The notes beneath the pieces are model-generated. The model saw nothing but the letters and a program-made list of their open reading frames with translations, did not search any database and was not told where the DNA came from. A stretch of 64,000 nucleotides of DNA, from positions 256,001 to 320,000 of the forward strand of contig CAWKMU010000003.1 of assembly GCA_963850905.1 (NCBI GenBank). Direction: 5' to 3'. Shown here piece by piece: positions 1 through 64,000 of the stretch. Source of the stretch: an uncultured Gemmatimonadales bacterium (GTDB lineage Bacteria > Gemmatimonadota > Gemmatimonadetes > Gemmatimonadales > Gemmatimonadaceae). Every line of letters starts with the position of its first letter. Position 1 is the stretch's first letter. A program made the translations under genes and the position numbers.

Positions 1-302
1 TCCGCCTGCTGTACGTCGCGTGCATCGTCGCCTTGAGCGTGCAGACGATGGCCGGCGCGAAAGGCCTGCAAGACCATCACTTCTGGCTCGCGGCTCTCGA
101 GATCGTCGGCGCGCTGCTGCTCCTGGTAGCCACGCTGCAGCGCATCGGCCTCGTGATCCTGTTGACGGTCTACACCGTGGCCGCGCTGATCACGATCCAC
201 GCCGGGCACCTGCCCATCTATCTCGTGCTGTACGCCGGGACGGCCGTGTTTCTCGTGCAACGGGGTGCGCCACCCCAGGGCGCTTCGCGCCCCAGAGGGT
301 AG
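1..302 (+). CDS. Small multi-pass membrane protein, 5'-truncated by the window edge
   Basis: Frame is open from position 3 (RLLYVACIVALSV...) to TAG at 302; 3-4 hydrophobic segments. Confidence 0.6.
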   Translation, partial: RLLYVACIVALSVQTMAGAKGLQDHHFWLAALEIVGALLLLVATLQRIGLVILLTVYTVAALITIHAGHLPIYLVLYAGTAVFLVQRGAPPQGASRPRG

Positions 303-424
303 AACTACAGAGCGTGGAAAGTAGACTACGTGCCGACGCGGGTGTTTAGCATTCGTCCACTTTCTACTTTCTGTGGCTCTACCTTCTCGGCCGCGCGAGC
401 GGCCGCGGCGCATGCGTCGCCCTT

Positions 425-1420
425 TTACGCAGGCGCGGTCACCGGGCCTTGCGGCGTCGTAGCCTCGACGCGTTGACGCGCCGGGAACCAGAAGTGGATG
501 ATGAGAGCCCACACCACGAGCACGCCGAAGACCAGTACGCTGCCTTCGGGTCCTACTGTGCCACCGGTGAGCAGCGTCGGGCCATGAAACGATGAGTTCA
601 AGATGTGACCCTGCGCGACGGTGCCGCTGTCCGGCGTACCGAAGAAGCAGGTCTCACCCCAGTCCCACGACGCGTGCATCCCGATACTCAACCAGATATT
701 GCCGGTCCGCCACACGGCAAACGCTGACAGGAGCCCGAAGCTGCCGGCCATCACCGCCCCGATGATCGCCTCGCCCTGGTTGCCGAGATGCAACCCGCCA
801 AACACGATCGAGAGCACGATGGCAGCAGGCCAGAAGCCGACGGCTGAGCCCAACGTCGACTGCAGGTAGCCGCGGAAGGAGAACTCCTCGAAGACGCCGA
901 CACAGATGAAGCCGAAGCCGTACAGCGCCGCATCTTTCCACGCGTCGAAGCCGGTCAGCGCCTGGCCGTCCATCGAGTACGCACCGACAGCGGCCATCAG
1001 CAGGAGCAGCAGGCAGAGCATCGCGAACCCGAGCGGCACCCCTTGCCAGAACCGTTTCCCGAAGGCTTGCGAGACTGGGAGGCCATAATCCGCGAACGAG
1101 CGCTTCTCGATCCGCGTCATGATCGCGGCGGACACGATCACGAGGAACGGCGTGAAGATGCCCAGGAGCTGCCCGCCGGGTGTCATCTGTTGGTCGTTCC
1201 GTGCGATGAAGAACTCGCGCACCCCCGGAGTGTGGAGCGCGATGAACGACACGGTGTACCCAATGGCGAAGACCAGCGTCACGAAGATCAGGATCCGCCA
1301 ACCAGGGCGAATTCCCGTGGGTCCCATGAAAACCTTGTGAATCACCGACCGTGGGTGGCCGGATCCTGGCGGCACACCGGGGCTGGAGTTCGAATCGTCT
1401 GGACCTGCGCCTGGGTTCAT
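425..1420 (-). CDS. CPBP/Abi (CAAX protease-like) intramembrane glutamic endopeptidase
   Basis: EEFSFRG, FGGLH and HASWD motifs in a multi-TM protein; ATG at 1420 preceded by GGAGG. Confidence 0.9.
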   Translation of the reverse strand: MNPGAGPDDSNSSPGVPPGSGHPRSVIHKVFMGPTGIRPGWRILIFVTLVFAIGYTVSFIALHTPGVREFFIARNDQQMTPGGQLLGIFTPFLVIVSAAIMTRIEKRSFADYGLPVSQAFGKRFWQGVPLGFAMLCLLLLLMAAVGAYSMDGQALTGFDAWKDAALYGFGFICVGVFEEFSFRGYLQSTLGSAVGFWPAAIVLSIVFGGLHLGNQGEAIIGAVMAGSFGLLSAFAVWRTGNIWLSIGMHASWDWGETCFFGTPDSGTVAQGHILNSSFHGPTLLTGGTVGPEGSVLVFGVLVVWALIIHFWFPARQRVEATTPQGPVTAPA

Positions 1421-1663
1421 GGTTCCTCCGTTAGCTGCACTACGGTAGGCGCCATCTGACGGTTTCCCCCGGCCCAAGCCCCTGACGGTGAAGTAGCGAC
1501 GTAATTGCAACATTGGCGCCGTGAAGATGACCATGCACCGACGGAGCGCGAGCCAGATGTAGCGTCGGATCGGTAATGGGTCTAGCCCGATCCTTGCCTT
1601 GTTGACGGTCGGCTGTCTCCAACCCACCAACGGCCCACGGCCGCACCTTCACAGGGAACAACC

Positions 1664-2212
1664 ATGAGCATGTCGTCGCGGGTTTACTGCACTGTCATCG
1701 CCGTCGCCCTTCTTCCATGTTGGGCGATCGCTCAGTCCAATGTGACCACGAACTCGGAGACGGGTGCGCCGGCCGCCGGCTCGCAACTGGCCGTCGCGTC
1801 GATCGCTGTCGCCGCGGACATGCCCCAGCAGCAGTCGAACACCGCCGCGAGTGGAGACGCGGTCCCGGCCCCGCAACCAAATCTCGACGCGGACCCGATA
1901 CCGGCGAACGCTCCTCCCCCGTCGGCGACCCCTGCGCAGTCAGATCAGGCCGCGGGTGCCACTGGACCCACGTCATCGGCCGCCACGGTCGGCATCCGAT
2001 CCCACGCAGCCACGGAAAACCTCACACGCCAGCAGTTGGCCGACCGCGCAGCCAGCGCGGACCACAACGGGCTGGGCAGAAATGCGGTGCTCATGATTGT
2101 CGGAGGCGCAGCCATCGTGGCGGGAGCGCTCATCGGTGGCGGCGCCGGCACCGCGCTCATCGTCGTCGGAGCGGTGATCGGCATTACTGGCCTTGTGTTG
2201 ATTCTGGCGTAA
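1664..2212 (+). CDS. Hypothetical exported protein with low-complexity middle and C-terminal Gly-rich TM hairpin
   Basis: Signal peptide ending in AIA-Q, Ala/Pro-rich linker, hydrophobic C-terminus; AGGGA RBS. Confidence 0.7.
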   Translation: MSMSSRVYCTVIAVALLPCWAIAQSNVTTNSETGAPAAGSQLAVASIAVAADMPQQQSNTAASGDAVPAPQPNLDADPIPANAPPPSATPAQSDQAAGATGPTSSAATVGIRSHAATENLTRQQLADRAASADHNGLGRNAVLMIVGGAAIVAGALIGGGAGTALIVVGAVIGITGLVLILA

Positions 2213-2399
2213 CGATTCATCAGCGCGCCGGCCCCTTCGCGCGGACACATTGCACGAAGTGACGATTCGGTCATGACGGGCGGTGAGGAGTTGGCTGAGC
2301 GGTAGATTGGCCTCGCGTTTCCCCGACTGCGGGGCCACTCCGACTCGCCATGCCGCACCCTCTGGCAACGTCCAAGTACTCGGACCCAAACCACACCGG

Positions 2400-2424
2400 G
2401 TAGGGGCGACGCAATGCGTCGCCC
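2400..2424 (+). repeat. GTAG-type REP element
   Basis: GTAG-GGGCGACGCA-A-TGCGTCGCCC palindrome; copies at 38309, 54262 and 57200. Confidence 0.85.
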
Positions 2425-2597
2425 GCCGTTCGCCGGCCACGTCGCGCACCACACGAACACCGCGTCGCCACCCGCGACCAAAACTCCGATCGGTCTGGAC
2501 AATCTGCGGCGTTAGGCGAAGTTCTTGACGCCCGCCGCCGAGCCGCAGGACGCGTCGGGGCACCCCGTTGCCAGGCGCCTGAGGAGAAACTCGGATC

Positions 2598-4623
2598 ATG
2601 ACCAACGCGACTTCGGCAGCGGGCCCGCAGGCCACGACGACGACGCCAGCACAGGCACTGAAAGAACTGACTGTCCGCGGCGTGATCCTCGGTGTGGTCA
2701 TCACACTGATCTTCACCGCGGCCAACGTCTTCTTCGGCCTCAAGGCGGGACTGACCTTCTCGACCTCCATCCCCGCAGCCGTCATATCGATGGCCATCCT
2801 GCGCGGCTTCAAGGGCGTGACGATCCAGGAAAACAACATCGTCCAGACGGTCGCCTCGGCCGCCGGCACGCTGTCGTCAATCATCTTCGTGCTTCCCGGT
2901 CTGGTCATGATCGGCTGGTGGACCGGTTTCCCGTACTGGACGTCCGTGTTGATCTGCGCGCTGGGTGGCGTGCTGGGCGTGATGTACTCCATTCCGCTCC
3001 GACGCGCGCTCGTCACGGACTCCGACCTGCCGTATCCGGAGGGCGTCGCGTGCGCCGAGGTCCTGAGGGTCGGCAGCGGAGGCAGCGCGGAGGGCTCGGG
3101 CGTGGACGAGACCCGCGCTGGCCTGCTGGCCGTGGTAGGCGGTTCGATCGTATCAGCGGTGTTCGCGGTCGTGGTGGCCACGCGCATGCTCGCCGGTGAC
3201 CTCGTGCGGTATTTCCGCCTCGGCACGAGCGGCGCCGTGACCGGCTTCGATCTCTTCTTCTCCATTGCGCTCTTCGGCGTCGGCCATTTGATAGGACTGT
3301 GGGTTGGCGTCGCGATCGGGCTCGGCGCCGTCATCGCCTGGCTGTGGGGCGTCCCACACTACTCGGCGTTGAATGGCAGTGGCAGTCACGCGGCCGCCGC
3401 CGTACTCGCCCAACAGACGTGGAGCCACCAGGTCCGCTTCGTCGGCGCGGGCACCATTCTCGTCGCTGCCATCTGGACGCTGGCCACACTGGTGAAGCCC
3501 GTCTACGGCGGGCTCCGCTCCGCACTCGCCGCGTCGCGCGCGCGGCGCGCTGGCGCTCAGGCGCTCTTGCCACGCACCGAGCGCGACATTCCAATCGGTC
3601 TGGTCGCCCTCTTCACACTTGTCTGCCTGGTGCCGATCGGCGTGCTGCTCGCGAATTTCGATTCCCACGGCGCGCTCACCTCCCACATGACGGTGCTCGT
3701 GATCGGCGGAATCGTGTACATCGCCCTCATGAGCTTCTTCGTCTCCGCCGTCTGCGGCTACATGGCCGGGCTCATCGGCTCCTCGAACAGCCCGCTCTCG
3801 GGGATCGGCATCCTGGCCGTCATCGGTGCTGCGCTACTCCTGGTCGTCGGCGTACGCTCCGAGCTGCCGACCTCCGCGCAGCCTGCCCTGGTCGCCTTCG
3901 CCCTGTTCGTCACCGCGGTCGTGTTCTGCGGTCGCCACGATCGCGAACAACAACCTGCAGGATCTCAAGACAGGGCAGCTGGTGGATGCGACGCCGTGGA
4001 AGCAGCAGGTCGCGCTGGTCATCGGCGTCATCGCCGGGGCGGTGATCATTCCGCCGATTATGGACCTGTTGAACCACGCATATGGGTTCGCCGGTGCGAT
4101 CGGCCCGCTGCGAGAGCATCCGCTGCCGGCCCCGCAAGCGGGGCTCATCTCCGCGCTCGCGCAGGGCGTCCTGTTGAACAATGTGGATTGGAGCCTGATC
4201 GGCGTCGGCGTCGGCATCGGCGTCGCGCTGATTGTCATCGACGCGGTGCTGCGTCAAGCGACGGCCGGGCGCGCCCATCTCTCGCCGCTCGCCGTCGGCC
4301 TGGGGATCTACCTGCCCACGCAAAGCACGCTGATGGTTGTCCTGGGCGCGCTCGCGGGGTGGTACTTCGACCGGCGCGCCGACCGGCGCACCAACCCGGC
4401 AGCGGTCAAGCAGCTCGGCGTCCTGCTGGCGTCAGGCCTGATCGTGGGCGAAGGCCTCGTGGGCGTTCTGATCGCCGCACTCGTCGCGTTCTCGGGCAAG
4501 GATTTCCCGCTCTCTCTCGTCGGCGACAGTTTTGCGGGGAGCTGGGCCGTCGTCTTGTCGACCATCACCTTCGCCATCACCATGGTGATCTTGTACCGCT
4601 GGGTCGCCCGCCTGCGTCAGTAA
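2598..4623 (+). CDS. OPT-family oligopeptide transporter (one frameshift near 3927)
   Basis: ELTVRG, GLKAGLTFSTSIPAAVIS, ENNIVQT and LPYPEG motifs; continues in the 3826..4623 frame (NNLQDLKTG, LPAPQA). Confidence 0.9.
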
Positions 4624-4719
4624 ACGCCCTGTCAAGCGCTAGCGACCCTCGACGCGCCTCGCGGGTACGGGGCTGATCAAGGGCGGTGACGCAGAGTCGG
4701 CTCGGACGGCCAGGGCCAG

Positions 4720-5025
4720 TTACGCGCTCCGTCGCTTCCGCGGCGCCGCTGCCACCAGCGCCTCGAGCGTAAACACCAGACCCACGACGTCAGCGACGCA
4801 CTTCGCACACCGGTGCCCGCGCTGGTAGCTGTCGAGCGTCGTCTGGACGCGCCGCAGGTCATAGACCCAGCCGCGCCGCTGGCACGCGTCACACCGTCGC
4901 GTCGCGCTCGCCGGTAACAAGGCGAGCGCCGCGTCAATCGCCGCGCGCCACTGTTCGACTGACCCGTACGCTCGCAGCGTCTCGGCACGTCGTTCATCCG
5001 CCAACTGATAAGGTTCGTCGCTCAC
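4720..5025 (-). CDS. Small hypothetical protein with two CxxC motifs (possible Zn finger)
   Basis: CDAC...CAKC in a 101-aa ORF; GGAG upstream; no family recognised. Confidence 0.5.
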   Translation of the reverse strand: MSDEPYQLADERRAETLRAYGSVEQWRAAIDAALALLPASATRRCDACQRRGWVYDLRRVQTTLDSYQRGHRCAKCVADVVGLVFTLEALVAAAPRKRRSA

Positions 5026-5227
5026 TGGTCATTGCTCCGACGAAGGGAAGACGCCTGCGACTGACCCAACCGACGCCCCACCGCCGTGGACGTCACACGG
5101 ACCCCGTTGGTCGTGGGAGCGCCGCTGGCCGCCGACGGTGGACTCCTGCGGGTCGCGGTGCTACCCTCTAGTCCGCGCTGGCCCGCCTGCCCGCCCTTCG
5201 TTCTTCTCGTCTTCACTCGCCTCGTCA

Positions 5228-6931
5228 ATGCGTGTGTTCGCGTTTGTCCTCGGGGGACTGCACGAGCGTCCCTACGTTCGCTACATCGGCTACTCGAGTC
5301 TGGCGGCGTTGACAGCGCTCCTGACATCGGCCGCATCGCCCAGTCCGGCGGCTCGCTTTGATCTCCTGATTCGCCACGCCCGCATTGTCGATGGCACCGG
5401 GAACCCGTGGTATCGAGGCGACGTCGGAGTGAGCGGCGATCGCATTGTGGCGATCGGCTCGTTCGATCCCGCCGATGCGACGCGGGTCATCGACGCCGCC
5501 GACCGCGTCGTCGCACCCGGCTTCATCGATATGATGGCCGAAACCGCCGTCCCCCTCATCGTCGATTCGATCAGCGCCGAAAGCAAGCTGCGCCAGGGAG
5601 TGACGACGATCTTTGTGGGGGAGGGCGATTCCGACGCTCCGACGGGTGGGTCGGTGCCACCAGATACGGCGACGGCCGGCGGGGAACATCTCACCTGGCA
5701 GACCTTCGGCGACTACGCGCGTATCCTCCAGCGGAAGAGAATCGCCGTCAACGTCGCCTACAACATCGGGGCCACGCAGGTCCGACGCATCGTACTCGGT
5801 GATCAGGACCGCCGCCCGTCTCCAGTGCAGCTCGCGGAGATGCAGGCATTGGTGAGCGCGGCCATGCGCGAGGGCTCCGTGGGGTTCTCGAGCGCGCTCA
5901 TCTACGCGCCCGGCACCTATGCGACAAGTGAGGAGCTCACGGCCCTGGCCCGCGCCGCCGCGCCCTACCATGGTGTGTACTTCACACACATGCGCAATGA
6001 GAGCAATCAACTCCTCGACGCCATCCGCGAGACGATTCGCATCGGCGTCGATGGCGGGGTGCCGGTCCACATCTACCACCTCAAGGCCGCAGGCCAGGAG
6101 AATTGGTCCCTCATGCCTCGTGCCCTCGCGCTCATCGACAGCGCGCGCGCCGCAGGCATCGAGGTGACGGCGGACGTGTATCCGTACATTCGGAATGGCA
6201 TCGGCCTCAGAGCGTTCCTCGATCCGCGTCATTACGTCCAGGGAAGCGACCCCTTTCTCAAGACCGTGTCCGACTCCGCCGTGCGACGCCAGCTGCGGCA
6301 CGAAGTCGAGACGGGCACCGACTGGGAGAACTGGTATCGTCATGTCGGGATGAATTGGGACAAGGTCCTCATCACCGGAGTGCCCCGGGGCGTCGACACG
6401 AACTTCGTCGGTCTCTCGGTCGCCGGCGTGGCCAAGCGGCGGGGCGTCGATGCCTGGTCCGCGTTTTTCGACCTGCTCGAGTCGCAGGGCGACGTGGATG
6501 TCGCCCCGGAAAGCATGGACGAGGAGCAGAAGCGGCTTGCCCTGCGCGCACCCTATGTCGCGATCGACAACGACCAGCGACCGACGGACCCCGCCACGGT
6601 TCGGAGCGCGCATCCGCGGGCCTTCGGGACGTTTCCACGAATCCTCGCGAAGTACGTGCGCGAGGAGCACGTCATCTCGCTGGAGGAAGCGGTGCGGAAG
6701 ATGTCGTCGCTGCCCGCGAATATCCTTGGGCTTCACGAGCGGGGACGTATCGCTCCGGGGATGATCGCTGACCTCGTCCTTTTTGATCCGGCCAAAGTGC
6801 AGGACCACGCGACCTTCACCAAACCGCTCGTGTACTCGACCGGCATCGACGACGTGATCATCAATGGCCGCCTCGTACTCGACGCCGGCCACATGGTCGA
6901 CTATGGAGCTGGCGAGGTGTTGCGACATTGA
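5228..6931 (+). CDS. N-acyl-D-amino-acid deacylase (D-aminoacylase, amidohydrolase superfamily)
   Basis: DLLIRHARIVDGTG, VAPGFID, THMRNE, HPRAFGTFPR and ADLVLFD motifs; start uncertain. Confidence 0.9.
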   Translation: MRVFAFVLGGLHERPYVRYIGYSSLAALTALLTSAASPSPAARFDLLIRHARIVDGTGNPWYRGDVGVSGDRIVAIGSFDPADATRVIDAADRVVAPGFIDMMAETAVPLIVDSISAESKLRQGVTTIFVGEGDSDAPTGGSVPPDTATAGGEHLTWQTFGDYARILQRKRIAVNVAYNIGATQVRRIVLGDQDRRPSPVQLAEMQALVSAAMREGSVGFSSALIYAPGTYATSEELTALARAAAPYHGVYFTHMRNESNQLLDAIRETIRIGVDGGVPVHIYHLKAAGQENWSLMPRALALIDSARAAGIEVTADVYPYIRNGIGLRAFLDPRHYVQGSDPFLKTVSDSAVRRQLRHEVETGTDWENWYRHVGMNWDKVLITGVPRGVDTNFVGLSVAGVAKRRGVDAWSAFFDLLESQGDVDVAPESMDEEQKRLALRAPYVAIDNDQRPTDPATVRSAHPRAFGTFPRILAKYVREEHVISLEEAVRKMSSLPANILGLHERGRIAPGMIADLVLFDPAKVQDHATFTKPLVYSTGIDDVIINGRLVLDAGHMVDYGAGEVLRH

Positions 6932-7098
6932 CATTTCGCGACATCTTCATCGGCCCGACCGTGGCTAACGGGCGGAACGGTCGGGCCGGAATGCAGTGCG
7001 ATCGGTTTCGTGTTGTTCGCGATCGCGTCCGTGGCGTTCAATCACCTGTACCCACCGAAGTAAGAACATGCCGGGCGGATATTCCCCAGGGAGCTTCG

Positions 7099-8526
7099 AT
7101 GAAGAGAGCCGCTTTTCTCACTGCCGTTTTGGTGCTGCTCGGCGCTGCGTTCACGGTGGCACGATCGCAGTCCAACGAATCCAGCCCCTCACCGAACGCG
7201 GCGCCGATTGTGCTGCGAGCGACGCGGCTCTTCGAGGTCGCGACGGGTAAGATCGTGAGCCCAGGCCAGGTGCTTGTGGAGGGCGGCCGCATCCAGGCGG
7301 TTGGAACAACGGTGCCGCACCCGGTTGGCGCGAAGGTGATCGACCTGGGCGACAGGACGCTGATGCCGGGACTGATCGACGCACACGTCCACCTGTTCCT
7401 GCACCCGGAGCCGCCATCGGAGGGGATGCAGACCGTGGAGGAATCGGTGCCAGAGCGGACCGTCGAGGCGACGCTGGCGGCGAAGGCCGATCTGATGGCC
7501 GGATTCACCGCCGAGCGCGACATGGGGACGGAGGGTGCGGGCCCGGCAGATGCGGCCATCCGCGACGCGATCGACAAGGGGCTCATTCCCGGGCCGCGCT
7601 TGCGCATCAGCGGCATGGCGATCTCGATTCTTGGCGGCCACGAGGACGCGGTCGGCTTCAACCCGGCGCAGCACGTACTGGGGAATGCCGACTACGCGAA
7701 CGACGCCCAGCAGCTGATCGAAACGATCCGCGAGCAGCACAAGGACGGGGCGAGCTTCGTGAAGATCTACGAGACGGGATCCGACCGGATGGTCCCCGAC
7801 GGGTCGGCGCCCTGCCTGGGCGACCCGATCTGCACCCAACTCAAGATCGGCGACCAGTCGGACGATCCGCAGTTCTGGGATTTCCATTCGCCGTACCAGT
7901 ACAGTGAGGCGGAGCTGCAAGCGGCCGTGGCCGAGGCGACTCGACTGGGCAGCAACGTGGGCGTGCATTGCCAGGGTGAGCCGGGGGCGCGGTTCGCGGT
8001 GGAGGCGGGCGTGGCGTCAGTCGATCACGCGACGCAGCTCAGCGATGGGACCATGGAGATGATGAAGTCGAAGGGTATCCCTGCCGTGCCGACGTTTACC
8101 GTCTTCCTGTTCTTCGCGGACCATGCACCGAGTCCAGCGGCCGCGGCGCGCGAGCACGTGATGCTCGACTACAAGGTCCGCGAGTTCAAACGACAGGTGG
8201 CCGCGGGGGTTCCGATGGCCGTGGGATCGGATGTGGGGCCGTTCGCGCACGGAACCCAGGCAGAGGAATTCGCGCTGATGGTGAAGTACGGGATGACGCC
8301 GCTCGCTGTGCTTCAAGCCGATTATCTGAACGGTCCGCGCATTCTGATGTGGCAGAACGACGTGGGACAACTCAAGCCCGGGTACTTCGCGGACGTGATT
8401 GCGGTGCCAGGGAATCCGCTGGCGGACATCACGGTGCTACAGCACGTGCAGTTCGTGATGAAAGGTGGCGTCGTGTATAGGAGCGAGGGGTCGGGCAACG
8501 GGGGACTGGAGGCGCCCGCGAGTTAG
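7099..8526 (+). CDS. Exported amidohydrolase (Xaa-Pro dipeptidase/imidazolonepropionase-like)
   Basis: Signal peptide; MPGLIDAHVH, GSDVG and ADVIAVPGNPL motifs. Confidence 0.9.
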   Translation: MKRAAFLTAVLVLLGAAFTVARSQSNESSPSPNAAPIVLRATRLFEVATGKIVSPGQVLVEGGRIQAVGTTVPHPVGAKVIDLGDRTLMPGLIDAHVHLFLHPEPPSEGMQTVEESVPERTVEATLAAKADLMAGFTAERDMGTEGAGPADAAIRDAIDKGLIPGPRLRISGMAISILGGHEDAVGFNPAQHVLGNADYANDAQQLIETIREQHKDGASFVKIYETGSDRMVPDGSAPCLGDPICTQLKIGDQSDDPQFWDFHSPYQYSEAELQAAVAEATRLGSNVGVHCQGEPGARFAVEAGVASVDHATQLSDGTMEMMKSKGIPAVPTFTVFLFFADHAPSPAAAAREHVMLDYKVREFKRQVAAGVPMAVGSDVGPFAHGTQAEEFALMVKYGMTPLAVLQADYLNGPRILMWQNDVGQLKPGYFADVIAVPGNPLADITVLQHVQFVMKGGVVYRSEGSGNGGLEAPAS

Positions 8527-8675
8527 CAATTGGGGCGGCGGGGTGACGAACGAAGGCTGCGTTCCCGCCGCCAGCGCGGCTGGACACGGGTCGGCAAGCG
8601 CCGGAGATTAGCGAGAGTCCGCGCCCGCACGACGGGCACCTCGCCCTCCATACGATCCGTCGGAGCATCTCTTCC

Positions 8676-9569
8676 ATGTCACGAATTCGCAGCTGGCTCG
8701 CTGGGTCAGCCACGGTCCTGTTTGCCGTCCTGCACGCCAACGCGGCTGCGCAGCGGCCGCTCAAGGTCTTCCTCTCGGCCGATATGGAGGGCGTAGCAGG
8801 GGTCGTGGCCATGGACCAACTCGGACCCCCGGGACCGGATTACGACTGGGCTCGACATTTGATGACGGCCGAGGTCAACTCCGCCATTACCGCGGCGTTC
8901 GACGCTGGCGCGACGGAAGTGCTCATAAACGATGGCCACGGATCGCACACCAACCTCCGCGCCGATGAGATGGATCAGCGCGCGAGTCTCGTCACGGGGA
9001 CTCCAGCGCCGCTCGGCATGGCGGAAGGGATCGACTCGTCGTTTGGCGCCGTGATCTGCATCGGGTTCCATGCCCGGGCATCGACAGCAGGCGCCGTGAT
9101 CGATCATACCTACACGGGCACCATCACCGACATGACGCTCAATGGCGTGCCGGTTGGAGAGTACGGAATGTCCGCCGCCGTGGCTGGCTACTACGGCGTC
9201 CCCGTCGTGTTCATCTCCGGCGATAGTGCGGTAGCTGAGCAAGCTCGAACATTCATTCCCGGGATCGAAACCGTCACAACGAAGGAGGCGTTCACGCGCT
9301 ACGCCGCGCGGACGATCAGTCCCCAAGCATCGCGTACGGCGATCGCAGCCGGAGTGAAGAAGGCACTTGCACGGCGAACCGAGATCCGCCCGGTCCATGT
9401 GACGACCCCGATCACGCTCGCCGTTGAGTTCACGAATACCGGATACGCCGACAACGTGGCCATGATCCCCGGCGCGCGCCGAACCGGTCCCCGCACGGTG
9501 ACGTACGTCGCTCGGGATATGCCCGAGGCCTACCGCGTGTCACGCTTGATGATGATGCTCGCGCGGTAA
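8676..9569 (+). CDS. M55-family D-aminopeptidase (DppA-like) with signal peptide
   Basis: KVFLSADMEG, NDGHG, IGFHA, HTY and ISGD motifs. Confidence 0.92.
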   Translation: MSRIRSWLAGSATVLFAVLHANAAAQRPLKVFLSADMEGVAGVVAMDQLGPPGPDYDWARHLMTAEVNSAITAAFDAGATEVLINDGHGSHTNLRADEMDQRASLVTGTPAPLGMAEGIDSSFGAVICIGFHARASTAGAVIDHTYTGTITDMTLNGVPVGEYGMSAAVAGYYGVPVVFISGDSAVAEQARTFIPGIETVTTKEAFTRYAARTISPQASRTAIAAGVKKALARRTEIRPVHVTTPITLAVEFTNTGYADNVAMIPGARRTGPRTVTYVARDMPEAYRVSRLMMMLAR

Positions 9570-9583
9570 TTTCGCCGCCCGCA

Positions 9584-9652
9584 CGGATCGATCCCAACTT
9601 TGCGCCGCTGCACGGCAATCCGCGTTTCGAGCGATTGATCGCGCAGCCGTAA
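9584..9652 (+). pseudogene. Relic C-terminus of a Ser/Thr kinase-TPR paralog
   Basis: Translates RIDPNFAPLHGNPRFERLIAQP-stop, matching RIDPNFASLNGNPRFERLI at the end of 15242..17920. Confidence 0.75.
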
Positions 9653-9797
9653 GCGTCACACGCCTGGTCGGATGCGCCGGCGGTTGGCGCTGCCAGCGAG
9701 CGACATTGTCAGCGCGGTCACGGCCGTCTTCGCCGTCACCGCCATCGCGACCGCGGCCGGAAATGGCCGTTTGCGCCCGGCCGATCCTCGGGCGTGG

Positions 9798-11522
9798 TCA
9801 CTGCTTACAGACGCCGTGCGGGTCGGGCTTGGGTTTGTCCACGACCAGCCGGTGGTCGAGATTGGCCTCTTGCATGGCGACGTCGAACACCAGTCGATCC
9901 ACTCGCGCCAGGTGCGCGAAATCGATGTATTGGACCTCATCGGTCACCTGGTGATAGTCCTCGTGAAGACCGGTGGTGAAGAACACGATCGGTATGCCGT
10001 AGCGAGCGTACTCGTAGTGGTCGCTCCGGCAATAGACATTCTCCGGATGGCCGTTTGCGTCCAGCGTGTAGTCGAAGACAAAGGGCTCGGGCTCGGTCTT
10101 GTTGATGCGCTCGACCATGTCCCCGAGCTCGGTCGACAGCCGACGCGACCCGACGAGCATCAGATACCGTGGGCCCCCTCCCTTCCACTCATCGGCCGCA
10201 CCTCGGCCCACCATGTCGAGGTTGAGCTGGCCCACGATGGAGTCGCGTGAGACCGTCGGGTGGTCCGTGTAGTACGTCGATCCGAGCAGACCCTTTTCCT
10301 CAGCGGTGTGCCAAACGAAGAGGATCGACCGCTTCGGCTTGACCGGCGAGTGCGTAAAAGCCTGCGCGATCTCGAGCAGCGACACCGTCCCCGAGCCGTC
10401 GTCGTCGGCCCCGTTGAAGGTCGAGTCGCGGTGCGCAGGCCTGATGCGGTGCAGAGAATCCGTGTTGATATGGATGGTCGCCATCTCCTCCGGCGTCGGT
10501 GCGGGCCCGCTTCCGAGATCCATCATTTTCCAGCGCGCCATGTTCCAGGCTCGAAGCGAATCGGCATCGACGGCGTGTGCAGCCACGCCAAGGTGATCGC
10601 TGTGCGCACCTAACGCCACGTACTCGCCGCGGAGCGACGGATCGGCACCTGGATACACGGCAATGACATTGCGAGCCGGCGCTGTCGGCTGAGCCTCAGT
10701 CACGCGAACGGTCAGGTCGACGGCCACCTGATTCACCACGCCGGGTCGCAGCCCGGCCAGTGGTGCGCCCATGAGTCGCGCCGCTTCGGCCTGGGTCACG
10801 CTGACTCCCACGGGCCGCGGGTCTGGTCCCGTCTCCGCCTGCGGCAGCACCAGCAGCGGACGCCTGGCGGCCTGCAACGCCGGCGCCGTCATCAGATCAA
10901 GCGTGGCGAGAGCGATGGCCGCCGCCCCCGGGTAGTGATCGAGCGCGCCTCGGAATGTCGCGACCGGCCTGCCTCCAGCGCCGAGTGACGCATCGAGCAC
11001 GACGATCCGACCGCTGCTCTGCTCCGGCGTCAGCATCACCGTCGAGTCGCCAAGACGTCCGCCGTACACCGCCGCCGAGACATTCACCGACCCGCTCGGA
11101 CGAACAGGGGATTGGCCGCCCCGCGAGGCGAGCGGCAACCAGTCACGGCCGAAGGCAGCAGCATTCCCACCGACGATCATCGTCGACGTGGTGTCGATCG
11201 AGCGATTGAGCATCACGACGGTCTGGAAATACGTCCCGTTCTCGCCGGCGGGTTTGAGACCGAGTCGTTGAGCGGCACGGGCGATGTAGTCGGTTGCCTT
11301 GACGTTGCCAACGGTCGCCGCCTCGCGACCCAACATCGAATCGTCGGAAAACTGGGAGAGGCGTCGACGAAGGTCGGCGACGCTGATGTCCGGCGTGCTG
11401 GCGGACTGTTGGGTCGGCGTCGACGCGCGTGCTTGGGCGCTTGCCTGAGCACCCGCTTGAGGGACGTAGACGGCGAGAATGACGGCCGCGCCCAGAAGAG
11501 CAGAAGACGATGATCGAGTCAT
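9798..11522 (-). CDS. M28-family Zn peptidase with PA-like insert, exported
   Basis: GAHSDH, NGADDDGSG, AEEKGLLGS, NLDMVGR, RSDH and DYHQVTD motifs; signal peptide from ATG 11522. Confidence 0.92.
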   Translation of the reverse strand: MTRSSSSALLGAAVILAVYVPQAGAQASAQARASTPTQQSASTPDISVADLRRRLSQFSDDSMLGREAATVGNVKATDYIARAAQRLGLKPAGENGTYFQTVVMLNRSIDTTSTMIVGGNAAAFGRDWLPLASRGGQSPVRPSGSVNVSAAVYGGRLGDSTVMLTPEQSSGRIVVLDASLGAGGRPVATFRGALDHYPGAAAIALATLDLMTAPALQAARRPLLVLPQAETGPDPRPVGVSVTQAEAARLMGAPLAGLRPGVVNQVAVDLTVRVTEAQPTAPARNVIAVYPGADPSLRGEYVALGAHSDHLGVAAHAVDADSLRAWNMARWKMMDLGSGPAPTPEEMATIHINTDSLHRIRPAHRDSTFNGADDDGSGTVSLLEIAQAFTHSPVKPKRSILFVWHTAEEKGLLGSTYYTDHPTVSRDSIVGQLNLDMVGRGAADEWKGGGPRYLMLVGSRRLSTELGDMVERINKTEPEPFVFDYTLDANGHPENVYCRSDHYEYARYGIPIVFFTTGLHEDYHQVTDEVQYIDFAHLARVDRLVFDVAMQEANLDHRLVVDKPKPDPHGVCKQ

Positions 11523-11604
11523 ATGGGGGAAGGAGTAAGACCGCCGCCGAACATGCCCCCCGGCCTCCCCAACGGCAAGCACAAAGGCTACGGACGGACG
11601 AAGA

Positions 11605-11741
11605 ACCGCCCAGCTCGAGGATTCGCCGCCGCCCAAAGTCGGTTAACTTCGCCGCTTGAGAGTGAGCGGCCGTTGAGAGTCGCGACTGCGCGGCGGAGAA
11701 TCGCCGACCGTCGCCGGCCGCGGGGACACACCTTGGACACC
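11605..11741. mobile_element. Degenerate att-like site, copy A (core plus arm)
   Basis: 11/15 match to core ACTTCCCAGTTCGAC, then AAAGTCGG...TTCGCCGCTT...AGTGAGC...TCGCCGAC...GGACACACCTTGGACAC, as in the copies at 23343 and 25434. Confidence 0.65.
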
Positions 11742-13208
11742 GTCGAGTTGCGCACCCTGTTGTCATCGGACGCGAATCTCCCCCCCGCCCCGCCAGCGTC
11801 GCGCATCGCCAGCAAGAGCGTGCTGCCATGGCTGATTGCGGTAGCGTTTTTCATGGAATCGCTGGACACGACGATTCTCAATACCGGGGTGCCGACCATC
11901 GCAGCGGCGCTCCATGTCGCTCCGCTCAGCATGAAGTCGGTGCTGGCGAGCTACACCCTGAGCCTCGCAGTCTTCATCCCGATCAGTGGATGGATGGCCG
12001 ATCGGTTCGGAACTCGTCGCGTATTTGCCTCCGCGATCGGCATCTTCACCCTGGGATCATTCCTCTGCGGCATGTCGAGCGACATTCACGCTCTCGTGGC
12101 ATGCCGCATTCTGCAGGGCTGTGGCGGAGCCATGATGGTGCCCGTCGGCCGGCTCACGATCGTGCGGACGTTCGCCAAATCCGAACTGGTTCGCGCCATG
12201 AGCTTCGTCGCCATCCCCGGTTTGGTCGGTCCGATGTTGGGTCCGATCGTCGGCGGTGTGATCGTCGCATACCTGCACTGGCGGCTGCTGTTCTTCGTGA
12301 ACGTTCCGATTGGCCTCTTCGGTCTGTACATGGTCTATCGGCACCTGCCCGACTATCGCGAAGAGCACACCCATCCCCTCGATGTGACCGGGTTGCTGCT
12401 CTTTGGATCCGGTGTCGCACTGCTTTCCTACGTGCTGGAGGTGTTCGGCGAACATACGCTGAGCGCGCCCGAAATTGTGGCAGCCCTGGCCGTGTCCATC
12501 CTCCTTCTGGCCGGCTACGGATTTCACACGATGCGGACGGCATTTCCACTGCTTGATCTCACCCTCTTTCGGATTCGCACCTTTCGCGTGGCCGTGAGTG
12601 GCAGCTTCCTGACCCGCCTCGGCATCGGCGGCATTCCATTTCTCTTTCCCCTGCTGTATCAGGTGGGCCTTGGGTTCACCCCGGTGCAGTCTGGCCTCCT
12701 CATCATGCCGCAGGCCTTCGCGGCCATGAGTCTCAAAACGACAATGCCGCGCATTTTGGCGCGCTTTGGTTACCGTGCCGTCCTGGTCTCGAACACGCTC
12801 CTCATCGGCCTGCAGATCATGCTGTTCGCGACCATTGGGATTGACACGCCAGTATGGTTGATCCTGGCGGAAGTGTTCAGCTATGGATTCTTCACATCGC
12901 TCCAGTATACGAGCATGAACACGCTCGTCTTCGCGGACGTGGACGAAGAACAGGCGAGCCATGCGAGCTCGATCGCCAGTACGATGCAGCAAATGGCCAT
13001 CAGTTTCGGCGTGGCCTCGGCTTCGTTGGTGACAGCGTTCTTCATTCCGGATCGCCACACGTCGAACCCCGCTCAATTCATTCACGGCGTCCAGCGAGCA
13101 TTTCTTGTGCTTGGCGGAATGACCCTGGTCTCCACGATCGTTTTCCGCGAACTGAGGCGAGGCGATGGCGACACGGTCAGCGGGGGCACGGCACTGCACG
13201 CCGGGTAA
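11733..13208 (+). CDS. DHA2-family MFS efflux permease (EmrB/QacA, MdtD-like)
   Basis: FMESLDTTILN, GWMADRFGTRR, RILQGCGGAMMVPVGR and FFVNVPIG motifs; about 14 TM; start uncertain. Confidence 0.9.
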   Translation: MDTVELRTLLSSDANLPPAPPASRIASKSVLPWLIAVAFFMESLDTTILNTGVPTIAAALHVAPLSMKSVLASYTLSLAVFIPISGWMADRFGTRRVFASAIGIFTLGSFLCGMSSDIHALVACRILQGCGGAMMVPVGRLTIVRTFAKSELVRAMSFVAIPGLVGPMLGPIVGGVIVAYLHWRLLFFVNVPIGLFGLYMVYRHLPDYREEHTHPLDVTGLLLFGSGVALLSYVLEVFGEHTLSAPEIVAALAVSILLLAGYGFHTMRTAFPLLDLTLFRIRTFRVAVSGSFLTRLGIGGIPFLFPLLYQVGLGFTPVQSGLLIMPQAFAAMSLKTTMPRILARFGYRAVLVSNTLLIGLQIMLFATIGIDTPVWLILAEVFSYGFFTSLQYTSMNTLVFADVDEEQASHASSIASTMQQMAISFGVASASLVTAFFIPDRHTSNPAQFIHGVQRAFLVLGGMTLVSTIVFRELRRGDGDTVSGGTALHAG

Positions 13209-13267
13209 TGGGTGCGAGCAAAGCAGTCGAGATTCGCAGGCGCGACCATGTAACCACCGAGGTGGAA

Positions 13268-15194
13268 ATGAACGGAACCGTGAAGACGTGGCTCCGCGGA
13301 TTGGGGCTCACCACCGTGGCCATCGTTGTCCTTGGCGCCATCGTGGTGGCCGTCTTGACTGCTCGTGTGCAGCTGCCCGGCGAAGAGCGGGTGCCCGCCG
13401 GCCTCCGTCGCAATCAGGCCGTCTACGTGCAGATGCGCGACGGCGTCCAGATCGCGGTGGACATCTCGGCTGCCGCCGGATCTTCGTGCGAGTGAGCGCG
13501 TGCCGGTGCTGATGCGGACCACGCGCTACTGGCGTGCCAACCAGATCGGCTGGGGCCTTCGCGCGCTGATTGCGCTGCATCGATCTTCTGCAGAAGTGCT
13601 CGATCGGCAAACGGACTACTTCAATATCCGGCGATTCGCGGTGCTCGTGGTGGATGCGCGCGGCAGCGGAGCGAGCGAAGGACTGCGCGTGTCGGAATAT
13701 TCTCCCGATGAAATTGCCGACCTGGGCGAAGTAGCCGGCTGGGCCGCGCGACAGCCCTGGTCGAACGGGCGAGTGGGAGCCTTCGGTGTGTCGTATGACG
13801 GGAACACGGCCGAGCTATCAGCCGTACCGAACAATCCCGTCATCCGTGCGGTGGCGCCGCTCTACGATGACTTCGACACGATGCTGGGTCTCGAACGGCC
13901 CGGTGGCGTCTACGACGTAGGCATGATCCAGAATTGGAGTGACATTGTGGGCGCGATGGACCGCGACAATGTGTGCGGCATCGACAAGCTCACCGGTTGG
14001 GCGTGCTGGTACACACGCCAGCTGGTGCCCGGAGTCAAACCGGTGGACTCTGACAGAGACGGCAAGCACCTCAGAGAAATCGTCTCGCAGCGTCACAATC
14101 CTGCCCTGACGACCAGTCTGGCCGCGACGGAATTCAGCGACGACGCGTTCGAGACCTCGAAAGGGCCCCTGACCCTGGCCCAAATTACGCCGTACGGTTT
14201 GCGGCGGCAGATCGAATCGTCCGGAGTATCGATGCTGGTCTGGTGCGGCTGGCTCGACGCGGGCACGTGTGACGGTTCGCTGAGCCGCTATCGCAATTTC
14301 AAGAACCCGCAGCAAGTGGTAATCGGCGCGTTTTCGCACGGCGGCGGCTACGATGTGGACCCGTTTCTGCCGCTCGACAAGCACCGCCCGCCCAACCCGC
14401 CGCTGGCGGAGCAAATGCGAATGCACGCAGAATTCTTCGACCGGTTGTTGCGCAGCGATCCCCCCGAACCGATCACGCCCGGCGTGCATTACTACACGCT
14501 CGGCGAAGGCCAGTGGCACGACACGGCGGTGTGGCCACCCGTGGGGTTGGAGAATCGCCGGTATTTCTTCGCGGCCGATCATGCGCTTGTTGAGCAGATG
14601 CCGTCACAGGCGCGCGCGACCGATTCGTATACGGTTGATTTTTCAACGACCACAGGTGCGCATAACCGCTGGCAAACGCAGTTGGGCGGGGGCGATGTGA
14701 TCTACCCAGACCGTGCCGAAGAAGACACCAAACTGCTGACGTACACGAGCGCGCCGCTCGAGACGGACGTGGAAATCACCGGTTCGCCGGTCGTGACAAT
14801 CGAGATGGCTTCGACCACAAGCGACGGCGCCGTGTTCGCGTATCTCGAAGACGTCGCCGCAGACGGCCGTGTCACGTACGTTGACGAAGGGATTTTCCGC
14901 GCAATCAACCGCAAGATCGCACCGAAGCCCCTGCCTTACGTGCCGCTCGGCCCCGCGCACAGCTATCTGCGCTCCGACGCGGAACCCATGGTTGCAGGCC
15001 AATCTGCGGAAATTGCGTTCTCGATGTTCCCAACTTCAGTGTTGCTCCACAAGGGACACCGCATCCGCCTGGCGCTCGCCGGCGCCGACGTATCGATGTT
15101 CGAACGGATTCCGGCCAACGCAACGCCAACCTGGACCGTGTATCGCGAAAAAAGCCGGGCGTCTTCTCTTGCAGTCCCTGCGAGAACACGGTGA
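13268..15194 (+). CDS. CocE/NonD-family hydrolase (frameshift near 13466)
   Basis: N-terminal anchor and MRDGVQIAVDI in one frame; DARGSGASEG, QPWSNGRVG and GVSYDG in the next. Confidence 0.88.
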
Positions 15195-15241
15195 GCGCTG
15201 ATTCCGTGCGAGGTGCATCCTCTGGACACAGCCAAACGGCG

Positions 15242-17920
15242 TTAAGACGTCGGCGCGGCCGCGCTGACCCTTTTCGAGATCAGTCGCTCGAAGCGCGGGT
15301 TGCCGTTGAGCGACGCGAAGTTGGGATCGATCCGGATCCAGTCCGGAGTGAGGAGGTACGGCTCCTTGAGCAGCACCTCCAACTGGTCGAGTGCTTTCTC
15401 CGGCTCGCCCACCAGCAGGTAGATCCGCACCAATACGTGCTCGTAGTAGCGACGCACGATCGCTCCACCGGGCACCGGCGCCATCGCCACTGCCCGTTGC
15501 CCCTCGGCCACCGCTTCGCCGCGGCGGCCCGCGTAGGCGAACGCGAGGCCGTATTGCGCGTGCACATTTGCGTCGTCGGGACTGGCGCGCAGCGGGGCCG
15601 CGAACGCCAGTCGCGCTGAGTCGCCGTAGGCGTGTGCCCGGAGCCGGTCCCCCCGAAGCGCGAACAGTTGGGCCATGACCAGCGGGAAGTCGTACGGACT
15701 ATTGCCGAAGGCACTTGGGGGCAACGTCTGGACGAGTCTCGTTTGGGCGCTGTCAAGGACCCAGACCAGATCGTCGTACACTGCCAGGTATGCCGCCAGT
15801 GTGGCGGGGTCGATAGTCGGCGACGCCGCCCGAATGATCGCTCGGGCGCCGGGAAGATCCCCGACGGCCAGCTCGACCTCGGCACGAAATTCGACCGCTT
15901 CGAGATCCGTCGGTTGCAGAGCGATCGCATGGTCTAGCGCAGTGCGAGCCTCAGCGAATCGCCGGAGATATAGGTAGGTATTTCCCAGATCGACCGCGAT
16001 TCCAACATCGCGCGGGTCGAGCCGGGCCGACCGCTCGTTGAGCGCGAGGCCCTCGGCCCAACGGCCGGACAGTTTCTCGTAGCTCGCAGCATAGTCGAGG
16101 AGAAGCGCGTTATTGGGTGAGGCTCGGAGCCCAGCATGGACCTCTCCCAGAGCCTGGGGCCAATCACTGCGGACAAGCGCGTAATAGCTCGCCCGCGCAG
16201 CGTGCGCCTCCGGGAGATCTGGCGCCAAGGCGAGCGCCCGCGCCGAAGCCACCCGCGCCGACTCGGCATCGGCCGGGCTGTGTGTACCCGGATCGAAGTC
16301 GTACACGGCCGTGTAGGCCCTGGCGAGCGCAGCCCATGCCTCGGCGAATCCCGAGTCGCGGTGCACCGCCTCTTGGTACCAGTCCAGGGCGCGACGGCTC
16401 GTGCCCGGCGCAAATCCCTTGGCAGTCTCCTGCCCGCGCAAGTATGCGTCGTACGCCTTCAGGTTCGTCGTCGGTTGCTGAACCAGTGCCTGTCGGGCGG
16501 GCGCATTCAACGTGACTTGGAGCTGCTGCGCCACCTTACTCGCGATGTCGGCCTGCACCTGGAACACGTCCGTGAGCGATGCGTCGAACGGCTGCTCCCA
16601 TTTGTCGGCCGCCGTCGAAGCCTCGACCAAGGCCGGGCTGACCTCCACACGCCCCGGTGTCCCAGGTGCTTTGGCCCAACGGACCTTCCCCATCAGGATA
16701 TAACGCACGCTCAATTCTTGGCCGATCTGCTGCGGCGTCTTCGTAGTTTTGCGGTACTGAGCGGAGCTGCCCGGTGCGATCACTTCGAGGCCGGGAACGG
16801 ATGTGAGCTTGCCGCGAATGGCATCGGTCACACCGTCCGCGAAGTAGGCGTCCGTCGTATCGCCCAGATTGTCGAACGGCAGGACGGCCAGTCGCACTGA
16901 CCCGGTGGCCGTGGCCGCGACGCGGTCGGCGAGGGCACGCTGATGCCAGCGCCAGGCGAAGAGGGCGCCAACACCGACGAGGACGCCGAGCGCGAGCACG
17001 GCGACACCCGCTGGGATGCGGTGACGTGAGGCTGGAGCGCTCGGTAAGACAGTCGCCCTCGCTCCAGCAAGCGATGTGCTCGCCCCGCGTTCCGCCGTAT
17101 CGAGCGCGTTGGCGAATGCGGCCGCTGTGGGGAACCGATCGGCCGGCACTGGGGATAGGGCCTTGCGCACGGCGTTGTCCACCGCGTCTGGTACGGACGG
17201 TCGCGTTCGGCGTAGCGAGGGTGGATCGCCGGTCAGCATCTTCGCGGCAACGGCCTGCGCCGTCGGCCCCGTGTACGGAGGTTCCCCGGCCAGCGTCTCG
17301 TACAACACGACACCGAGCGAGTAGACGTCAGTGGCCGCATCGATCTCGCGCTCGCCCGCCGCTTGCTCGGGACTCATGTAGACTGGCGTGCCCAGCGTCA
17401 TCCCGGTGGCCGTCAGCGTGTCGCCGGGTCCGCCAGACATGGTCGGTCGTGCGATGCCGAAGTCGGCCACCATCGCTTGCCCATCGACCAACAGGATGTT
17501 CTCTGGCTTGATGTCGCGATGGATCACCCCGTGGCGGTGCGCGTAGTCGAGCGCCAGAGCAACCTCGCGTGTAATGCGCAGCGCTTCATCGATCGCGAGT
17601 TGGCGCTGCCGGCGCAGCCGGTCTCGGAGCGATTCACCTTCGATGAGCGGCATTGTGAACCACAACGCACCCGACGCCGTCTCACCCGAGTCGTAGACGG
17701 AGACGATGTGCGGGTGTTGCAAGCTGGCAGCGAGCGTGATCTCGCGTCGGAAGCGTTCGGCACCTACGCTGCTCGCGAGCTCGCTCCGCAAGACCTTCAG
17801 CGCGACCCGTCGTCCGTGCTTGGTGTCGCGCGCCACGTAGACCGTCGCCATGCCGCCGCGGCCCAACTCCCCCTCGACCGTATACCCGTCTGGCCCAAAC
17901 CCCTCAGGCACGACCGCCAC
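15242..17920 (-). CDS. Hanks-type Ser/Thr protein kinase with TM segment, TolB-like domain and TPR repeats
   Basis: GRGGMATVY, VALK, HRDIKPEN, DFG and YMSPE motifs; LAVLPFDNLG...YFADG; TPR-like helices. Confidence 0.93.
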   Translation of the reverse strand: MAVVPEGFGPDGYTVEGELGRGGMATVYVARDTKHGRRVALKVLRSELASSVGAERFRREITLAASLQHPHIVSVYDSGETASGALWFTMPLIEGESLRDRLRRQRQLAIDEALRITREVALALDYAHRHGVIHRDIKPENILLVDGQAMVADFGIARPTMSGGPGDTLTATGMTLGTPVYMSPEQAAGEREIDAATDVYSLGVVLYETLAGEPPYTGPTAQAVAAKMLTGDPPSLRRTRPSVPDAVDNAVRKALSPVPADRFPTAAAFANALDTAERGASTSLAGARATVLPSAPASRHRIPAGVAVLALGVLVGVGALFAWRWHQRALADRVAATATGSVRLAVLPFDNLGDTTDAYFADGVTDAIRGKLTSVPGLEVIAPGSSAQYRKTTKTPQQIGQELSVRYILMGKVRWAKAPGTPGRVEVSPALVEASTAADKWEQPFDASLTDVFQVQADIASKVAQQLQVTLNAPARQALVQQPTTNLKAYDAYLRGQETAKGFAPGTSRRALDWYQEAVHRDSGFAEAWAALARAYTAVYDFDPGTHSPADAESARVASARALALAPDLPEAHAARASYYALVRSDWPQALGEVHAGLRASPNNALLLDYAASYEKLSGRWAEGLALNERSARLDPRDVGIAVDLGNTYLYLRRFAEARTALDHAIALQPTDLEAVEFRAEVELAVGDLPGARAIIRAASPTIDPATLAAYLAVYDDLVWVLDSAQTRLVQTLPPSAFGNSPYDFPLVMAQLFALRGDRLRAHAYGDSARLAFAAPLRASPDDANVHAQYGLAFAYAGRRGEAVAEGQRAVAMAPVPGGAIVRRYYEHVLVRIYLLVGEPEKALDQLEVLLKEPYLLTPDWIRIDPNFASLNGNPRFERLISKRVSAAAPTS

Positions 17921-18160
17921 GCGAGCCCGCCACGTTGGAGAATGGCTCGAAGCTATTAGGCCGGGGCGTCCCGCAGTAGCACCATTTCAGCCCTTCCTCG
18001 TCCCTCATAGCCGCGGCCTATCGGCCCACCACAAAGAACGTATTGGAATTCCGATGGCGCCCCCCTGAGTATTCACCCATGGCCGTTCCGTGGTTGCGAC
18101 GAGGCACGATCCGCCCTGACACTCGTCCGCAACGCCGTGCCATCCCTTCGGAGCTGCACC

Positions 18161-18610
18161 ATGGCCGACCCAATGCTGTCGCGTCGAATCTTCCTCGTGA
18201 ATGGCCTTGTAGCGGGCGTTGGCGCGCTCCTGGGCGCGGCCCCCGTTCGCGGCCATCGTGGCTGCGCGCTGCATCACACGCAGGACGTTGATCACGGGCC
18301 GCATCCCACACCTCGGCCTGGGATTGACGCCTCGCACGTGCTCAAGCCCGAGCAGTTGAAAGACGCCCCTAACGCGGTCACAGCCTTCAACGAGGTACGC
18401 CAGATCCCCCAAGTAGTCGACGGGATTCGGTGTCATTGTGGCTGCGCCCGGGAGAAGGGCTTCTATTCGCTCTTGAGTTGCTACGAGAGCGACGGCATGG
18501 CACGAGACTGCCACATCTGCCAGGGCCAAGGTCGTATGGCGTTTCGACTGCACAGTGCCGGCAAGTCATTGACGGAAATCAGGGACGCGATCGACGCCAA
18601 GTACGACTGA
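18161..18610 (+). CDS. PCYCGC-motif-like Cys/His-rich protein with twin-arginine signal
   Basis: SRRIFL Tat motif; RCHCGC...SLLSCY...CHIC; C-terminal IRDAIDAKY. Confidence 0.75.
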   Translation: MADPMLSRRIFLVNGLVAGVGALLGAAPVRGHRGCALHHTQDVDHGPHPTPRPGIDASHVLKPEQLKDAPNAVTAFNEVRQIPQVVDGIRCHCGCAREKGFYSLLSCYESDGMARDCHICQGQGRMAFRLHSAGKSLTEIRDAIDAKYD

Positions 18611-18653
18611 GATCTACGTCACGTAAGTCATCGATCTTCATTCGAGGCCCAAC

Positions 18654-19598
18654 ATGCAAGTCACCATCCCCGGCGTGGTGGTGGTCATCGCGATGGTCGG
18701 AATCGTGCCACGCGCCCACGCACAGACCTCACAAGGGCTCAACGCAAGCGAGCCGGCAAGCATCTCGCAGATCGTCGATGGTACGAAGATCACGATCGAG
18801 TACTCACGGCCCCGCGCGCGCGGGCGAACGGGTTTGTTCGGCACCGAGGTGAAGTTCGGCCAGACCTGGACGCCGGGTGCGAATCAGTCGACGACGCTTG
18901 CCGTTACCAAGGATGTGTCAATCGACGGACATCCGGTTGCCAAAGGAAAGTATTCCGTCTGGATGGTTGTCGCGCCTGGAGACTGGGAGTTGGTGCTCGA
19001 CCACGACACAACGCTATTCCACATGGCGCACCCAAAGTCTCGGCCCGGTCAGATTCGCTTCGTGGTACCGAAAGAGCACCATGACTTCGTGGAAGTACTC
19101 ACCTGGTCGTTCCCAAAGGTCACAACGACCGGGATGACGCTCACGATGCAGTGGGACACGGTGTCCGTTCCCCTCGACATTAGGGTCATGCCCACCTTCA
19201 CCACTGCTGTCCCGCCGGACGCTGCTGAGTGTGTGGCGGGCGCCTACCACTGGCACTGGTCGCCCCGCATGGCGGACCCGTATGTCCCGAAGGACACCAC
19301 GCTTCCGCGCTACCCGGGGATGAAGAGCGCCGAGGCGACGTTCACTGTCCGCTACGTCGGAGGCGAGCTACGCGCGACCGTCGATCCGCCGATGTTCAGC
19401 GATCCCGCCTTGCGCGAATTCGTGCTGATCCAGAAGAAAGGCGATTTGTACGACTTTGGGCGCGTCGATCGCGGGGAGTTGGTCGAAGTCTGGGACTACG
19501 TCGCCCTGCAGTTCGCGGTCGCGAACGGGCACGCAGACAGCCTCGAGGCTCGCGGCACGGACGACGAACTATGGGCGACTGGGAAGAGGAAGCCCTGA
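18654..19598 (+). CDS. DUF2911-domain exported protein with C-terminal extension
   Basis: ASISQ...ITIEYSRP..RGR...LFG...WTPGAN signature; signal peptide. Confidence 0.8.
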   Translation: MQVTIPGVVVVIAMVGIVPRAHAQTSQGLNASEPASISQIVDGTKITIEYSRPRARGRTGLFGTEVKFGQTWTPGANQSTTLAVTKDVSIDGHPVAKGKYSVWMVVAPGDWELVLDHDTTLFHMAHPKSRPGQIRFVVPKEHHDFVEVLTWSFPKVTTTGMTLTMQWDTVSVPLDIRVMPTFTTAVPPDAAECVAGAYHWHWSPRMADPYVPKDTTLPRYPGMKSAEATFTVRYVGGELRATVDPPMFSDPALREFVLIQKKGDLYDFGRVDRGELVEVWDYVALQFAVANGHADSLEARGTDDELWATGKRKP

Positions 19599-19651
19599 CC
19601 ACCGCGACTGGCCCTGACGTCGCGGCAATGACTCGACCAGGAGGATGTGCG

Positions 19652-20456
19652 ATGACTGAGGATCCATTCCTGGAGTTCAAGCGAAAGCAGCGTGAGGCGT
19701 GGGCGACGTTCGCGCCGGCAGCGACGTTCACAACACGCGTGGCGGCCCACCTCGTCGGTTTTGCCGGAGTCAAGATCGGCGAGTCGGTGCTCGATGTGGC
19801 CACCGGCACCGGCGTCGTCGCGGTGACAGCGGCGCGAGCGGGGGCTCGCGTCAGCGCACTCGACCTGACGCCCGAGCTCCTCGCCGAAGCTCGTGAAAAC
19901 GGCAGGATCGCCGAACACCCGGAGATCGCGTGGCAAGAAGCCGATGCGGAGAAACTGCCCTACCCCGATGCATCCTTCGACGTCGTGGTCAGTCAGTTTG
20001 GCCACATGTTCGCGCCGCGTCCGGAGGTCGTCGTTGCCGAGATGCGTCGCGTGCTGAAGCCCACCGGACGAGTCGCCTTTGCGACTTGGCCACCTGAGCA
20101 TTCTTGTCGGTCGGATGTTCATGCTCGTGGGCCGCAACTCACCCCCTCCGCCTCCGGGGGTTATCCCGCCCCCACTCTGGGGAAGCCCCACGATCATCGC
20201 TGAGCGCCTCGCCGTTGGGTTCCGCGAGCCATTCTTCGAGCGCGGCGCGATGATGGCCCCAGCGTTGAGCATCCCTCACTACAGGCGCTTCATGGAGGCA
20301 ACCATCGGCCCCGTGCAAAAGCTGGTCGACAATCTTTCGACCGCGCCTGACCGGCTCGCAGCTTTCCGCGGCGAGTTTGACGCCCTCGTCACGCCCTACT
20401 ACGGGGAGAACCAGGTCCAGCAGAGCTACCTGCTAACGCGTGCCCACGCGCGCTGA
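19652..20456 (+). CDS. Class I SAM-dependent methyltransferase (frameshift near 20103)
   Basis: VLDVATGTG, DAEKLPYPDASFDVV and EMRRVLKPTG motifs; AGGAGG RBS; C-terminus in the 20079..20456 frame. Confidence 0.88.
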
Positions 20457-20549
20457 GGTCGGAGCGGACAGCGGCGACGGGGTCGAAACGCACGGAGCGC
20501 TTGGAGTTGGCATGGCGCGCCGTTCTCTCGTGTGGATGGCGGACACCGG

Positions 20550-22988
20550 CTAGTCCTGCCGTAACGCTCTAACCGGATCGATGCGACTCGCCCACCGCGC
20601 TGGTAGGAAGCTCGCCGCCAGCGCCGCGGCGACGAGTAACGCGACCACCGGGACCACGGTTGCCAGCTCCATTGACTGCATGCCGACGACGACCTTGAGC
20701 AGCACGCGACCGGCAAGGAGGGCCGCGGCGAGGCCTAGTGCGGTGCCCATTGCAATCAGCCGCATGCTGTCCCGAAGAATGAAGCGGACCACACCGCCTG
20801 TCGTGGCGCCCAGCGCGAGCCGCACGCCGATCTCCTGAACGCGTTGCGTCGTGAGGTAGGAGAGGACACCGTAGATCCCCACGCAGGCGAGGAGCATCGC
20901 GACTGCAGCAAAGGTGCCGAACAACAGCATTAGGAAACGCTGTTGATCGAGCGAAGCGCGCACGACGTCATCCATCGTCTGGATGTCGTACATCGCCTGA
21001 TAGGATCCGGGACCGCCGAACGCCGACTGTAACGGACGGATAGCGGCCGCCGGTGCGGTTGTCGTGCGCACGGCGATCGATAGGAACGTGGAGTAGAGGT
21101 GCACGAGCGACGCCGGCACCTGGGCGAACGGATAATAGAGCTGATCGTGTACGGGCGACGCATTGTCGTTCGCCAGGCCCCAATGGCGCACATGCCCGAC
21201 GACGCCGACTACACGCGATGGGTCGCGACCCATTGCCGGCAGCCAGAGGCGCTGACCTACGGGATCCGTGTCCCCAAAGGCATGGCGCGCGAGATTGGCA
21301 TTGATGACCACCACCGGTTCGGTGCCGAGGCTGTCGGCATCCGTGAAGAACCGGCCCTTCAACAGCGGGATTCCCATGACCGCCCGATAGTCCGGCGTCA
21401 CACTCGACGCGAGCGCGTCTGGCTCCTGGTCCGGCGGCGGGGCCGTCGGCGTCGTCCAATACGACACCGTGTTCTCGCCTTCCCGCATGGGAATGATGTC
21501 CGCCAGAGCGACGCCGCGAACACCGGCCACGGCGCGCGCCCGCCCGACGACCTGACGCCACGCCGCGCGTATCTCTTGGGGATCGCCCAAGGCACTCGGC
21601 GCGAGCGCGAAGCGCGCGACCAGCACGTGGTGGGGATCGATCCCGGGATCGCGCGCCGATTGCGCGATCAACGTTCGGCCGAGCATGCCGGCCGACACCA
21701 GCAACACGATCGCCAGCGCCAACTCGGCCACCACGAACGCCCCGTGCATCCGCCGCGTGTTGGCCGTTGTCCCGCGCCCCGATGCGCGCAGCGTACGCCC
21801 GAGATCGCGGACGCTGGCGCGGAGCGCCGGCGCCAGCCCCGCCAAAATGCCCGTGGCCAGCGACACTGCGAGCGCGAACACTAGCGCGCGCCAGTCGAGT
21901 CGAATCTCTTGAGCTCGCGGCAGCCCGCCCGGCCACAGCGCGACGAAAGGCCGGACACCGGCCGCGGCCAGGATCGCGCCCATTGCGCCGCCAGCCACGC
22001 CGAGGACGGCGCTCTCGGTCATGCATTGTCGCGCGATGCGACCGCGGTTGGCGCCCAAAGCGGTGCGGAGCGCTAGCTCATGACCGCGGGCAACGGCGCG
22101 AGCCAAGAGCAGACTGGCGATGTTCACGCACGCGATGAGCAAGACGAGCGACACCGCGGCGAGCAGCAGCCACAGCGTCGAACCGATCTTTCCGACGACC
22201 TCGTCGCGCAGCGGGTGTGCAACTATACCAGCCCCTGCGTTCGTCGCGGGGTACTGCGCCGCCAACTGGCGACCGGTGAGCGCCAGCTCGGCTCTCGCCT
22301 GGGCCAGCGTGATGCCCGGTCGCAGTCGGCCGAGCGCGTGAATAAAGCGCGCGCCACGAATGTGCAGACGCGGATCGGTGGTCTGGCCGAGTGGCGTGAA
22401 GACGTCCGCTTGTCCCGTAAGCTCGAACGCAGCGGGCAGCACGCCGATCACGACATAGGTGACACCGTCATAGCTGAGGGAGCCGCCGATTGCCGAACGA
22501 CTCCCGCCGAAATGCCGGTGCCACAGCACATCGCTGATAATGGCGACGGGTGTTGCGCCGGGGCGATCGTCGTCGCCGCGGAATGCGCGTCCCTGCTCGG
22601 GCTGAAGGCCAAGGACCGGGAGGAGGTTCGCCGACAGCAGGCGGCCCGATACGTATTCGGCCGGCCCGCTGCCGGTGATCGTACCGCCGCCGTAGGTCCA
22701 CGCAGCTATATCGAGCGTGCGACTCATTCGGGTCAGGTCCTGGATGTCGGGATACGAATATCCCCACACCTCGCCGACGTCCTGTGTAGAGGTCCGGAGC
22801 GCCACGAGGCGATCTGACGCCGGGAACGGCAGCCGTCGCAAAAGAACGCCGTCGACGATAGTGAACATGACGGTGGCGGCGCTGATGCCGAGCGCCAAAA
22901 TGAGCAGCGCCACCGCCGCGAATCCCGGCCGCTGCCTCAGGGCGCGGAGCGCGTGCCGGATGTCTTGCGCGATGTCATCGAGTAGCAT
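20550..22988 (-). CDS. Duplicated MacB/FtsX-type ABC permease (ADOP-like)
   Basis: QDIRHALRAL, LALGI, LLIACVNIASLLLAR, EIGVRLALGA and ASRIDPVRALR motifs; two repeated halves. Confidence 0.92.
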   Translation of the reverse strand: MLLDDIAQDIRHALRALRQRPGFAAVALLILALGISAATVMFTIVDGVLLRRLPFPASDRLVALRTSTQDVGEVWGYSYPDIQDLTRMSRTLDIAAWTYGGGTITGSGPAEYVSGRLLSANLLPVLGLQPEQGRAFRGDDDRPGATPVAIISDVLWHRHFGGSRSAIGGSLSYDGVTYVVIGVLPAAFELTGQADVFTPLGQTTDPRLHIRGARFIHALGRLRPGITLAQARAELALTGRQLAAQYPATNAGAGIVAHPLRDEVVGKIGSTLWLLLAAVSLVLLIACVNIASLLLARAVARGHELALRTALGANRGRIARQCMTESAVLGVAGGAMGAILAAAGVRPFVALWPGGLPRAQEIRLDWRALVFALAVSLATGILAGLAPALRASVRDLGRTLRASGRGTTANTRRMHGAFVVAELALAIVLLVSAGMLGRTLIAQSARDPGIDPHHVLVARFALAPSALGDPQEIRAAWRQVVGRARAVAGVRGVALADIIPMREGENTVSYWTTPTAPPPDQEPDALASSVTPDYRAVMGIPLLKGRFFTDADSLGTEPVVVINANLARHAFGDTDPVGQRLWLPAMGRDPSRVVGVVGHVRHWGLANDNASPVHDQLYYPFAQVPASLVHLYSTFLSIAVRTTTAPAAAIRPLQSAFGGPGSYQAMYDIQTMDDVVRASLDQQRFLMLLFGTFAAVAMLLACVGIYGVLSYLTTQRVQEIGVRLALGATTGGVVRFILRDSMRLIAMGTALGLAAALLAGRVLLKVVVGMQSMELATVVPVVALLVAAALAASFLPARWASRIDPVRALRQD

Positions 22989-23338
22989 GATGAGCCCCCG
23001 TTTGCCAAAACCGGGCCAACCTTGCTCACCAGGTAACGCGTTGATCGGCCAGGTGTTGCGCGTGGGACCCCTCGGACCGCGTGTCCGTTTGCGGTCGGCG
23101 GCGTCCCGGAACCGCGCATCGGGCGCGCACCGTCTGCCGCCCGAGGGCGCTCGTGTCGTGTATCAAAGGGACACCGGCCTTTCAGAGCACCTCATCCAGA
23201 CGATCGGCGTCATGAAGCAGAGCAATCAGTTTGCAATACCCAAGGGGTGCTCAAAGCGGTCGAAAACGCCGCCTAGGCGCACACTCTGGACACGCCCCAA
23301 TCGCAAGCGGCCGGCGAAGCAACAACTCAGGCCGATGC

Positions 23339-23480
23339 TCAGACTTCCTAGTTCGACGTCAGGCCAGCACCCGAAGTCGGCGAAGTTCGCCGCTTCATAG
23401 TGAGCAATCGCCGACTCCAGCCGACTTTTGTCGCGAAATCACCGACTACCGCCGGTCTTGGGACACACTTTGGACACACC
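23339..23480. mobile_element. att-like site, copy B (core plus arm)
   Basis: 14/15 match to the GNAT 3'-end core; minus strand reads S-N-stop-E-V-stop; arm has GCCGAC repeats and GGACACACTTTGGACACACC. Confidence 0.8.
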
Positions 23481-23585
23481 CTAACCTGGGCGGTTGTGAC
23501 TGCTCCTGTCCTGCGGATTGCGCACCGCCCGATGCCGCCCGATGTCGCGTCAGATTGTCCCCCGAATGGTGACCGGACGGCGTTG

Positions 23586-25103
23586 CTACACCCCTGCGGG
23601 CATCAGCTTTTCAACGACCTCGTCGATGCTGAAGCTGGCCGGCCGTTGTCGGATCGGGAACTCCTTCAGAGATTCCAGCCACTTGCTGACAAGGACTTGG
23701 GCCGGAACCATGAGGAAGCTGCGGTCGGCGAACCACTTGTCATAGAATAGCGTGCTGTCCTCGCCGGCTTCGAACGGATCGGACCGCAGATTGAAGATCT
23801 TGGGGATTCGCATCTGTGAGAACGGCTCACGCCAGACCGAAAGTCCTCGGGCGCGCTGCTCAGAGAAAACGACCTTCCAATCCCGCGCACGCACTGCGAG
23901 CAAGTCCCCGTCGTCGCTCCAGTAGAGGAATCCCTCGCGGGGCGATGTCTTCTCGTCGCCTTTGAGGAACGGCACGAGGTTGTAGCCATCGAGGTGCACT
24001 TTGAACGTCCTGCCGTCGGCGGCGTAGCCTTTCTTGACCTTCTCCACGAGCTCGGGCTCGCCGGCCGCCGCTGCGAAGGTCGGGATCATATCCTGCAGCG
24101 AACAGATATCGTTGATCACCCGTCCTGGCTCGATCATGCCCGGCCAGCGCATCACGCAGGGGATGCGCCAGCCACCGTCCCCCTGAGTGTCCTTTTCGCC
24201 GCGGAAGGGCGACGCGCCCCCGTCAGGCCAGGACATCTTTTCCGCGCCGTTGTCAGTGGTGAACACGACGATCGTATTGTCGGCGACGCCAAGATCATCG
24301 AGCGTCTTGAGCAACTGTCCGACGTAACCGTCCAGCTCCACCATGCCGTCGGGGTACAGGCCTAGGCCGGTCTTTCCCACCGACGCCGGCTTGAGATGAG
24401 TAAACACGTGCATGCGGGTCGGATTGAAATAACAGAACCAGGGCCTGCCCTCCTTGGTCTTGCGACCCATGAAGTCCACAGCAGCCGCGAGGAATTCCTC
24501 GTCGACGGTTTCCATCCGCTTTGTGTTCAGCGGTCCGGTGTTCTCGATTACTTGCTTGCCTACTTTACCGAACTGCGGATCGACGGTGGGGTCATCCCTG
24601 TCTGTCGCCTTACACCGCAATACTCCACGAGGGCCAAATCGCTTCCGGAAGGCAGGATCCTTGGGATAGTCTGGATTCTCGGGTTCTTGTTCGGCGTTCA
24701 AGTGATACAGGTTGCCGAAGAACTCATCGAAGCCATGCACGGTCGGCAGGAACTCGTTGCGGTCACCCAAGTGGTTCTTGCCGAACTGACCTGTCGCGTA
24801 GCCGAGCTGCCTCATGAACTGGGCGACGGTGGGATCGTCCGCGCTCAACCCGACAGTCGCTCCGGGAAGACCCACTTTCGTGAGTCCCGTGCGGATTGGC
24901 GATTGTCCGGTGATGAACGCGGCGCGGCCCGCTGTGCAGCTCTGCTGGCCGTAGAAGTCCGTGAACAGCGCCCCTTCCTTCGCGATCCGATCGATGTTCG
25001 GCGTTCGATACCCCATGATCCCGAGATTGTAGGCGCTGACGTTGAACCAGCCAATGTCGTCAGCCATGATGAACAGGACGTTCGGCTTTTTCTGGGCCGC
25101 CAC
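23586..25103 (-). CDS. Arylsulfatase (Cys-type, no signal peptide)
   Basis: KPNVLFIMADD, SCTAGRAAFITG, GKNHLG, TTDNG and LRSDPFE motifs. Confidence 0.95.
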   Translation of the reverse strand: MAAQKKPNVLFIMADDIGWFNVSAYNLGIMGYRTPNIDRIAKEGALFTDFYGQQSCTAGRAAFITGQSPIRTGLTKVGLPGATVGLSADDPTVAQFMRQLGYATGQFGKNHLGDRNEFLPTVHGFDEFFGNLYHLNAEQEPENPDYPKDPAFRKRFGPRGVLRCKATDRDDPTVDPQFGKVGKQVIENTGPLNTKRMETVDEEFLAAAVDFMGRKTKEGRPWFCYFNPTRMHVFTHLKPASVGKTGLGLYPDGMVELDGYVGQLLKTLDDLGVADNTIVVFTTDNGAEKMSWPDGGASPFRGEKDTQGDGGWRIPCVMRWPGMIEPGRVINDICSLQDMIPTFAAAAGEPELVEKVKKGYAADGRTFKVHLDGYNLVPFLKGDEKTSPREGFLYWSDDGDLLAVRARDWKVVFSEQRARGLSVWREPFSQMRIPKIFNLRSDPFEAGEDSTLFYDKWFADRSFLMVPAQVLVSKWLESLKEFPIRQRPASFSIDEVVEKLMPAGV

Positions 25104-25429
25104 GGTATCCCCCTGAGTGAATTAGACCGCACTCAGACGATACGGCGACCGTGCGCGTACTCAATTGGACCAATGTCTACATATGGCAGACCCCTGCTTG
25201 GGAACCGCAGGCGCGGCCCTTGGTGGCCGCCGCGCGCACCGAGCGTCGAGCGCACCACGCGCGCGTTCATCAGCGATGGCAAGGGGCTAATGGCTGAACA
25301 TCTTAGCCTTAGTCCTATGCGTCGACGACCACAGGACCAGCATCGGCCAATCGCCCGCGCCACCAGCGTCGTTGGTTATGTGGTCCACGTCATCGCTGCC
25401 AACGGCCGAGACTGAGCCGAGCTCGTTTT

Positions 25430-25573
25430 TCAAACTTCCCAGTTCGACGTGTCGCCGGATTGCAAAGTCGGCGATGTTCGCCGCTTTCATAGTGAGCAAT
25501 CGCCGACACCAGCCGACTATTTTCGCGAAATCGCCGACTATCGCCGATGTCCGGGACACACTTTGGACACACC
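25430..25573. mobile_element. att-like site, copy C (core plus arm)
   Basis: 15/15 match ACTTCCCAGTTCGAC to 28364-28378; minus strand reads SNWEV-stop; arm aligns with 23358-23480. Confidence 0.85.
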
Positions 25574-25736
25574 ACGATGTAGCGAGCTACCCGTGGTGAC
25601 GAATCGTGGTGTCGCTCGCGAGGCAAGAGCGCTTCCAGCGGGCCGCATCGATGGCGGGTGAGCTCGCGCCACAACTCGCCCGATTTCGCCACCGCGACGG
25701 ACGGCCAGCATTATGCGCGGATGGCGCAGGCGGCAG

Positions 25737-26180
25737 CTATGGTCGGGCCGTTACTTCCGGGCGGTCCGATTGAGCAGTGACCCGTTGCCGCAAGCGCCCT
25801 GCATTGGCCATTGCCGGTCCCACGATGGGCTTCCCGGCACGGTATAGGCCGATGCGCGCAACCCAGAATAGCACGGTGCCAACGACAATCAGCGCGGCTG
25901 CGATGAGGCCGAGGGGACCTAATCCTGTGAGCTCCTGCTGCAGCGTGCCCTCGCGTGGACCGTTTACGGCTGCGATGGCGAGCTGAATCGCGAGGATGGT
26001 CCCGAAAACCCACTCCCGCCACCACTTCGCAACGTGGTGTGAAAAACGCGGATGCCGATCGGCCCAGGCGTCAAATGTAAAACCTACTCTACGGAGCCCG
26101 ATACCTAGGACGCCCAGCCCAACGATCCCAAGCCAAGCCAGGAAGATGACTGATCCAAGCCACAGGACGAGATGAGTCAT
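25737..26180 (-). CDS. Hypothetical membrane protein
   Basis: Three hydrophobic segments; GAGG upstream of the ATG. Confidence 0.55.
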   Translation of the reverse strand: MTHLVLWLGSVIFLAWLGIVGLGVLGIGLRRVGFTFDAWADRHPRFSHHVAKWWREWVFGTILAIQLAIAAVNGPREGTLQQELTGLGPLGLIAAALIVVGTVLFWVARIGLYRAGKPIVGPAMANAGRLRQRVTAQSDRPEVTARP

Positions 26181-26285
26181 GCGATCCTCGAGTAGTGCTG
26201 CTTACGCGGTGCGGGCGCGTCGACATCCGCCCAAGTCACACCCCGTTGAGACGTAATCGCCACACTTTGCTTGTCGGCTTGGACA

Positions 26286-26996
26286 TCACGCCTGCCCGGA
26301 TTTCGGGTACGAGACCACGGACCGTCGCGAACGCGTGCCCATGATCAGGTCCCAGAGTGGTGACGTCACGCCATAGTCACGATCGGGATCGGTAAAGTGG
26401 TGTCGGTAATGGCGCCACTTGGTGTATCGGCCGAGCGCCGTGCGCATGCGTCGATGATGCACCGCATAGTGCACAGTGTCGTACACGAGATAGCCACCAA
26501 CGAATCCGGCAAACACCGACCCCCACAGATGCGTGCCGACGACGGCGCGAAACAGCAGGGCGAATAGGAACGCGAGTGGGACGCTCGCCCCGGGCGGTAT
26601 GACTAACCGCGATGAATCGCTCGGATACTCGTGATGCACACCATGCATGATGAAATACACGATGTGGCGCCACCCTGGCAGGTTGGGAATGGCAGCCTCG
26701 CCAGGCATGAGTCGGCCGACAACATCATGCGTTTCGCTCATGATGGCGTCAGGGGCGTGGAACAGATGCCTGTGCAGCACATATTCGACGGCGGTCCACA
26801 AGAGCAGTCCCGCCCCCACCAGCCCCGCGTCCAAGAGGGGCGGCGTCGGTGACCACCACAGCAGACCGGCAATCACAGGCACATAAATGAGATGCGGAAT
26901 CGCGGGGTGCACCCGGGTCATCCGTTCCAGCCAGTCCTGACGAAACATCCGAACCGACTCGTCCCGCGCAGAGACGAAATGTGGATTCACAGTCAT
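26286..26996 (-). CDS. Fatty acid hydroxylase/sterol desaturase family protein (FA2H-like)
   Basis: His boxes EYVLHRHLFH, HGVHH, YDTVHYAVHH and HYRHH; YGVTSPLWD. Confidence 0.92.
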   Translation of the reverse strand: MTVNPHFVSARDESVRMFRQDWLERMTRVHPAIPHLIYVPVIAGLLWWSPTPPLLDAGLVGAGLLLWTAVEYVLHRHLFHAPDAIMSETHDVVGRLMPGEAAIPNLPGWRHIVYFIMHGVHHEYPSDSSRLVIPPGASVPLAFLFALLFRAVVGTHLWGSVFAGFVGGYLVYDTVHYAVHHRRMRTALGRYTKWRHYRHHFTDPDRDYGVTSPLWDLIMGTRSRRSVVSYPKSGQA

Positions 26997-27029
26997 GCGC
27001 CTCACCTCACGCGAACGGGTTGTCCCATA

Positions 27030-27164
27030 TCAGCCTTCCCCCGGCATTGCGGTTGCGACGAGCACCGCGGTCACAATTAAGACGGTAGTTGCGAGCACGA
27101 GTTCCAGCGCAGCACTCCGATACGTCAACAGGGTGCGTGCCAACGGGTGCCTCCCCGAACGCAT
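27030..27164 (-). pseudogene. Probable CopD C-terminal relic (44-aa ORF)
   Basis: Directly downstream of copC; ends RSAALELVLATTVLIVTAVLVATAMPGEG-stop, resembling the last TM helix of CopD. Confidence 0.55.
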
Positions 27165-27173
27165 GACGAGCTG

Positions 27174-27611
27174 TTACCGGCCGCCTGCAACGACAAAGGC
27201 GATGGCGCCCGACGCAGGGTGACCATCCGTCGCGGCCGTTTTCCATGCGATCGTGTAGGTGCCGGGCACCACGTGTCCTGTAACGTCCGCCACGATGGGC
27301 GAGTGTGGCGCGCCGTCGCGGTGCACGGCGGACACCGTTATCGGCATTGTGCTGGCCCCCATGGACATGCTCAGCCCAACGGAGGTGATCGCGAGCTCCG
27401 GGTCTTCACTAAACCACAGCTTGATCGCCGCGGGCGGCGCACGCAGCGTGTCATTGTTAGCCGGTTCGGACTTGACGAGGTGCACGTGCCACAGGCCAGC
27501 GGGCGGAACCCCGGCCGTCGCTTGGTGACGGGTAGTGGCGGCGGCGAACACCGTGACAAGCGCCAGGATACCGGCAGCGCGCACAGTCGACGGAATCGGA
27601 TGAGCGAACAT
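27174..27611 (-). CDS. copC: Copper-binding periplasmic protein CopC
   Basis: HVHLVKSEP...PAAIKLWFSE...GTYTIAWK...DGH. Confidence 0.88.
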   Translation of the reverse strand: MFAHPIPSTVRAAGILALVTVFAAATTRHQATAGVPPAGLWHVHLVKSEPANNDTLRAPPAAIKLWFSEDPELAITSVGLSMSMGASTMPITVSAVHRDGAPHSPIVADVTGHVVPGTYTIAWKTAATDGHPASGAIAFVVAGGR

Positions 27612-27825
27612 GAAAATTCCCGGCCAGATGATGGCCAACGAGGCGTTGATTACGAGCGCACGCGCCGACAGCTTGCCATGGGACGCGACAACGCGTCACG
27701 CGCAAAGCGCGTACGGATAGGTGGACGACGAGAACCCGAGACTTGCCGGTTTGAACCGCGCCCCGGTACTTCGGCCCGGCGGGCGCGTTTGCGCACCTCG
27801 CCGGAGAACCCCTATTGGTCGGGGG

Positions 27826-28248
27826 TTAGGCCCAAAGCACAGGAGGGCCGACGGGCGGCGGAAGGACGACCTGTGGCGCGGCAGGTCGAGCAGCATCTCG
27901 CACCGGTGTCGCCACGCTCGTGACGACGCGGGCCGGCACGACAGGAATGGCGACAAGCCTGCCGGCGGCCAGCGTGACCGTCGCCGGCGTGCAGCAGGTG
28001 CCATCACATCCGCTGTGCTGGCGGTGCCTCGTGGGTGCCGACCCGTCGGGCGCAACTGGTGACGGATGCCCCGCAACCGCTTGGCATTGCGCCGACCCGT
28101 CGTGCCCCATCGGCGCCATGCCCGGCATCCCAGCCATCGTCGCGCCGCCGCCTTCGGCCATTGGCATCGACGCGACGCCTGGAAGGGCGACGGCGAACCA
28201 CAGCCAGATCACGCCAGCAAATAGGCGCTGCGGCCAGGAGCGGCGCAT
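27826..28248 (-). CDS. Met/His/Cys-rich exported ORF upstream of copC (DUF2946-like leader)
   Basis: Hydrophobic N-terminus, MAGMPGM, HRQHSGCDGTCC, C-terminal LPPPVGPP. Confidence 0.6.
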   Translation of the reverse strand: MRRSWPQRLFAGVIWLWFAVALPGVASMPMAEGGGATMAGMPGMAPMGHDGSAQCQAVAGHPSPVAPDGSAPTRHRQHSGCDGTCCTPATVTLAAGRLVAIPVVPARVVTSVATPVRDAARPAAPQVVLPPPVGPPVLWA

Positions 28249-28359
28249 ACGCGCAATATACACAAGTCCGAGGCGCGGGCCACAGGGCCGACGCGTGCGA
28301 CCTTGTAGCACTCCCTGGGCCTCGCGCGCTGACATCCACTCAACGACCTATTCTGCTTT

Positions 28360-29338
28360 CTACACTTCCCAGTTCGACCACACAATCCCGTGGTCCGCGC
28401 GGCGCTCCGGTGCGGTCGCGAGCGTCATGCGGAGATCGCTCCACCGCACGCGCGCTCCAAGGGCGATGAGCCGCGTCATAGGCCGTCGTGTACTCGCTCT
28501 GCACACGAAGCGCGACGCGGCGGGCTCCGCATCGGCGCGCATAGTCGGCCAGCGCACGGACCATGGGGTCCAGATCGACCTCGCGCGCGAGCGCGAGCTT
28601 GAGCACACGCAGCTCCTCACGGGCGCGTCCTTCGACGAGCGGCGCCGTGTGGCACAGCGCAAAGCCCGTGAGCTCGTCGCCGGAGTATTGTAAGACGGTA
28701 TCGCCCAGCGCCAGCTCGTCGGTCAACACGATCTCGCGCGTGAAGTCGTACCCGGGCATGAGCCGATGCACCAGCACGCGACTCGCCGCCACCACGTCGT
28801 CCCGATCGCTCTGCGGCAACCGCCCCAATAGCGGCGCCGCACGTTCGCCCGGCGCAGCATCGAAGGTCAGTGTCAACGTCAACCGGCCGGGCACGAGCCC
28901 GAGCGCCGAGTAGAACCCGATGTTGTCCATCGTCCTCGGCATCGTCTCGAGGCCGATCACCTGCGCCTCTCCTCGTCGCAACCACTCGATACCGGCGCGC
29001 ACGACCTCCTTGCCGATCCCGCCACCCTGCGCGTCAGGGCGGACCGCGAGGGGACCCATCCAGCCCTCGGTGCCCGATCGATGCGTCATGTTGAACGCGG
29101 CGATCTCGTCGCGCTCGCCCCGCCAGCACATCGCGCCCTCACCAGCGTCGTCGAGCGCGTAGCGCCAGATCGCCGGATTGAGGAACGGCACGCGCACGCC
29201 CATCATGCCATCGCGGCGATACCGCTCGGTAAACGCGTCGCTGAAGACCTGGTTGAGCGCCGGGATGTCATCGCGCCCGGCCTGATACGGCCCGTCGAGA
29301 TGTCGCACGGTCTTCCAGCTTCGCGCAATCGCCATCAC
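28360..29338 (-). CDS. GNAT-family N-acetyltransferase (frameshift near 28475); its 3' end carries the att core
   Basis: MGPLAVRPDAQGGGIGK acetyl-CoA motif and NIGFYSALG; C-terminus ARVRWSDLRM...WSNWEV-stop in the 28360 frame. Confidence 0.85.
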
Positions 29339-29445
29339 CGACTCCCTAGCCGCACGCGTGGACCGTCGCCGTACGCGCGGTCAGTCGTTGCCGTCGTCGT
29401 TCCGAGACCCCTAAACCCCAGACCCCAAACCCGCAGTTACGTCCC

Positions 29446-31938
29446 TCACGCTGCCGAGCTCGTCATCGCCGCCTCCGACCCGCCACCCATCGGCGCCGCG
29501 TCCGGTGGCAAGCCCACCGGTAGCTGTTCCCGATCGGTCTGCTCGACAACCGAACATCCGCGATCCTCATCGTAGCGCACCGTGACCACGCGGTCGAGCC
29601 CCTCGCGCACGTAGTCGATGTGCGTGATCAGAATCACTTGCTCGAATCGGTCGCGCAGCCGATGCAAGAGCTCTATCACATTGTGCCGTCGCACGTCGTC
29701 CAGCGACCCGAACACCTCGTCCAGGATGAGCAGCGAGAACGACTGTCCCGCTCGCTCCGCGATCATTTGCGAGATCGCCAGCCGCAGCACGAGGTGTGCC
29801 AGATCCTCCTCGCCCCCCGAAATCACGGGCTTCGGCACGCCGTCCTCGAGCACGATGACGTTGTACTGATCGTCCAGCTCCAACTCCGCATATCGGCCCT
29901 CGGTGAGGTCGCTGAGGAAGCCGCTGGCCAGCTCGGAGACCTCCGGGCGCAGTGCGAAGTTGAGATCCGTGCGCAGGTCGGAGAACGCGCGGTCCAGCTC
30001 ATCGTGCAACCGCTTGTCTCGCTGCAGCGCGTCCAGCTTGGTCTGCAACTTGTCCAGCGCGCGCCGACTGGCTTCGGCACTTTCGACCGCGGTACGCGCC
30101 GCCGCCACCTCGGAGCGCGCCGTCGCCGCCGCGATCTCCGCACCGCGCGCTTCCGCCGACGCCCGTTCGTGCTGCGTACGCGCACGTCCTGATAGGCCGT
30201 CTCCGAGAACCGGATGCTGTCCCGCCGCGTGCGCATTTCTTTCAATCGCGTCGAAGACGCCGGCCGCCGCCGCCTCGACCCGCGCCCGCTCACGCGCCAG
30301 TTGCGGCTCGCGCTCGACCAGCGCACCGAGTCGGGCAGCGCGCGCGTCCAGCGGCGAGAGTCGCTCGACCTCGCTCTTGAGATACGTATGCCGGGTCGCG
30401 TCGTACCCCGCCGGGATCGCCGCAATGTCTCGCGCCAACACCGCCTTGCGCTGCTCCTTGCTCGCCACATCCCGCCCCACCTGCTGCAGCTCCTGCACGG
30501 CGAGCTGCGTCTTCGCCAGCTTGCGCTCCAGCACCCCCACCTCTTGCGTCATCCCTTTGCGCCGCTCGTCGAGCGCGCGAACCTCCGTCGGCATCTGCTC
30601 GAGTTGCTCGAGACGCGCCCTGAAGTACGCGCCGTCCACCTGCACGGTCTCGGCCTGCTCTTCGAGCAGGTCGAGCACGCGTGCGCAAGTGGCCGCCGAG
30701 CGGTCGCGCACACGTCGGGCACTGACCTTCCTCACCCGCGCGACACGAGCCGCTCGCGCTGCTGGCGCATGTCGACGTACTGGACACGCAACGCCTGGAG
30801 CTTCGTTTCGGCCTCCTGACGGTCCCGTACCCACTCGGTGCGCCGCGCCTCCAGCTGCCCTTGTGTCTCCTCGAGCTCGCCGCGCCGCGCCTCGAGTGCG
30901 AGCGTCACTTCCTCCTCGAGCGCCGGCGCTGGCTCGAGGGTGCCGCGCCGCTCGCGCAGCCGCGCCAGCTCTTCATCGACCGACCGCTCGGTCTCGATCA
31001 GCGTCTGACGCCGTCCTTCCTCTCGATAGGACTCGTCCGCGCGCTGCAGCTCCCCCACGAGTCCCGCGTACCCAGCCAGCTCGCGGCGCAACGGCTCGAG
31101 CTCGGCCCGCGCGGTCGCGACGTCCGCCAGCTCGTCGCGTGATCCGCTCCCCGTCACGCACCAGCGACTTCTTCGTCCCGCTCCGCAATCTTGAGATCGG
31201 TCAACAACTCCTGCAGCCGGTCGCGCTCACGCTGCACGTGCTCCCACTCGGGCGTCACCGCCGACAGCGCGAGTTCGGCCGCACGCTCCCGCTCGTCCGC
31301 GTCGGCGCAGCCGCCGCTTGGCCGCCGTCCAGCCGAGCCGCGGCCTCCGCCTCGATCCGCTCGATCGTCTCGCGGTCCGGCATGCCGGCGCGCAGTCCGG
31401 CCGTCTCCGCGGTGATCAGCTTGCGCCGGTCCCGGACCAGGTCCTGCGCCGTACGCAGTTTCTCGTACCCGAGCACCCGCGACAGAAACTTGGCCCGATC
31501 CGACGGGCCCATCGCCGCCATGACGTTCAGTTCTTTCTGGGCCGTGAAGTACGTGTTGAAGAACTCGGCGCGCGTCATCCCGAGCCGCCGCTGCAGCAGA
31601 TCCGTCACGCCGGTGATCGAGTTCGCGATCGGCTGCCCGGCGCCGTCCAGATACAGCTCCGCGTTCGTCAGGCCGCGTATGACCCGATACCGGTGCCCCG
31701 CCAGGTCGAAGTCCAGCTCGACACGCACCGTGGCCCGCGACGCCGCCCGATTGTAGCGCAACGACTCTCGTGTGCCCCGGGCGGCACTGTTCCCGTAGAG
31801 CGCCCACGCGACCGCCTCGAGGATCGTCGTCTTCCCGGACCCGTTGGGACCGATGATGCCCGTCAGTCCCGAATCGAAGCTGATCCGGCTGTCCGCGTGC
31901 TGGCGGAAGTTGATGAGGTGCAGGCTGTTGAGCCTCAC
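29446..31938 (-). CDS. sbcC: Rad50/SbcC SMC-family ATPase (several frameshifts)
   Basis: Walker A GPNGSGKTT, Q-loop FTAQ, zinc hook CPTC (30290..30787 frame), signature ISGGE, ILDEVFGSLD, ITH; GTG overlaps the sbcD stop. Confidence 0.9.
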
Positions 31939-33137
31939 GCCTCCCCCTCCCCCGCATCGGACGCCACCGCGGCGACACTCACCGCCTCGGCTTCGGCGAG
32001 ATATCGGAGCCCGAGATCGACCAGCGCCGATCGATCGATGTCGGCTTCGAGCAGACGGCTCTGCAGCTTGTCCCGCACGATGTCGGCCAGTGACGGTCGG
32101 CGCCCGGGCGCACCCTGTGAGTGCAGGCGAATCACTTCCGGGCGTCGGGCATCGAGCTGGAAGTGCAGCGCCCGCCGCCGGTACTCTCGCAGCGAGTCGG
32201 TGATCGAGCTCGCGAACGATATGACGCGGGAATGTCGCGCACGACCAGTCGCACGATCTTGCCCTCGATCCCTCCTTCACACCGATCGACTGCGTCGGCG
32301 ATCCGTGCGTCGGCGTCGGCTGCCAGTGAGGCCACGCGCCGATATCGCGCTCAGGTCGACGAGCGGCCGCGGAAGCGCAATCGGGTGAAATCGATGCCGG
32401 CGAGTCTCCAGGTTGTACTCGATGAACCCCTTGCCAGCTACGCCGGTCGCGCGCTCCTCGATCAGCTCACCCCACGGATTCGCGCTCGTGTAGTCCAGCG
32501 ATCCGGAATAGAACGCGTTGGGGGCGATGCTGCGGTAGACATGGTAGTGGCCCAGCGCGACATAACTCCATCGCTCGGCAGCCAGCTCCTCCTTCGTGAC
32601 CTCCATCGCCGATCGATCGGTCGCGGCCGCCGCGCCCGGGAACATGCCCTCGACCTCGCCGTGCAGCAGCAGCACGTTGTACCGGGCATCGGGATCCGGC
32701 GTCAGTGCCGGTCGGTCTCCGAGAACATCGGGGACGGCGAGGATCGAGACACCGCGGTCCGGAAACGTGAGCCGGCCGGCCGTCGAATCCACGACGTGAA
32801 TGCCGAGCGGGGCGAACAACCGGAGGATGCAACCCGTTTCCGCGGCACGCGGGGTGTCGTGGTTCCCGGCGACCATGACGATCGTTGAGTCCGGGAGCGC
32901 CGCACGAAGTCGGGCGAACTGCTCGAATGCGTGCAGGATGGCCGGATTCGTCGGCCGCACCGTGTGAAAGATGTCGCCGGCGAATAGCACGAACTCGGGC
33001 TCGAGACCGATGGTCGCATCGATCGCCCGTTTACACGCGAGTGCAACATCCGCCTCGCGTTGGTTGATTCCACTGGGCGTGAGGCGCTGGTACTGCCGAT
33101 AGCCCAGGTGGAGATCGGAGAGGTGGACCAGCCGCAT
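31935..33137 (-). CDS. sbcD: Mre11/SbcD metallophosphoesterase nuclease (frameshifts near 32190-32330)
   Basis: SDLHLG, AGDIFH, GNHD, LLHG, ALGHYH and YSGS motifs. Confidence 0.9.
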
Positions 33138-33149
33138 GCGTACCGCAAT

Positions 33150-34034
33150 CTAGGGGCGATCGACAGCCCGCAACCACTGTGTGGCCGTCATTCGCATGCG
33201 CCCAGGGGACTGGTTCGAGCCCGTCGGCGGCTGCATGTCGTACTGCACGTCGATGGTCGCGTGCCAATCGGTCAGCCACCCGCGGCGGCGGTCGATCACC
33301 ATCGTGCCCGCCAATGTCCCCCGGGTCGTCACCGTCGCCCCGCCAACGGCAGCGTTCACGCGAGCCCCACCAAGCGGTCCGTGAACCGAGACGTACGCCA
33401 GATCAGACCCATCCGCAACGGAGTCCAGTCGGAACTCCAGCTTGATCTCGCCTCCCTGGCCGTACCCCGCGCCGGCTGGAAGCTTCATGGCCCGGACCCA
33501 GCGCTGCCCGACCTTGACGGGGTCCCGCGGGAAGGTCACGGGCAGGTCCCGCAGCACCTCGCGCAGGGCCGAGCTCACGCTGTTGGTGCTGTCGAGGAGT
33601 GTCACGGCACCGTCGGGCGCTACGTGCAGCAGCACGTGACTGCCATCGACCGGCCGGCTTCGCCGCGGCGCGGGCTCCGGTCCTCGATCATCGATGCGCT
33701 CCGTCGAGACCGAATCCGTCACCTGCATGACCTCCGTGCCGGAGGTGTCCGCGCGCTCGACGATCATGCGCTGCAGCACCACCCACGTCGTCGTCACGGC
33801 GGTCGCGGCGTCTCCCAGAGCGGCCTGGCCCGTCCGGGTGATGTTCATCTCCTGATCGAGCCGCATGTGCAGCGTGTCGCCCGCGTGCGGGCGCAATTGC
33901 AGCAGGACCTGCTGCGCCTGCAATCTCGACGCCCCCGCGACCATCACCGGGATGAGCATCGCGCGCACCCAGGAGCTGCGCGCGTATCGATTGAGACCCA
34001 GAAGGCTGGAACGGCGCACTGCCTCGCCCGTCAA
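33150..34034 (-). CDS. Hypothetical exported beta-rich protein inside the repair operon
   Basis: Signal-like segment ending LQA-Q; FPRDPVKVGQRW; overlaps the herA stop; start uncertain. Confidence 0.7.
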   Translation of the reverse strand: MTGEAVRRSSLLGLNRYARSSWVRAMLIPVMVAGASRLQAQQVLLQLRPHAGDTLHMRLDQEMNITRTGQAALGDAATAVTTTWVVLQRMIVERADTSGTEVMQVTDSVSTERIDDRGPEPAPRRSRPVDGSHVLLHVAPDGAVTLLDSTNSVSSALREVLRDLPVTFPRDPVKVGQRWVRAMKLPAGAGYGQGGEIKLEFRLDSVADGSDLAYVSVHGPLGGARVNAAVGGATVTTRGTLAGTMVIDRRRGWLTDWHATIDVQYDMQPPTGSNQSPGRMRMTATQWLRAVDRP

Positions 34035-36067
34035 ACGCCGTACGGATTGGCGCTAGGCAGCGCGTGCAGCGGCACCAGGAACTCCGGCTGCGCAGCCGGG
34101 CGCGTCGGCACGATGCGTCGGAGGTGGTGCTGAATGAACGCGCGCACGTCGTTGGGCTTCCTGAGCTCTGCCAGCTGACACGCCTGCAAAACCTCCTCGG
34201 GCTCGTACAGCTCCGTGTGCTGCTTGACCCATTCCAGCGTGATCGTGGAATCGAGTCGGCGCAGGCGGCGCGTTACCGCCACAGCGGGCGGCACAGGCTC
34301 CGCCGCCGGGAACCGTTCGACCCCCTCACGGCCCGAGAGGACCGGTGGCCGCGGAAACCGAACGAAAATTGGCTGCGTGAAATGCGGATGACGTACCATC
34401 AATTGCCCTTTCTCAAGCGTTGCGAGCTTCGTCCGGATCGCCGGACTCAGCACCGCGTATCCCGGCGACGCGAGCTCGTCGGCATCCATGCGCCCGAAGA
34501 CCTGCGTGCCCGCGTTCCCGACCACTCGGCGATGCACCTGTGACCGAAATTGCTGCGCCCCGAACAGAACGAGGCCCAGGTAGCGCCCCCGCTCCGCCAG
34601 GTCGAGCAACATCTTCCGGACATACGTCTCGGGTCCATCGGCTGGCGCGTAGCGGTTGAGCTCGTCGACAAAGACCACGAGGTGCTTCACGCCAAGGTCT
34701 CGCCGCTCGAGGTAGGTGCGTAACTGCGACACCACGCGCGCAAAGATCAGATCCTGCGCGTCCTGCTCGAGATTGGCGACGTCGATCACATACACCGTTC
34801 GATCGCGAAAGTGCCCCCACGGCAGGTCGCTCGCGTCGGCTGCAGGGGTCACCAGCCCCGCGCACCGCTGGGCAATGTTGAGCAGCCGGTTCCGAATCTT
34901 CCGCAGCGTCGCCACGTGATGCGTGCGCCAGCTCTCGTGATTGCGCTGCTCGAGCGCCTCCAGCAGGTCGCGAAACCACTGTTCGAGATCACTGAACGAC
35001 TGCACGGTATAACTACCGCTCAGCAACGGGTCGGTGAACTGGCGACCCACGACTCGCTCGCGAATGAAGTCGATCAACGCATCCGCCTTCGCGTCGACGT
35101 CCTCCCGATTCAGCAAGACGTTGGCATACTCCATGACTTCGCGCAGCCCCCACGCCAGCGGCGTCACGTTGTGCTCGAGGGCCTCGTTCGACCGCAAGGT
35201 GTTGAGGGTGTACCCTTCGGCGCGATACGGCGCGTAGTACTGCACGTCGCGGAACGGCGTGGCCGGTACGCCGAGCTTCTCGTACAACGCACGATCGGCC
35301 TCTCCGAGATCGGTCGCCGGCTGATCGAGAAAGCAGAGGTCTGGCCCCTTCACATTGAAGCAGACAGCCGCGACCGATTTGTCCGCTGGAAAGTGGGCGA
35401 AAATCGATGCGAGCAGCCACTCGACCGCGCTCGTCTTGGTCGCGAGACCGGAGACGCCCGTCACAGTGAGATGCGCCGCTTCGGGACCCAGCAGAAAGTC
35501 CGCGTCGAGATAGACCGGTGCGTCGATCCCGCCGCCGTGGTAGACCCCAATGGGGATCGCGGTGCGTGAGGCGCCCGCGATGTACCCATCCATACGGAGC
35601 GCACACGCAACGTCATCATCGTCGGCCAGAAAGACGGTCCCCATCGGAACCGGCTGCATGGGTTCTTCCGGCACCTGACGCAGCACCGCCGCGGTATAGA
35701 GCCGGATCTCCGTTCGCTCCGTCGTTGCCAGTGGCGCGTGCGCCGGGGACCCATCGAACCCCATCACATCGTGGAGCGGCGACTGCAGGTCCGTGTAGCC
35801 GATCGCCTCGACCACGACACCATAGACTCGCGGCACGACCCCATTGACCGCTGGTCCGCCCTCCACCCGCACGATCGTCCCGATCCCCACCGCTGCATCG
35901 AGCGCCGTCCAAAAATGAAACTCGTGCGGTGTGCTGGGTCGTCGCTCCGTCGCGACAACGCGCCCAAGCGGTTCAGGCGGTTCAAGCGGTTCAAGCGGTT
36001 CAAGCGGTTCAAGCGGTTCAAGCGGTTCAAGCGGTTCAAGCGAACTATGGGTCTCGTGTCCGTCCAC
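34031..36067 (-). CDS. herA: HerA/FtsK-superfamily DNA translocase (bacterial HerA)
   Basis: N-terminal HAS-barrel-like region, variant Walker A HLTVTGVSGLATKTS, Walker B FVDELNRYAP, RGRYLGLVLFGAQQ; AAGGAG RBS. Confidence 0.88.
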   Translation of the reverse strand: MDGHETHSSLEPLEPLEPLEPLEPLEPLEPPEPLGRVVATERRPSTPHEFHFWTALDAAVGIGTIVRVEGGPAVNGVVPRVYGVVVEAIGYTDLQSPLHDVMGFDGSPAHAPLATTERTEIRLYTAAVLRQVPEEPMQPVPMGTVFLADDDDVACALRMDGYIAGASRTAIPIGVYHGGGIDAPVYLDADFLLGPEAAHLTVTGVSGLATKTSAVEWLLASIFAHFPADKSVAAVCFNVKGPDLCFLDQPATDLGEADRALYEKLGVPATPFRDVQYYAPYRAEGYTLNTLRSNEALEHNVTPLAWGLREVMEYANVLLNREDVDAKADALIDFIRERVVGRQFTDPLLSGSYTVQSFSDLEQWFRDLLEALEQRNHESWRTHHVATLRKIRNRLLNIAQRCAGLVTPAADASDLPWGHFRDRTVYVIDVANLEQDAQDLIFARVVSQLRTYLERRDLGVKHLVVFVDELNRYAPADGPETYVRKMLLDLAERGRYLGLVLFGAQQFRSQVHRRVVGNAGTQVFGRMDADELASPGYAVLSPAIRTKLATLEKGQLMVRHPHFTQPIFVRFPRPPVLSGREGVERFPAAEPVPPAVAVTRRLRRLDSTITLEWVKQHTELYEPEEVLQACQLAELRKPNDVRAFIQHHLRRIVPTRPAAQPEFLVPLHALPSANPYGV
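35965..36042. repeat. 9-bp tandem repeat (CAAGCGGTT), 8 units plus a partial, in the herA 5' end
   Basis: Directly visible; encodes (LEP)n on the minus strand. Confidence 0.95.
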
Positions 36068-36180
36068 TCTCACCTCTCCTTGTCTGTCTCCGTCCCCTTT
36101 CTACGGCCACGCCAGCCCCGTTCCCGTTCCATCAAGGCCTTGTCACGCGGCACCATGCCAGCAGCTCGGTTAGCCTCTCC

Positions 36181-36219
36181 AACGTCCAGCGTCTAGCGTC
36201 CAACGTCTAGCGTCTAGCG
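36181..36219. repeat. Heptamer tandem repeat (CGTCYAG)
   Basis: About 5 degenerate units; same family at 54361-54421. Confidence 0.8.
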
Positions 36220-36221
36220 CC

Positions 36222-37205
36222 TTACATCGTCGCCCGCAGCATCTCCTTGCAATCTCGGATGCCATACGCCAACGCGTGCCACTGCGGGTCGGGCAGCGCG
36301 ATCGGCACCCGCTCCGCCAACACCCACCGTGAAATCTCGTTCGCGCGATCACTCGCTGTGTCCGACCCTCCAGCCGCACATTCGATCCGTACCAGCCCCC
36401 ACATCGGCTCATGGCCCATGGCGTCGCGCAATCGCAGATACCAGCTCCACACCGGCGTCCAGCGGCCTGACGAGACCAGGAAGACCGTCGTGCGCTCCCC
36501 TTGTCGGAGCGCAGCAAGCCGCGACACCGCCTCACCACCCCCATACAGCACGTGATGCCGCTGGACGACCCCAACACTCTTGCCTGACGTGGCGACGTGC
36601 TCCTTTCCCGCGATCGCGCCGTCAATGTACAGCGGCGCGTTCTCGGAGTCGCACCACTCCTCCGCCAGCGCGCGTTCCAGCCGCTCGCGGCGCGCCTCAA
36701 CGCACCGACGTGCGCGATCGATCAGCACCGCTGGGTGCGCGCCCTCGGCGGACACACCCTGATCGGCGTCGGCGAGACGAGCGCTCGTGTCGATCACCTC
36801 CACGCCGTCGTCGGCCAGGCGCTGACACACCGCCGGCGCCAACACGGTGGGTGCATAAACCGCCTCGTGCTTGCGAACCCCTCGCCGCCAGGTGACGAGA
36901 CGGCGGTCTCGGCGCGCCCGAATCACGGCCGCGGCAACGCCATGGACGATCGGCACACCACGGTCGTACATCAACACACGGCTCGTTTGGGCGCCGTCGA
37001 GAAACCCGCCAAACATCTCGGTTGGCGGGCCGGTCACCTCCCGCGCCTCGAGCTCGCCGCCCTCGATCACCGTGGCAGCGGCCAAACGTGGTGACTCGGT
37101 TGCCGCGGGAAGCGTCTCCAAGGTGGGACCGCCGCGATCCGTCCCTCGGAGGTGTGGCGCCCACTGACCGAGCAAGCGCTGCACACTGCGGAGGCTTGCG
37201 TCCAT
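36222..37205 (-). CDS. nurA: NurA-like nuclease (RNase H-like fold)
   Basis: GFLDGAQ and LYIDGAI acidic motifs, LRQGERT, SWYLRLR...GLVRIE; directly upstream of herA. Confidence 0.75.
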   Translation of the reverse strand: MDASLRSVQRLLGQWAPHLRGTDRGGPTLETLPAATESPRLAAATVIEGGELEAREVTGPPTEMFGGFLDGAQTSRVLMYDRGVPIVHGVAAAVIRARRDRRLVTWRRGVRKHEAVYAPTVLAPAVCQRLADDGVEVIDTSARLADADQGVSAEGAHPAVLIDRARRCVEARRERLERALAEEWCDSENAPLYIDGAIAGKEHVATSGKSVGVVQRHHVLYGGGEAVSRLAALRQGERTTVFLVSSGRWTPVWSWYLRLRDAMGHEPMWGLVRIECAAGGSDTASDRANEISRWVLAERVPIALPDPQWHALAYGIRDCKEMLRATM

Positions 37206-37221
37206 TGACCCTACACGACGC

Positions 37222-38241
37222 GTGACAACAGGATACGGAGACGCCGGGTTGAACCGGCGGGCGGTGTTCTCGCAAACGGCGGCCCGCTCGGCCGTCGCCG
37301 CCGCAATGTGGCTAACGGTAACCGTCACCGCAGGATGCAACAAGGCGAACGCGGGCGACACCGCGCCGTCGATCCCGGCCGGCCAGGAATTGGACCTGCG
37401 CAAGCATCCGCCGATCCTGTTCGAGGTGTTCGGCGAGCGCGACGATCCTCGGATGGTGCCGCTCGCCTCGTTGGACAATGGGAAATTGCGACCCATTCGT
37501 CTCTCACCCGGTGGGTGGCGGACCTTCGACCGCCTCTACCACCGTCCGGGCGCTGCCTACACCGTGTATCAGGACGGGCGCCCGGTGGGCCAGGCGACGG
37601 TGAAGCAAGGGATGTGGTCCCGCCCTGAAGCGCCGCTCTACACGCTGCCCAATTGTCAGAGCCTCATTCCACTCGCAGCGGTCAGCATCGACGCCAACGT
37701 GAAAGCCGGGATCACGGTCGAGTTCCTGGCGACGAGCGTGGATCTGCCACCGGCGCACGAGAGCAGTCCGTTGACGACCAGCGAAATGGTCACGCTCGCG
37801 CGAGACGTCGGAGCCAAAGTCGCCGAAAAGGCGCACATCCCGCGCGCGCGACTCGACTCGCTCGACTTTCGCGCGCTGGCCGTCAACACCGGCGCAACTG
37901 CGGACCCGACGCTCATCGTTTCGTACATCGACCCAAACGCCGAGGAAGCTGCCTCCCGCGGCGACAAGACGTCATACCTGTTCGCGATCGCCGACAAGAT
38001 CGCCGGCGACTACACCCCAACTTTCGCCGCGACCGTCAACGGGTCCGCCGCGAAAGCGCTCTACCGGCGCTACGTGGACCACATCGACATCGACGGCAAC
38101 GGCGTCGACGCCATCGTGCTCGAAGGCTGGCAGTACGGCGGCGATACCTACCCGATGATCATGCGCTACAAGGACGGGCGCTGGGTCGAGATCTTCCGGG
38201 GCACGACCAATTGGTGCTTGGAACAGGGAACAGGACGTTAG
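37222..38241 (+). CDS. Hypothetical lipoprotein
   Basis: Lipobox-like VTAG-C; DIDGNGVD Ca-binding-like motif; start uncertain. Confidence 0.7.
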   Translation: MTTGYGDAGLNRRAVFSQTAARSAVAAAMWLTVTVTAGCNKANAGDTAPSIPAGQELDLRKHPPILFEVFGERDDPRMVPLASLDNGKLRPIRLSPGGWRTFDRLYHRPGAAYTVYQDGRPVGQATVKQGMWSRPEAPLYTLPNCQSLIPLAAVSIDANVKAGITVEFLATSVDLPPAHESSPLTTSEMVTLARDVGAKVAEKAHIPRARLDSLDFRALAVNTGATADPTLIVSYIDPNAEEAASRGDKTSYLFAIADKIAGDYTPTFAATVNGSAAKALYRRYVDHIDIDGNGVDAIVLEGWQYGGDTYPMIMRYKDGRWVEIFRGTTNWCLEQGTGR

Positions 38242-38308
38242 ACGTTGGAAAGCCAGACCTCGAAATCGGGACGGGAAACCACCGCCCGCGCGTTCCCCTG
38301 ATGGGCGG

Positions 38309-38333
38309 GTAGGGGCGACGCATGCGTCGCCCC
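38309..38333 (+). repeat. GTAG-type REP element
   Basis: GTAGGGGCGACGCATGCGTCGCCCC. Confidence 0.85.
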
Positions 38334-38351
38334 ACGATGTCGCATAAAACA

Positions 38352-38384
38352 CGAGGCCAGTCACCCACATAGTGACTGGCCTCG
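38352..38384. terminator. Hairpin between convergent genes
   Basis: CGAGGCCAGTCAC / GTGACTGGCCTCG 13-bp perfect stem. Confidence 0.6.
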
Positions 38385-38428
38385 CCGCGTGTTGAAGTTC
38401 CCCGACCCCTGATCCCTGACCCCGCCGT

Positions 38429-39616
38429 TCACCTCTTCCCAATCAGTTCCACCACCCGCTTCACGCCCTCCACCACCGTCTCCATGGGCGCGGCGTAGGA
38501 TGCACGGATCCAGTTCGGCGTGAGAAACGCCGCGCCGGGCACGACGGCCACCCCGTGCGCGTCCATGAGCTCCGTGGCAAACGCAGCACCGTCACGACCC
38601 ACGTTGATGTAGAGGTAAAACGCGCCCCCGGGCCGCACATACTGGACCCGCGCCGCGTCGAGCAACGCGAGCGCGGCGTCGCGGCGCGCTCGGAATTGCT
38701 CGACCATGGCAGCGATCGCCGGCTCTGCTGCGGCCACGTCGGTCAATGCCGCGAGGGCGGCGTGCTGCGACATGCTGGCGGCGTTCGACGTGGTATGCGA
38801 TTGGAGCGCGCCCATCGTCTGCGCCACGGCCCGCGGCGCGACCGCCCAGCCGATGCGCCAACCCGTCATCGCGTACGCCTTCGCGACGCCGTTCACGTAC
38901 ACGACTCGGTCGCGTTCGGTGACCACGTCGAGGACGGACGAAGCCGCATGCTCGTATGCAATTCGGCGATAAATCTCGTCCGAGATGATCCACCATCCGC
39001 GCTCGCCGGCGACCGACGCGATGTCGCGCAACTCCTGCTCGGTGTAGACGGCGCCGGTTGGATTGCACGGCGAGTTGAGGATGAGGCCGCGCGTCCGGGG
39101 AGTCGCGGCAGCAACTAGCTGTGCGGCGGTCGCCTTCAGTCCGCGCGACTCTTCGCCGAACACCGGCACGGCCTTGGCCCTCGCCAGCGAGACGATCTCG
39201 TAATAGCTCGTCCAGGCCGGCGTTGGGATGAGGATCTCGTCGCCCTCTCCAAAGAGCACGAAGCACGCGTTGAATAGCGCCTGCTTCGACCCATTCGACA
39301 CGACCACGTCCGCCGCGGTGACTGGATCAGGCCCGCGGTAGAGCGTGTTGGCCTCCGCGGCGATCGCCTCCCGGAGCGGCTGAATCCCTTCCGTCGCGGT
39401 GTATCGGGTCGCACCCGCCGCCACAGCCCGCTCCGCCGCTTCGCAAATGAAGCGAGGGGTCGCAAAATCGGGCTCGCCGGCCCCAAGGTCGAGGATCCTG
39501 CGCCCCGCCGCTCGGAGCGCACGCGCCCGTGCGGACACGGCGATGGTCGCGGATTCCTTGAGCTGGGCAACGTTTGCGGAGGGTGTAAACGAGGCAGGCG
39601 CTGCTGTAGCAGTCAT
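38429..39616 (-). CDS. Class I/II PLP-dependent aminotransferase (aspartate aminotransferase-like)
   Basis: GEPDF, NSPCNPTG, SDEIY and KAYAMTGWRIG motifs. Confidence 0.93.
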   Translation of the reverse strand: MTATAAPASFTPSANVAQLKESATIAVSARARALRAAGRRILDLGAGEPDFATPRFICEAAERAVAAGATRYTATEGIQPLREAIAAEANTLYRGPDPVTAADVVVSNGSKQALFNACFVLFGEGDEILIPTPAWTSYYEIVSLARAKAVPVFGEESRGLKATAAQLVAAATPRTRGLILNSPCNPTGAVYTEQELRDIASVAGERGWWIISDEIYRRIAYEHAASSVLDVVTERDRVVYVNGVAKAYAMTGWRIGWAVAPRAVAQTMGALQSHTTSNAASMSQHAALAALTDVAAAEPAIAAMVEQFRARRDAALALLDAARVQYVRPGGAFYLYINVGRDGAAFATELMDAHGVAVVPGAAFLTPNWIRASYAAPMETVVEGVKRVVELIGKR

Positions 39617-39741
39617 GAGAGCAGTTTAATCCGGTAGAGGTATCTTCTCGGTCCCAAGCCTTCTACTATCCAACTTCCTTAAGTCTACTTTGTACTTTCT
39701 GTAGGTCTACTTTCTCGGGCGCGAAGCGCCCGGGGGGCGAG

Positions 39742-41202
39742 GTGGAACAACAGCCGTCGGCCGGCGGGCCGGGCGTCGCACGCAACGCCAACGCCGTCTA
39801 CATCGTTCCAGCCGACTGGTCGGCTGCGCCTGCCGCACTGGCCACCGCCTTCGATCGGATCGATGCCGATGTGCCGGCGACGCAGCTGCTCGTCGTCGTC
39901 GCCAGCGCAGATGCGGCGGTCGCGATCACCCAGGCCATAACCGCGGTGCGCGGACAGACGATGCCCCGTGCCATTGCGGCAACAGGCGCATCGCGCGTCG
40001 CGCGTGTGTTGAGGGCAGGCGCTGCGCCCATCGTCGTTGGGGCGCCGGAGCAGCTGTTGGCACTCCTGCGTATGTCGGCGCTCAAGCTCGACGGGGTCCG
40101 CGTGCTCGCCGTCGCCTGGCTGGAAGACATTCTCGCCGCCGGACGAGGCGAGGATCTCGAGGCGGTCATCGCGGACGTGCCCAAGAGTGCGGCCCGCGTC
40201 ATCATGACTGCGCAGTGGGACGCGCCCGCGAAGGATTTTGTCGAGCGCCACGCGCGTCGCGCTCCGGTGCTGCAGCTCTCGCACACGGGGCCCGTGCCGC
40301 TCGCGGAAGGGACCGAAGCACCGACGAGGGTTTCCCCGCCCTCATCGACTGCTCCGGAACCGCCGGTCACGGTGTCGTCGGTCGCCTACGTGACGTGCTC
40401 GACGTCGGCGCGAGTTGCCGCGCTTCAAACGGTCCTCGACGAGCTCGATCCACCATCCGCGCTCATTTATGTGCGGTCGATTGATGGAGAGCGTGAGGTG
40501 GCCGATACGCTCCGCGCGTTGGGCTACGATGCGCACCATGCGGTCCGCCTGACGCGCGGCGAGGCAACCGAGCACACCGCGCTCGTGGTCCTGTTTGATT
40601 TGCCGCATACGCCAGCCGAATGGCGCGCCGCGACTGCGAGCCAACCTGCGCGCGTTGTCGCCCTCGGACCGCCCCGATTGTTGGGACAGCTCCGCACGCT
40701 GGCCGGCTCGATCGTGCCCCTCACCTTCTCCGCGCCGTTCGACGCGGCCCGGGCGTCCGAGGCTCAGCTCCGCGCCGACCTCCGGCGCGAGTTGGCGGCG
40801 GGAACGCCCGCCCGCGAGCTGCTGACCTTGGAACCCATGCTCGCGGAGTTCGATGGAGCCGCGCTCGCCGCTGCCGCGCTGCGCCTCCTCGAGCACGAGC
40901 GGACCAAACGCCCGCGCATCGAAGCCGCTCCTCCCCCGCAGCCGCCCCGAGAGGCGACACGGCAGGAGCGTCCGCGGGACCGCGATCGAGAGCGGCCCAG
41001 GAGTGACCACGGCCCGCGCGACGCACGAGGCGGACCCGGCGGCCGACGATCAGCGACCGACCGGGCGCCGACTGGGGGAGGCGGACGCAGAGAGTTTCGC
41101 CCCCGGCCGAACGACCATTCCGGCCCGCCCCCACGCGGTCAAGGGGACCGCGAGTCGCGACGGCCGCCAAACGCCAGACCCCTACCGCGGAATCCACGAT
41201 AG
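39742..41202 (+). CDS. Degenerate DEAD-box helicase-like protein with Arg-rich tail
   Basis: RecA-like motif order kept (IVVGAPEQLL, SALIYVRS, LFDLP) but DEAD, SAT and HRIGR are not recognisable. Confidence 0.65.
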   Translation: MEQQPSAGGPGVARNANAVYIVPADWSAAPAALATAFDRIDADVPATQLLVVVASADAAVAITQAITAVRGQTMPRAIAATGASRVARVLRAGAAPIVVGAPEQLLALLRMSALKLDGVRVLAVAWLEDILAAGRGEDLEAVIADVPKSAARVIMTAQWDAPAKDFVERHARRAPVLQLSHTGPVPLAEGTEAPTRVSPPSSTAPEPPVTVSSVAYVTCSTSARVAALQTVLDELDPPSALIYVRSIDGEREVADTLRALGYDAHHAVRLTRGEATEHTALVVLFDLPHTPAEWRAATASQPARVVALGPPRLLGQLRTLAGSIVPLTFSAPFDAARASEAQLRADLRRELAAGTPARELLTLEPMLAEFDGAALAAAALRLLEHERTKRPRIEAAPPPQPPREATRQERPRDRDRERPRSDHGPRDARGGPGGRRSATDRAPTGGGGRREFRPRPNDHSGPPPRGQGDRESRRPPNARPLPRNPR

Positions 41203-41412
41203 GGGCCGGTACAGACTGTGTCCCACGTGCCGTCAGGCATTGCGAGCACAGTCACCGCGTGCAGTGTGTGTGGCCGGACCGAATTACCGGTCAGGCGTCC
41301 AATGTACTCCGCGTGAGTCGGTTAGCCGTCACAAGCCCGCCGCGACACTGTCACGAGCTACGACAGTGGACATTGCGCGTGACGGGCGCGCTATCCCTCG
41401 CGTCCACTGAGC

Positions 41413-42324
41413 ATGGGCGTGATCGTGACTCTGCTGCCCCAGCCGGGGCGCCTCCAGCGCTTGCGCGCGGCGATTCGCGAGCGACATACCCTGGTGACGT
41501 GCGAGGATTGGAGCACCCTCACAAGAGTATGTGAAACGGAGCCCGTCCACCTGGCCGTGCTCGACTTGTACGCGGACGGCCCGGCGAACTTCGAGCGCGT
41601 CCGCGTGCTCAAGCTCAGGTTCCCGCGCGTCGCCCTCGTCGCCTACGTCAGCATCACGACCGAGCGCGCCCGCGACATGTTCGACGCCGGACGGTGCGGT
41701 CTGGACGGGCTCATCGTGGCCGATCTGGACGACGCGCCGGCGACAATGCTCATGCACGTCGAGAAGGCAGAAGCGCGCAGTGTCGCGAGCGTGCTGCGGC
41801 CAGTCATCGCGAACCTGAAGCCGACCGTGCGCGATGCGGTGCTCGCGGCGGTCACGCGAGCGCACGAACGACTGACCCCGGAAGCGTTTGCCCGCCTGCT
41901 TGCCGTCCCCCGCCGACTACTCACACGCCGCCTCACCGAGGCTGGCTTCCCGGCTCCTCATCGCCTGCTCACCTGGGGCCGACTGATCGTGGCGGCGCAC
42001 ATGCTCGAGGACGTCCATCGGAGCGCCGATAGCGTGGCCCAGGTATTGGACTTCCCCTCCGGCAGCGCATTCCGGAATACCTGCCAGCGCTATCTCCATG
42101 TGACCCCCCAGCAAATGCGTGAGCGCGGCGGTGCCACCTACGTCATCGGCGTCTTTATGAAGGAGGCCGGGGCGCCCGACGTCGTCATCTCGCGGCCCCC
42201 GGCGTCAAACGCCGACGGGTCCTCCCCGACCGGCAACACGAACGGTCGCCCGGCCCGCTTGACCCCCGCCCAAGTCGCCGCCATTCGCCCGCCCGATACC
42301 GACCCCAACGGTTCGACCGGATGA
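41413..42324 (+). CDS. AraC-type HTH regulator with atypical receiver-like N-domain
   Basis: HLAVLDLY; SADSVAQVLDFPSGSAFRNTCQRYLHVTP. Confidence 0.8.
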   Translation: MGVIVTLLPQPGRLQRLRAAIRERHTLVTCEDWSTLTRVCETEPVHLAVLDLYADGPANFERVRVLKLRFPRVALVAYVSITTERARDMFDAGRCGLDGLIVADLDDAPATMLMHVEKAEARSVASVLRPVIANLKPTVRDAVLAAVTRAHERLTPEAFARLLAVPRRLLTRRLTEAGFPAPHRLLTWGRLIVAAHMLEDVHRSADSVAQVLDFPSGSAFRNTCQRYLHVTPQQMRERGGATYVIGVFMKEAGAPDVVISRPPASNADGSSPTGNTNGRPARLTPAQVAAIRPPDTDPNGSTG

Positions 42325-42590
42325 CGGGGTCGCGATCGGCCTGACACCGTCCGCACGACGCTGGTCGGTCGGCGGGCAGGGACGACGCCACGCGTCGCCC
42401 TTGGTCGTTTGGGGCATTCTCAGCAATCCGGGCAGGAATCGCGTATGTGCCTTAGATTAGCCGCGATGATGGGTACCCGGGCCTCCCCTCTTTGAGGGCG
42501 ACGGGCCGGGCGGCCAACGCGGCGAGTCGGTCCCGCCCGAGCCTGTGGTTGTTTCTAGCCCCTGACCCCTAACCCCTGACCCCTGTCCTG

Positions 42591-43220
42591 ATGGCCCTCG
42601 TCGTCGGCTTGACAGGCAACATTGCCAGCGGCAAGTCCACCGTTGCTCACCGCCTCCGGGAACTGGGCGCGACCGTCATTGATGCCGACGAACTCGCCCG
42701 CCGGGCTGTGGATTCCGGGACACCGGCGCTCCAACGGATCGCCGAACGCTGGGGCGCCGAGGTGATCTCGGCGGACGGCGTCCTCAACCGCGCCGCCCTG
42801 CGCCGGCGGGTCTTTCACGATCAGGACGAGCTGGAAGAGTTGAATCGCATCGTCCACCCAGCCGTCACCCGGCTGCGCAACGAACAGGTAGCCCAGGCGC
42901 GTGCGCGCGGAGAGCGCGTGATCGTCTGTGATATCCCTCTCCTGTTCGAACGACGGCTGGCCGACGAGTTTGACCGGATCGTCCTCATCGACGCGCCGCG
43001 CCCGCTGCGGCTCGAGCGACTCGTGCGCGAGCGGGGGTTGCACGAGACCGAAGCCCTCGACATGATCACTGCGCAGATGCCCGCCGAACTCAAACGCGCG
43101 CGCGCGGACTTCGTGATCGACAATACCGGCTCGCTCGAAGCGCTGCATGCGCGCGTCGCGGAGGTCTGGGCAGAGTTGACGCGCGAAGCCGAAGCCCTCG
43201 CGCCTTCTCTCACTGCCTGA
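42591..43220 (+). CDS. coaE: Dephospho-CoA kinase
   Basis: VGLTGNIASGKS, IDAD, LNRIVHP, DIPLLFE and ADFVIDN motifs. Confidence 0.96.
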   Translation: MALVVGLTGNIASGKSTVAHRLRELGATVIDADELARRAVDSGTPALQRIAERWGAEVISADGVLNRAALRRRVFHDQDELEELNRIVHPAVTRLRNEQVAQARARGERVIVCDIPLLFERRLADEFDRIVLIDAPRPLRLERLVRERGLHETEALDMITAQMPAELKRARADFVIDNTGSLEALHARVAEVWAELTREAEALAPSLTA

Positions 43221-43249
43221 CCGCCTCGCGGTCGGGCCCATCTTGTCGC

Positions 43250-43636
43250 ATGGCCAACATACCGAGCGATTTGCTGTACACGCAGGAGCACGAATACGTT
43301 CGCCTCCGCCCCGACGGACTGGCGGAAATCGGCATCACCGACTACGCGCAGGGGGAGCTCGGCGACATCGTCTACCTCGAGCTCCCGAAGGCCGGGTCGA
43401 AGTTCTCGGCGCACGACGTGTTCGGCACCGTCGAGGCGGTGAAAGCCGTGTCGGAGCTGTTCAGCCCCATCGCGGGCGAGGTGGTGGCGATCAATGAACG
43501 CCTCGACAAAGAGCCAGCGCTCGTCAACACGGACCCCTACGGCGACGGGTGGATGCTCCGTCTCCGGCCAGCCAATCCGGCCGCGCGCGATGGACTCCTC
43601 TCAGCCGCGGAGTACGCAACGCACGTCGGCGGCTAG
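43250..43636 (+). CDS. gcvH: Glycine cleavage system H protein
   Basis: YTQEHEY, GITDYAQGELGD, VEAVKAVS (lipoyl-Lys), NTDPYGDGW. Confidence 0.96.
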   Translation: MANIPSDLLYTQEHEYVRLRPDGLAEIGITDYAQGELGDIVYLELPKAGSKFSAHDVFGTVEAVKAVSELFSPIAGEVVAINERLDKEPALVNTDPYGDGWMLRLRPANPAARDGLLSAAEYATHVGG

Positions 43637-43652
43637 CTGCGCCAGCGATAGC

Positions 43653-44462
43653 GTGCTCGCCAGCTACGACGGCTGGCGAGCCCTGACGACCTCACCAGCG
43701 TCGGGCGCCGACAACATGGCGCTCGACCACGCGCTCGTGCGGCGTGCAGCTGACACGGGTGAAGCGGTCCTGCGAGTGTATGGTTGGTCCGCCCCCACGC
43801 TGTCACTCGGCCGACATCAGCCAACGCGCGACGTCTACGACACGCGCCTGATCCAATCGCTCGGAGTCGACGTCGTCCGACGCCCGACTGGCGGGCGGGC
43901 AGTCTTGCATCACCGCGAAGTCACATATAGCGTCGCCGCTCCCATACTCGACGGCGGGATCGCTGCCGCGCGCCACCGGGTCCGCGACGTATATGCCGCC
44001 GTCAACCAACTGCTCGCAGACGCGCTGCACAGCCTGGGTGTGCAGGTCTCGCTCGCTGCCACTGGCATCCGCGCGCTCACACCTGGTGTCGGCTCGCCCT
44101 GCTTCAACGACGCGGCAATGGGCGAGCTCGTGGCCGACGAGCGGAAGCTGGTTGGCAGCGCACAGTGGCGCGAAGGCAAGGCCCTCCTCCAGCACGGCTC
44201 GATCCTCATCGACAATGACCAGTTCCTGCTGGCGCAACTCGCGCCGAGCTCCGCCCCCGCGCGCGTCGCGACGCTCCGCGCGTTGCTCGGCCGGCCACCT
44301 TCGCTCGACGAGGTCAGCACCGCACTTCGACGGGCCCTCGACAACGCGCTGGAGCGTGCCTCCCAGCCACCCTCCACCCCGCTCGATCCCGACTCCGTGA
44401 GTCGAGCGTTCTCGGCGCTCCGCGCTCACTACGCCGACCCCGGATGGACGTGGCGCCTGTGA
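43653..44462 (+). CDS. Lipoate-protein ligase A / LipM-like octanoyltransferase
   Basis: NMALDHAL, VRRPTGGRAVLH, KLVGSAQ and LQHGSI motifs. Confidence 0.9.
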   Translation: MLASYDGWRALTTSPASGADNMALDHALVRRAADTGEAVLRVYGWSAPTLSLGRHQPTRDVYDTRLIQSLGVDVVRRPTGGRAVLHHREVTYSVAAPILDGGIAAARHRVRDVYAAVNQLLADALHSLGVQVSLAATGIRALTPGVGSPCFNDAAMGELVADERKLVGSAQWREGKALLQHGSILIDNDQFLLAQLAPSSAPARVATLRALLGRPPSLDEVSTALRRALDNALERASQPPSTPLDPDSVSRAFSALRAHYADPGWTWRL

Positions 44463-44609
44463 CTTTTCGTCCTCCACGCCTTGCCTCGTTGATGGCCTTC
44501 GCCCCATCCTAGGGCCCATAACGGCGTGGGACGCGTGGATGCTGGGCGTGACGGGATCAGCTCGCGCGCCGTCGTTTGTCGCCCACCACGCTCTCCATAC
44601 CCGCCCGCC

Positions 44610-46319
44610 ATGCGCCGACGCTCTGTGAGCCACCAACCGCTCGTGACCGTTGCCTCCGTGCTCGCGAGCGCAATCGTGCTTGGCTGCGGGCGCGGCGATT
44701 CCCGCTTCGCCGCGGGATCCACCACCGGCGCCGCGGATGTCGGCGGCACACTCGTCGTGGTCGTCCCCGCGGACGTTGCGACGCTCTTCCCACCCTACGC
44801 GATTTCGACCCAGGAGGCGATGGCCGTTGCGACGTTGTTCGATCGCCTGGCCGAGCCGGGTGATTCGCTGAACACGATCGGCGATCGCGGCTTCACGCCC
44901 CGGCTGGCTGACCGGTGGGAGTGGACGCACGATTCGCTCGCCGTCGTCTTTCATCTAGACCCGCGAGCCCGGTGGCACGACGGAGTCCCGGTCCGCTCCA
45001 ACGACGTCGTGTTTACCTACCGCTTGTACACAAATCCCGCGGCTGGAATCGACAACGGCTCTCAACTGACGGCGATCGATTCGGTCACCGCGCCTGACTC
45101 GGTCACGGCAGTCTTCTGGTTCAAGCATCGGTATCCAGAGCAGTTTTTCGACGCGACATATCGAATGTTCGTCTGCCCGGAGCACCTGCTGCGCAATATT
45201 CCACCCGCCGACCTGCGGACGTCGGACTTTGCGCATCATCCCGTGGGTGATAGCCGGTTCCGGTTCAACGGATCCCCTGCACCCTCGACGATCGAGTTCG
45301 TTGCAGACACCGGGAACTATCGCGGTCGAGCGAAACTGGATCGCTTGATCATCTCCGCAACCCCGAGTTCGGGCGCTGCGCTGACTCGACTTCTGGCTGG
45401 GGACGCCGACTTCCTGCAGTACGTTCCACCGGCGAACGTGACTGACCTTGCGCAGCACCCCGAGCTCACCCCGCTGATTCACAAGGACCCGTCGTACGGG
45501 TTCCTGTGGTTCAATCTGCACGCGGGCACGGCGTCGCGGCCGCATCCCATCTTCGGCGATCGCGCGGTGCGGCAAGCGTTCGCGATGGCGTTGGATCGTG
45601 AACGGATCGTGCGCAACGTGTATGACACGCTGGCCACCGTCGTCAATGGACCATTTGCCCTGGGCACGGCCAGCGCGGACCCGACGGCAACGGCGCTCCC
45701 CTATGACACGGCCCGTGCGAATCGATTGCTCGATTCCGCCGGCTGGCGCCGCGGGGCTGATGGCATTCGTGTCAAGGCCGGCCGGCCATTGTCGTTTTCC
45801 TTGGTCGTGCCGACATCGAGCAAGCCTCGGCAGCAGATCGCCCTGCTGATCCAGGATCAGCTGATGCGAGTCGGCGCCAAGGTGAGCGTGGATCCGATTG
45901 AAATCCGCGCAATGATTAGCCGCTTGCGCACCCACGATTTCGACGCGACCCTGAACGTGTTTCGCACCGACGGCGCCATGAACGACATCAAGCAGTCATG
46001 GACGACAGCCGGAGAGCACGATGGTCTCAACTGGACGTCGTACGAGAACCCGACGTTCGACGCCCTGGTCGACAGCGCACTCCTCGGCACCAACCCGGTC
46101 CAGGTGCACGACCTGCTGCATCGCGCCTACACCATCATCAACGCGGATGTCCCCGCCGTCTGGCTCTTTCAGCCGCGAGAGGTGAGCGCCGTGCACCGTC
46201 GCGTGCACACCGCGCCCATGCGCCTCGATGAGTGGTACGCGAACCTCGCCGATTGGTATATACCCGCGGCATCGCGACTACCGCGGGACAACATCGGGCT
46301 GGCCGCCGCGCCACGGTGA
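44610..46319 (+). CDS. Peptide ABC transporter substrate-binding lipoprotein (family 5)
   Basis: Lipobox VLG-C; ARWHDGVPV...DVVFTY; VRQAFAMALDR. Confidence 0.92.
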   Translation: MRRRSVSHQPLVTVASVLASAIVLGCGRGDSRFAAGSTTGAADVGGTLVVVVPADVATLFPPYAISTQEAMAVATLFDRLAEPGDSLNTIGDRGFTPRLADRWEWTHDSLAVVFHLDPRARWHDGVPVRSNDVVFTYRLYTNPAAGIDNGSQLTAIDSVTAPDSVTAVFWFKHRYPEQFFDATYRMFVCPEHLLRNIPPADLRTSDFAHHPVGDSRFRFNGSPAPSTIEFVADTGNYRGRAKLDRLIISATPSSGAALTRLLAGDADFLQYVPPANVTDLAQHPELTPLIHKDPSYGFLWFNLHAGTASRPHPIFGDRAVRQAFAMALDRERIVRNVYDTLATVVNGPFALGTASADPTATALPYDTARANRLLDSAGWRRGADGIRVKAGRPLSFSLVVPTSSKPRQQIALLIQDQLMRVGAKVSVDPIEIRAMISRLRTHDFDATLNVFRTDGAMNDIKQSWTTAGEHDGLNWTSYENPTFDALVDSALLGTNPVQVHDLLHRAYTIINADVPAVWLFQPREVSAVHRRVHTAPMRLDEWYANLADWYIPAASRLPRDNIGLAAAPR

Positions 46320-46351
46320 TGCCGGCCTCCGGCTGACAGCAGCGCCGACGC

Positions 46352-47347
46352 ATGCGCGCCTGGCTCGTCCGCCGCTTGCTCCAAGCCGCCATCGTCGTCG
46401 TCGCCGTGGCGACCCTGACGTTCTTCCTCATTCACCTGGCGCCGGGCGATCCCCTGGGGGATCCGGGCAGTGGGCGAATGTCGGAGGCCACGCGAGAGTT
46501 CTGGCGTCACGCCTACGGCCTCGACCAGCCGCTCGGGGTCCAATACGTGAAGTTCATCGCCGGCGTCGCGCGAGGCCGCCTCGGATACTCGATCAGCTAC
46601 AACGAGCCGGTGAGCAGCGTGCTCGCACGCGCGCTCCCCAATACCCTGCTGCTCGCGGGGTCTGGGCTCGCGCTGAGTTTCGGCCTTGGCGTGCTGATCG
46701 CGCTCATTCAGGTCGCACGCCGCGGGTCGCTCGCTGATCGGTTGCTCGGCGGCATCTCCCTTGCCCTCTACTGCACGCCGGATTTCTGGTTGGCGCAGGT
46801 GGCCCTCCTCGTCTTCGCGTACTGGTTGCCCCTCTTTCCGGCCAGCGGAGTCGTCGACCCCGTCATGCACCGGTACCTCGCCGCGTGGCCCGCACTCGCG
46901 GACCGCGTGTATCACCTCGTGTTGCCGGCACTGACACTCACCGCGCTCACGACAGCGTTCGTCGCGCGCTTTCAACGAGCCGCTCTGCTCAATGTGGCAG
47001 CCGACGACTATCTCCGTACGGCGCGCGCGAAGGGGGTACCGGAGTGGGCGGTGATCGTTCGGCATGCGCTGCGAAACGCGGCCATCCCGATCATTTCGTT
47101 GCTTGGCCTCTCGCTGCCAGTCTTTGCGACCGGCACGGTGTTCATCGAGAAGGTCTTCTCCTGGCCGGGCGTCGGCGCGCTCGCAGTGGACGCCGTCGCG
47201 GCTCGCGACTACCCACTCGTCATCGGCTGCGCGTTGATCGCGAGCATCGCCGTCGTGGTCGGTAGTCTTGTGGCGGACGTTCTCTACACCGTCGCGGATC
47301 CACGGCTTCGCCATGTGTCCGTGACGACCGTCTCCGCCACCGCATGA
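46352..47347 (+). CDS. Peptide ABC permease (OppB/DppB type)
   Basis: APGDP, GLDQPL, YLRTARAKG, HALRNA and DPRLR motifs. Confidence 0.93.
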   Translation: MRAWLVRRLLQAAIVVVAVATLTFFLIHLAPGDPLGDPGSGRMSEATREFWRHAYGLDQPLGVQYVKFIAGVARGRLGYSISYNEPVSSVLARALPNTLLLAGSGLALSFGLGVLIALIQVARRGSLADRLLGGISLALYCTPDFWLAQVALLVFAYWLPLFPASGVVDPVMHRYLAAWPALADRVYHLVLPALTLTALTTAFVARFQRAALLNVAADDYLRTARAKGVPEWAVIVRHALRNAAIPIISLLGLSLPVFATGTVFIEKVFSWPGVGALAVDAVAARDYPLVIGCALIASIAVVVGSLVADVLYTVADPRLRHVSVTTVSATA

Positions 47348-48273
47348 TCGCCGCCTCCTCGACGACGCGCCCCACGCCGCGGGCCGGGCTCGACTCCCTG
47401 CTGCCGGTCGCATCGGTGCCCGTGGCCGCACCATGGAGCGCTGTCTGGCGGCGCTTTCGCCGTGATCAGGGAGCGGTCGTCGGGCTCGCGGTCATCCTCG
47501 GCGTGATCGTTGTCGCCCTGCTCGCGCCCGCGCTCGCGCCGTTCCCGCCAAACACTCCGCTCGATCTGATCGCGCTCAAGAGCCAGGGCCCGTCGTGGGC
47601 ACATCCCTTCGGCACCGATCCGCTGAGTCGCAATGTGCTGAGTCGCGTCCTGTACGCGAGTCGCGTCTCGCTGTCGGTCGCGGTGCTCTCGACGCTCATG
47701 GCCACCACCGTCGGCACGCTGTACGGGGCGATCTCCGGCTACGCGGGAGGCGGCGTCGACGAACTGATGATGCGCATTACCGACGCGTGTCTCTCAATGC
47801 CGCGCGTGCTGCTGTTGCTGGTCATTGTCACGCTCTGGAATCGGCTGTCGCTCGGCGCGCTCATCCTGACGCTCGGGCTGACCGGATGGTTCGGCATGAG
47901 TCGCATCGTTCGCGCGGAGGTGCTCGCACTGCGTGACCGGGAATGGGTGGTGGCCGCGCGCGCACTCGGGGCGAGCGCTCCAAGAATCCTCTTTCGGCAC
48001 GCCCTCCCCAACGCGACATCGCCGATCATCGTGGGGGCCGCCCTCGGCGTGGGCCAGGTCATTCTGCTCGAGGCCGGCCTGTCGTTCCTCGGTCTTGGCG
48101 TGCAGCCGCCGTATCCCAGCTGGGGCAACATCATGTTGGACGGCGCCGATCAGATCCAAAGCCTGTGGTGGCTGTCCATCTTCCCCGGCGTTGCCATTGT
48201 CAGCACGGTGATGGCCATCAACGCCGTGGCCGACGGATTGCGCGACGCCGCGAGCTCGGCCAGCACACCGTGA
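47344..48273 (+). CDS. Peptide ABC permease (OppC/DppC type)
   Basis: HPFGTD, AARALGAS, LSFLGLG and DGLRDA motifs. Confidence 0.93.
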   Translation: MIAASSTTRPTPRAGLDSLLPVASVPVAAPWSAVWRRFRRDQGAVVGLAVILGVIVVALLAPALAPFPPNTPLDLIALKSQGPSWAHPFGTDPLSRNVLSRVLYASRVSLSVAVLSTLMATTVGTLYGAISGYAGGGVDELMMRITDACLSMPRVLLLLVIVTLWNRLSLGALILTLGLTGWFGMSRIVRAEVLALRDREWVVAARALGASAPRILFRHALPNATSPIIVGAALGVGQVILLEAGLSFLGLGVQPPYPSWGNIMLDGADQIQSLWWLSIFPGVAIVSTVMAINAVADGLRDAASSASTP

Positions 48274-49274
48274 GCAGTCCCCTGCTCTCGATCCGCGACC
48301 TGCGCGTCACCTTCCATACGGACGGACCGCCCGCCCGAGCAGTCGACGGCGTGTCACTCGAGGCGGCGCAGGGCGAAACCGTTGGCGTGGTCGGTGAATC
48401 GGGCTGTGGCAAATCCGCCACCGCGCTGTCCATTCTGCGCCTGATTCGTCCGCCCGGCGAGATTGACCCTCGGAGCGTCGTGGAGTTCGAGGGGACGGAC
48501 CTGATGCGCCTCGAACCAGGCGACCTGCGCGCGATTCGCGGGAACCGGATCGGGATGGTGTTTCAGGAACCAGCGAGTGCCCTCAATCCGGTGTACACTG
48601 TCGGTTGGCAGATCGCCGAAGCCGTGCGGGTCCACACGCGGGCGCGTCGAGGCGAGGCATGGACACGCGCCGTGGAGTCGCTGCGAGAGGTGGGCGTCCC
48701 AGCGCCGGAAGAACGGGCTCACCACTACCCCCACCAGCTGTCGGGCGGCACCCGTCAACGAGTCATGATCGCCATGGCGCTCGTGCAGCATCCGGCGCTG
48801 CTGATTGCGGATGAGCCGACGTCTGCCCTCGACGTGACGATCCAGGCACAGATTCTTGCGCTCCTCGTCGAGTTGAGGCGGCGACTCGGCATGGCCATGC
48901 TGTTGATCAGTCACGACCTTGGCGTCGTCGCCGCGATCGCGACCCGCGTGATCGTGATGTATGCGGGCCTCGTCGTGGAAGAAGCACCAGTCGCAGAGCT
49001 GTTCGCGGCGCCCCACCACCCATACACAATCGGCTTGCTCCGCGCCGTGCCGCGGCTCGACGTCACGGACACTCCGACCGCGCGGCTCGCCACGATCCCC
49101 GGCACCGTGCCACCAGCGACCGCGTGGCCCGCGGGGTGCCGATTCCGCGATCGATGTGCGCTGGCATGGGAACGGTGCGCGACTGAGGCGCCACCGCTGT
49201 ATCAGATTGGCGCCGGTCATGTCTCGCGTTGTCACCTCGCGGACACGCCCGGCAGGGTCAAGGGTCAGGGATGA
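48270..49274 (+). CDS. Peptide ABC ATPase (OppD/DppD type)
   Basis: [25 protein letters not shown] and GCRFRDRC motifs. Confidence 0.93.
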
Positions 49275-50245
49275 CGCCGCTCGTGTCCGTGCGAGAGCTG
49301 TGCAAGGTGTACCCATTCGCGGCAAATGGTCGGCGCGGACCCCGAGTGATCCGCGCCGTCGATGGCGTATCGTTCGACATCGCGCGCGGTGAAACGCTGG
49401 CCCTCGTTGGCGAGTCGGGATGCGGCAAGACGACCACCGGGCGCGCCGTGCTGCGCCTCATCGAACCGACGTCAGGCACCGTATCGTTCGATGGGACTGA
49501 CGTCCTCGCACTCGGCGCCGCATCCCTTCGGCGCATGCGCCGGCGGATGCAGCTGGTGTTTCAGGATCCGTATGCGTCGCTCAACCCGCGCCTCACCGTC
49601 GGGGCGAGCATTCGTGAGGGGCTGACGATTCACCGATTGGCCGAGGGCGCGGCAGCCGACGCGCGGGTCGGCCAGCTGCTCGCCGAAGTAGGGCTGCGGC
49701 CCGACGATGCGCGTCGCTACCCCCACCAATTCTCAGGCGGACAGCGACAGCGGATCGGGATCGCGCGCGCGTTCGCTGTGGAGCCCGAGTTCGTGGTGTG
49801 CGACGAGCCGGTGTCGGCGCTCGATGTGTCGGTGCAGGCACAGGTGCTCAACCTGCTGCAGGACCTCCAGCGCGACCGTGGCCTCACCTATCTGCTCATC
49901 GCCCACGACCTCGCGGTCGTCGCGCACATGGCGACCCGCGTGGCGGTCATGTACCTCGGTCGGATCGTCGAGCTGGGTCCGGCCGGCGATGTCTACCGCC
50001 GGCCGCGCATGCCGTACACGCGTGCGCTCCTGGCCGCCGCGCCCGTCCCCGATCCCGCGGCTCGGCGCATGCCCGTCGTCCTGGCCGGCGAGCCAATGTC
50101 CCCCGTGGATCTTCCGACCGGTTGTCCGTTGTACCCTCGCTGCCCGCACCCGGCCAAGGATACTGCGTGCACCCAGATGCGCCCCGTCCTCGAGGAGAAA
50201 ATGCCCGGCCACTGGGCCGCCTGCATCAAAGAACCACCGGATTGA
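49271..50245 (+). CDS. Peptide ABC ATPase (OppF/DppF type)
   Basis: [16 protein letters not shown] and CDEPVSALD motifs. Confidence 0.93.
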
Positions 50246-50305
50246 CAAACGCTCGTCCCGCCCGCCGCTTTCGACGTCTCGTTTTCTCCACCCTTCAGCA
50301 GACCA

Positions 50306-51760
50306 ATGGCGCTATCGACCTCCACCGATGCCGACGTCGTGGCAACCGCGGCCGATCGACCGCCCGCGCTCGACGACACGGCGCTGCTGGGACATCCGCG
50401 CGGCCTGGGCCTGCTCTTTCTCGTCGAGATGTGGGAGCGGTTTTCGTACTATGGCATGCGAGCCCTGCTCGTCCTGTACCTCGTGCACGTGCTCAAATGG
50501 CACGACGCGGATGCCGATAATCTCTACGGCTGGTACACGATGCTCGCGTTCCTCACACCGCTGGGCGGCGGATACCTGGCGGACCGACTCATCGGGACAC
50601 GACGCTCGCTGGTCATCGGCGCGCTGGTCATCGCAGCGGGACAGTTCACGCTCGCGTTCCAGACCATGCCGACGTTCTGGCTCGGGCTGGCGCTCGTGGT
50701 CATCGGCACCGGCTTTTTCAAGCCGAACGTCTCGACAATGGTGGGGCAGATCTACCGGCCCGGTGATGGCCGACGCAATGCAGGGTTCACGATCTTCTAT
50801 ATGGGGATCAATATCGGCGCATTTCTCGCGCCCCTCGTCACGGGATGGTTCGCGCAGAGCGAGACAATGCGTGACGTGTTGACGCGCGCCGGCATCGATC
50901 CGACGCGCAGCTGGAGCTTCGGATTCGCCTCCGCGGGCGTCGGGATGCTGTGTGGCCTCGCCCTCTACCTCTGGTTCCGCGACAGATATCTGCCCGGCAT
51001 CGGCTTGCATCAGGGCACGGCACAATCGGCGAGCGGCGCGACCACCCTCCCGGCCGGGACAAAGTCGAGCGCGGGACCTGCGGGGCTGACGCCGGAGGAG
51101 AAGCGCCGCGTGCTCGCGCTCCTCATCATGTTTGTCTTCGTCGTGTTCTTCTGGGCCGTGTACGAGCAGGCAGGAAGCTCATTGAATCTGTTCGCGGAGC
51201 GCTACGTCGACCTTCGCGTCGGAAGCTCCAACATGCCCTCGAGTTGGTTCCAGTCCGCGCAGCCCCTGTTCGTCATCGTCCTCGCGCCGGTCTTCGCGTA
51301 CCTCTGGCGGCGGCTCCGCGACGTGAACCGTGAGCCGTCGACCCGTTTGAAGATGGCGATCGGCCTCGGTCTCATTGGATTTGGCTGCATCTTCCTCCTC
51401 ATCGCCGGGCGCGCCGTCGACGCCTGCCTCGGCCAACACGCCACGTCGTGCGCCGTCTTGAGCCCCGCATGGCTCACGCTCTTCTACCTATTCAGCGTGT
51501 TGGGCGAGCTCTGCGTGTCGCCGGTCGGCCTCTCGTATGTCACCAAGGTGGCCCCGGCCCGCTACATGGCGTTTCTGATGGGAGCCTGGTTCCTGACCAA
51601 CGCCAGCGCGAACAAGATCGCCGGCTGGTTGGCCGCGCTTGGCTCACACCTGCCACAAACGGTGTTCTTCTCGATTCTCCTCGTGATGTCGTTCACCGCC
51701 GCAGTGCTCCTGGTGCTGTGCATCCCCGCGCTGAAACGATTGACCGCCGGCGCCGACTGA
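50306..51760 (+). CDS. POT/PTR proton-dependent oligopeptide transporter
   Basis: GHPRGL, EMWERFSYYG, FYMGINIG and ELCVSPVGLS motifs. Confidence 0.94.
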   Translation: MALSTSTDADVVATAADRPPALDDTALLGHPRGLGLLFLVEMWERFSYYGMRALLVLYLVHVLKWHDADADNLYGWYTMLAFLTPLGGGYLADRLIGTRRSLVIGALVIAAGQFTLAFQTMPTFWLGLALVVIGTGFFKPNVSTMVGQIYRPGDGRRNAGFTIFYMGINIGAFLAPLVTGWFAQSETMRDVLTRAGIDPTRSWSFGFASAGVGMLCGLALYLWFRDRYLPGIGLHQGTAQSASGATTLPAGTKSSAGPAGLTPEEKRRVLALLIMFVFVVFFWAVYEQAGSSLNLFAERYVDLRVGSSNMPSSWFQSAQPLFVIVLAPVFAYLWRRLRDVNREPSTRLKMAIGLGLIGFGCIFLLIAGRAVDACLGQHATSCAVLSPAWLTLFYLFSVLGELCVSPVGLSYVTKVAPARYMAFLMGAWFLTNASANKIAGWLAALGSHLPQTVFFSILLVMSFTAAVLLVLCIPALKRLTAGAD

Positions 51761-52024
51761 GCGCAGCAAGAACCCGTCACCCGGCTGCGGCCAGCTCATC
51801 GTCGCGCCCAATCTCCTCCCGTGCAGAACGCCTGACTCTCTGGCGTTTTGCACGGTCCCCCGGTGTCGAGGCCTCGCGACAGCCGTCCCCTACGTCGTTA
51901 GCCGAGAACGATTTATAGTCCAGCTCGGTTGAGCACCGTCCTTGCCAAATGGGTCTGGGTTACCGAGTCGCCGGCGAGTTCCGGCGGCTGTATGGAATCA
52001 CGACACCAGCGGTGGGGATTTCAC

Positions 52025-52576
52025 ATGCGTCGCAGGACTTCGCATCTGGTCGCGGTGGTTGTCGCGGTGTTTGGCGCTGGTCTCGTGGCCTGCGTCGCAG
52101 ACCGCCAACCGCTCGCGCCACAATCCACGAGCGTCTCGTCCGCAGCCACACCGGCAGCGGTGAGTCAGCGAGGTGGCCTCGGCGACTCGCTGTCGTTCTT
52201 CGTTTGCAAGGGGAACACACCCGATAGCGGCTCCGCCGTGATTGGCCCGCTCGGCGGCCGGCTGACATTCGGTCCCCACGAGTTGGACGTGCCACCAGCC
52301 GCGTTGCTCGCGCCGACCAGGATCACGGCGCATACGATCCCCGGCGATACGATTGCCGTGCAGTTCGAGCCGCAAGGCACGCACTTCTTGCTGCCGGCGA
52401 CGCTGCAGCTGAGCTACGCGCAGTGCAATCCGCAGCCCACCGGCACGCTCTCGATCGTGTACGTGAACGATCCGCTGACCACATTGCTCGGTCTCATCGA
52501 GTCGATCCTGGACCCGAGTCAGAAGAAGGTCATCGGGCTCATCACGCACTTCTCCATGTACGTGATTGCCGAGTAA
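52025..52576 (+). CDS. Hypothetical lipoprotein (ZU5-like beta domain)
   Basis: Lipobox LVA-C; IGPLGGRL...LDVPPAAL...FEPQGTHF...THFSMY. Confidence 0.7.
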   Translation: MRRRTSHLVAVVVAVFGAGLVACVADRQPLAPQSTSVSSAATPAAVSQRGGLGDSLSFFVCKGNTPDSGSAVIGPLGGRLTFGPHELDVPPAALLAPTRITAHTIPGDTIAVQFEPQGTHFLLPATLQLSYAQCNPQPTGTLSIVYVNDPLTTLLGLIESILDPSQKKVIGLITHFSMYVIAE

Positions 52577-52592
52577 GGAGGACGGGCCGACC

Positions 52593-54206
52593 ATGGTCCC
52601 GCCGCCGCGAGGAGCCCGCCGGGAAGGGCTGAGTGCCGCCGAATCGGCGCTCACATCTGGCAAAGAGCACGAGCAGCGTGGTTGTCTCGACGACGCGGCG
52701 CGCGCCTATGCGGTGGCGGCGGCGAGTGCATCCGCCGCACCCTGGGACCTGGCTGCCAAAGCCGAGGCTCTCCGTCGCCACGCATCCATCAAGCGTCGGC
52801 GGCAGGATTTCGATGCCGCCCTCGAGCTCTGTCGCGAAAGCTGCGCTGTCGCAGCGGCCGTCCCCGACGTCGAGTTGACGGCGGAAGCGATGAACGGGTT
52901 GGGCGCCATCCAGCTCGAGCGCGGCGACACGGTCGCGGCACAAGCGACGCTCGAGCAGGCCTTGGTGCTCGGCGGGCAGCGGCCGGACCTGCGCGGGCGA
53001 ATCCAGCAAAACCTGGGAATCGTCGCGAACATACGCGGAGACTACAGTGCGGCGCTCGCGTGCTACGAGCAGTCGCTCGAGGCGTTCCGATTGGCCGGCG
53101 ACACGCGGATGTGTGCCGCGGCCTACCACAACCTCGGCATGATCAACGCCGATCAGGAACAATGGGCCGCCGCCGACCGCTACTTCGCAGCGACTCTCGA
53201 GATCGCCAATGCGCTGGGCGATCGACAGCTGCGCGGCTATGTGTTGCTCAATCGCAGCCGGGTCCATCTCGCGTTGCAACGCTACGAGGACGCGCGACGA
53301 AGTGCGGAAGAGGCCTTGCAGCTGTTCGATGAGTTGGGCGTACGGCGGGGCAGATCCGAAGCATACAAGTTTCTCGGCATGATCTACCGCGATACCGGCG
53401 CGTCCGCGCTCGCCGAGGCCCGCCTGCAGTCGGCGATCGCGATGGCGACGGAGAGCGGCGCCGTGCTCGATGAAGCCGAGGCCACTCGTGAGCTCGCGAT
53501 CCTGTACCAACGCCTCGATCGCAATCAGGAAGCCCTGCGGAATCTCAATTCCGCCCACCGTCTCTTCACGAGATGGGGAGCCCGGGCCAATGCGCTGGAC
53601 GTCGGCGGCAAGATGGCAGCGTTGGAGCGCATCTATCTCGACCTCGTGGCCGGGTGGGGCCGATCGATCGAATCCGCTGACGGATACACCTTTGGCCATT
53701 CCGAGCGGGTCGCCCAATACGCGGACGCGATCTCAGAGGCGCTCGGCTGGGACGAGTATGACCGCACCACCGTGCGACTGGGCGCGTATCTCCACGACCT
53801 CGGCAAGGTCCGCGTGCCGCATGAGATCCTGAACAAGCCCGGCCCGCTCACGCGCGAGGAGCGGGAGATCATGGAAATGCACCCATTGTACGGGCTCGAG
53901 ATGCTCGGATCGGTCGAGTTTCCCTGGGATGTCAAGACAATCATCCGCTCGCATCACGAGAAAATCGATGGGAGTGGATACCCCGACCGGTTGCGTGGAG
54001 ACGAGATCCCAGTCGCCGCCCAGGTCATTTGCATCGCCAATGTCTACGACGCGCTCACAAGCCATCGCACCTATCGAGCTGCCTTCCCGCACGACGCCGC
54101 ACTCGCCGAGATGCACGCCAGTCGTGCCTGGTGGCGGCACGAGGTGTATCAGGCGTTCTTGAATTCGGTCGCGCAACACCGGTCGGTCGCCAAGGTCGCG
54201 GCCTGA
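52593..54206 (+). CDS. TPR-repeat plus HD-GYP domain protein
   Basis: NLG-type TPRs; HSERV, HDLGK and HHEKIDGSGYP motifs; AAGGAGG upstream. Confidence 0.9.
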   Translation: MVPPPRGARREGLSAAESALTSGKEHEQRGCLDDAARAYAVAAASASAAPWDLAAKAEALRRHASIKRRRQDFDAALELCRESCAVAAAVPDVELTAEAMNGLGAIQLERGDTVAAQATLEQALVLGGQRPDLRGRIQQNLGIVANIRGDYSAALACYEQSLEAFRLAGDTRMCAAAYHNLGMINADQEQWAAADRYFAATLEIANALGDRQLRGYVLLNRSRVHLALQRYEDARRSAEEALQLFDELGVRRGRSEAYKFLGMIYRDTGASALAEARLQSAIAMATESGAVLDEAEATRELAILYQRLDRNQEALRNLNSAHRLFTRWGARANALDVGGKMAALERIYLDLVAGWGRSIESADGYTFGHSERVAQYADAISEALGWDEYDRTTVRLGAYLHDLGKVRVPHEILNKPGPLTREEREIMEMHPLYGLEMLGSVEFPWDVKTIIRSHHEKIDGSGYPDRLRGDEIPVAAQVICIANVYDALTSHRTYRAAFPHDAALAEMHASRAWWRHEVYQAFLNSVAQHRSVAKVAA

Positions 54207-54261
54207 TTCGAGGACTGGACGCAGGGGTCAGGGAACGACCACGGCGCTTGCTATCCAGCGG

Positions 54262-54286
54262 GTAGGGGCGACGCAATGCGTCGCCC
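54262..54286 (+). repeat. GTAG-type REP element
   Basis: Identical to the copy at 2400-2424. Confidence 0.85.
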
Positions 54287-54360
54287 GCCATTAGACGTCG
54301 GACGTTGGAAACAAATTTCGGAGGCCAGCCACGGTGCATCTCGTGGCCTCGAGATTTGTC

Positions 54361-54421
54361 TTCCAGCGTCCAGCGTCTAACCTCCAGCGTCCAGCGTCTA
54401 GCGTCTAGCGTCCAGCGTCCT
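54361..54421. repeat. Heptamer tandem repeat (CGTCYAG)
   Basis: About 8 degenerate units between convergent genes. Confidence 0.8.
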
Positions 54422-54426
54422 ACGCG

Positions 54427-56238
54427 TCACTGCGCGGGATATTCGAATATCTGCGTCGGCACCGACTGCGTGCGCGCGAGCGCGATGTCGCGCGGCTCGA
54501 TGTAGAATCGCTCGGACCCATTGGTACTCGTGAAACGCACAGTGAATCGGGCGTTGGGATCGGGCGTGACGGGAAAGGCGAAGTCGACCCGCCACAGTCG
54601 CTTGGAGTGGACCGGGATGGCGGCAAGCACGCTGAACCCGACGCCGACCGCGGTGGGCGAATTCACACCGTACGGGACCCCTTCTGCCCAGATGCGTCCA
54701 ACGTCGGCAAAGCCCGCCACGCCAATCTCGCCGATCGATTTCACGGGGCCCAGAAGCCAACGCGTCTCGAATCTCGTCACGCTGCGCTCGCCGCCGGCGA
54801 CCAGCGATCCTGCGAACCCCCGGACGCCACCTCGTGGATCGGCGAACGTGAGTGCGAACGGGACGTGCGAGTCGAAGCCGAGTGAGTACTCTTCGCTGAG
54901 CACCACCGTGTTGATGGGCACCGGCTTCCAGTACATGGCGCTCCGCCCCGCGACGAAAATGTCATCCCAGTTGCTCGAGGCGAGATCGTCGAGCGCTTCC
55001 CCGCTCGCTTGCGCAGCCAACAAGAAGCTCGATGATCCAATCCCCACATACCCGCCCGAGCCCAGGAACACGTCGTTTGTCGTCGAACCGAGCAGATGCA
55101 CGCTGCGTCCACCCACGACACCGATCTCTGTCCCCAACATGATGTCCTGCTCACCGCTCAACGCGTCGAACCCACGCACACGCAGGAAGCGGACATCTCG
55201 GACCCCGGCGATGACATTGATCCGGGTCGCGTTGAACTCCGAGTAGTGTGCGACGAGCCCCGGGTTCGTGTCCGGGCGGGTGCCTTCGCCGGGCGGCAAC
55301 AGCACCGGCTGCGACCCGGGCGCTTCCCGCTCATCGGAGATCGACATGCCGAAGAGGGCCAGGTGGCCGGGGCCACCCTGGACGCGACTCACGCCGCCCA
55401 GCTGCGCGAACCGGCGTCGCATGTCGAGATACGCCGGGAGCGGCGTTGCGGCGTTGAGGAATCCGACGTATGTCCGCCGCTCACCCGCTTGAGCGATCCA
55501 TCCGAAGCGTTGGAGGTCCGTGAAGAACGGATGGACGAATGTGCCGGTCCAGTATCCGCCCAGGACATCGCGCGTACCTTGCAGCGACAGCTCGTAGGGC
55601 CTGCCGAACACGGTGTAGTCCGTGATGCGGCCCGAGTATCGATCGCGAAGGCCTAGACCATCGGCCCACGCGCCGAGTACGCTCACTCCCTGGCCGCTAA
55701 AGTTCCCTTCGCCGAGCGTCGCCGCGGTGAAGTGCGGCGCCTGGCTGCGGACGGCGAGGCCGCCCTGGAGCGAAATTTCGTCCGCTGTGACGACGGCCAC
55801 ACGGACTCCCCCTTGCCCGTCGTCGTACGGCGTGACGCGGACCTCGGCCAGAAACGGCTGCGCGCGCAGGATGCGCTCCGACTCCTCACGCCGAAGCTCG
55901 GTGCAGGCCTCGCCGATATGCAGTGCGAGGAAATTGCGGATCACCTCCGGCCGCGTGACCGCGTGTATCGCCGTCAGCCCGCGCGCCAGCGGACGCCACG
56001 CACCTCCAAATCCAGCGTAGTAGGGGGCGCGGGGCTGGATGTCGATGGCGCTTACGATGCGGCCATCGCACGGACTCACCACGAGCGCGGTGTCCTGCGC
56101 CGCGAGAATGCCCGCCGGCACAGTCATACCGACGCCCACGGCAATCAGTATCGCTCCCGTCCACCAGGAGGTGACGGGATATCCTCGTTCGCGCGTGTGT
56201 TCCTCCCTGCGCCCTCGACCAGCAGCGTCCACCACCAA
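54427..56238 (-). CDS. Omp85/BamA-TamA-like outer-membrane protein
   Basis: POTRA-like TRPEVIR...ESERILR, EGNFSGQG, GGVRGF, FADVGRIW and RVDFAFP; start uncertain. Confidence 0.75.
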   Translation of the reverse strand: MVVDAAGRGRREEHTRERGYPVTSWWTGAILIAVGVGMTVPAGILAAQDTALVVSPCDGRIVSAIDIQPRAPYYAGFGGAWRPLARGLTAIHAVTRPEVIRNFLALHIGEACTELRREESERILRAQPFLAEVRVTPYDDGQGGVRVAVVTADEISLQGGLAVRSQAPHFTAATLGEGNFSGQGVSVLGAWADGLGLRDRYSGRITDYTVFGRPYELSLQGTRDVLGGYWTGTFVHPFFTDLQRFGWIAQAGERRTYVGFLNAATPLPAYLDMRRRFAQLGGVSRVQGGPGHLALFGMSISDEREAPGSQPVLLPPGEGTRPDTNPGLVAHYSEFNATRINVIAGVRDVRFLRVRGFDALSGEQDIMLGTEIGVVGGRSVHLLGSTTNDVFLGSGGYVGIGSSSFLLAAQASGEALDDLASSNWDDIFVAGRSAMYWKPVPINTVVLSEEYSLGFDSHVPFALTFADPRGGVRGFAGSLVAGGERSVTRFETRWLLGPVKSIGEIGVAGFADVGRIWAEGVPYGVNSPTAVGVGFSVLAAIPVHSKRLWRVDFAFPVTPDPNARFTVRFTSTNGSERFYIEPRDIALARTQSVPTQIFEYPAQ

Positions 56239-56358
56239 CCGGAGCTAAGTCCCTGACCCAGAGCGCATTCCAACCAGCCCTAGCCGTAACGCCAGGATAC
56301 ACCCCGGCCACCGTCACACAAGGCCGGTTGTGGTTGCTGTTCGTATATTGTCAGGGTC

Positions 56359-57138
56359 ATGCCTCGACACCCCGCAGACCAGGACGCCGAGCACCCGATC
56401 GTTGCAGTGACGGCCACGATCCGCACGGACGACGGTGTTCCGCGGGTGCGATTGCCGGCGGCGTACCTCGCGGTGCTAGAGCGGGCTGGGCTCGTGCCCA
56501 TCGTCCTTCCGCCATTCAACGGGACAGCATTGGAGGTGGCGGCGGCGGTCGGTCGCGTGCTCGACGCGGTCGACGCGCTCGTGTTGACGGGCGGCGAAGA
56601 CGTGGACCCTGCACGCTACGGCGCCTCGCCCGGTCCGCGCCTGGGCCCGACCAATACCGCGCGTGATGCAACAGAGATCGCCGCGGTCCTCGCGGCGTCG
56701 CAGCGAGGGCTCCCGACGCTCGCCATCTGCCGTGGCATCCAGGTGCTCAACGTGGCCCTCGGCGGCACACTGATTCAGGACATCCCCAGCGAACGACCAC
56801 ACGCACTTGGGCACGATCCCGATGCCCCGCGCGACACGCGCACGCACGCCGTTCGGGTGGTCGAGGGTTCGCGCGTCGCGCGAGCGCTCGGCGCGACGAC
56901 GCTGCAGGTCAACTCGGTGCATCATCAGGCGATCGACCGTCTCGCGCCTGGGCTCGTCCTGACGGCCACCGCGCCCGACGGGATCGTCGAGGCCGTGGAA
57001 AGCGCCGATGACGACCGCTGGTGGCTCACCGGCGTGCAGTGGCACCCCGAAGAGTTCGTGCGCGAGGACCACGCCCCCGACCACGGCCTCTTCGCTGCAC
57101 TGGCCGACGCGATCCAGACGTCAGGGGTTAGGGGCTAG
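56359..57138 (+). CDS. Gamma-glutamyl-GABA hydrolase-like peptidase C26 (class I glutamine amidotransferase)
   Basis: LTGGEDVDP, AICRGIQ, NSVHHQ and GVQWHPE motifs. Confidence 0.92.
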   Translation: MPRHPADQDAEHPIVAVTATIRTDDGVPRVRLPAAYLAVLERAGLVPIVLPPFNGTALEVAAAVGRVLDAVDALVLTGGEDVDPARYGASPGPRLGPTNTARDATEIAAVLAASQRGLPTLAICRGIQVLNVALGGTLIQDIPSERPHALGHDPDAPRDTRTHAVRVVEGSRVARALGATTLQVNSVHHQAIDRLAPGLVLTATAPDGIVEAVESADDDRWWLTGVQWHPEEFVREDHAPDHGLFAALADAIQTSGVRG

Positions 57139-57199
57139 GCCTCCGGGGCCACGGAGCCCACCGAAAACCGATCGGCGCACGGCGACCGGCCTCGGACCG

Positions 57200-57224
57200 G
57201 TAGGGGCGACGCTTTGCGTCGCCC
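57200..57224 (+). repeat. GTAG-type REP element
   Basis: GTAGGGGCGACGCTTTGCGTCGCCC. Confidence 0.85.
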
Positions 57225-57324
57225 GTCGTTGTGGTTCCCCCGGCCCCTGGCCCCCGACCCCGACCCCCCTGTGGTACCGTACAAGCCCCGAAACACGGCG
57301 TCGCCCCCACGCGTATTGTTATGT

Positions 57325-57579
57325 ATGGTCGAGATCGTTCTTGAGGGCGTACTGTTTATAGGGCTTGTCGCGACGATAGTGGTTGTCGCGGTCTTCGCTC
57401 TCCTCCAATTCACGCCACTCGGGCTGCGATTGCGGCAAGCCCGCAACCGCATCCTCATCGAGCAGGCAGCGGAGCGCACGTGCCCGGTGCACGGGCCTCA
57501 CGCTGCCACTGATATGGTGCTGCTCCCAAGTGGGGAGCGCATTTGCCCCGAGTGCTTTAAGGAGGTCGTCCATGACTAG
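57325..57579 (+). CDS. Small membrane-anchored Zn-ribbon-like protein
   Basis: N-terminal TM, CPVH...CPEC; its stop overlaps the next start. Confidence 0.7.
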   Translation: MVEIVLEGVLFIGLVATIVVVAVFALLQFTPLGLRLRQARNRILIEQAAERTCPVHGPHAATDMVLLPSGERICPECFKEVVHD

Positions 57580-58498
57580 CACCTTCACAAGTCGATTCTC
57601 ACAGATGCGATCCGCTGGCGGCGATGGCGGTGTTGGTCACACGACGCTCCGACTCGCCGGGATCGTCGTGGGTATCGTCGTCATGCTGCTGCTACTCCCG
57701 ACGACGGTGACATACATCCACCCGGGTCACGTGGGCATTGTGATCAGCCGCACCGGCGGCGGTGTCGAGCCCACGCCGCTCTCAGCCGGATTGCACACGC
57801 GGAATCCGCTGACGACCGGCATCGAGGAGTACCCCATCTACATGCAGACCCTCGTGCTCGCGAAGAGTCCGTCCGAGGGATTGCCCGACAACGAGGAAAT
57901 CAATGTCAATAGCGTTGAGGGACAGCCCGTTTCTCTGGACGTCGCGATGTCCTTCGAGCTCGACGCTGCGCAGGTGCCCGAGCTGTACAAGACCTTCCGC
58001 AATAACATCGAGACGATCCAGCACAACTACGTGAAGCAGACCATCCGACAGGCGTTGCAAACAGTCGTCGGCAGTGAAGCGATCGCCGACATCCTGGGGC
58101 CAAAAAAGGCAGAGGTGGTCACGCGCACGCAGGACATGCTGGAGAAGAACCTGCGGCCCTACGGTTTCCTGGTGAAGCAGTTCACCATCAACGAGATTCG
58201 CGCGCCGCAGTCGGTGATCGACGCGATCAACGCGAAGAACGTGATGCAGCAGGCGGCGTTGACGTCACAGAACGAGCTCCAGAAGAAACAGTTCCAGGCG
58301 ACCGGCGACTCCATCGAAGCCGCCGGCCACGCCAAGGCCATCCTGGGCGAAGCCGAAGCGCAGGCAAAGGCGAACCGATTGCTGTCCGAGAGCATCACAC
58401 CCAATCTCGTCTCATACGAGATGGCCAAGAAGTGGAACGGCCAGATGCCGCAAGTCTCCGGCAGCTCGATGCCGATGATACAACTGCCGAAGCCGTAA
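57572..58498 (+). CDS. SPFH/prohibitin (band 7) family protein
   Basis: TM, then IHPGHVGI, AINAK, AEAQAKANRLLSES and KWNGQMP; AAGGAGG RBS. Confidence 0.9.
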   Translation: MTSTFTSRFSQMRSAGGDGGVGHTTLRLAGIVVGIVVMLLLLPTTVTYIHPGHVGIVISRTGGGVEPTPLSAGLHTRNPLTTGIEEYPIYMQTLVLAKSPSEGLPDNEEINVNSVEGQPVSLDVAMSFELDAAQVPELYKTFRNNIETIQHNYVKQTIRQALQTVVGSEAIADILGPKKAEVVTRTQDMLEKNLRPYGFLVKQFTINEIRAPQSVIDAINAKNVMQQAALTSQNELQKKQFQATGDSIEAAGHAKAILGEAEAQAKANRLLSESITPNLVSYEMAKKWNGQMPQVSGSSMPMIQLPKP

Positions 58499-58536
58499 CT
58501 ACGGGGGCCAGGGATCAGGGGTCAGGGAACAAATCG

Positions 58537-58570
58537 GAAGGCCGGTCGCATCGCACAGCGACCGGCCTTC
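58537..58570. terminator. Probable bidirectional terminator hairpin
   Basis: GAAGGCCGGTCGC / GCGACCGGCCTTC 13-bp stem between convergent genes. Confidence 0.75.
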
Positions 58571-58616
58571 GTCGTTTGTTCCCCGACCCCTGACCCCTGA
58601 CCCCTGATCCCTGCCC

Positions 58617-59348
58617 TTAACTCACCATCCTCCACCGGGCTTCGTCCTGCACCTGACGGATGAGGCGCTCCGGACTATGCACGTTCGGAAATAAATACGC
58701 GTCGCTGACGCGATTGAGTGCGATGCGAAGCGTGCCGAATCGACGCGCCGCGGTGGTGAAGAGCGTGGCGAGTCCGTGTTCTTCTGCGAGGCGGTGCGAC
58801 GCGGCCAGCTCGTAGCCGCGGCGACCCATCTCTTCGTAGTAGTCGAGTGGTGGTGCGCCGCGCCGCGAGCGGCGTGCCTCGATGTAGTCCGGGAACATGC
58901 CACTCAACCACAGCGCATAGTTGCCCATGTGGGCCTGCACGAGGAACGCGCGGCGTACATCCGGGCCACTCGTTGCGCCTGTGAGGCCCGCGAGCGTGTC
59001 GTACTGCTCGTCATCGATGTCAGTCACTTTGCTCGCGCGGTCCCGAAGACCGAAGTGCATGATGATCGACGCGACAAAATCCGCCAGCACGCGATCGTGC
59101 TCTCCGACGCCACACAGCGCGTGCCGCACGATGACATAGGAGAACAGCGGATACGAGGCACACACGCCGGGACGACGCTCCAGGAGACCCGCGAGCAAAC
59201 GCGGGTCGTCGAGCAGCTCATCGAGTCCTCGGTCGCGCAGCGTCGCCTCCGCGCGATCGTATGCCGATTGGGATTCATGCCCGATCAACCGAAGAGCTAA
59301 TTGCGCATCGTCGCGTTTCAACGTGCGTCGGACGTTTGCATGGATCAT
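58617..59348 (-). CDS. Hypothetical helical protein
   Basis: GGAGG RBS; protein-like composition (GNYALWLSGMFPDYI...YYEEMG); function unknown. Confidence 0.75.
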   Translation of the reverse strand: MIHANVRRTLKRDDAQLALRLIGHESQSAYDRAEATLRDRGLDELLDDPRLLAGLLERRPGVCASYPLFSYVIVRHALCGVGEHDRVLADFVASIIMHFGLRDRASKVTDIDDEQYDTLAGLTGATSGPDVRRAFLVQAHMGNYALWLSGMFPDYIEARRSRRGAPPLDYYEEMGRRGYELAASHRLAEEHGLATLFTTAARRFGTLRIALNRVSDAYLFPNVHSPERLIRQVQDEARWRMVS

Positions 59349-59513
59349 GGTTCCTCCGTCGTCGCCGTGCCGACTACTGCGCTTATACACCGAACGTGCC
59401 ACGCCCGCTGGCCACGTGGGCGATTTAGTAGGCGACGATTGCACGGCGAGCGCGAAACAGCATGTCACAGTTTGTGTAGCACTCGTTGGAGATGAGTGCT
59501 GACGGATGTCGTC

Positions 59514-61101
59514 CTACGGCCGCGTCCCGCGCTCCGCTACAGCATCCGCTATCCCGACGAGCAACCGCGACACGCGCGCCAGTTTCATGTAGTCGATCCG
59601 CGACGCGACGTCCGTGACCTGGTGGTAGTCGGCGTGTGGACCGCTGGTGAACAACACGACTGGCACGCCGTGTTCCCCATAGGGATACGAGTCCGCACGA
59701 TAGTAGATGCGTTGCGGATCGGTCGCGACGTCCCATGAGCGATTGAAGGCGAACGGCAATGGGAGCGCCGCGTTCACGGAGTCGACGAGTTGCCCGAGCG
59801 CGTGGCTGCGACCTCCGGGCATCACGTTCGGGCCGACGACGTAGAGCGAGTCGGGCGCGTTGCGGCCGACCATGTCCGCATCGATGAAGGCGACCAGCGA
59901 ATCGATCGGCACCGTCGGATGCGCTGTGAAATACCCGGACCCGAGGAGCCCCTTCTCCTCACCGGTGTGCCAGATGAAGAGCACGGATCGGCTGGGCCGC
60001 GGGCCCTGCATGAGCGTGCGCGCCGCCGCGAGCAGCGCGACGCACCCCGAGCCATCGTCGTCGGCCCCGTGCGCAATCGAGTCGCCGCGCGATGTCGACA
60101 GGATCCCGAGATGGTCGTAGTGTGCGCCGAGGGCAACCCAGGTGTTGCGCCGCGCGGTGTCGCGTCCCGGAATCGCCGCCAACACATTGTACGACTGGAT
60201 GATCGTGTGTTTGACCTCCACCGTGCCGGTGAATCGCCCGTGCAAGACCTGCGGCCGGTCGTCACGCGGCCACCGCTCGGGAAGCAACGCCGAGCCGTGC
60301 TCGGGCAGGCCGAGAAGGATCATGGGCGTCGTCTCGCCTTCGCTCGGCGACGCGTGCGGAAGATCGACCGTACGGTCCACGCCTGGCGCCGCATCGACAG
60401 CGCTCAGCGTCCCCCGGCGAAGCGCGCGGCTCGTCGCGTCGTACAGATCGGCGGACGCGCCCGTGAGCAGCACGATGACGCCCGCCGGATGCCGCGACAG
60501 AATCCGCTGCAGGCGAATGGCGATCGCCGGCGGTGACTCGAGCTCGGCCCGCCGCGATGCATCTGCCGTGGGCGGCGCGCCGTTGACGACGACGACGATG
60601 TGGCCGGCGATGGGTACATGAGCGAGGTCGTCGCCGCGGTCCGCGTGCTCGAGGCCGTACCCCACGAAGACGAGCGGTCCCTCCGCCTCGCGCCGAATCG
60701 GAGGGTAGCCGGGCCCGAGCTCCATCAGCGGTCGCAGCCCATCGAGTGCGCGTCCCTCCCCATGCGGCGGATGAATGATGAAGCGCGTTCCGCTGCCGAC
60801 GGCCGTCCGGATGAGTGGGATGCGCTGAACATAGCCGCTGTCACCCGCCGGCATCAGGCCCACCGCAGCCGCTCGAGCGGCAAGAAACGCGGCCGCGCGC
60901 GCTTCGTCGGCCGTACCGGCCTCACGCCCGCGAAATGAATCCGAGGCCAGCACCAACAGATCGCGGCGCAGCTCCGCGGCGCCCGGTGGCAAGGGATCGG
61001 GCGCATTCGAGCGGCGCGTGCGATGCGATGACCGGCGGGCTGCTGCACGCGACCACCCCGGCCACCCACATCGCGCCGACAAGCGACTGAATCCGTCCCA
61101 T
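59514..61101 (-). CDS. M28-family peptidase, lipoprotein (frameshift near 61020)
   Basis: GAHYDH, GADDDGSG, GEEKGLLGS and DYHQVTD motifs; lipobox VVA-C in the upstream frame. Confidence 0.88.
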
Positions 61102-61302
61102 CACTATTCGACTGACGACGCGGCGAACCCGCAACGCCCCGTCGACGCCCCCGCCAACGCCGTCCGCACGAACCCCGTATAAGGGAACGACCGCGACGGT
61201 TCACAGGTATGTGTCTTGGTCTCCTTTCTCCTCTCCCCTTTCTCCTTTCTACGACGACGCGCGCTAGCGCGAGTCGTCCGGGCAGGTCAGACTACAGCAG
61301 AG

Positions 61303-62070
61303 ATGATCTACATCGGGATCCCGGTCTTCAACGAAGCCCCAACGATCGGCGTGCAGCTCTGGCGTATCCGTCAGGTGTTTCAGAGCTTCCCGCGCGACTA
61401 CGAGCTGCTGGTCTACGACGACGCGAGCACGGACGCTACGGCGGAGGTGATGCGCCCGTACGCCGAAGTGCTGCCCCTGGGTATCACTCGGGGCGCGACG
61501 CACGTCGGCTATGGCGCAGCCCTCAACGCCCTCTGTCGCACGGCTGCGGCTCGCACGCGGTATGCACGTCGTGACGCGCTGATCATTATGCAGGGCGACT
61601 TCACGGATCAGCCTGAGCACATCCCCGAGCTCATCAAGCGTTTCGAGGGCGGGGCGGATCTCGTCGTCGCCGAACCGCCGGCAACCGCGGCTCGACCAAC
61701 TCCCGTGCGTCGACTCCGGTGGGTAGCGCCATGGCTGCTTCGCGCCTTCGTGCGCATCCCGGGGATCGCAGATCCGTTCAGCTCCTTTCGACTGTTTCGC
61801 ATCTCGGTCCTGCGAGATGCGTTCAAAGCAGCTGGCGGCGCCGACGCCCGCCTTGTCACACGCGATGGCTGGGCGGCAAACGCGGAATTGCTGCTGCGAA
61901 CGATTCCGGCCGCCCGGCGCGTCGAGACGGTGCAGCTCGCCCCGCGGTACGACCTGCGGCAGCGGCCGAGCCGCGTGCGCCCGATGGCCGACGCACTGAC
62001 GCTGTACCGGTTCGGCCGCGGCGCTCGAGCACTTCAGCCATCGCCCCACATTGCCGGTCGGCCGACGTGA
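61303..62070 (+). CDS. Glycosyltransferase family 2
   Basis: IPVFNE, YDDASTDAT and QGDFTD motifs. Confidence 0.85.
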   Translation: MIYIGIPVFNEAPTIGVQLWRIRQVFQSFPRDYELLVYDDASTDATAEVMRPYAEVLPLGITRGATHVGYGAALNALCRTAAARTRYARRDALIIMQGDFTDQPEHIPELIKRFEGGADLVVAEPPATAARPTPVRRLRWVAPWLLRAFVRIPGIADPFSSFRLFRISVLRDAFKAAGGADARLVTRDGWAANAELLLRTIPAARRVETVQLAPRYDLRQRPSRVRPMADALTLYRFGRGARALQPSPHIAGRPT

Positions 62071-62999
62071 CACGGCGCTGGCATGCACCGCTGGGTGCGG
62101 TGATCGCCGCGGTGATCGCGGCGTCGGTCGGCGCGCAAGCCACGTCGCCGCCCGCCGGCCTGCCCGTTGACTCGGGACGCGCCGGCAGCGACCCGCCCGC
62201 GCCGACCAGTGAGCCACCGAGCCCCGACGTCCCCTTCTCGGTAGGCGAGCGCGCAACCTACGATGTGAAATTCGGTTTCCTGCACGTCGGGACCGGCGTC
62301 ATGACCGTCGCCAACGTGCAGACGCTGCGCGGGCACGACGTGTGGCACACCGTGTTCGATATCAAGGGCGGTACACTCTTCTATCACGTCAACGACACAC
62401 TGGAGAGTTGGTTCGACGTCAGATCCCTGTCCTCACTCCGGTTTCTGCAGCGTCTCGATGAAGGGGGCAGGATTCGCAACCGGAACTACGAGATCTTTCC
62501 GGACAGCTCGCTGTACGTGCTCAACCGCAAGCCGCCGCAGCCGTCGGTTCCCGATCCGCTCGACGATGGCTCGTTCCTGTTTTTCGTTCGCACGCTGCCG
62601 CTCAACGTCGGCGAGACGTATACGTTCCCGCGCTACTTCAATCCCAAGGCGAACCCGGTCATCATCAAGGTCGTCCGGAAGGAGCGCATTCAGGTGCCCG
62701 CGGGAACGTTTCAGGCCATCGTCGTCCAGCCGATCATCAAGACGTCGGGAATCTTTGGCGACAAAGGCCACGCGGAAGTGTGGTTCTCCGATGACTCGCT
62801 ACGTATCGTGCTGCAGATGAAATCGAAGATGAGTATCGGCTCGCTCGACATGTTTCTGCGATCTTTCCAACCCGGGCGCGGAGCCGCCGCGAGCGCCCCG
62901 ACTGGCGCCGCACCCGATAGTGCGGTGCTCCCTCCAGAGCCTCCGCCCCCGGCAAATGCCGGGAAGCCCGTACAGGTCGACACGCCGAGCAAGCCCTGA
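62067..62999 (+). CDS. DUF3108-like exported protein
   Basis: Signal peptide; PFSVGERATYDV, KERIQVPAGTF and VWFSDD. Confidence 0.75.
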   Translation: MTRRWHAPLGAVIAAVIAASVGAQATSPPAGLPVDSGRAGSDPPAPTSEPPSPDVPFSVGERATYDVKFGFLHVGTGVMTVANVQTLRGHDVWHTVFDIKGGTLFYHVNDTLESWFDVRSLSSLRFLQRLDEGGRIRNRNYEIFPDSSLYVLNRKPPQPSVPDPLDDGSFLFFVRTLPLNVGETYTFPRYFNPKANPVIIKVVRKERIQVPAGTFQAIVVQPIIKTSGIFGDKGHAEVWFSDDSLRIVLQMKSKMSIGSLDMFLRSFQPGRGAAASAPTGAAPDSAVLPPEPPPPANAGKPVQVDTPSKP

Positions 63000-63016
63000 G
63001 TCCGACCAACCGCTCC

Positions 63017-63982
63017 ATGGACCGCGTACCCGAGGCCGATCTCTCGGCCGTGCGCACGATTCCCGTCGCCCAACGTCCCGCCAAGGTCTCGGCGACTGAG
63101 GTCGCGCACCCCCCGCCGACGGGCACCGCGACGTTTGGCGCGTTCATCGACTCGCTGCCAGACGTGCTGGCCGCACGCGATTTCCGCGCGGTCACGACCG
63201 CCATCGTCGACGCGCACCGCGCCGAGCGCGCCGTCCTCGTGATGGTCGGCGGCCATGTCGTCAAAACCGGATTGACCCCGTTGCTCATCGACCTGATGCA
63301 GCGCGGCGTCATTACGCACGTCGCCATGAACGGCTCAGCCGCGATTCACGACTATGAGATGGCGCGATTCGGAGCAACCTCCGAGGACGTCGCGCGCGGC
63401 CTGCGAGATGGAACGTTCGGCATGGCGGAAGAGACCGGCCGCGGGATGAACGAGGCGTTCAGCGCCGGCATGCAGTCGGGATGGGGAATGGGGGAGTCGT
63501 TGGCACGCGCGCTCGAGCGCACCACCCCGCTCGCGCATCCGGAGCTGTCGCTCTTGCTAGCCGGACGCCGGCTCGGGATCCCGCTGACGGTGCACGCGGC
63601 GATCGGCGCGGAAATCATCCACCAGCACCCCGCGACCGACGGGGCCGCCATCGGCGAGACGAGTCACCGCGACTTTCGACGGCTCGCGGCGGCGCTCGAG
63701 GGTCTGGACGGTGGTGGTGCGGTGCTCAACATCGGGAGCGCAGTCATTATGCCGGAGGTATTTCTCAAGGCGCTCACCGTCTGTCGTAATCTCAATGCGG
63801 GTCGACCCACCGGCTTCGTCACGGCAGACTTCGACATGCAGCGACACTATCGCCCGCGCGTCAATGTCGTCGATCGACCAACGCGGGACGGCGGACAGGG
63901 TTACGAGATCACAGGACACCATGAGCTCATGGTGCCACTGCTCGTGTGGGCGGTGGTCGACGCGTTAGAACGACGGCCCTGA
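63017..63982 (+). CDS. Deoxyhypusine-synthase-like fold protein of unknown function
   Basis: GGHVVKTG, MNGSAAIHDYE, GSAVIMPEVFLK and GHHE motifs. Confidence 0.7.
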   Translation: MDRVPEADLSAVRTIPVAQRPAKVSATEVAHPPPTGTATFGAFIDSLPDVLAARDFRAVTTAIVDAHRAERAVLVMVGGHVVKTGLTPLLIDLMQRGVITHVAMNGSAAIHDYEMARFGATSEDVARGLRDGTFGMAEETGRGMNEAFSAGMQSGWGMGESLARALERTTPLAHPELSLLLAGRRLGIPLTVHAAIGAEIIHQHPATDGAAIGETSHRDFRRLAAALEGLDGGGAVLNIGSAVIMPEVFLKALTVCRNLNAGRPTGFVTADFDMQRHYRPRVNVVDRPTRDGGQGYEITGHHELMVPLLVWAVVDALERRP

Positions 63983-64000
63983 GAACCGCGACCGAAGCCG

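Follow-up and report, generated by a model that had tools for sequence, protein, structure and literature searches.

Copies of the last codons of a GNAT-family acetyltransferase gene recur three times downstream of this gene in the window (the whole analysed stretch of 64,000 nucleotides, which is part of genome G000). This raises the question of how the gene end came to be duplicated and how the genes between the copies reached their positions. The original prediction had interpreted the locus as a stack of insertions into the 3' end of the gene, and the present analysis supported this interpretation. We consider it quite probable that the locus arose by serial site-specific integration of small integrase islets followed by erosion of their integrases, i.e. 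by tandem accretion of the CIME type. The relevant features are compiled in Table 1.

Table 1. Coordinates of the target gene, the attachment sites, the three units and the upstream operon in the window.
Feature	Position	Strand	Remarks
Displaced core 3 and long arm	11605..11742	+	11/15; palindrome 11640; GGACAC pair 11724
Outer unit, interior	11743..23211	.	MFS, S15 peptidase, Ser/Thr kinase-TPR, CYCXC protein, DUF2911, methyltransferase, ADOP permease
Decayed tyrosine integrase 3' end and short arm	23212..23342	+	~35 codons, one frameshift, one stop; short-arm pair 23276; IHF-like motif 23319
Displaced core 2 and long arm	23343..23483	+	14/15; palindrome 23378; GGACAC pair 23461
Unit 2 cargo	23586..25103	-	single sulfatase gene
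Displaced core 1 and long arm	25434..25575	+	core exact; palindrome CGGCGA-N3-TCGCCG at 25469; GGACAC-N5-GGACAC pair at 25554
Unit 1 cargo	25576..28338	-	CopL-like (weak), CopC, fatty acid hydroxylase, 147-aa ORF
Short-arm remnant, core-proximal	28339..28352	+	IHF-like motif TCAA-N4-CTA; without GGACAC pair, without integrase
GNAT-family acetyltransferase (target gene)	28360..29338	-	ends SNWEV*; Pfam PF00583
att core at GNAT end	28364..28378	+	15/15; putative 7-bp overlap CCAGTTC at 28369-28375
Upstream operon	29446..37496	-	nurA-like, herA, DUF6263, mre11/sbcD, rad50/sbcC
rad50/sbcC	29446-32280	-	frameshifted in present assembly
mre11/sbcD	32277-33137	-	
DUF6263 gene	between herA and mre11	-	
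herA	34031-36073	-	E 3.9e-46
nurA-like	36222-37496	-	weak match, E 0.046

Orthologues of the target gene were found in 147 of the 151 family genomes searched. According to an alignment to G103, a 1-nt insertion near 28476 puts SNWEV* out of frame with the start of the gene in the window, but since all 29 orthologues examined end with SNWE[VI], SNWEV is regarded as the true GNAT end. The same alignment revealed many similar single-base insertions in rad50 and mre11, and one at 30741 is missing from one short-read contig. The insertions near 28476 and in the two upstream genes are probably assembly errors. Of the nurA-herA-mre11-rad50 operon that had been proposed, herA was clearly recovered while nurA was matched weakly, and a DUF6263 gene intervenes between herA and mre11.

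The recurrences of the 15-mer core (15/15, 14/15 and 11/15), the arm of about 125 bp after each displaced copy and the unit sizes of roughly 2.9, 2.1 and 11.7 kb were all re-found as originally described, the measured unit lengths being 2930, 2091 and 11738 bp. Read on the minus strand, the cores at 28364, 25434, 23343 and 11605 yield SNWEV*, SNWEV*, SN*EV* and SSWAV, respectively. The target gene's end is thus directly repeated at both borders and the gene is restored, as is typical of an island. The single mismatch of the second displaced core is a C to T exchange at 23349, inside the putative overlap. Two copies of the exact core exist in the 4.49-Mb genome, compared to 0.005 expected from composition. 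Two further sites have one mismatch, namely 23343 and a site without arm on contig C2 (C2 and C4 are contigs of G000), and eleven have two mismatches. The arms, compared without the core, are pairwise 83% (105/126), 65% and 64% identical, with alignment scores of 180, 108 and 105 versus 28-30 +/- 8 for shuffled sequences. The gene-side sequence scored only 27-34 against the arm, which is the level of the shuffles; therefore the GNAT gene itself is devoid of an arm. An arm profile, which was built including the three window copies, detected three places in the genome, all at the present locus, with the next match at E 0.22. Core plus arm is accordingly confined to the GNAT locus and not scattered over the genome, by which a genome-wide repeat was ruled out. 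An assembly artefact was ruled out as well, because junctions 25434 and 23343 are crossed unchanged by short-read contigs: the former by contigs from three studies (X1, X5 and X6) and the latter by one contig (X2), in each case with 0 differences. For 11605 and 28364, no crossing was seen among the short-read pieces listed with enough overlap. Circles or empty-site joints were not found among the joints listed for X1, X2, X5 and X6, contigs being a form of data that drops rare forms.

The intact islets of relatives revealed the anatomy of the site. They have the order core, long arm, cargo, integrase, IHF-like motif and core. The long arm contains the palindrome CGGCGA-N3-TCGCCG about 20 bp and the pair GGACAC-N5-GGACAC about 107 bp away from the core. 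A second GGACAC pair, the short arm, is located within the last integrase codons and has been kept by most intact islets. GGACAC pairs are likewise seen in islets at other targets, where they occupy the C-terminus of the integrase and the far arm. By sequence comparison, arm-type direct repeats are thus present on both sides of the core. The IHF-like motif was encountered at four of five integrase-adjacent gene ends and at one of about 52 others, the latter with an arm, though the pattern was drawn from the same sequences in which it was counted. For IHF, PMC7581858 gives the consensus WATCAANNNNTTR. These elements suggest that IHF and the integrase may bind at the site, the latter to the arm repeats. 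HTH_17 excisionase-like genes lie near the long arm, at scores below the Pfam cut-off.

A different possibility is that the arm represents a REP-like repeat or a structured non-coding RNA and resembles the gene end only incidentally. Two short hairpins predicted in the arm alignment might speak for this. However, the covariation term amounts to only -0.17 kcal/mol, the arm is limited to the GNAT locus in the genome, the cores that precede it differ at other integrase targets, and its terminal repeat is found again at the C-termini of integrases. Being also contradicted by the integrase-bearing islets, this idea has a negligible probability.

Within the core, a stretch of 7 bp (CCAGTTC in the window) is probably the overlap region of recombination. 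It is identical at the gene end and the nearest displaced core in six of ten innermost units, two of the ten core pairs spanning separate contigs, and the six include an overlap variant that is present in just four of 49 gene ends. By contrast, the stop-codon columns differ in six to nine of the ten pairs. A counter-example is G287, whose displaced core deviates from the gene end at two overlap positions. The long arm begins with GACG directly after a different 7-mer at the panD, ubiB-like and trxB-like targets, too. A resemblance of the overlap to the tRNA T-loop was noticed, but it does not extend to the panD, ubiB-like and trxB-like cores.

The prediction that a tyrosine integrase should be found beside the same GNAT orthologue was borne out. 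In G324, a displaced core and the gene end enclose an islet of 3.2 kb, whose HTH gene and tyrosine recombinase, the latter matching PF00589 above the cut-off, converge on the GNAT stop. Homologues of the integrase were detected in 106 of 401 family genomes. Among the best 30 loci, four (G324, G149, G235 and G005) adjoin the GNAT end in convergent orientation, and among 81 loci from genome and viral collections five do so, three of which are duplicates. Altogether, an integrase or its C-terminal part borders on the GNAT end in six distinct cases. In these same-site islets of relatives the integrase lies at the border, while in the window only a relic does. Of 80 genome loci, 75 are named as Gemmatimonadota. 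Close members of the clade reside at other gene ends (ychF 3', panD 5', ubiB-like 5' and trxB-like 3'), and more distant relatives use tRNAs. In a quick tree of 87 rows, for which 11 short or duplicate rows had been left out and three had no match, the users of protein genes group in a single branch of 29 rows (SH-aLRT 96), which they share with tRNA users, and the six GNAT rows need two changes. The clade integrases matched neither an NCBIfam model nor, by sequence, a solved structure. A relaxase was not seen in the intact islets of G324 and G019.

Comparison with related genomes demonstrated that the site is variable. In G103, the closest relative compared (95% protein identity), collinearity with the window is lost at 28360 and regained at 11610. 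The interval holds 4.1 kb of unrelated genes in G103, together with a decayed arm of which the end is left, and this arm end of the 11605 copy is common to both genomes. Core plus arm, or part of the arm, was detected downstream of GNAT in five of ten genomes of the genus (G000, G103, G308, G287 and G043), G103 having the arm end only and G043 bearing it on a separate contig. Neither core nor arm was found in the stretches read of G264, G180, G210 and G238, and G147 could not be judged. Core plus arm downstream of GNAT also exists in other genera (G324, G073, G017 and G088). A search of 150 genomes with the model R1 added G149 and G036 as new matches; five of the seven strong genomes had been in its training set, and matches below about 30 bits, which make up most of the 78 of 150 genomes, were treated as noise. 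A pattern scan of metagenomes disclosed 26 loci, 21 of them with a clear arm, two with a weak one and three without an arm-profile match. They reduce to about nine arrays. In several of these, two or three arms are spaced 1-6 kb from one another, and one array runs into a GNAT gene. The empty site that had been asked for was encountered in nearly empty form in G099, G002, G071 and G050, where GNAT is 265-680 bp away from queD. The distance from GNAT to a conserved SDR gene is about 34 kb in the window versus 1-2 kb in the near-empty genomes. Relatives carry different cargo between the boundaries and not a conserved gene order, so that in G103, G308 and G287 variable content is seen at a conserved site, another property of islands.

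According to the original prediction, no intact integrase lies in the window, and the units are either decayed or cassette-like. In agreement with the first statement, PF00589 had no match in the window, and integrase or relaxase families were absent from the 58 window ORFs scanned. However, the decayed integrase C-terminus at 23212-23342 had been overlooked. A DNA profile of the integrase 3' end, built without window sequence and without the core, matched 23212-23317 with E 1.4e-5 genome-wide (next match 0.083), and with the core in the profile the value was E 2.8e-11. The relic at 23212 was not significant with the protein profile of the clade, but its translation (MKQSNQ, frameshift, GVLKAVENAA*AHTLDTP) resembles the C-terminus of the clade. 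Hence, an integrase was once part of the outer unit, and the junction at 23343 is attP-like, its putative overlap being mutated. At the right ends of the other units, only the IHF-like motif (unit 1) or nothing (unit 2) is left, and the short-arm GGACAC pair, which occurs in the window solely at 23276, is missing from both. By contrast, cores and long arms have been retained at all three displaced sites, with the overlap mutated at two junctions. Taken together, relatives and the window display graded relics: a full-length integrase, model positions 118-447, residues 348-410 only, positions 386-417, the approximately 35 codons of the window, the IHF-like motif only, and nothing. Erosion by deletion would be expected to produce such a series, as the short arm is part of the integrase gene and the long arm is remote from it. 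As relics of graded length exist, one of them in the window, decay is better supported than a cassette system.

It was nevertheless examined whether the units might be purpose-built non-autonomous cassettes, whose long arm, core and IHF-like motif would be moved in trans by an integrase of the clade. Single-gene units of 0.5-3 kb indeed recur (window unit 2, G017, G088, G308, L276, L294 and L296), the core-proximal motif was kept without integrase in window unit 1, G073 and L294, and the two copies of the copper module, which lie in separate contexts, both terminate at a core. One of these is unit 1; the other, 84-87% identical, is located at G000:C4:28428-32406, where it ends exactly at a degenerate core inside an element at tRNA-Ser that carries an integrase of its own together with a relaxase and metal genes. 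Both copies of the module lack an integrase of their own, and their homology stops exactly at the core. G103 does not contain the module at the GNAT site, though part of it is present elsewhere in that genome. This leaves two possibilities: capture of the module from an array at the GNAT end, or its arrival at the GNAT site without an integrase of its own. By eye, a long arm seemed to follow the C4 core, but the profile did not support it. Thus, contrary to the expectation for cassettes, the C4 copy has no detectable long arm. Moreover, the right-hand breakpoints vary and relics of many lengths occur, units 1 and 2 are without the short-arm pair that most intact islets have, and no identical unit was found in distant hosts among the loci compared. 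In G000, a genome 82% complete, no integrase of the clade was found either: none of its eight PF00589 matches belongs to it, and the best clade-profile score of 26 bits was obtained for the tRNA-Ser element on C4. Because of the C4 copper copy and the many one-gene units, mobilization in trans is still granted a small chance. In this reading, the GNAT end would be an integron-like platform for single genes, which is likewise regarded as rather unlikely.

The cargo genes of the outer unit tell a different story from those of units 1 and 2. In G287, its MFS and S15 genes (88% and 86% nucleotide identity) are found in the same neighbourhood in another order and outside any arm. Their divergence equals that of the flanking M28 peptidase (88%), which is the vertical level. 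A kinase that is 55-56% identical lies downstream of GNAT in G264, G210, G043 and G287, and one that is 89% identical lies in G308 between other cores. Since MFS, S15 and kinase genes lie in other orders in relatives, the outer unit is unlikely to be one clean insertion; the 11.7-kb segment is probably a mosaic. Of the three successive insertions originally proposed, the stacking as such is well compatible with the units and with the different cargo in relatives, but the outermost insertion can hardly be maintained as a single event. These findings, together with the different GNAT-SDR distances, could also be taken to mean that only the att scars are site-specific and that the genes between them were never cargo but residents of a rearrangement-prone region or products of homologous replacement. 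As an explanation for the whole locus, this is improbable. At the GNAT site, none of the genus members compared has unit 1 or unit 2, both of which have cores as their exact boundaries, no copy of the unit 2 sulfatase above 71% identity was found in nine genomes of the genus, and the homology of the copper module with C4 stops at the core. Resident genes fit the outer unit best, and that part has been folded into the explanation which we prefer.

Serial integration followed by integrase erosion is favored because the gene order shared with G103 is interrupted from 28360 to 11610 by other cargo and core or arm occurs at GNAT in several genera, because an integrase is at the gene end in six cases accompanied by graded relics and near-empty sites, and because the 7-bp overlap is identical in six of ten pairs while the stop-codon columns differ. 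The last codons of GNAT would serve as attB for a Gemmatimonadota clade of lambda-like tyrosine integrases. The carriers may be islets of about 2-3 kb that consist of an integrase, sometimes an HTH or excisionase-like gene, and few cargo genes. Recombination would cross in the overlap CCAGTTC, with the final codons and the stop being provided by the islet. Every new arrival would enter at the gene end and push the resident outwards. Subsequent deletions would remove the integrase and the short-arm sites in its last codons, and the distant long arm would survive as a scar, as it may have done three times in the window. The two outer junctions are probably locked by their overlap mutations (23349 and the 11605 copy). 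The units should now be immobile alone. Only an intact neighbour in cis, incorporation in another element or a homologous replacement of the region might still move them. On the other hand, most units are without any integrase and many contain one host-like gene, as cassettes would. Further points against this scenario are the copper module, present twice in G000 without integrase and with a core at its end but lacking at the site in G103, the mismatch between displaced core and gene end at two overlap positions in G287, and the missing circles in the contigs.

The closest parallel is provided by CIMEs, for which PMC5704250 describes a route of three steps: integration, decay to a CIME, and further integration at the gene end. 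As in the tandem accretion of ICESt1/ICESt3 in Streptococcus thermophilus treated there, integration genes were lost, att sites were at least partly kept and units were stacked at a gene end; in the window, integration and transfer genes are gone. Compared with that account, however, the parents are islets of 2-3 kb in Gemmatimonadota in which no transfer genes were seen, and most units keep one arm only, so that the att sites are not both complete. The site also resembles the att sites of lambda-type heterobivalent integrases (PMC7581858, PMC9791396), with a short core, a putative 7-bp overlap, arms that are unequal and contain direct-repeat sites, an IHF-like motif beside the core, and HTH_17 excisionase-like genes near the long arm, features that are known here from the sequence. 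What sets the present integrases apart is that they match no NCBIfam model and, by sequence, no solved structure. Like integron cassette arrays, the locus forms a row of small gene units, the newest of which would lie next to the platform. In contrast to integrons with their resident IntI, attI and attC hairpins, there is no platform integrase at the GNAT site, the borders are copies of the host gene end with arm sites of the double-stranded type, and folding and covariation of the arm are weak. Protein-coding targets as such are established. Integrases that target the dusA gene are reported in PMC4482086, and according to the TIGER/Islander study (PMC12424338), 43.4% of the mapped islands reside in coding sequences and tandem arrays are routine. 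As TIGER/Islander requires an integrase and at least 2 kb (PMC12424338), integrase-less units like those described here would be missed. Relaxase-less islands carrying oriT have also been reported (bioRxiv 10.64898/2026.01.13.699239). In the main texts of the open-access literature searched, no description of the GNAT target or of the integrase clade was found, in accordance with the original remark that no description of this target site was known to its author. The mechanism is known, and for the target site and the integrase clade we could not find a description.

Several implications emerge. Since the site restores its gene and was found in 147 of the 151 genomes searched, a small and intact integrase, combined with its attP, would be a candidate for a neutral integration tool. 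The targets GNAT, ychF, panD, ubiB-like, trxB-like and tRNAs, which have arm sites in common, constitute a natural series for studying the change of tyrosine-integrase specificity, and the integrase-less stacks are a class of loci that escapes island finders which need an integrase. A far-reaching and rather doubtful extension is that a phylum-wide clade keeps arm sites and the GACG half-site, changes the 7-bp overlap to switch between conserved gene ends, and moves integrase-less one-gene cassettes (kinases, lipoproteins, sulfatases and metal genes) in trans. If this were true, the GNAT end would be an integron-like capture platform that supplies genes to the extensive paralogue families of the phylum, and relaxase-bearing elements would act as its carriers. 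For the family itself, the analysis names an insertion hotspot that is family-wide together with its integrase clade in an abundant, barely tractable soil phylum.

Unit 1, the copper-gene cargo, is present a second time in the window's own genome (G000), within an element that uses the 5′ part of tRNA-Ser(TGA) as its site. Provided that contig C3 joins contig C4, this element measures ~53 kb and extends from G000:C3:3643116 to C4:42631 (L273, L274). It carries a tyrosine integrase, a MobA/VirD2-like relaxase, several IS and genes for Nramp, a DtxR-like regulator, a TonB receptor and CopD/CopC. Islets or arms of the integrase clade inserting at the GNAT end were also detected at the ends of other genes, namely panD (5′), trxB-like (3′), ubiB-like (5′) and ychF (3′), the loci being L177, L178, L180, L179, L185, L190 and L181-L183. 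In several of these islets the integrases are truncated or frameshifted.

In the genus members compared, rad50 adjoins GNAT. Relative to the closest relative compared (G103), about a dozen insertions of one or two bases occur at 28476-32325 of the window, which break the frames of GNAT, rad50 and mre11; these insertions look like long-read errors. For HerA of the window, the nearest PDB entry is 7f6d, and the N-terminus of the protein contains (EPL)n encoded by a 9-bp tandem repeat (35956-36054).

Further features of the window are compiled in the table. The families of short intergenic repeats were also found in G103, and the kinase-TPR fragment is probably the leftover of a deleted paralogue.

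Additional features of the window and their positions
Feature	Position	Remark
nurA-herA-DUF6263-mre11-rad50-GNAT gene order	29446-37496	Gemmatimonadota genome
Short intergenic repeats, several families	2378-2453, 36156-36239, 38265-38429, 42345-42406, 54240-54437, 57178-57267, 58492-58617	REP-like
Kinase-TPR gene, 3′-end fragment	9584-9659	inverted relative to 15275-15334
CYCXC family (seleno)protein match	18137-18610	below cut-off; within outer unit

In a genome of the same genus (G043), the cargo adjoining the displaced cores includes the toxin-antitoxin pairs HipA/HTH and BrnT/BrnA (L103:1069-4388). In the arrays L276, L277 and L281, the units have in common the arm together with a stretch of ~450 bp from a lipoprotein-like paralogue, which suggests that related islets arrived repeatedly.
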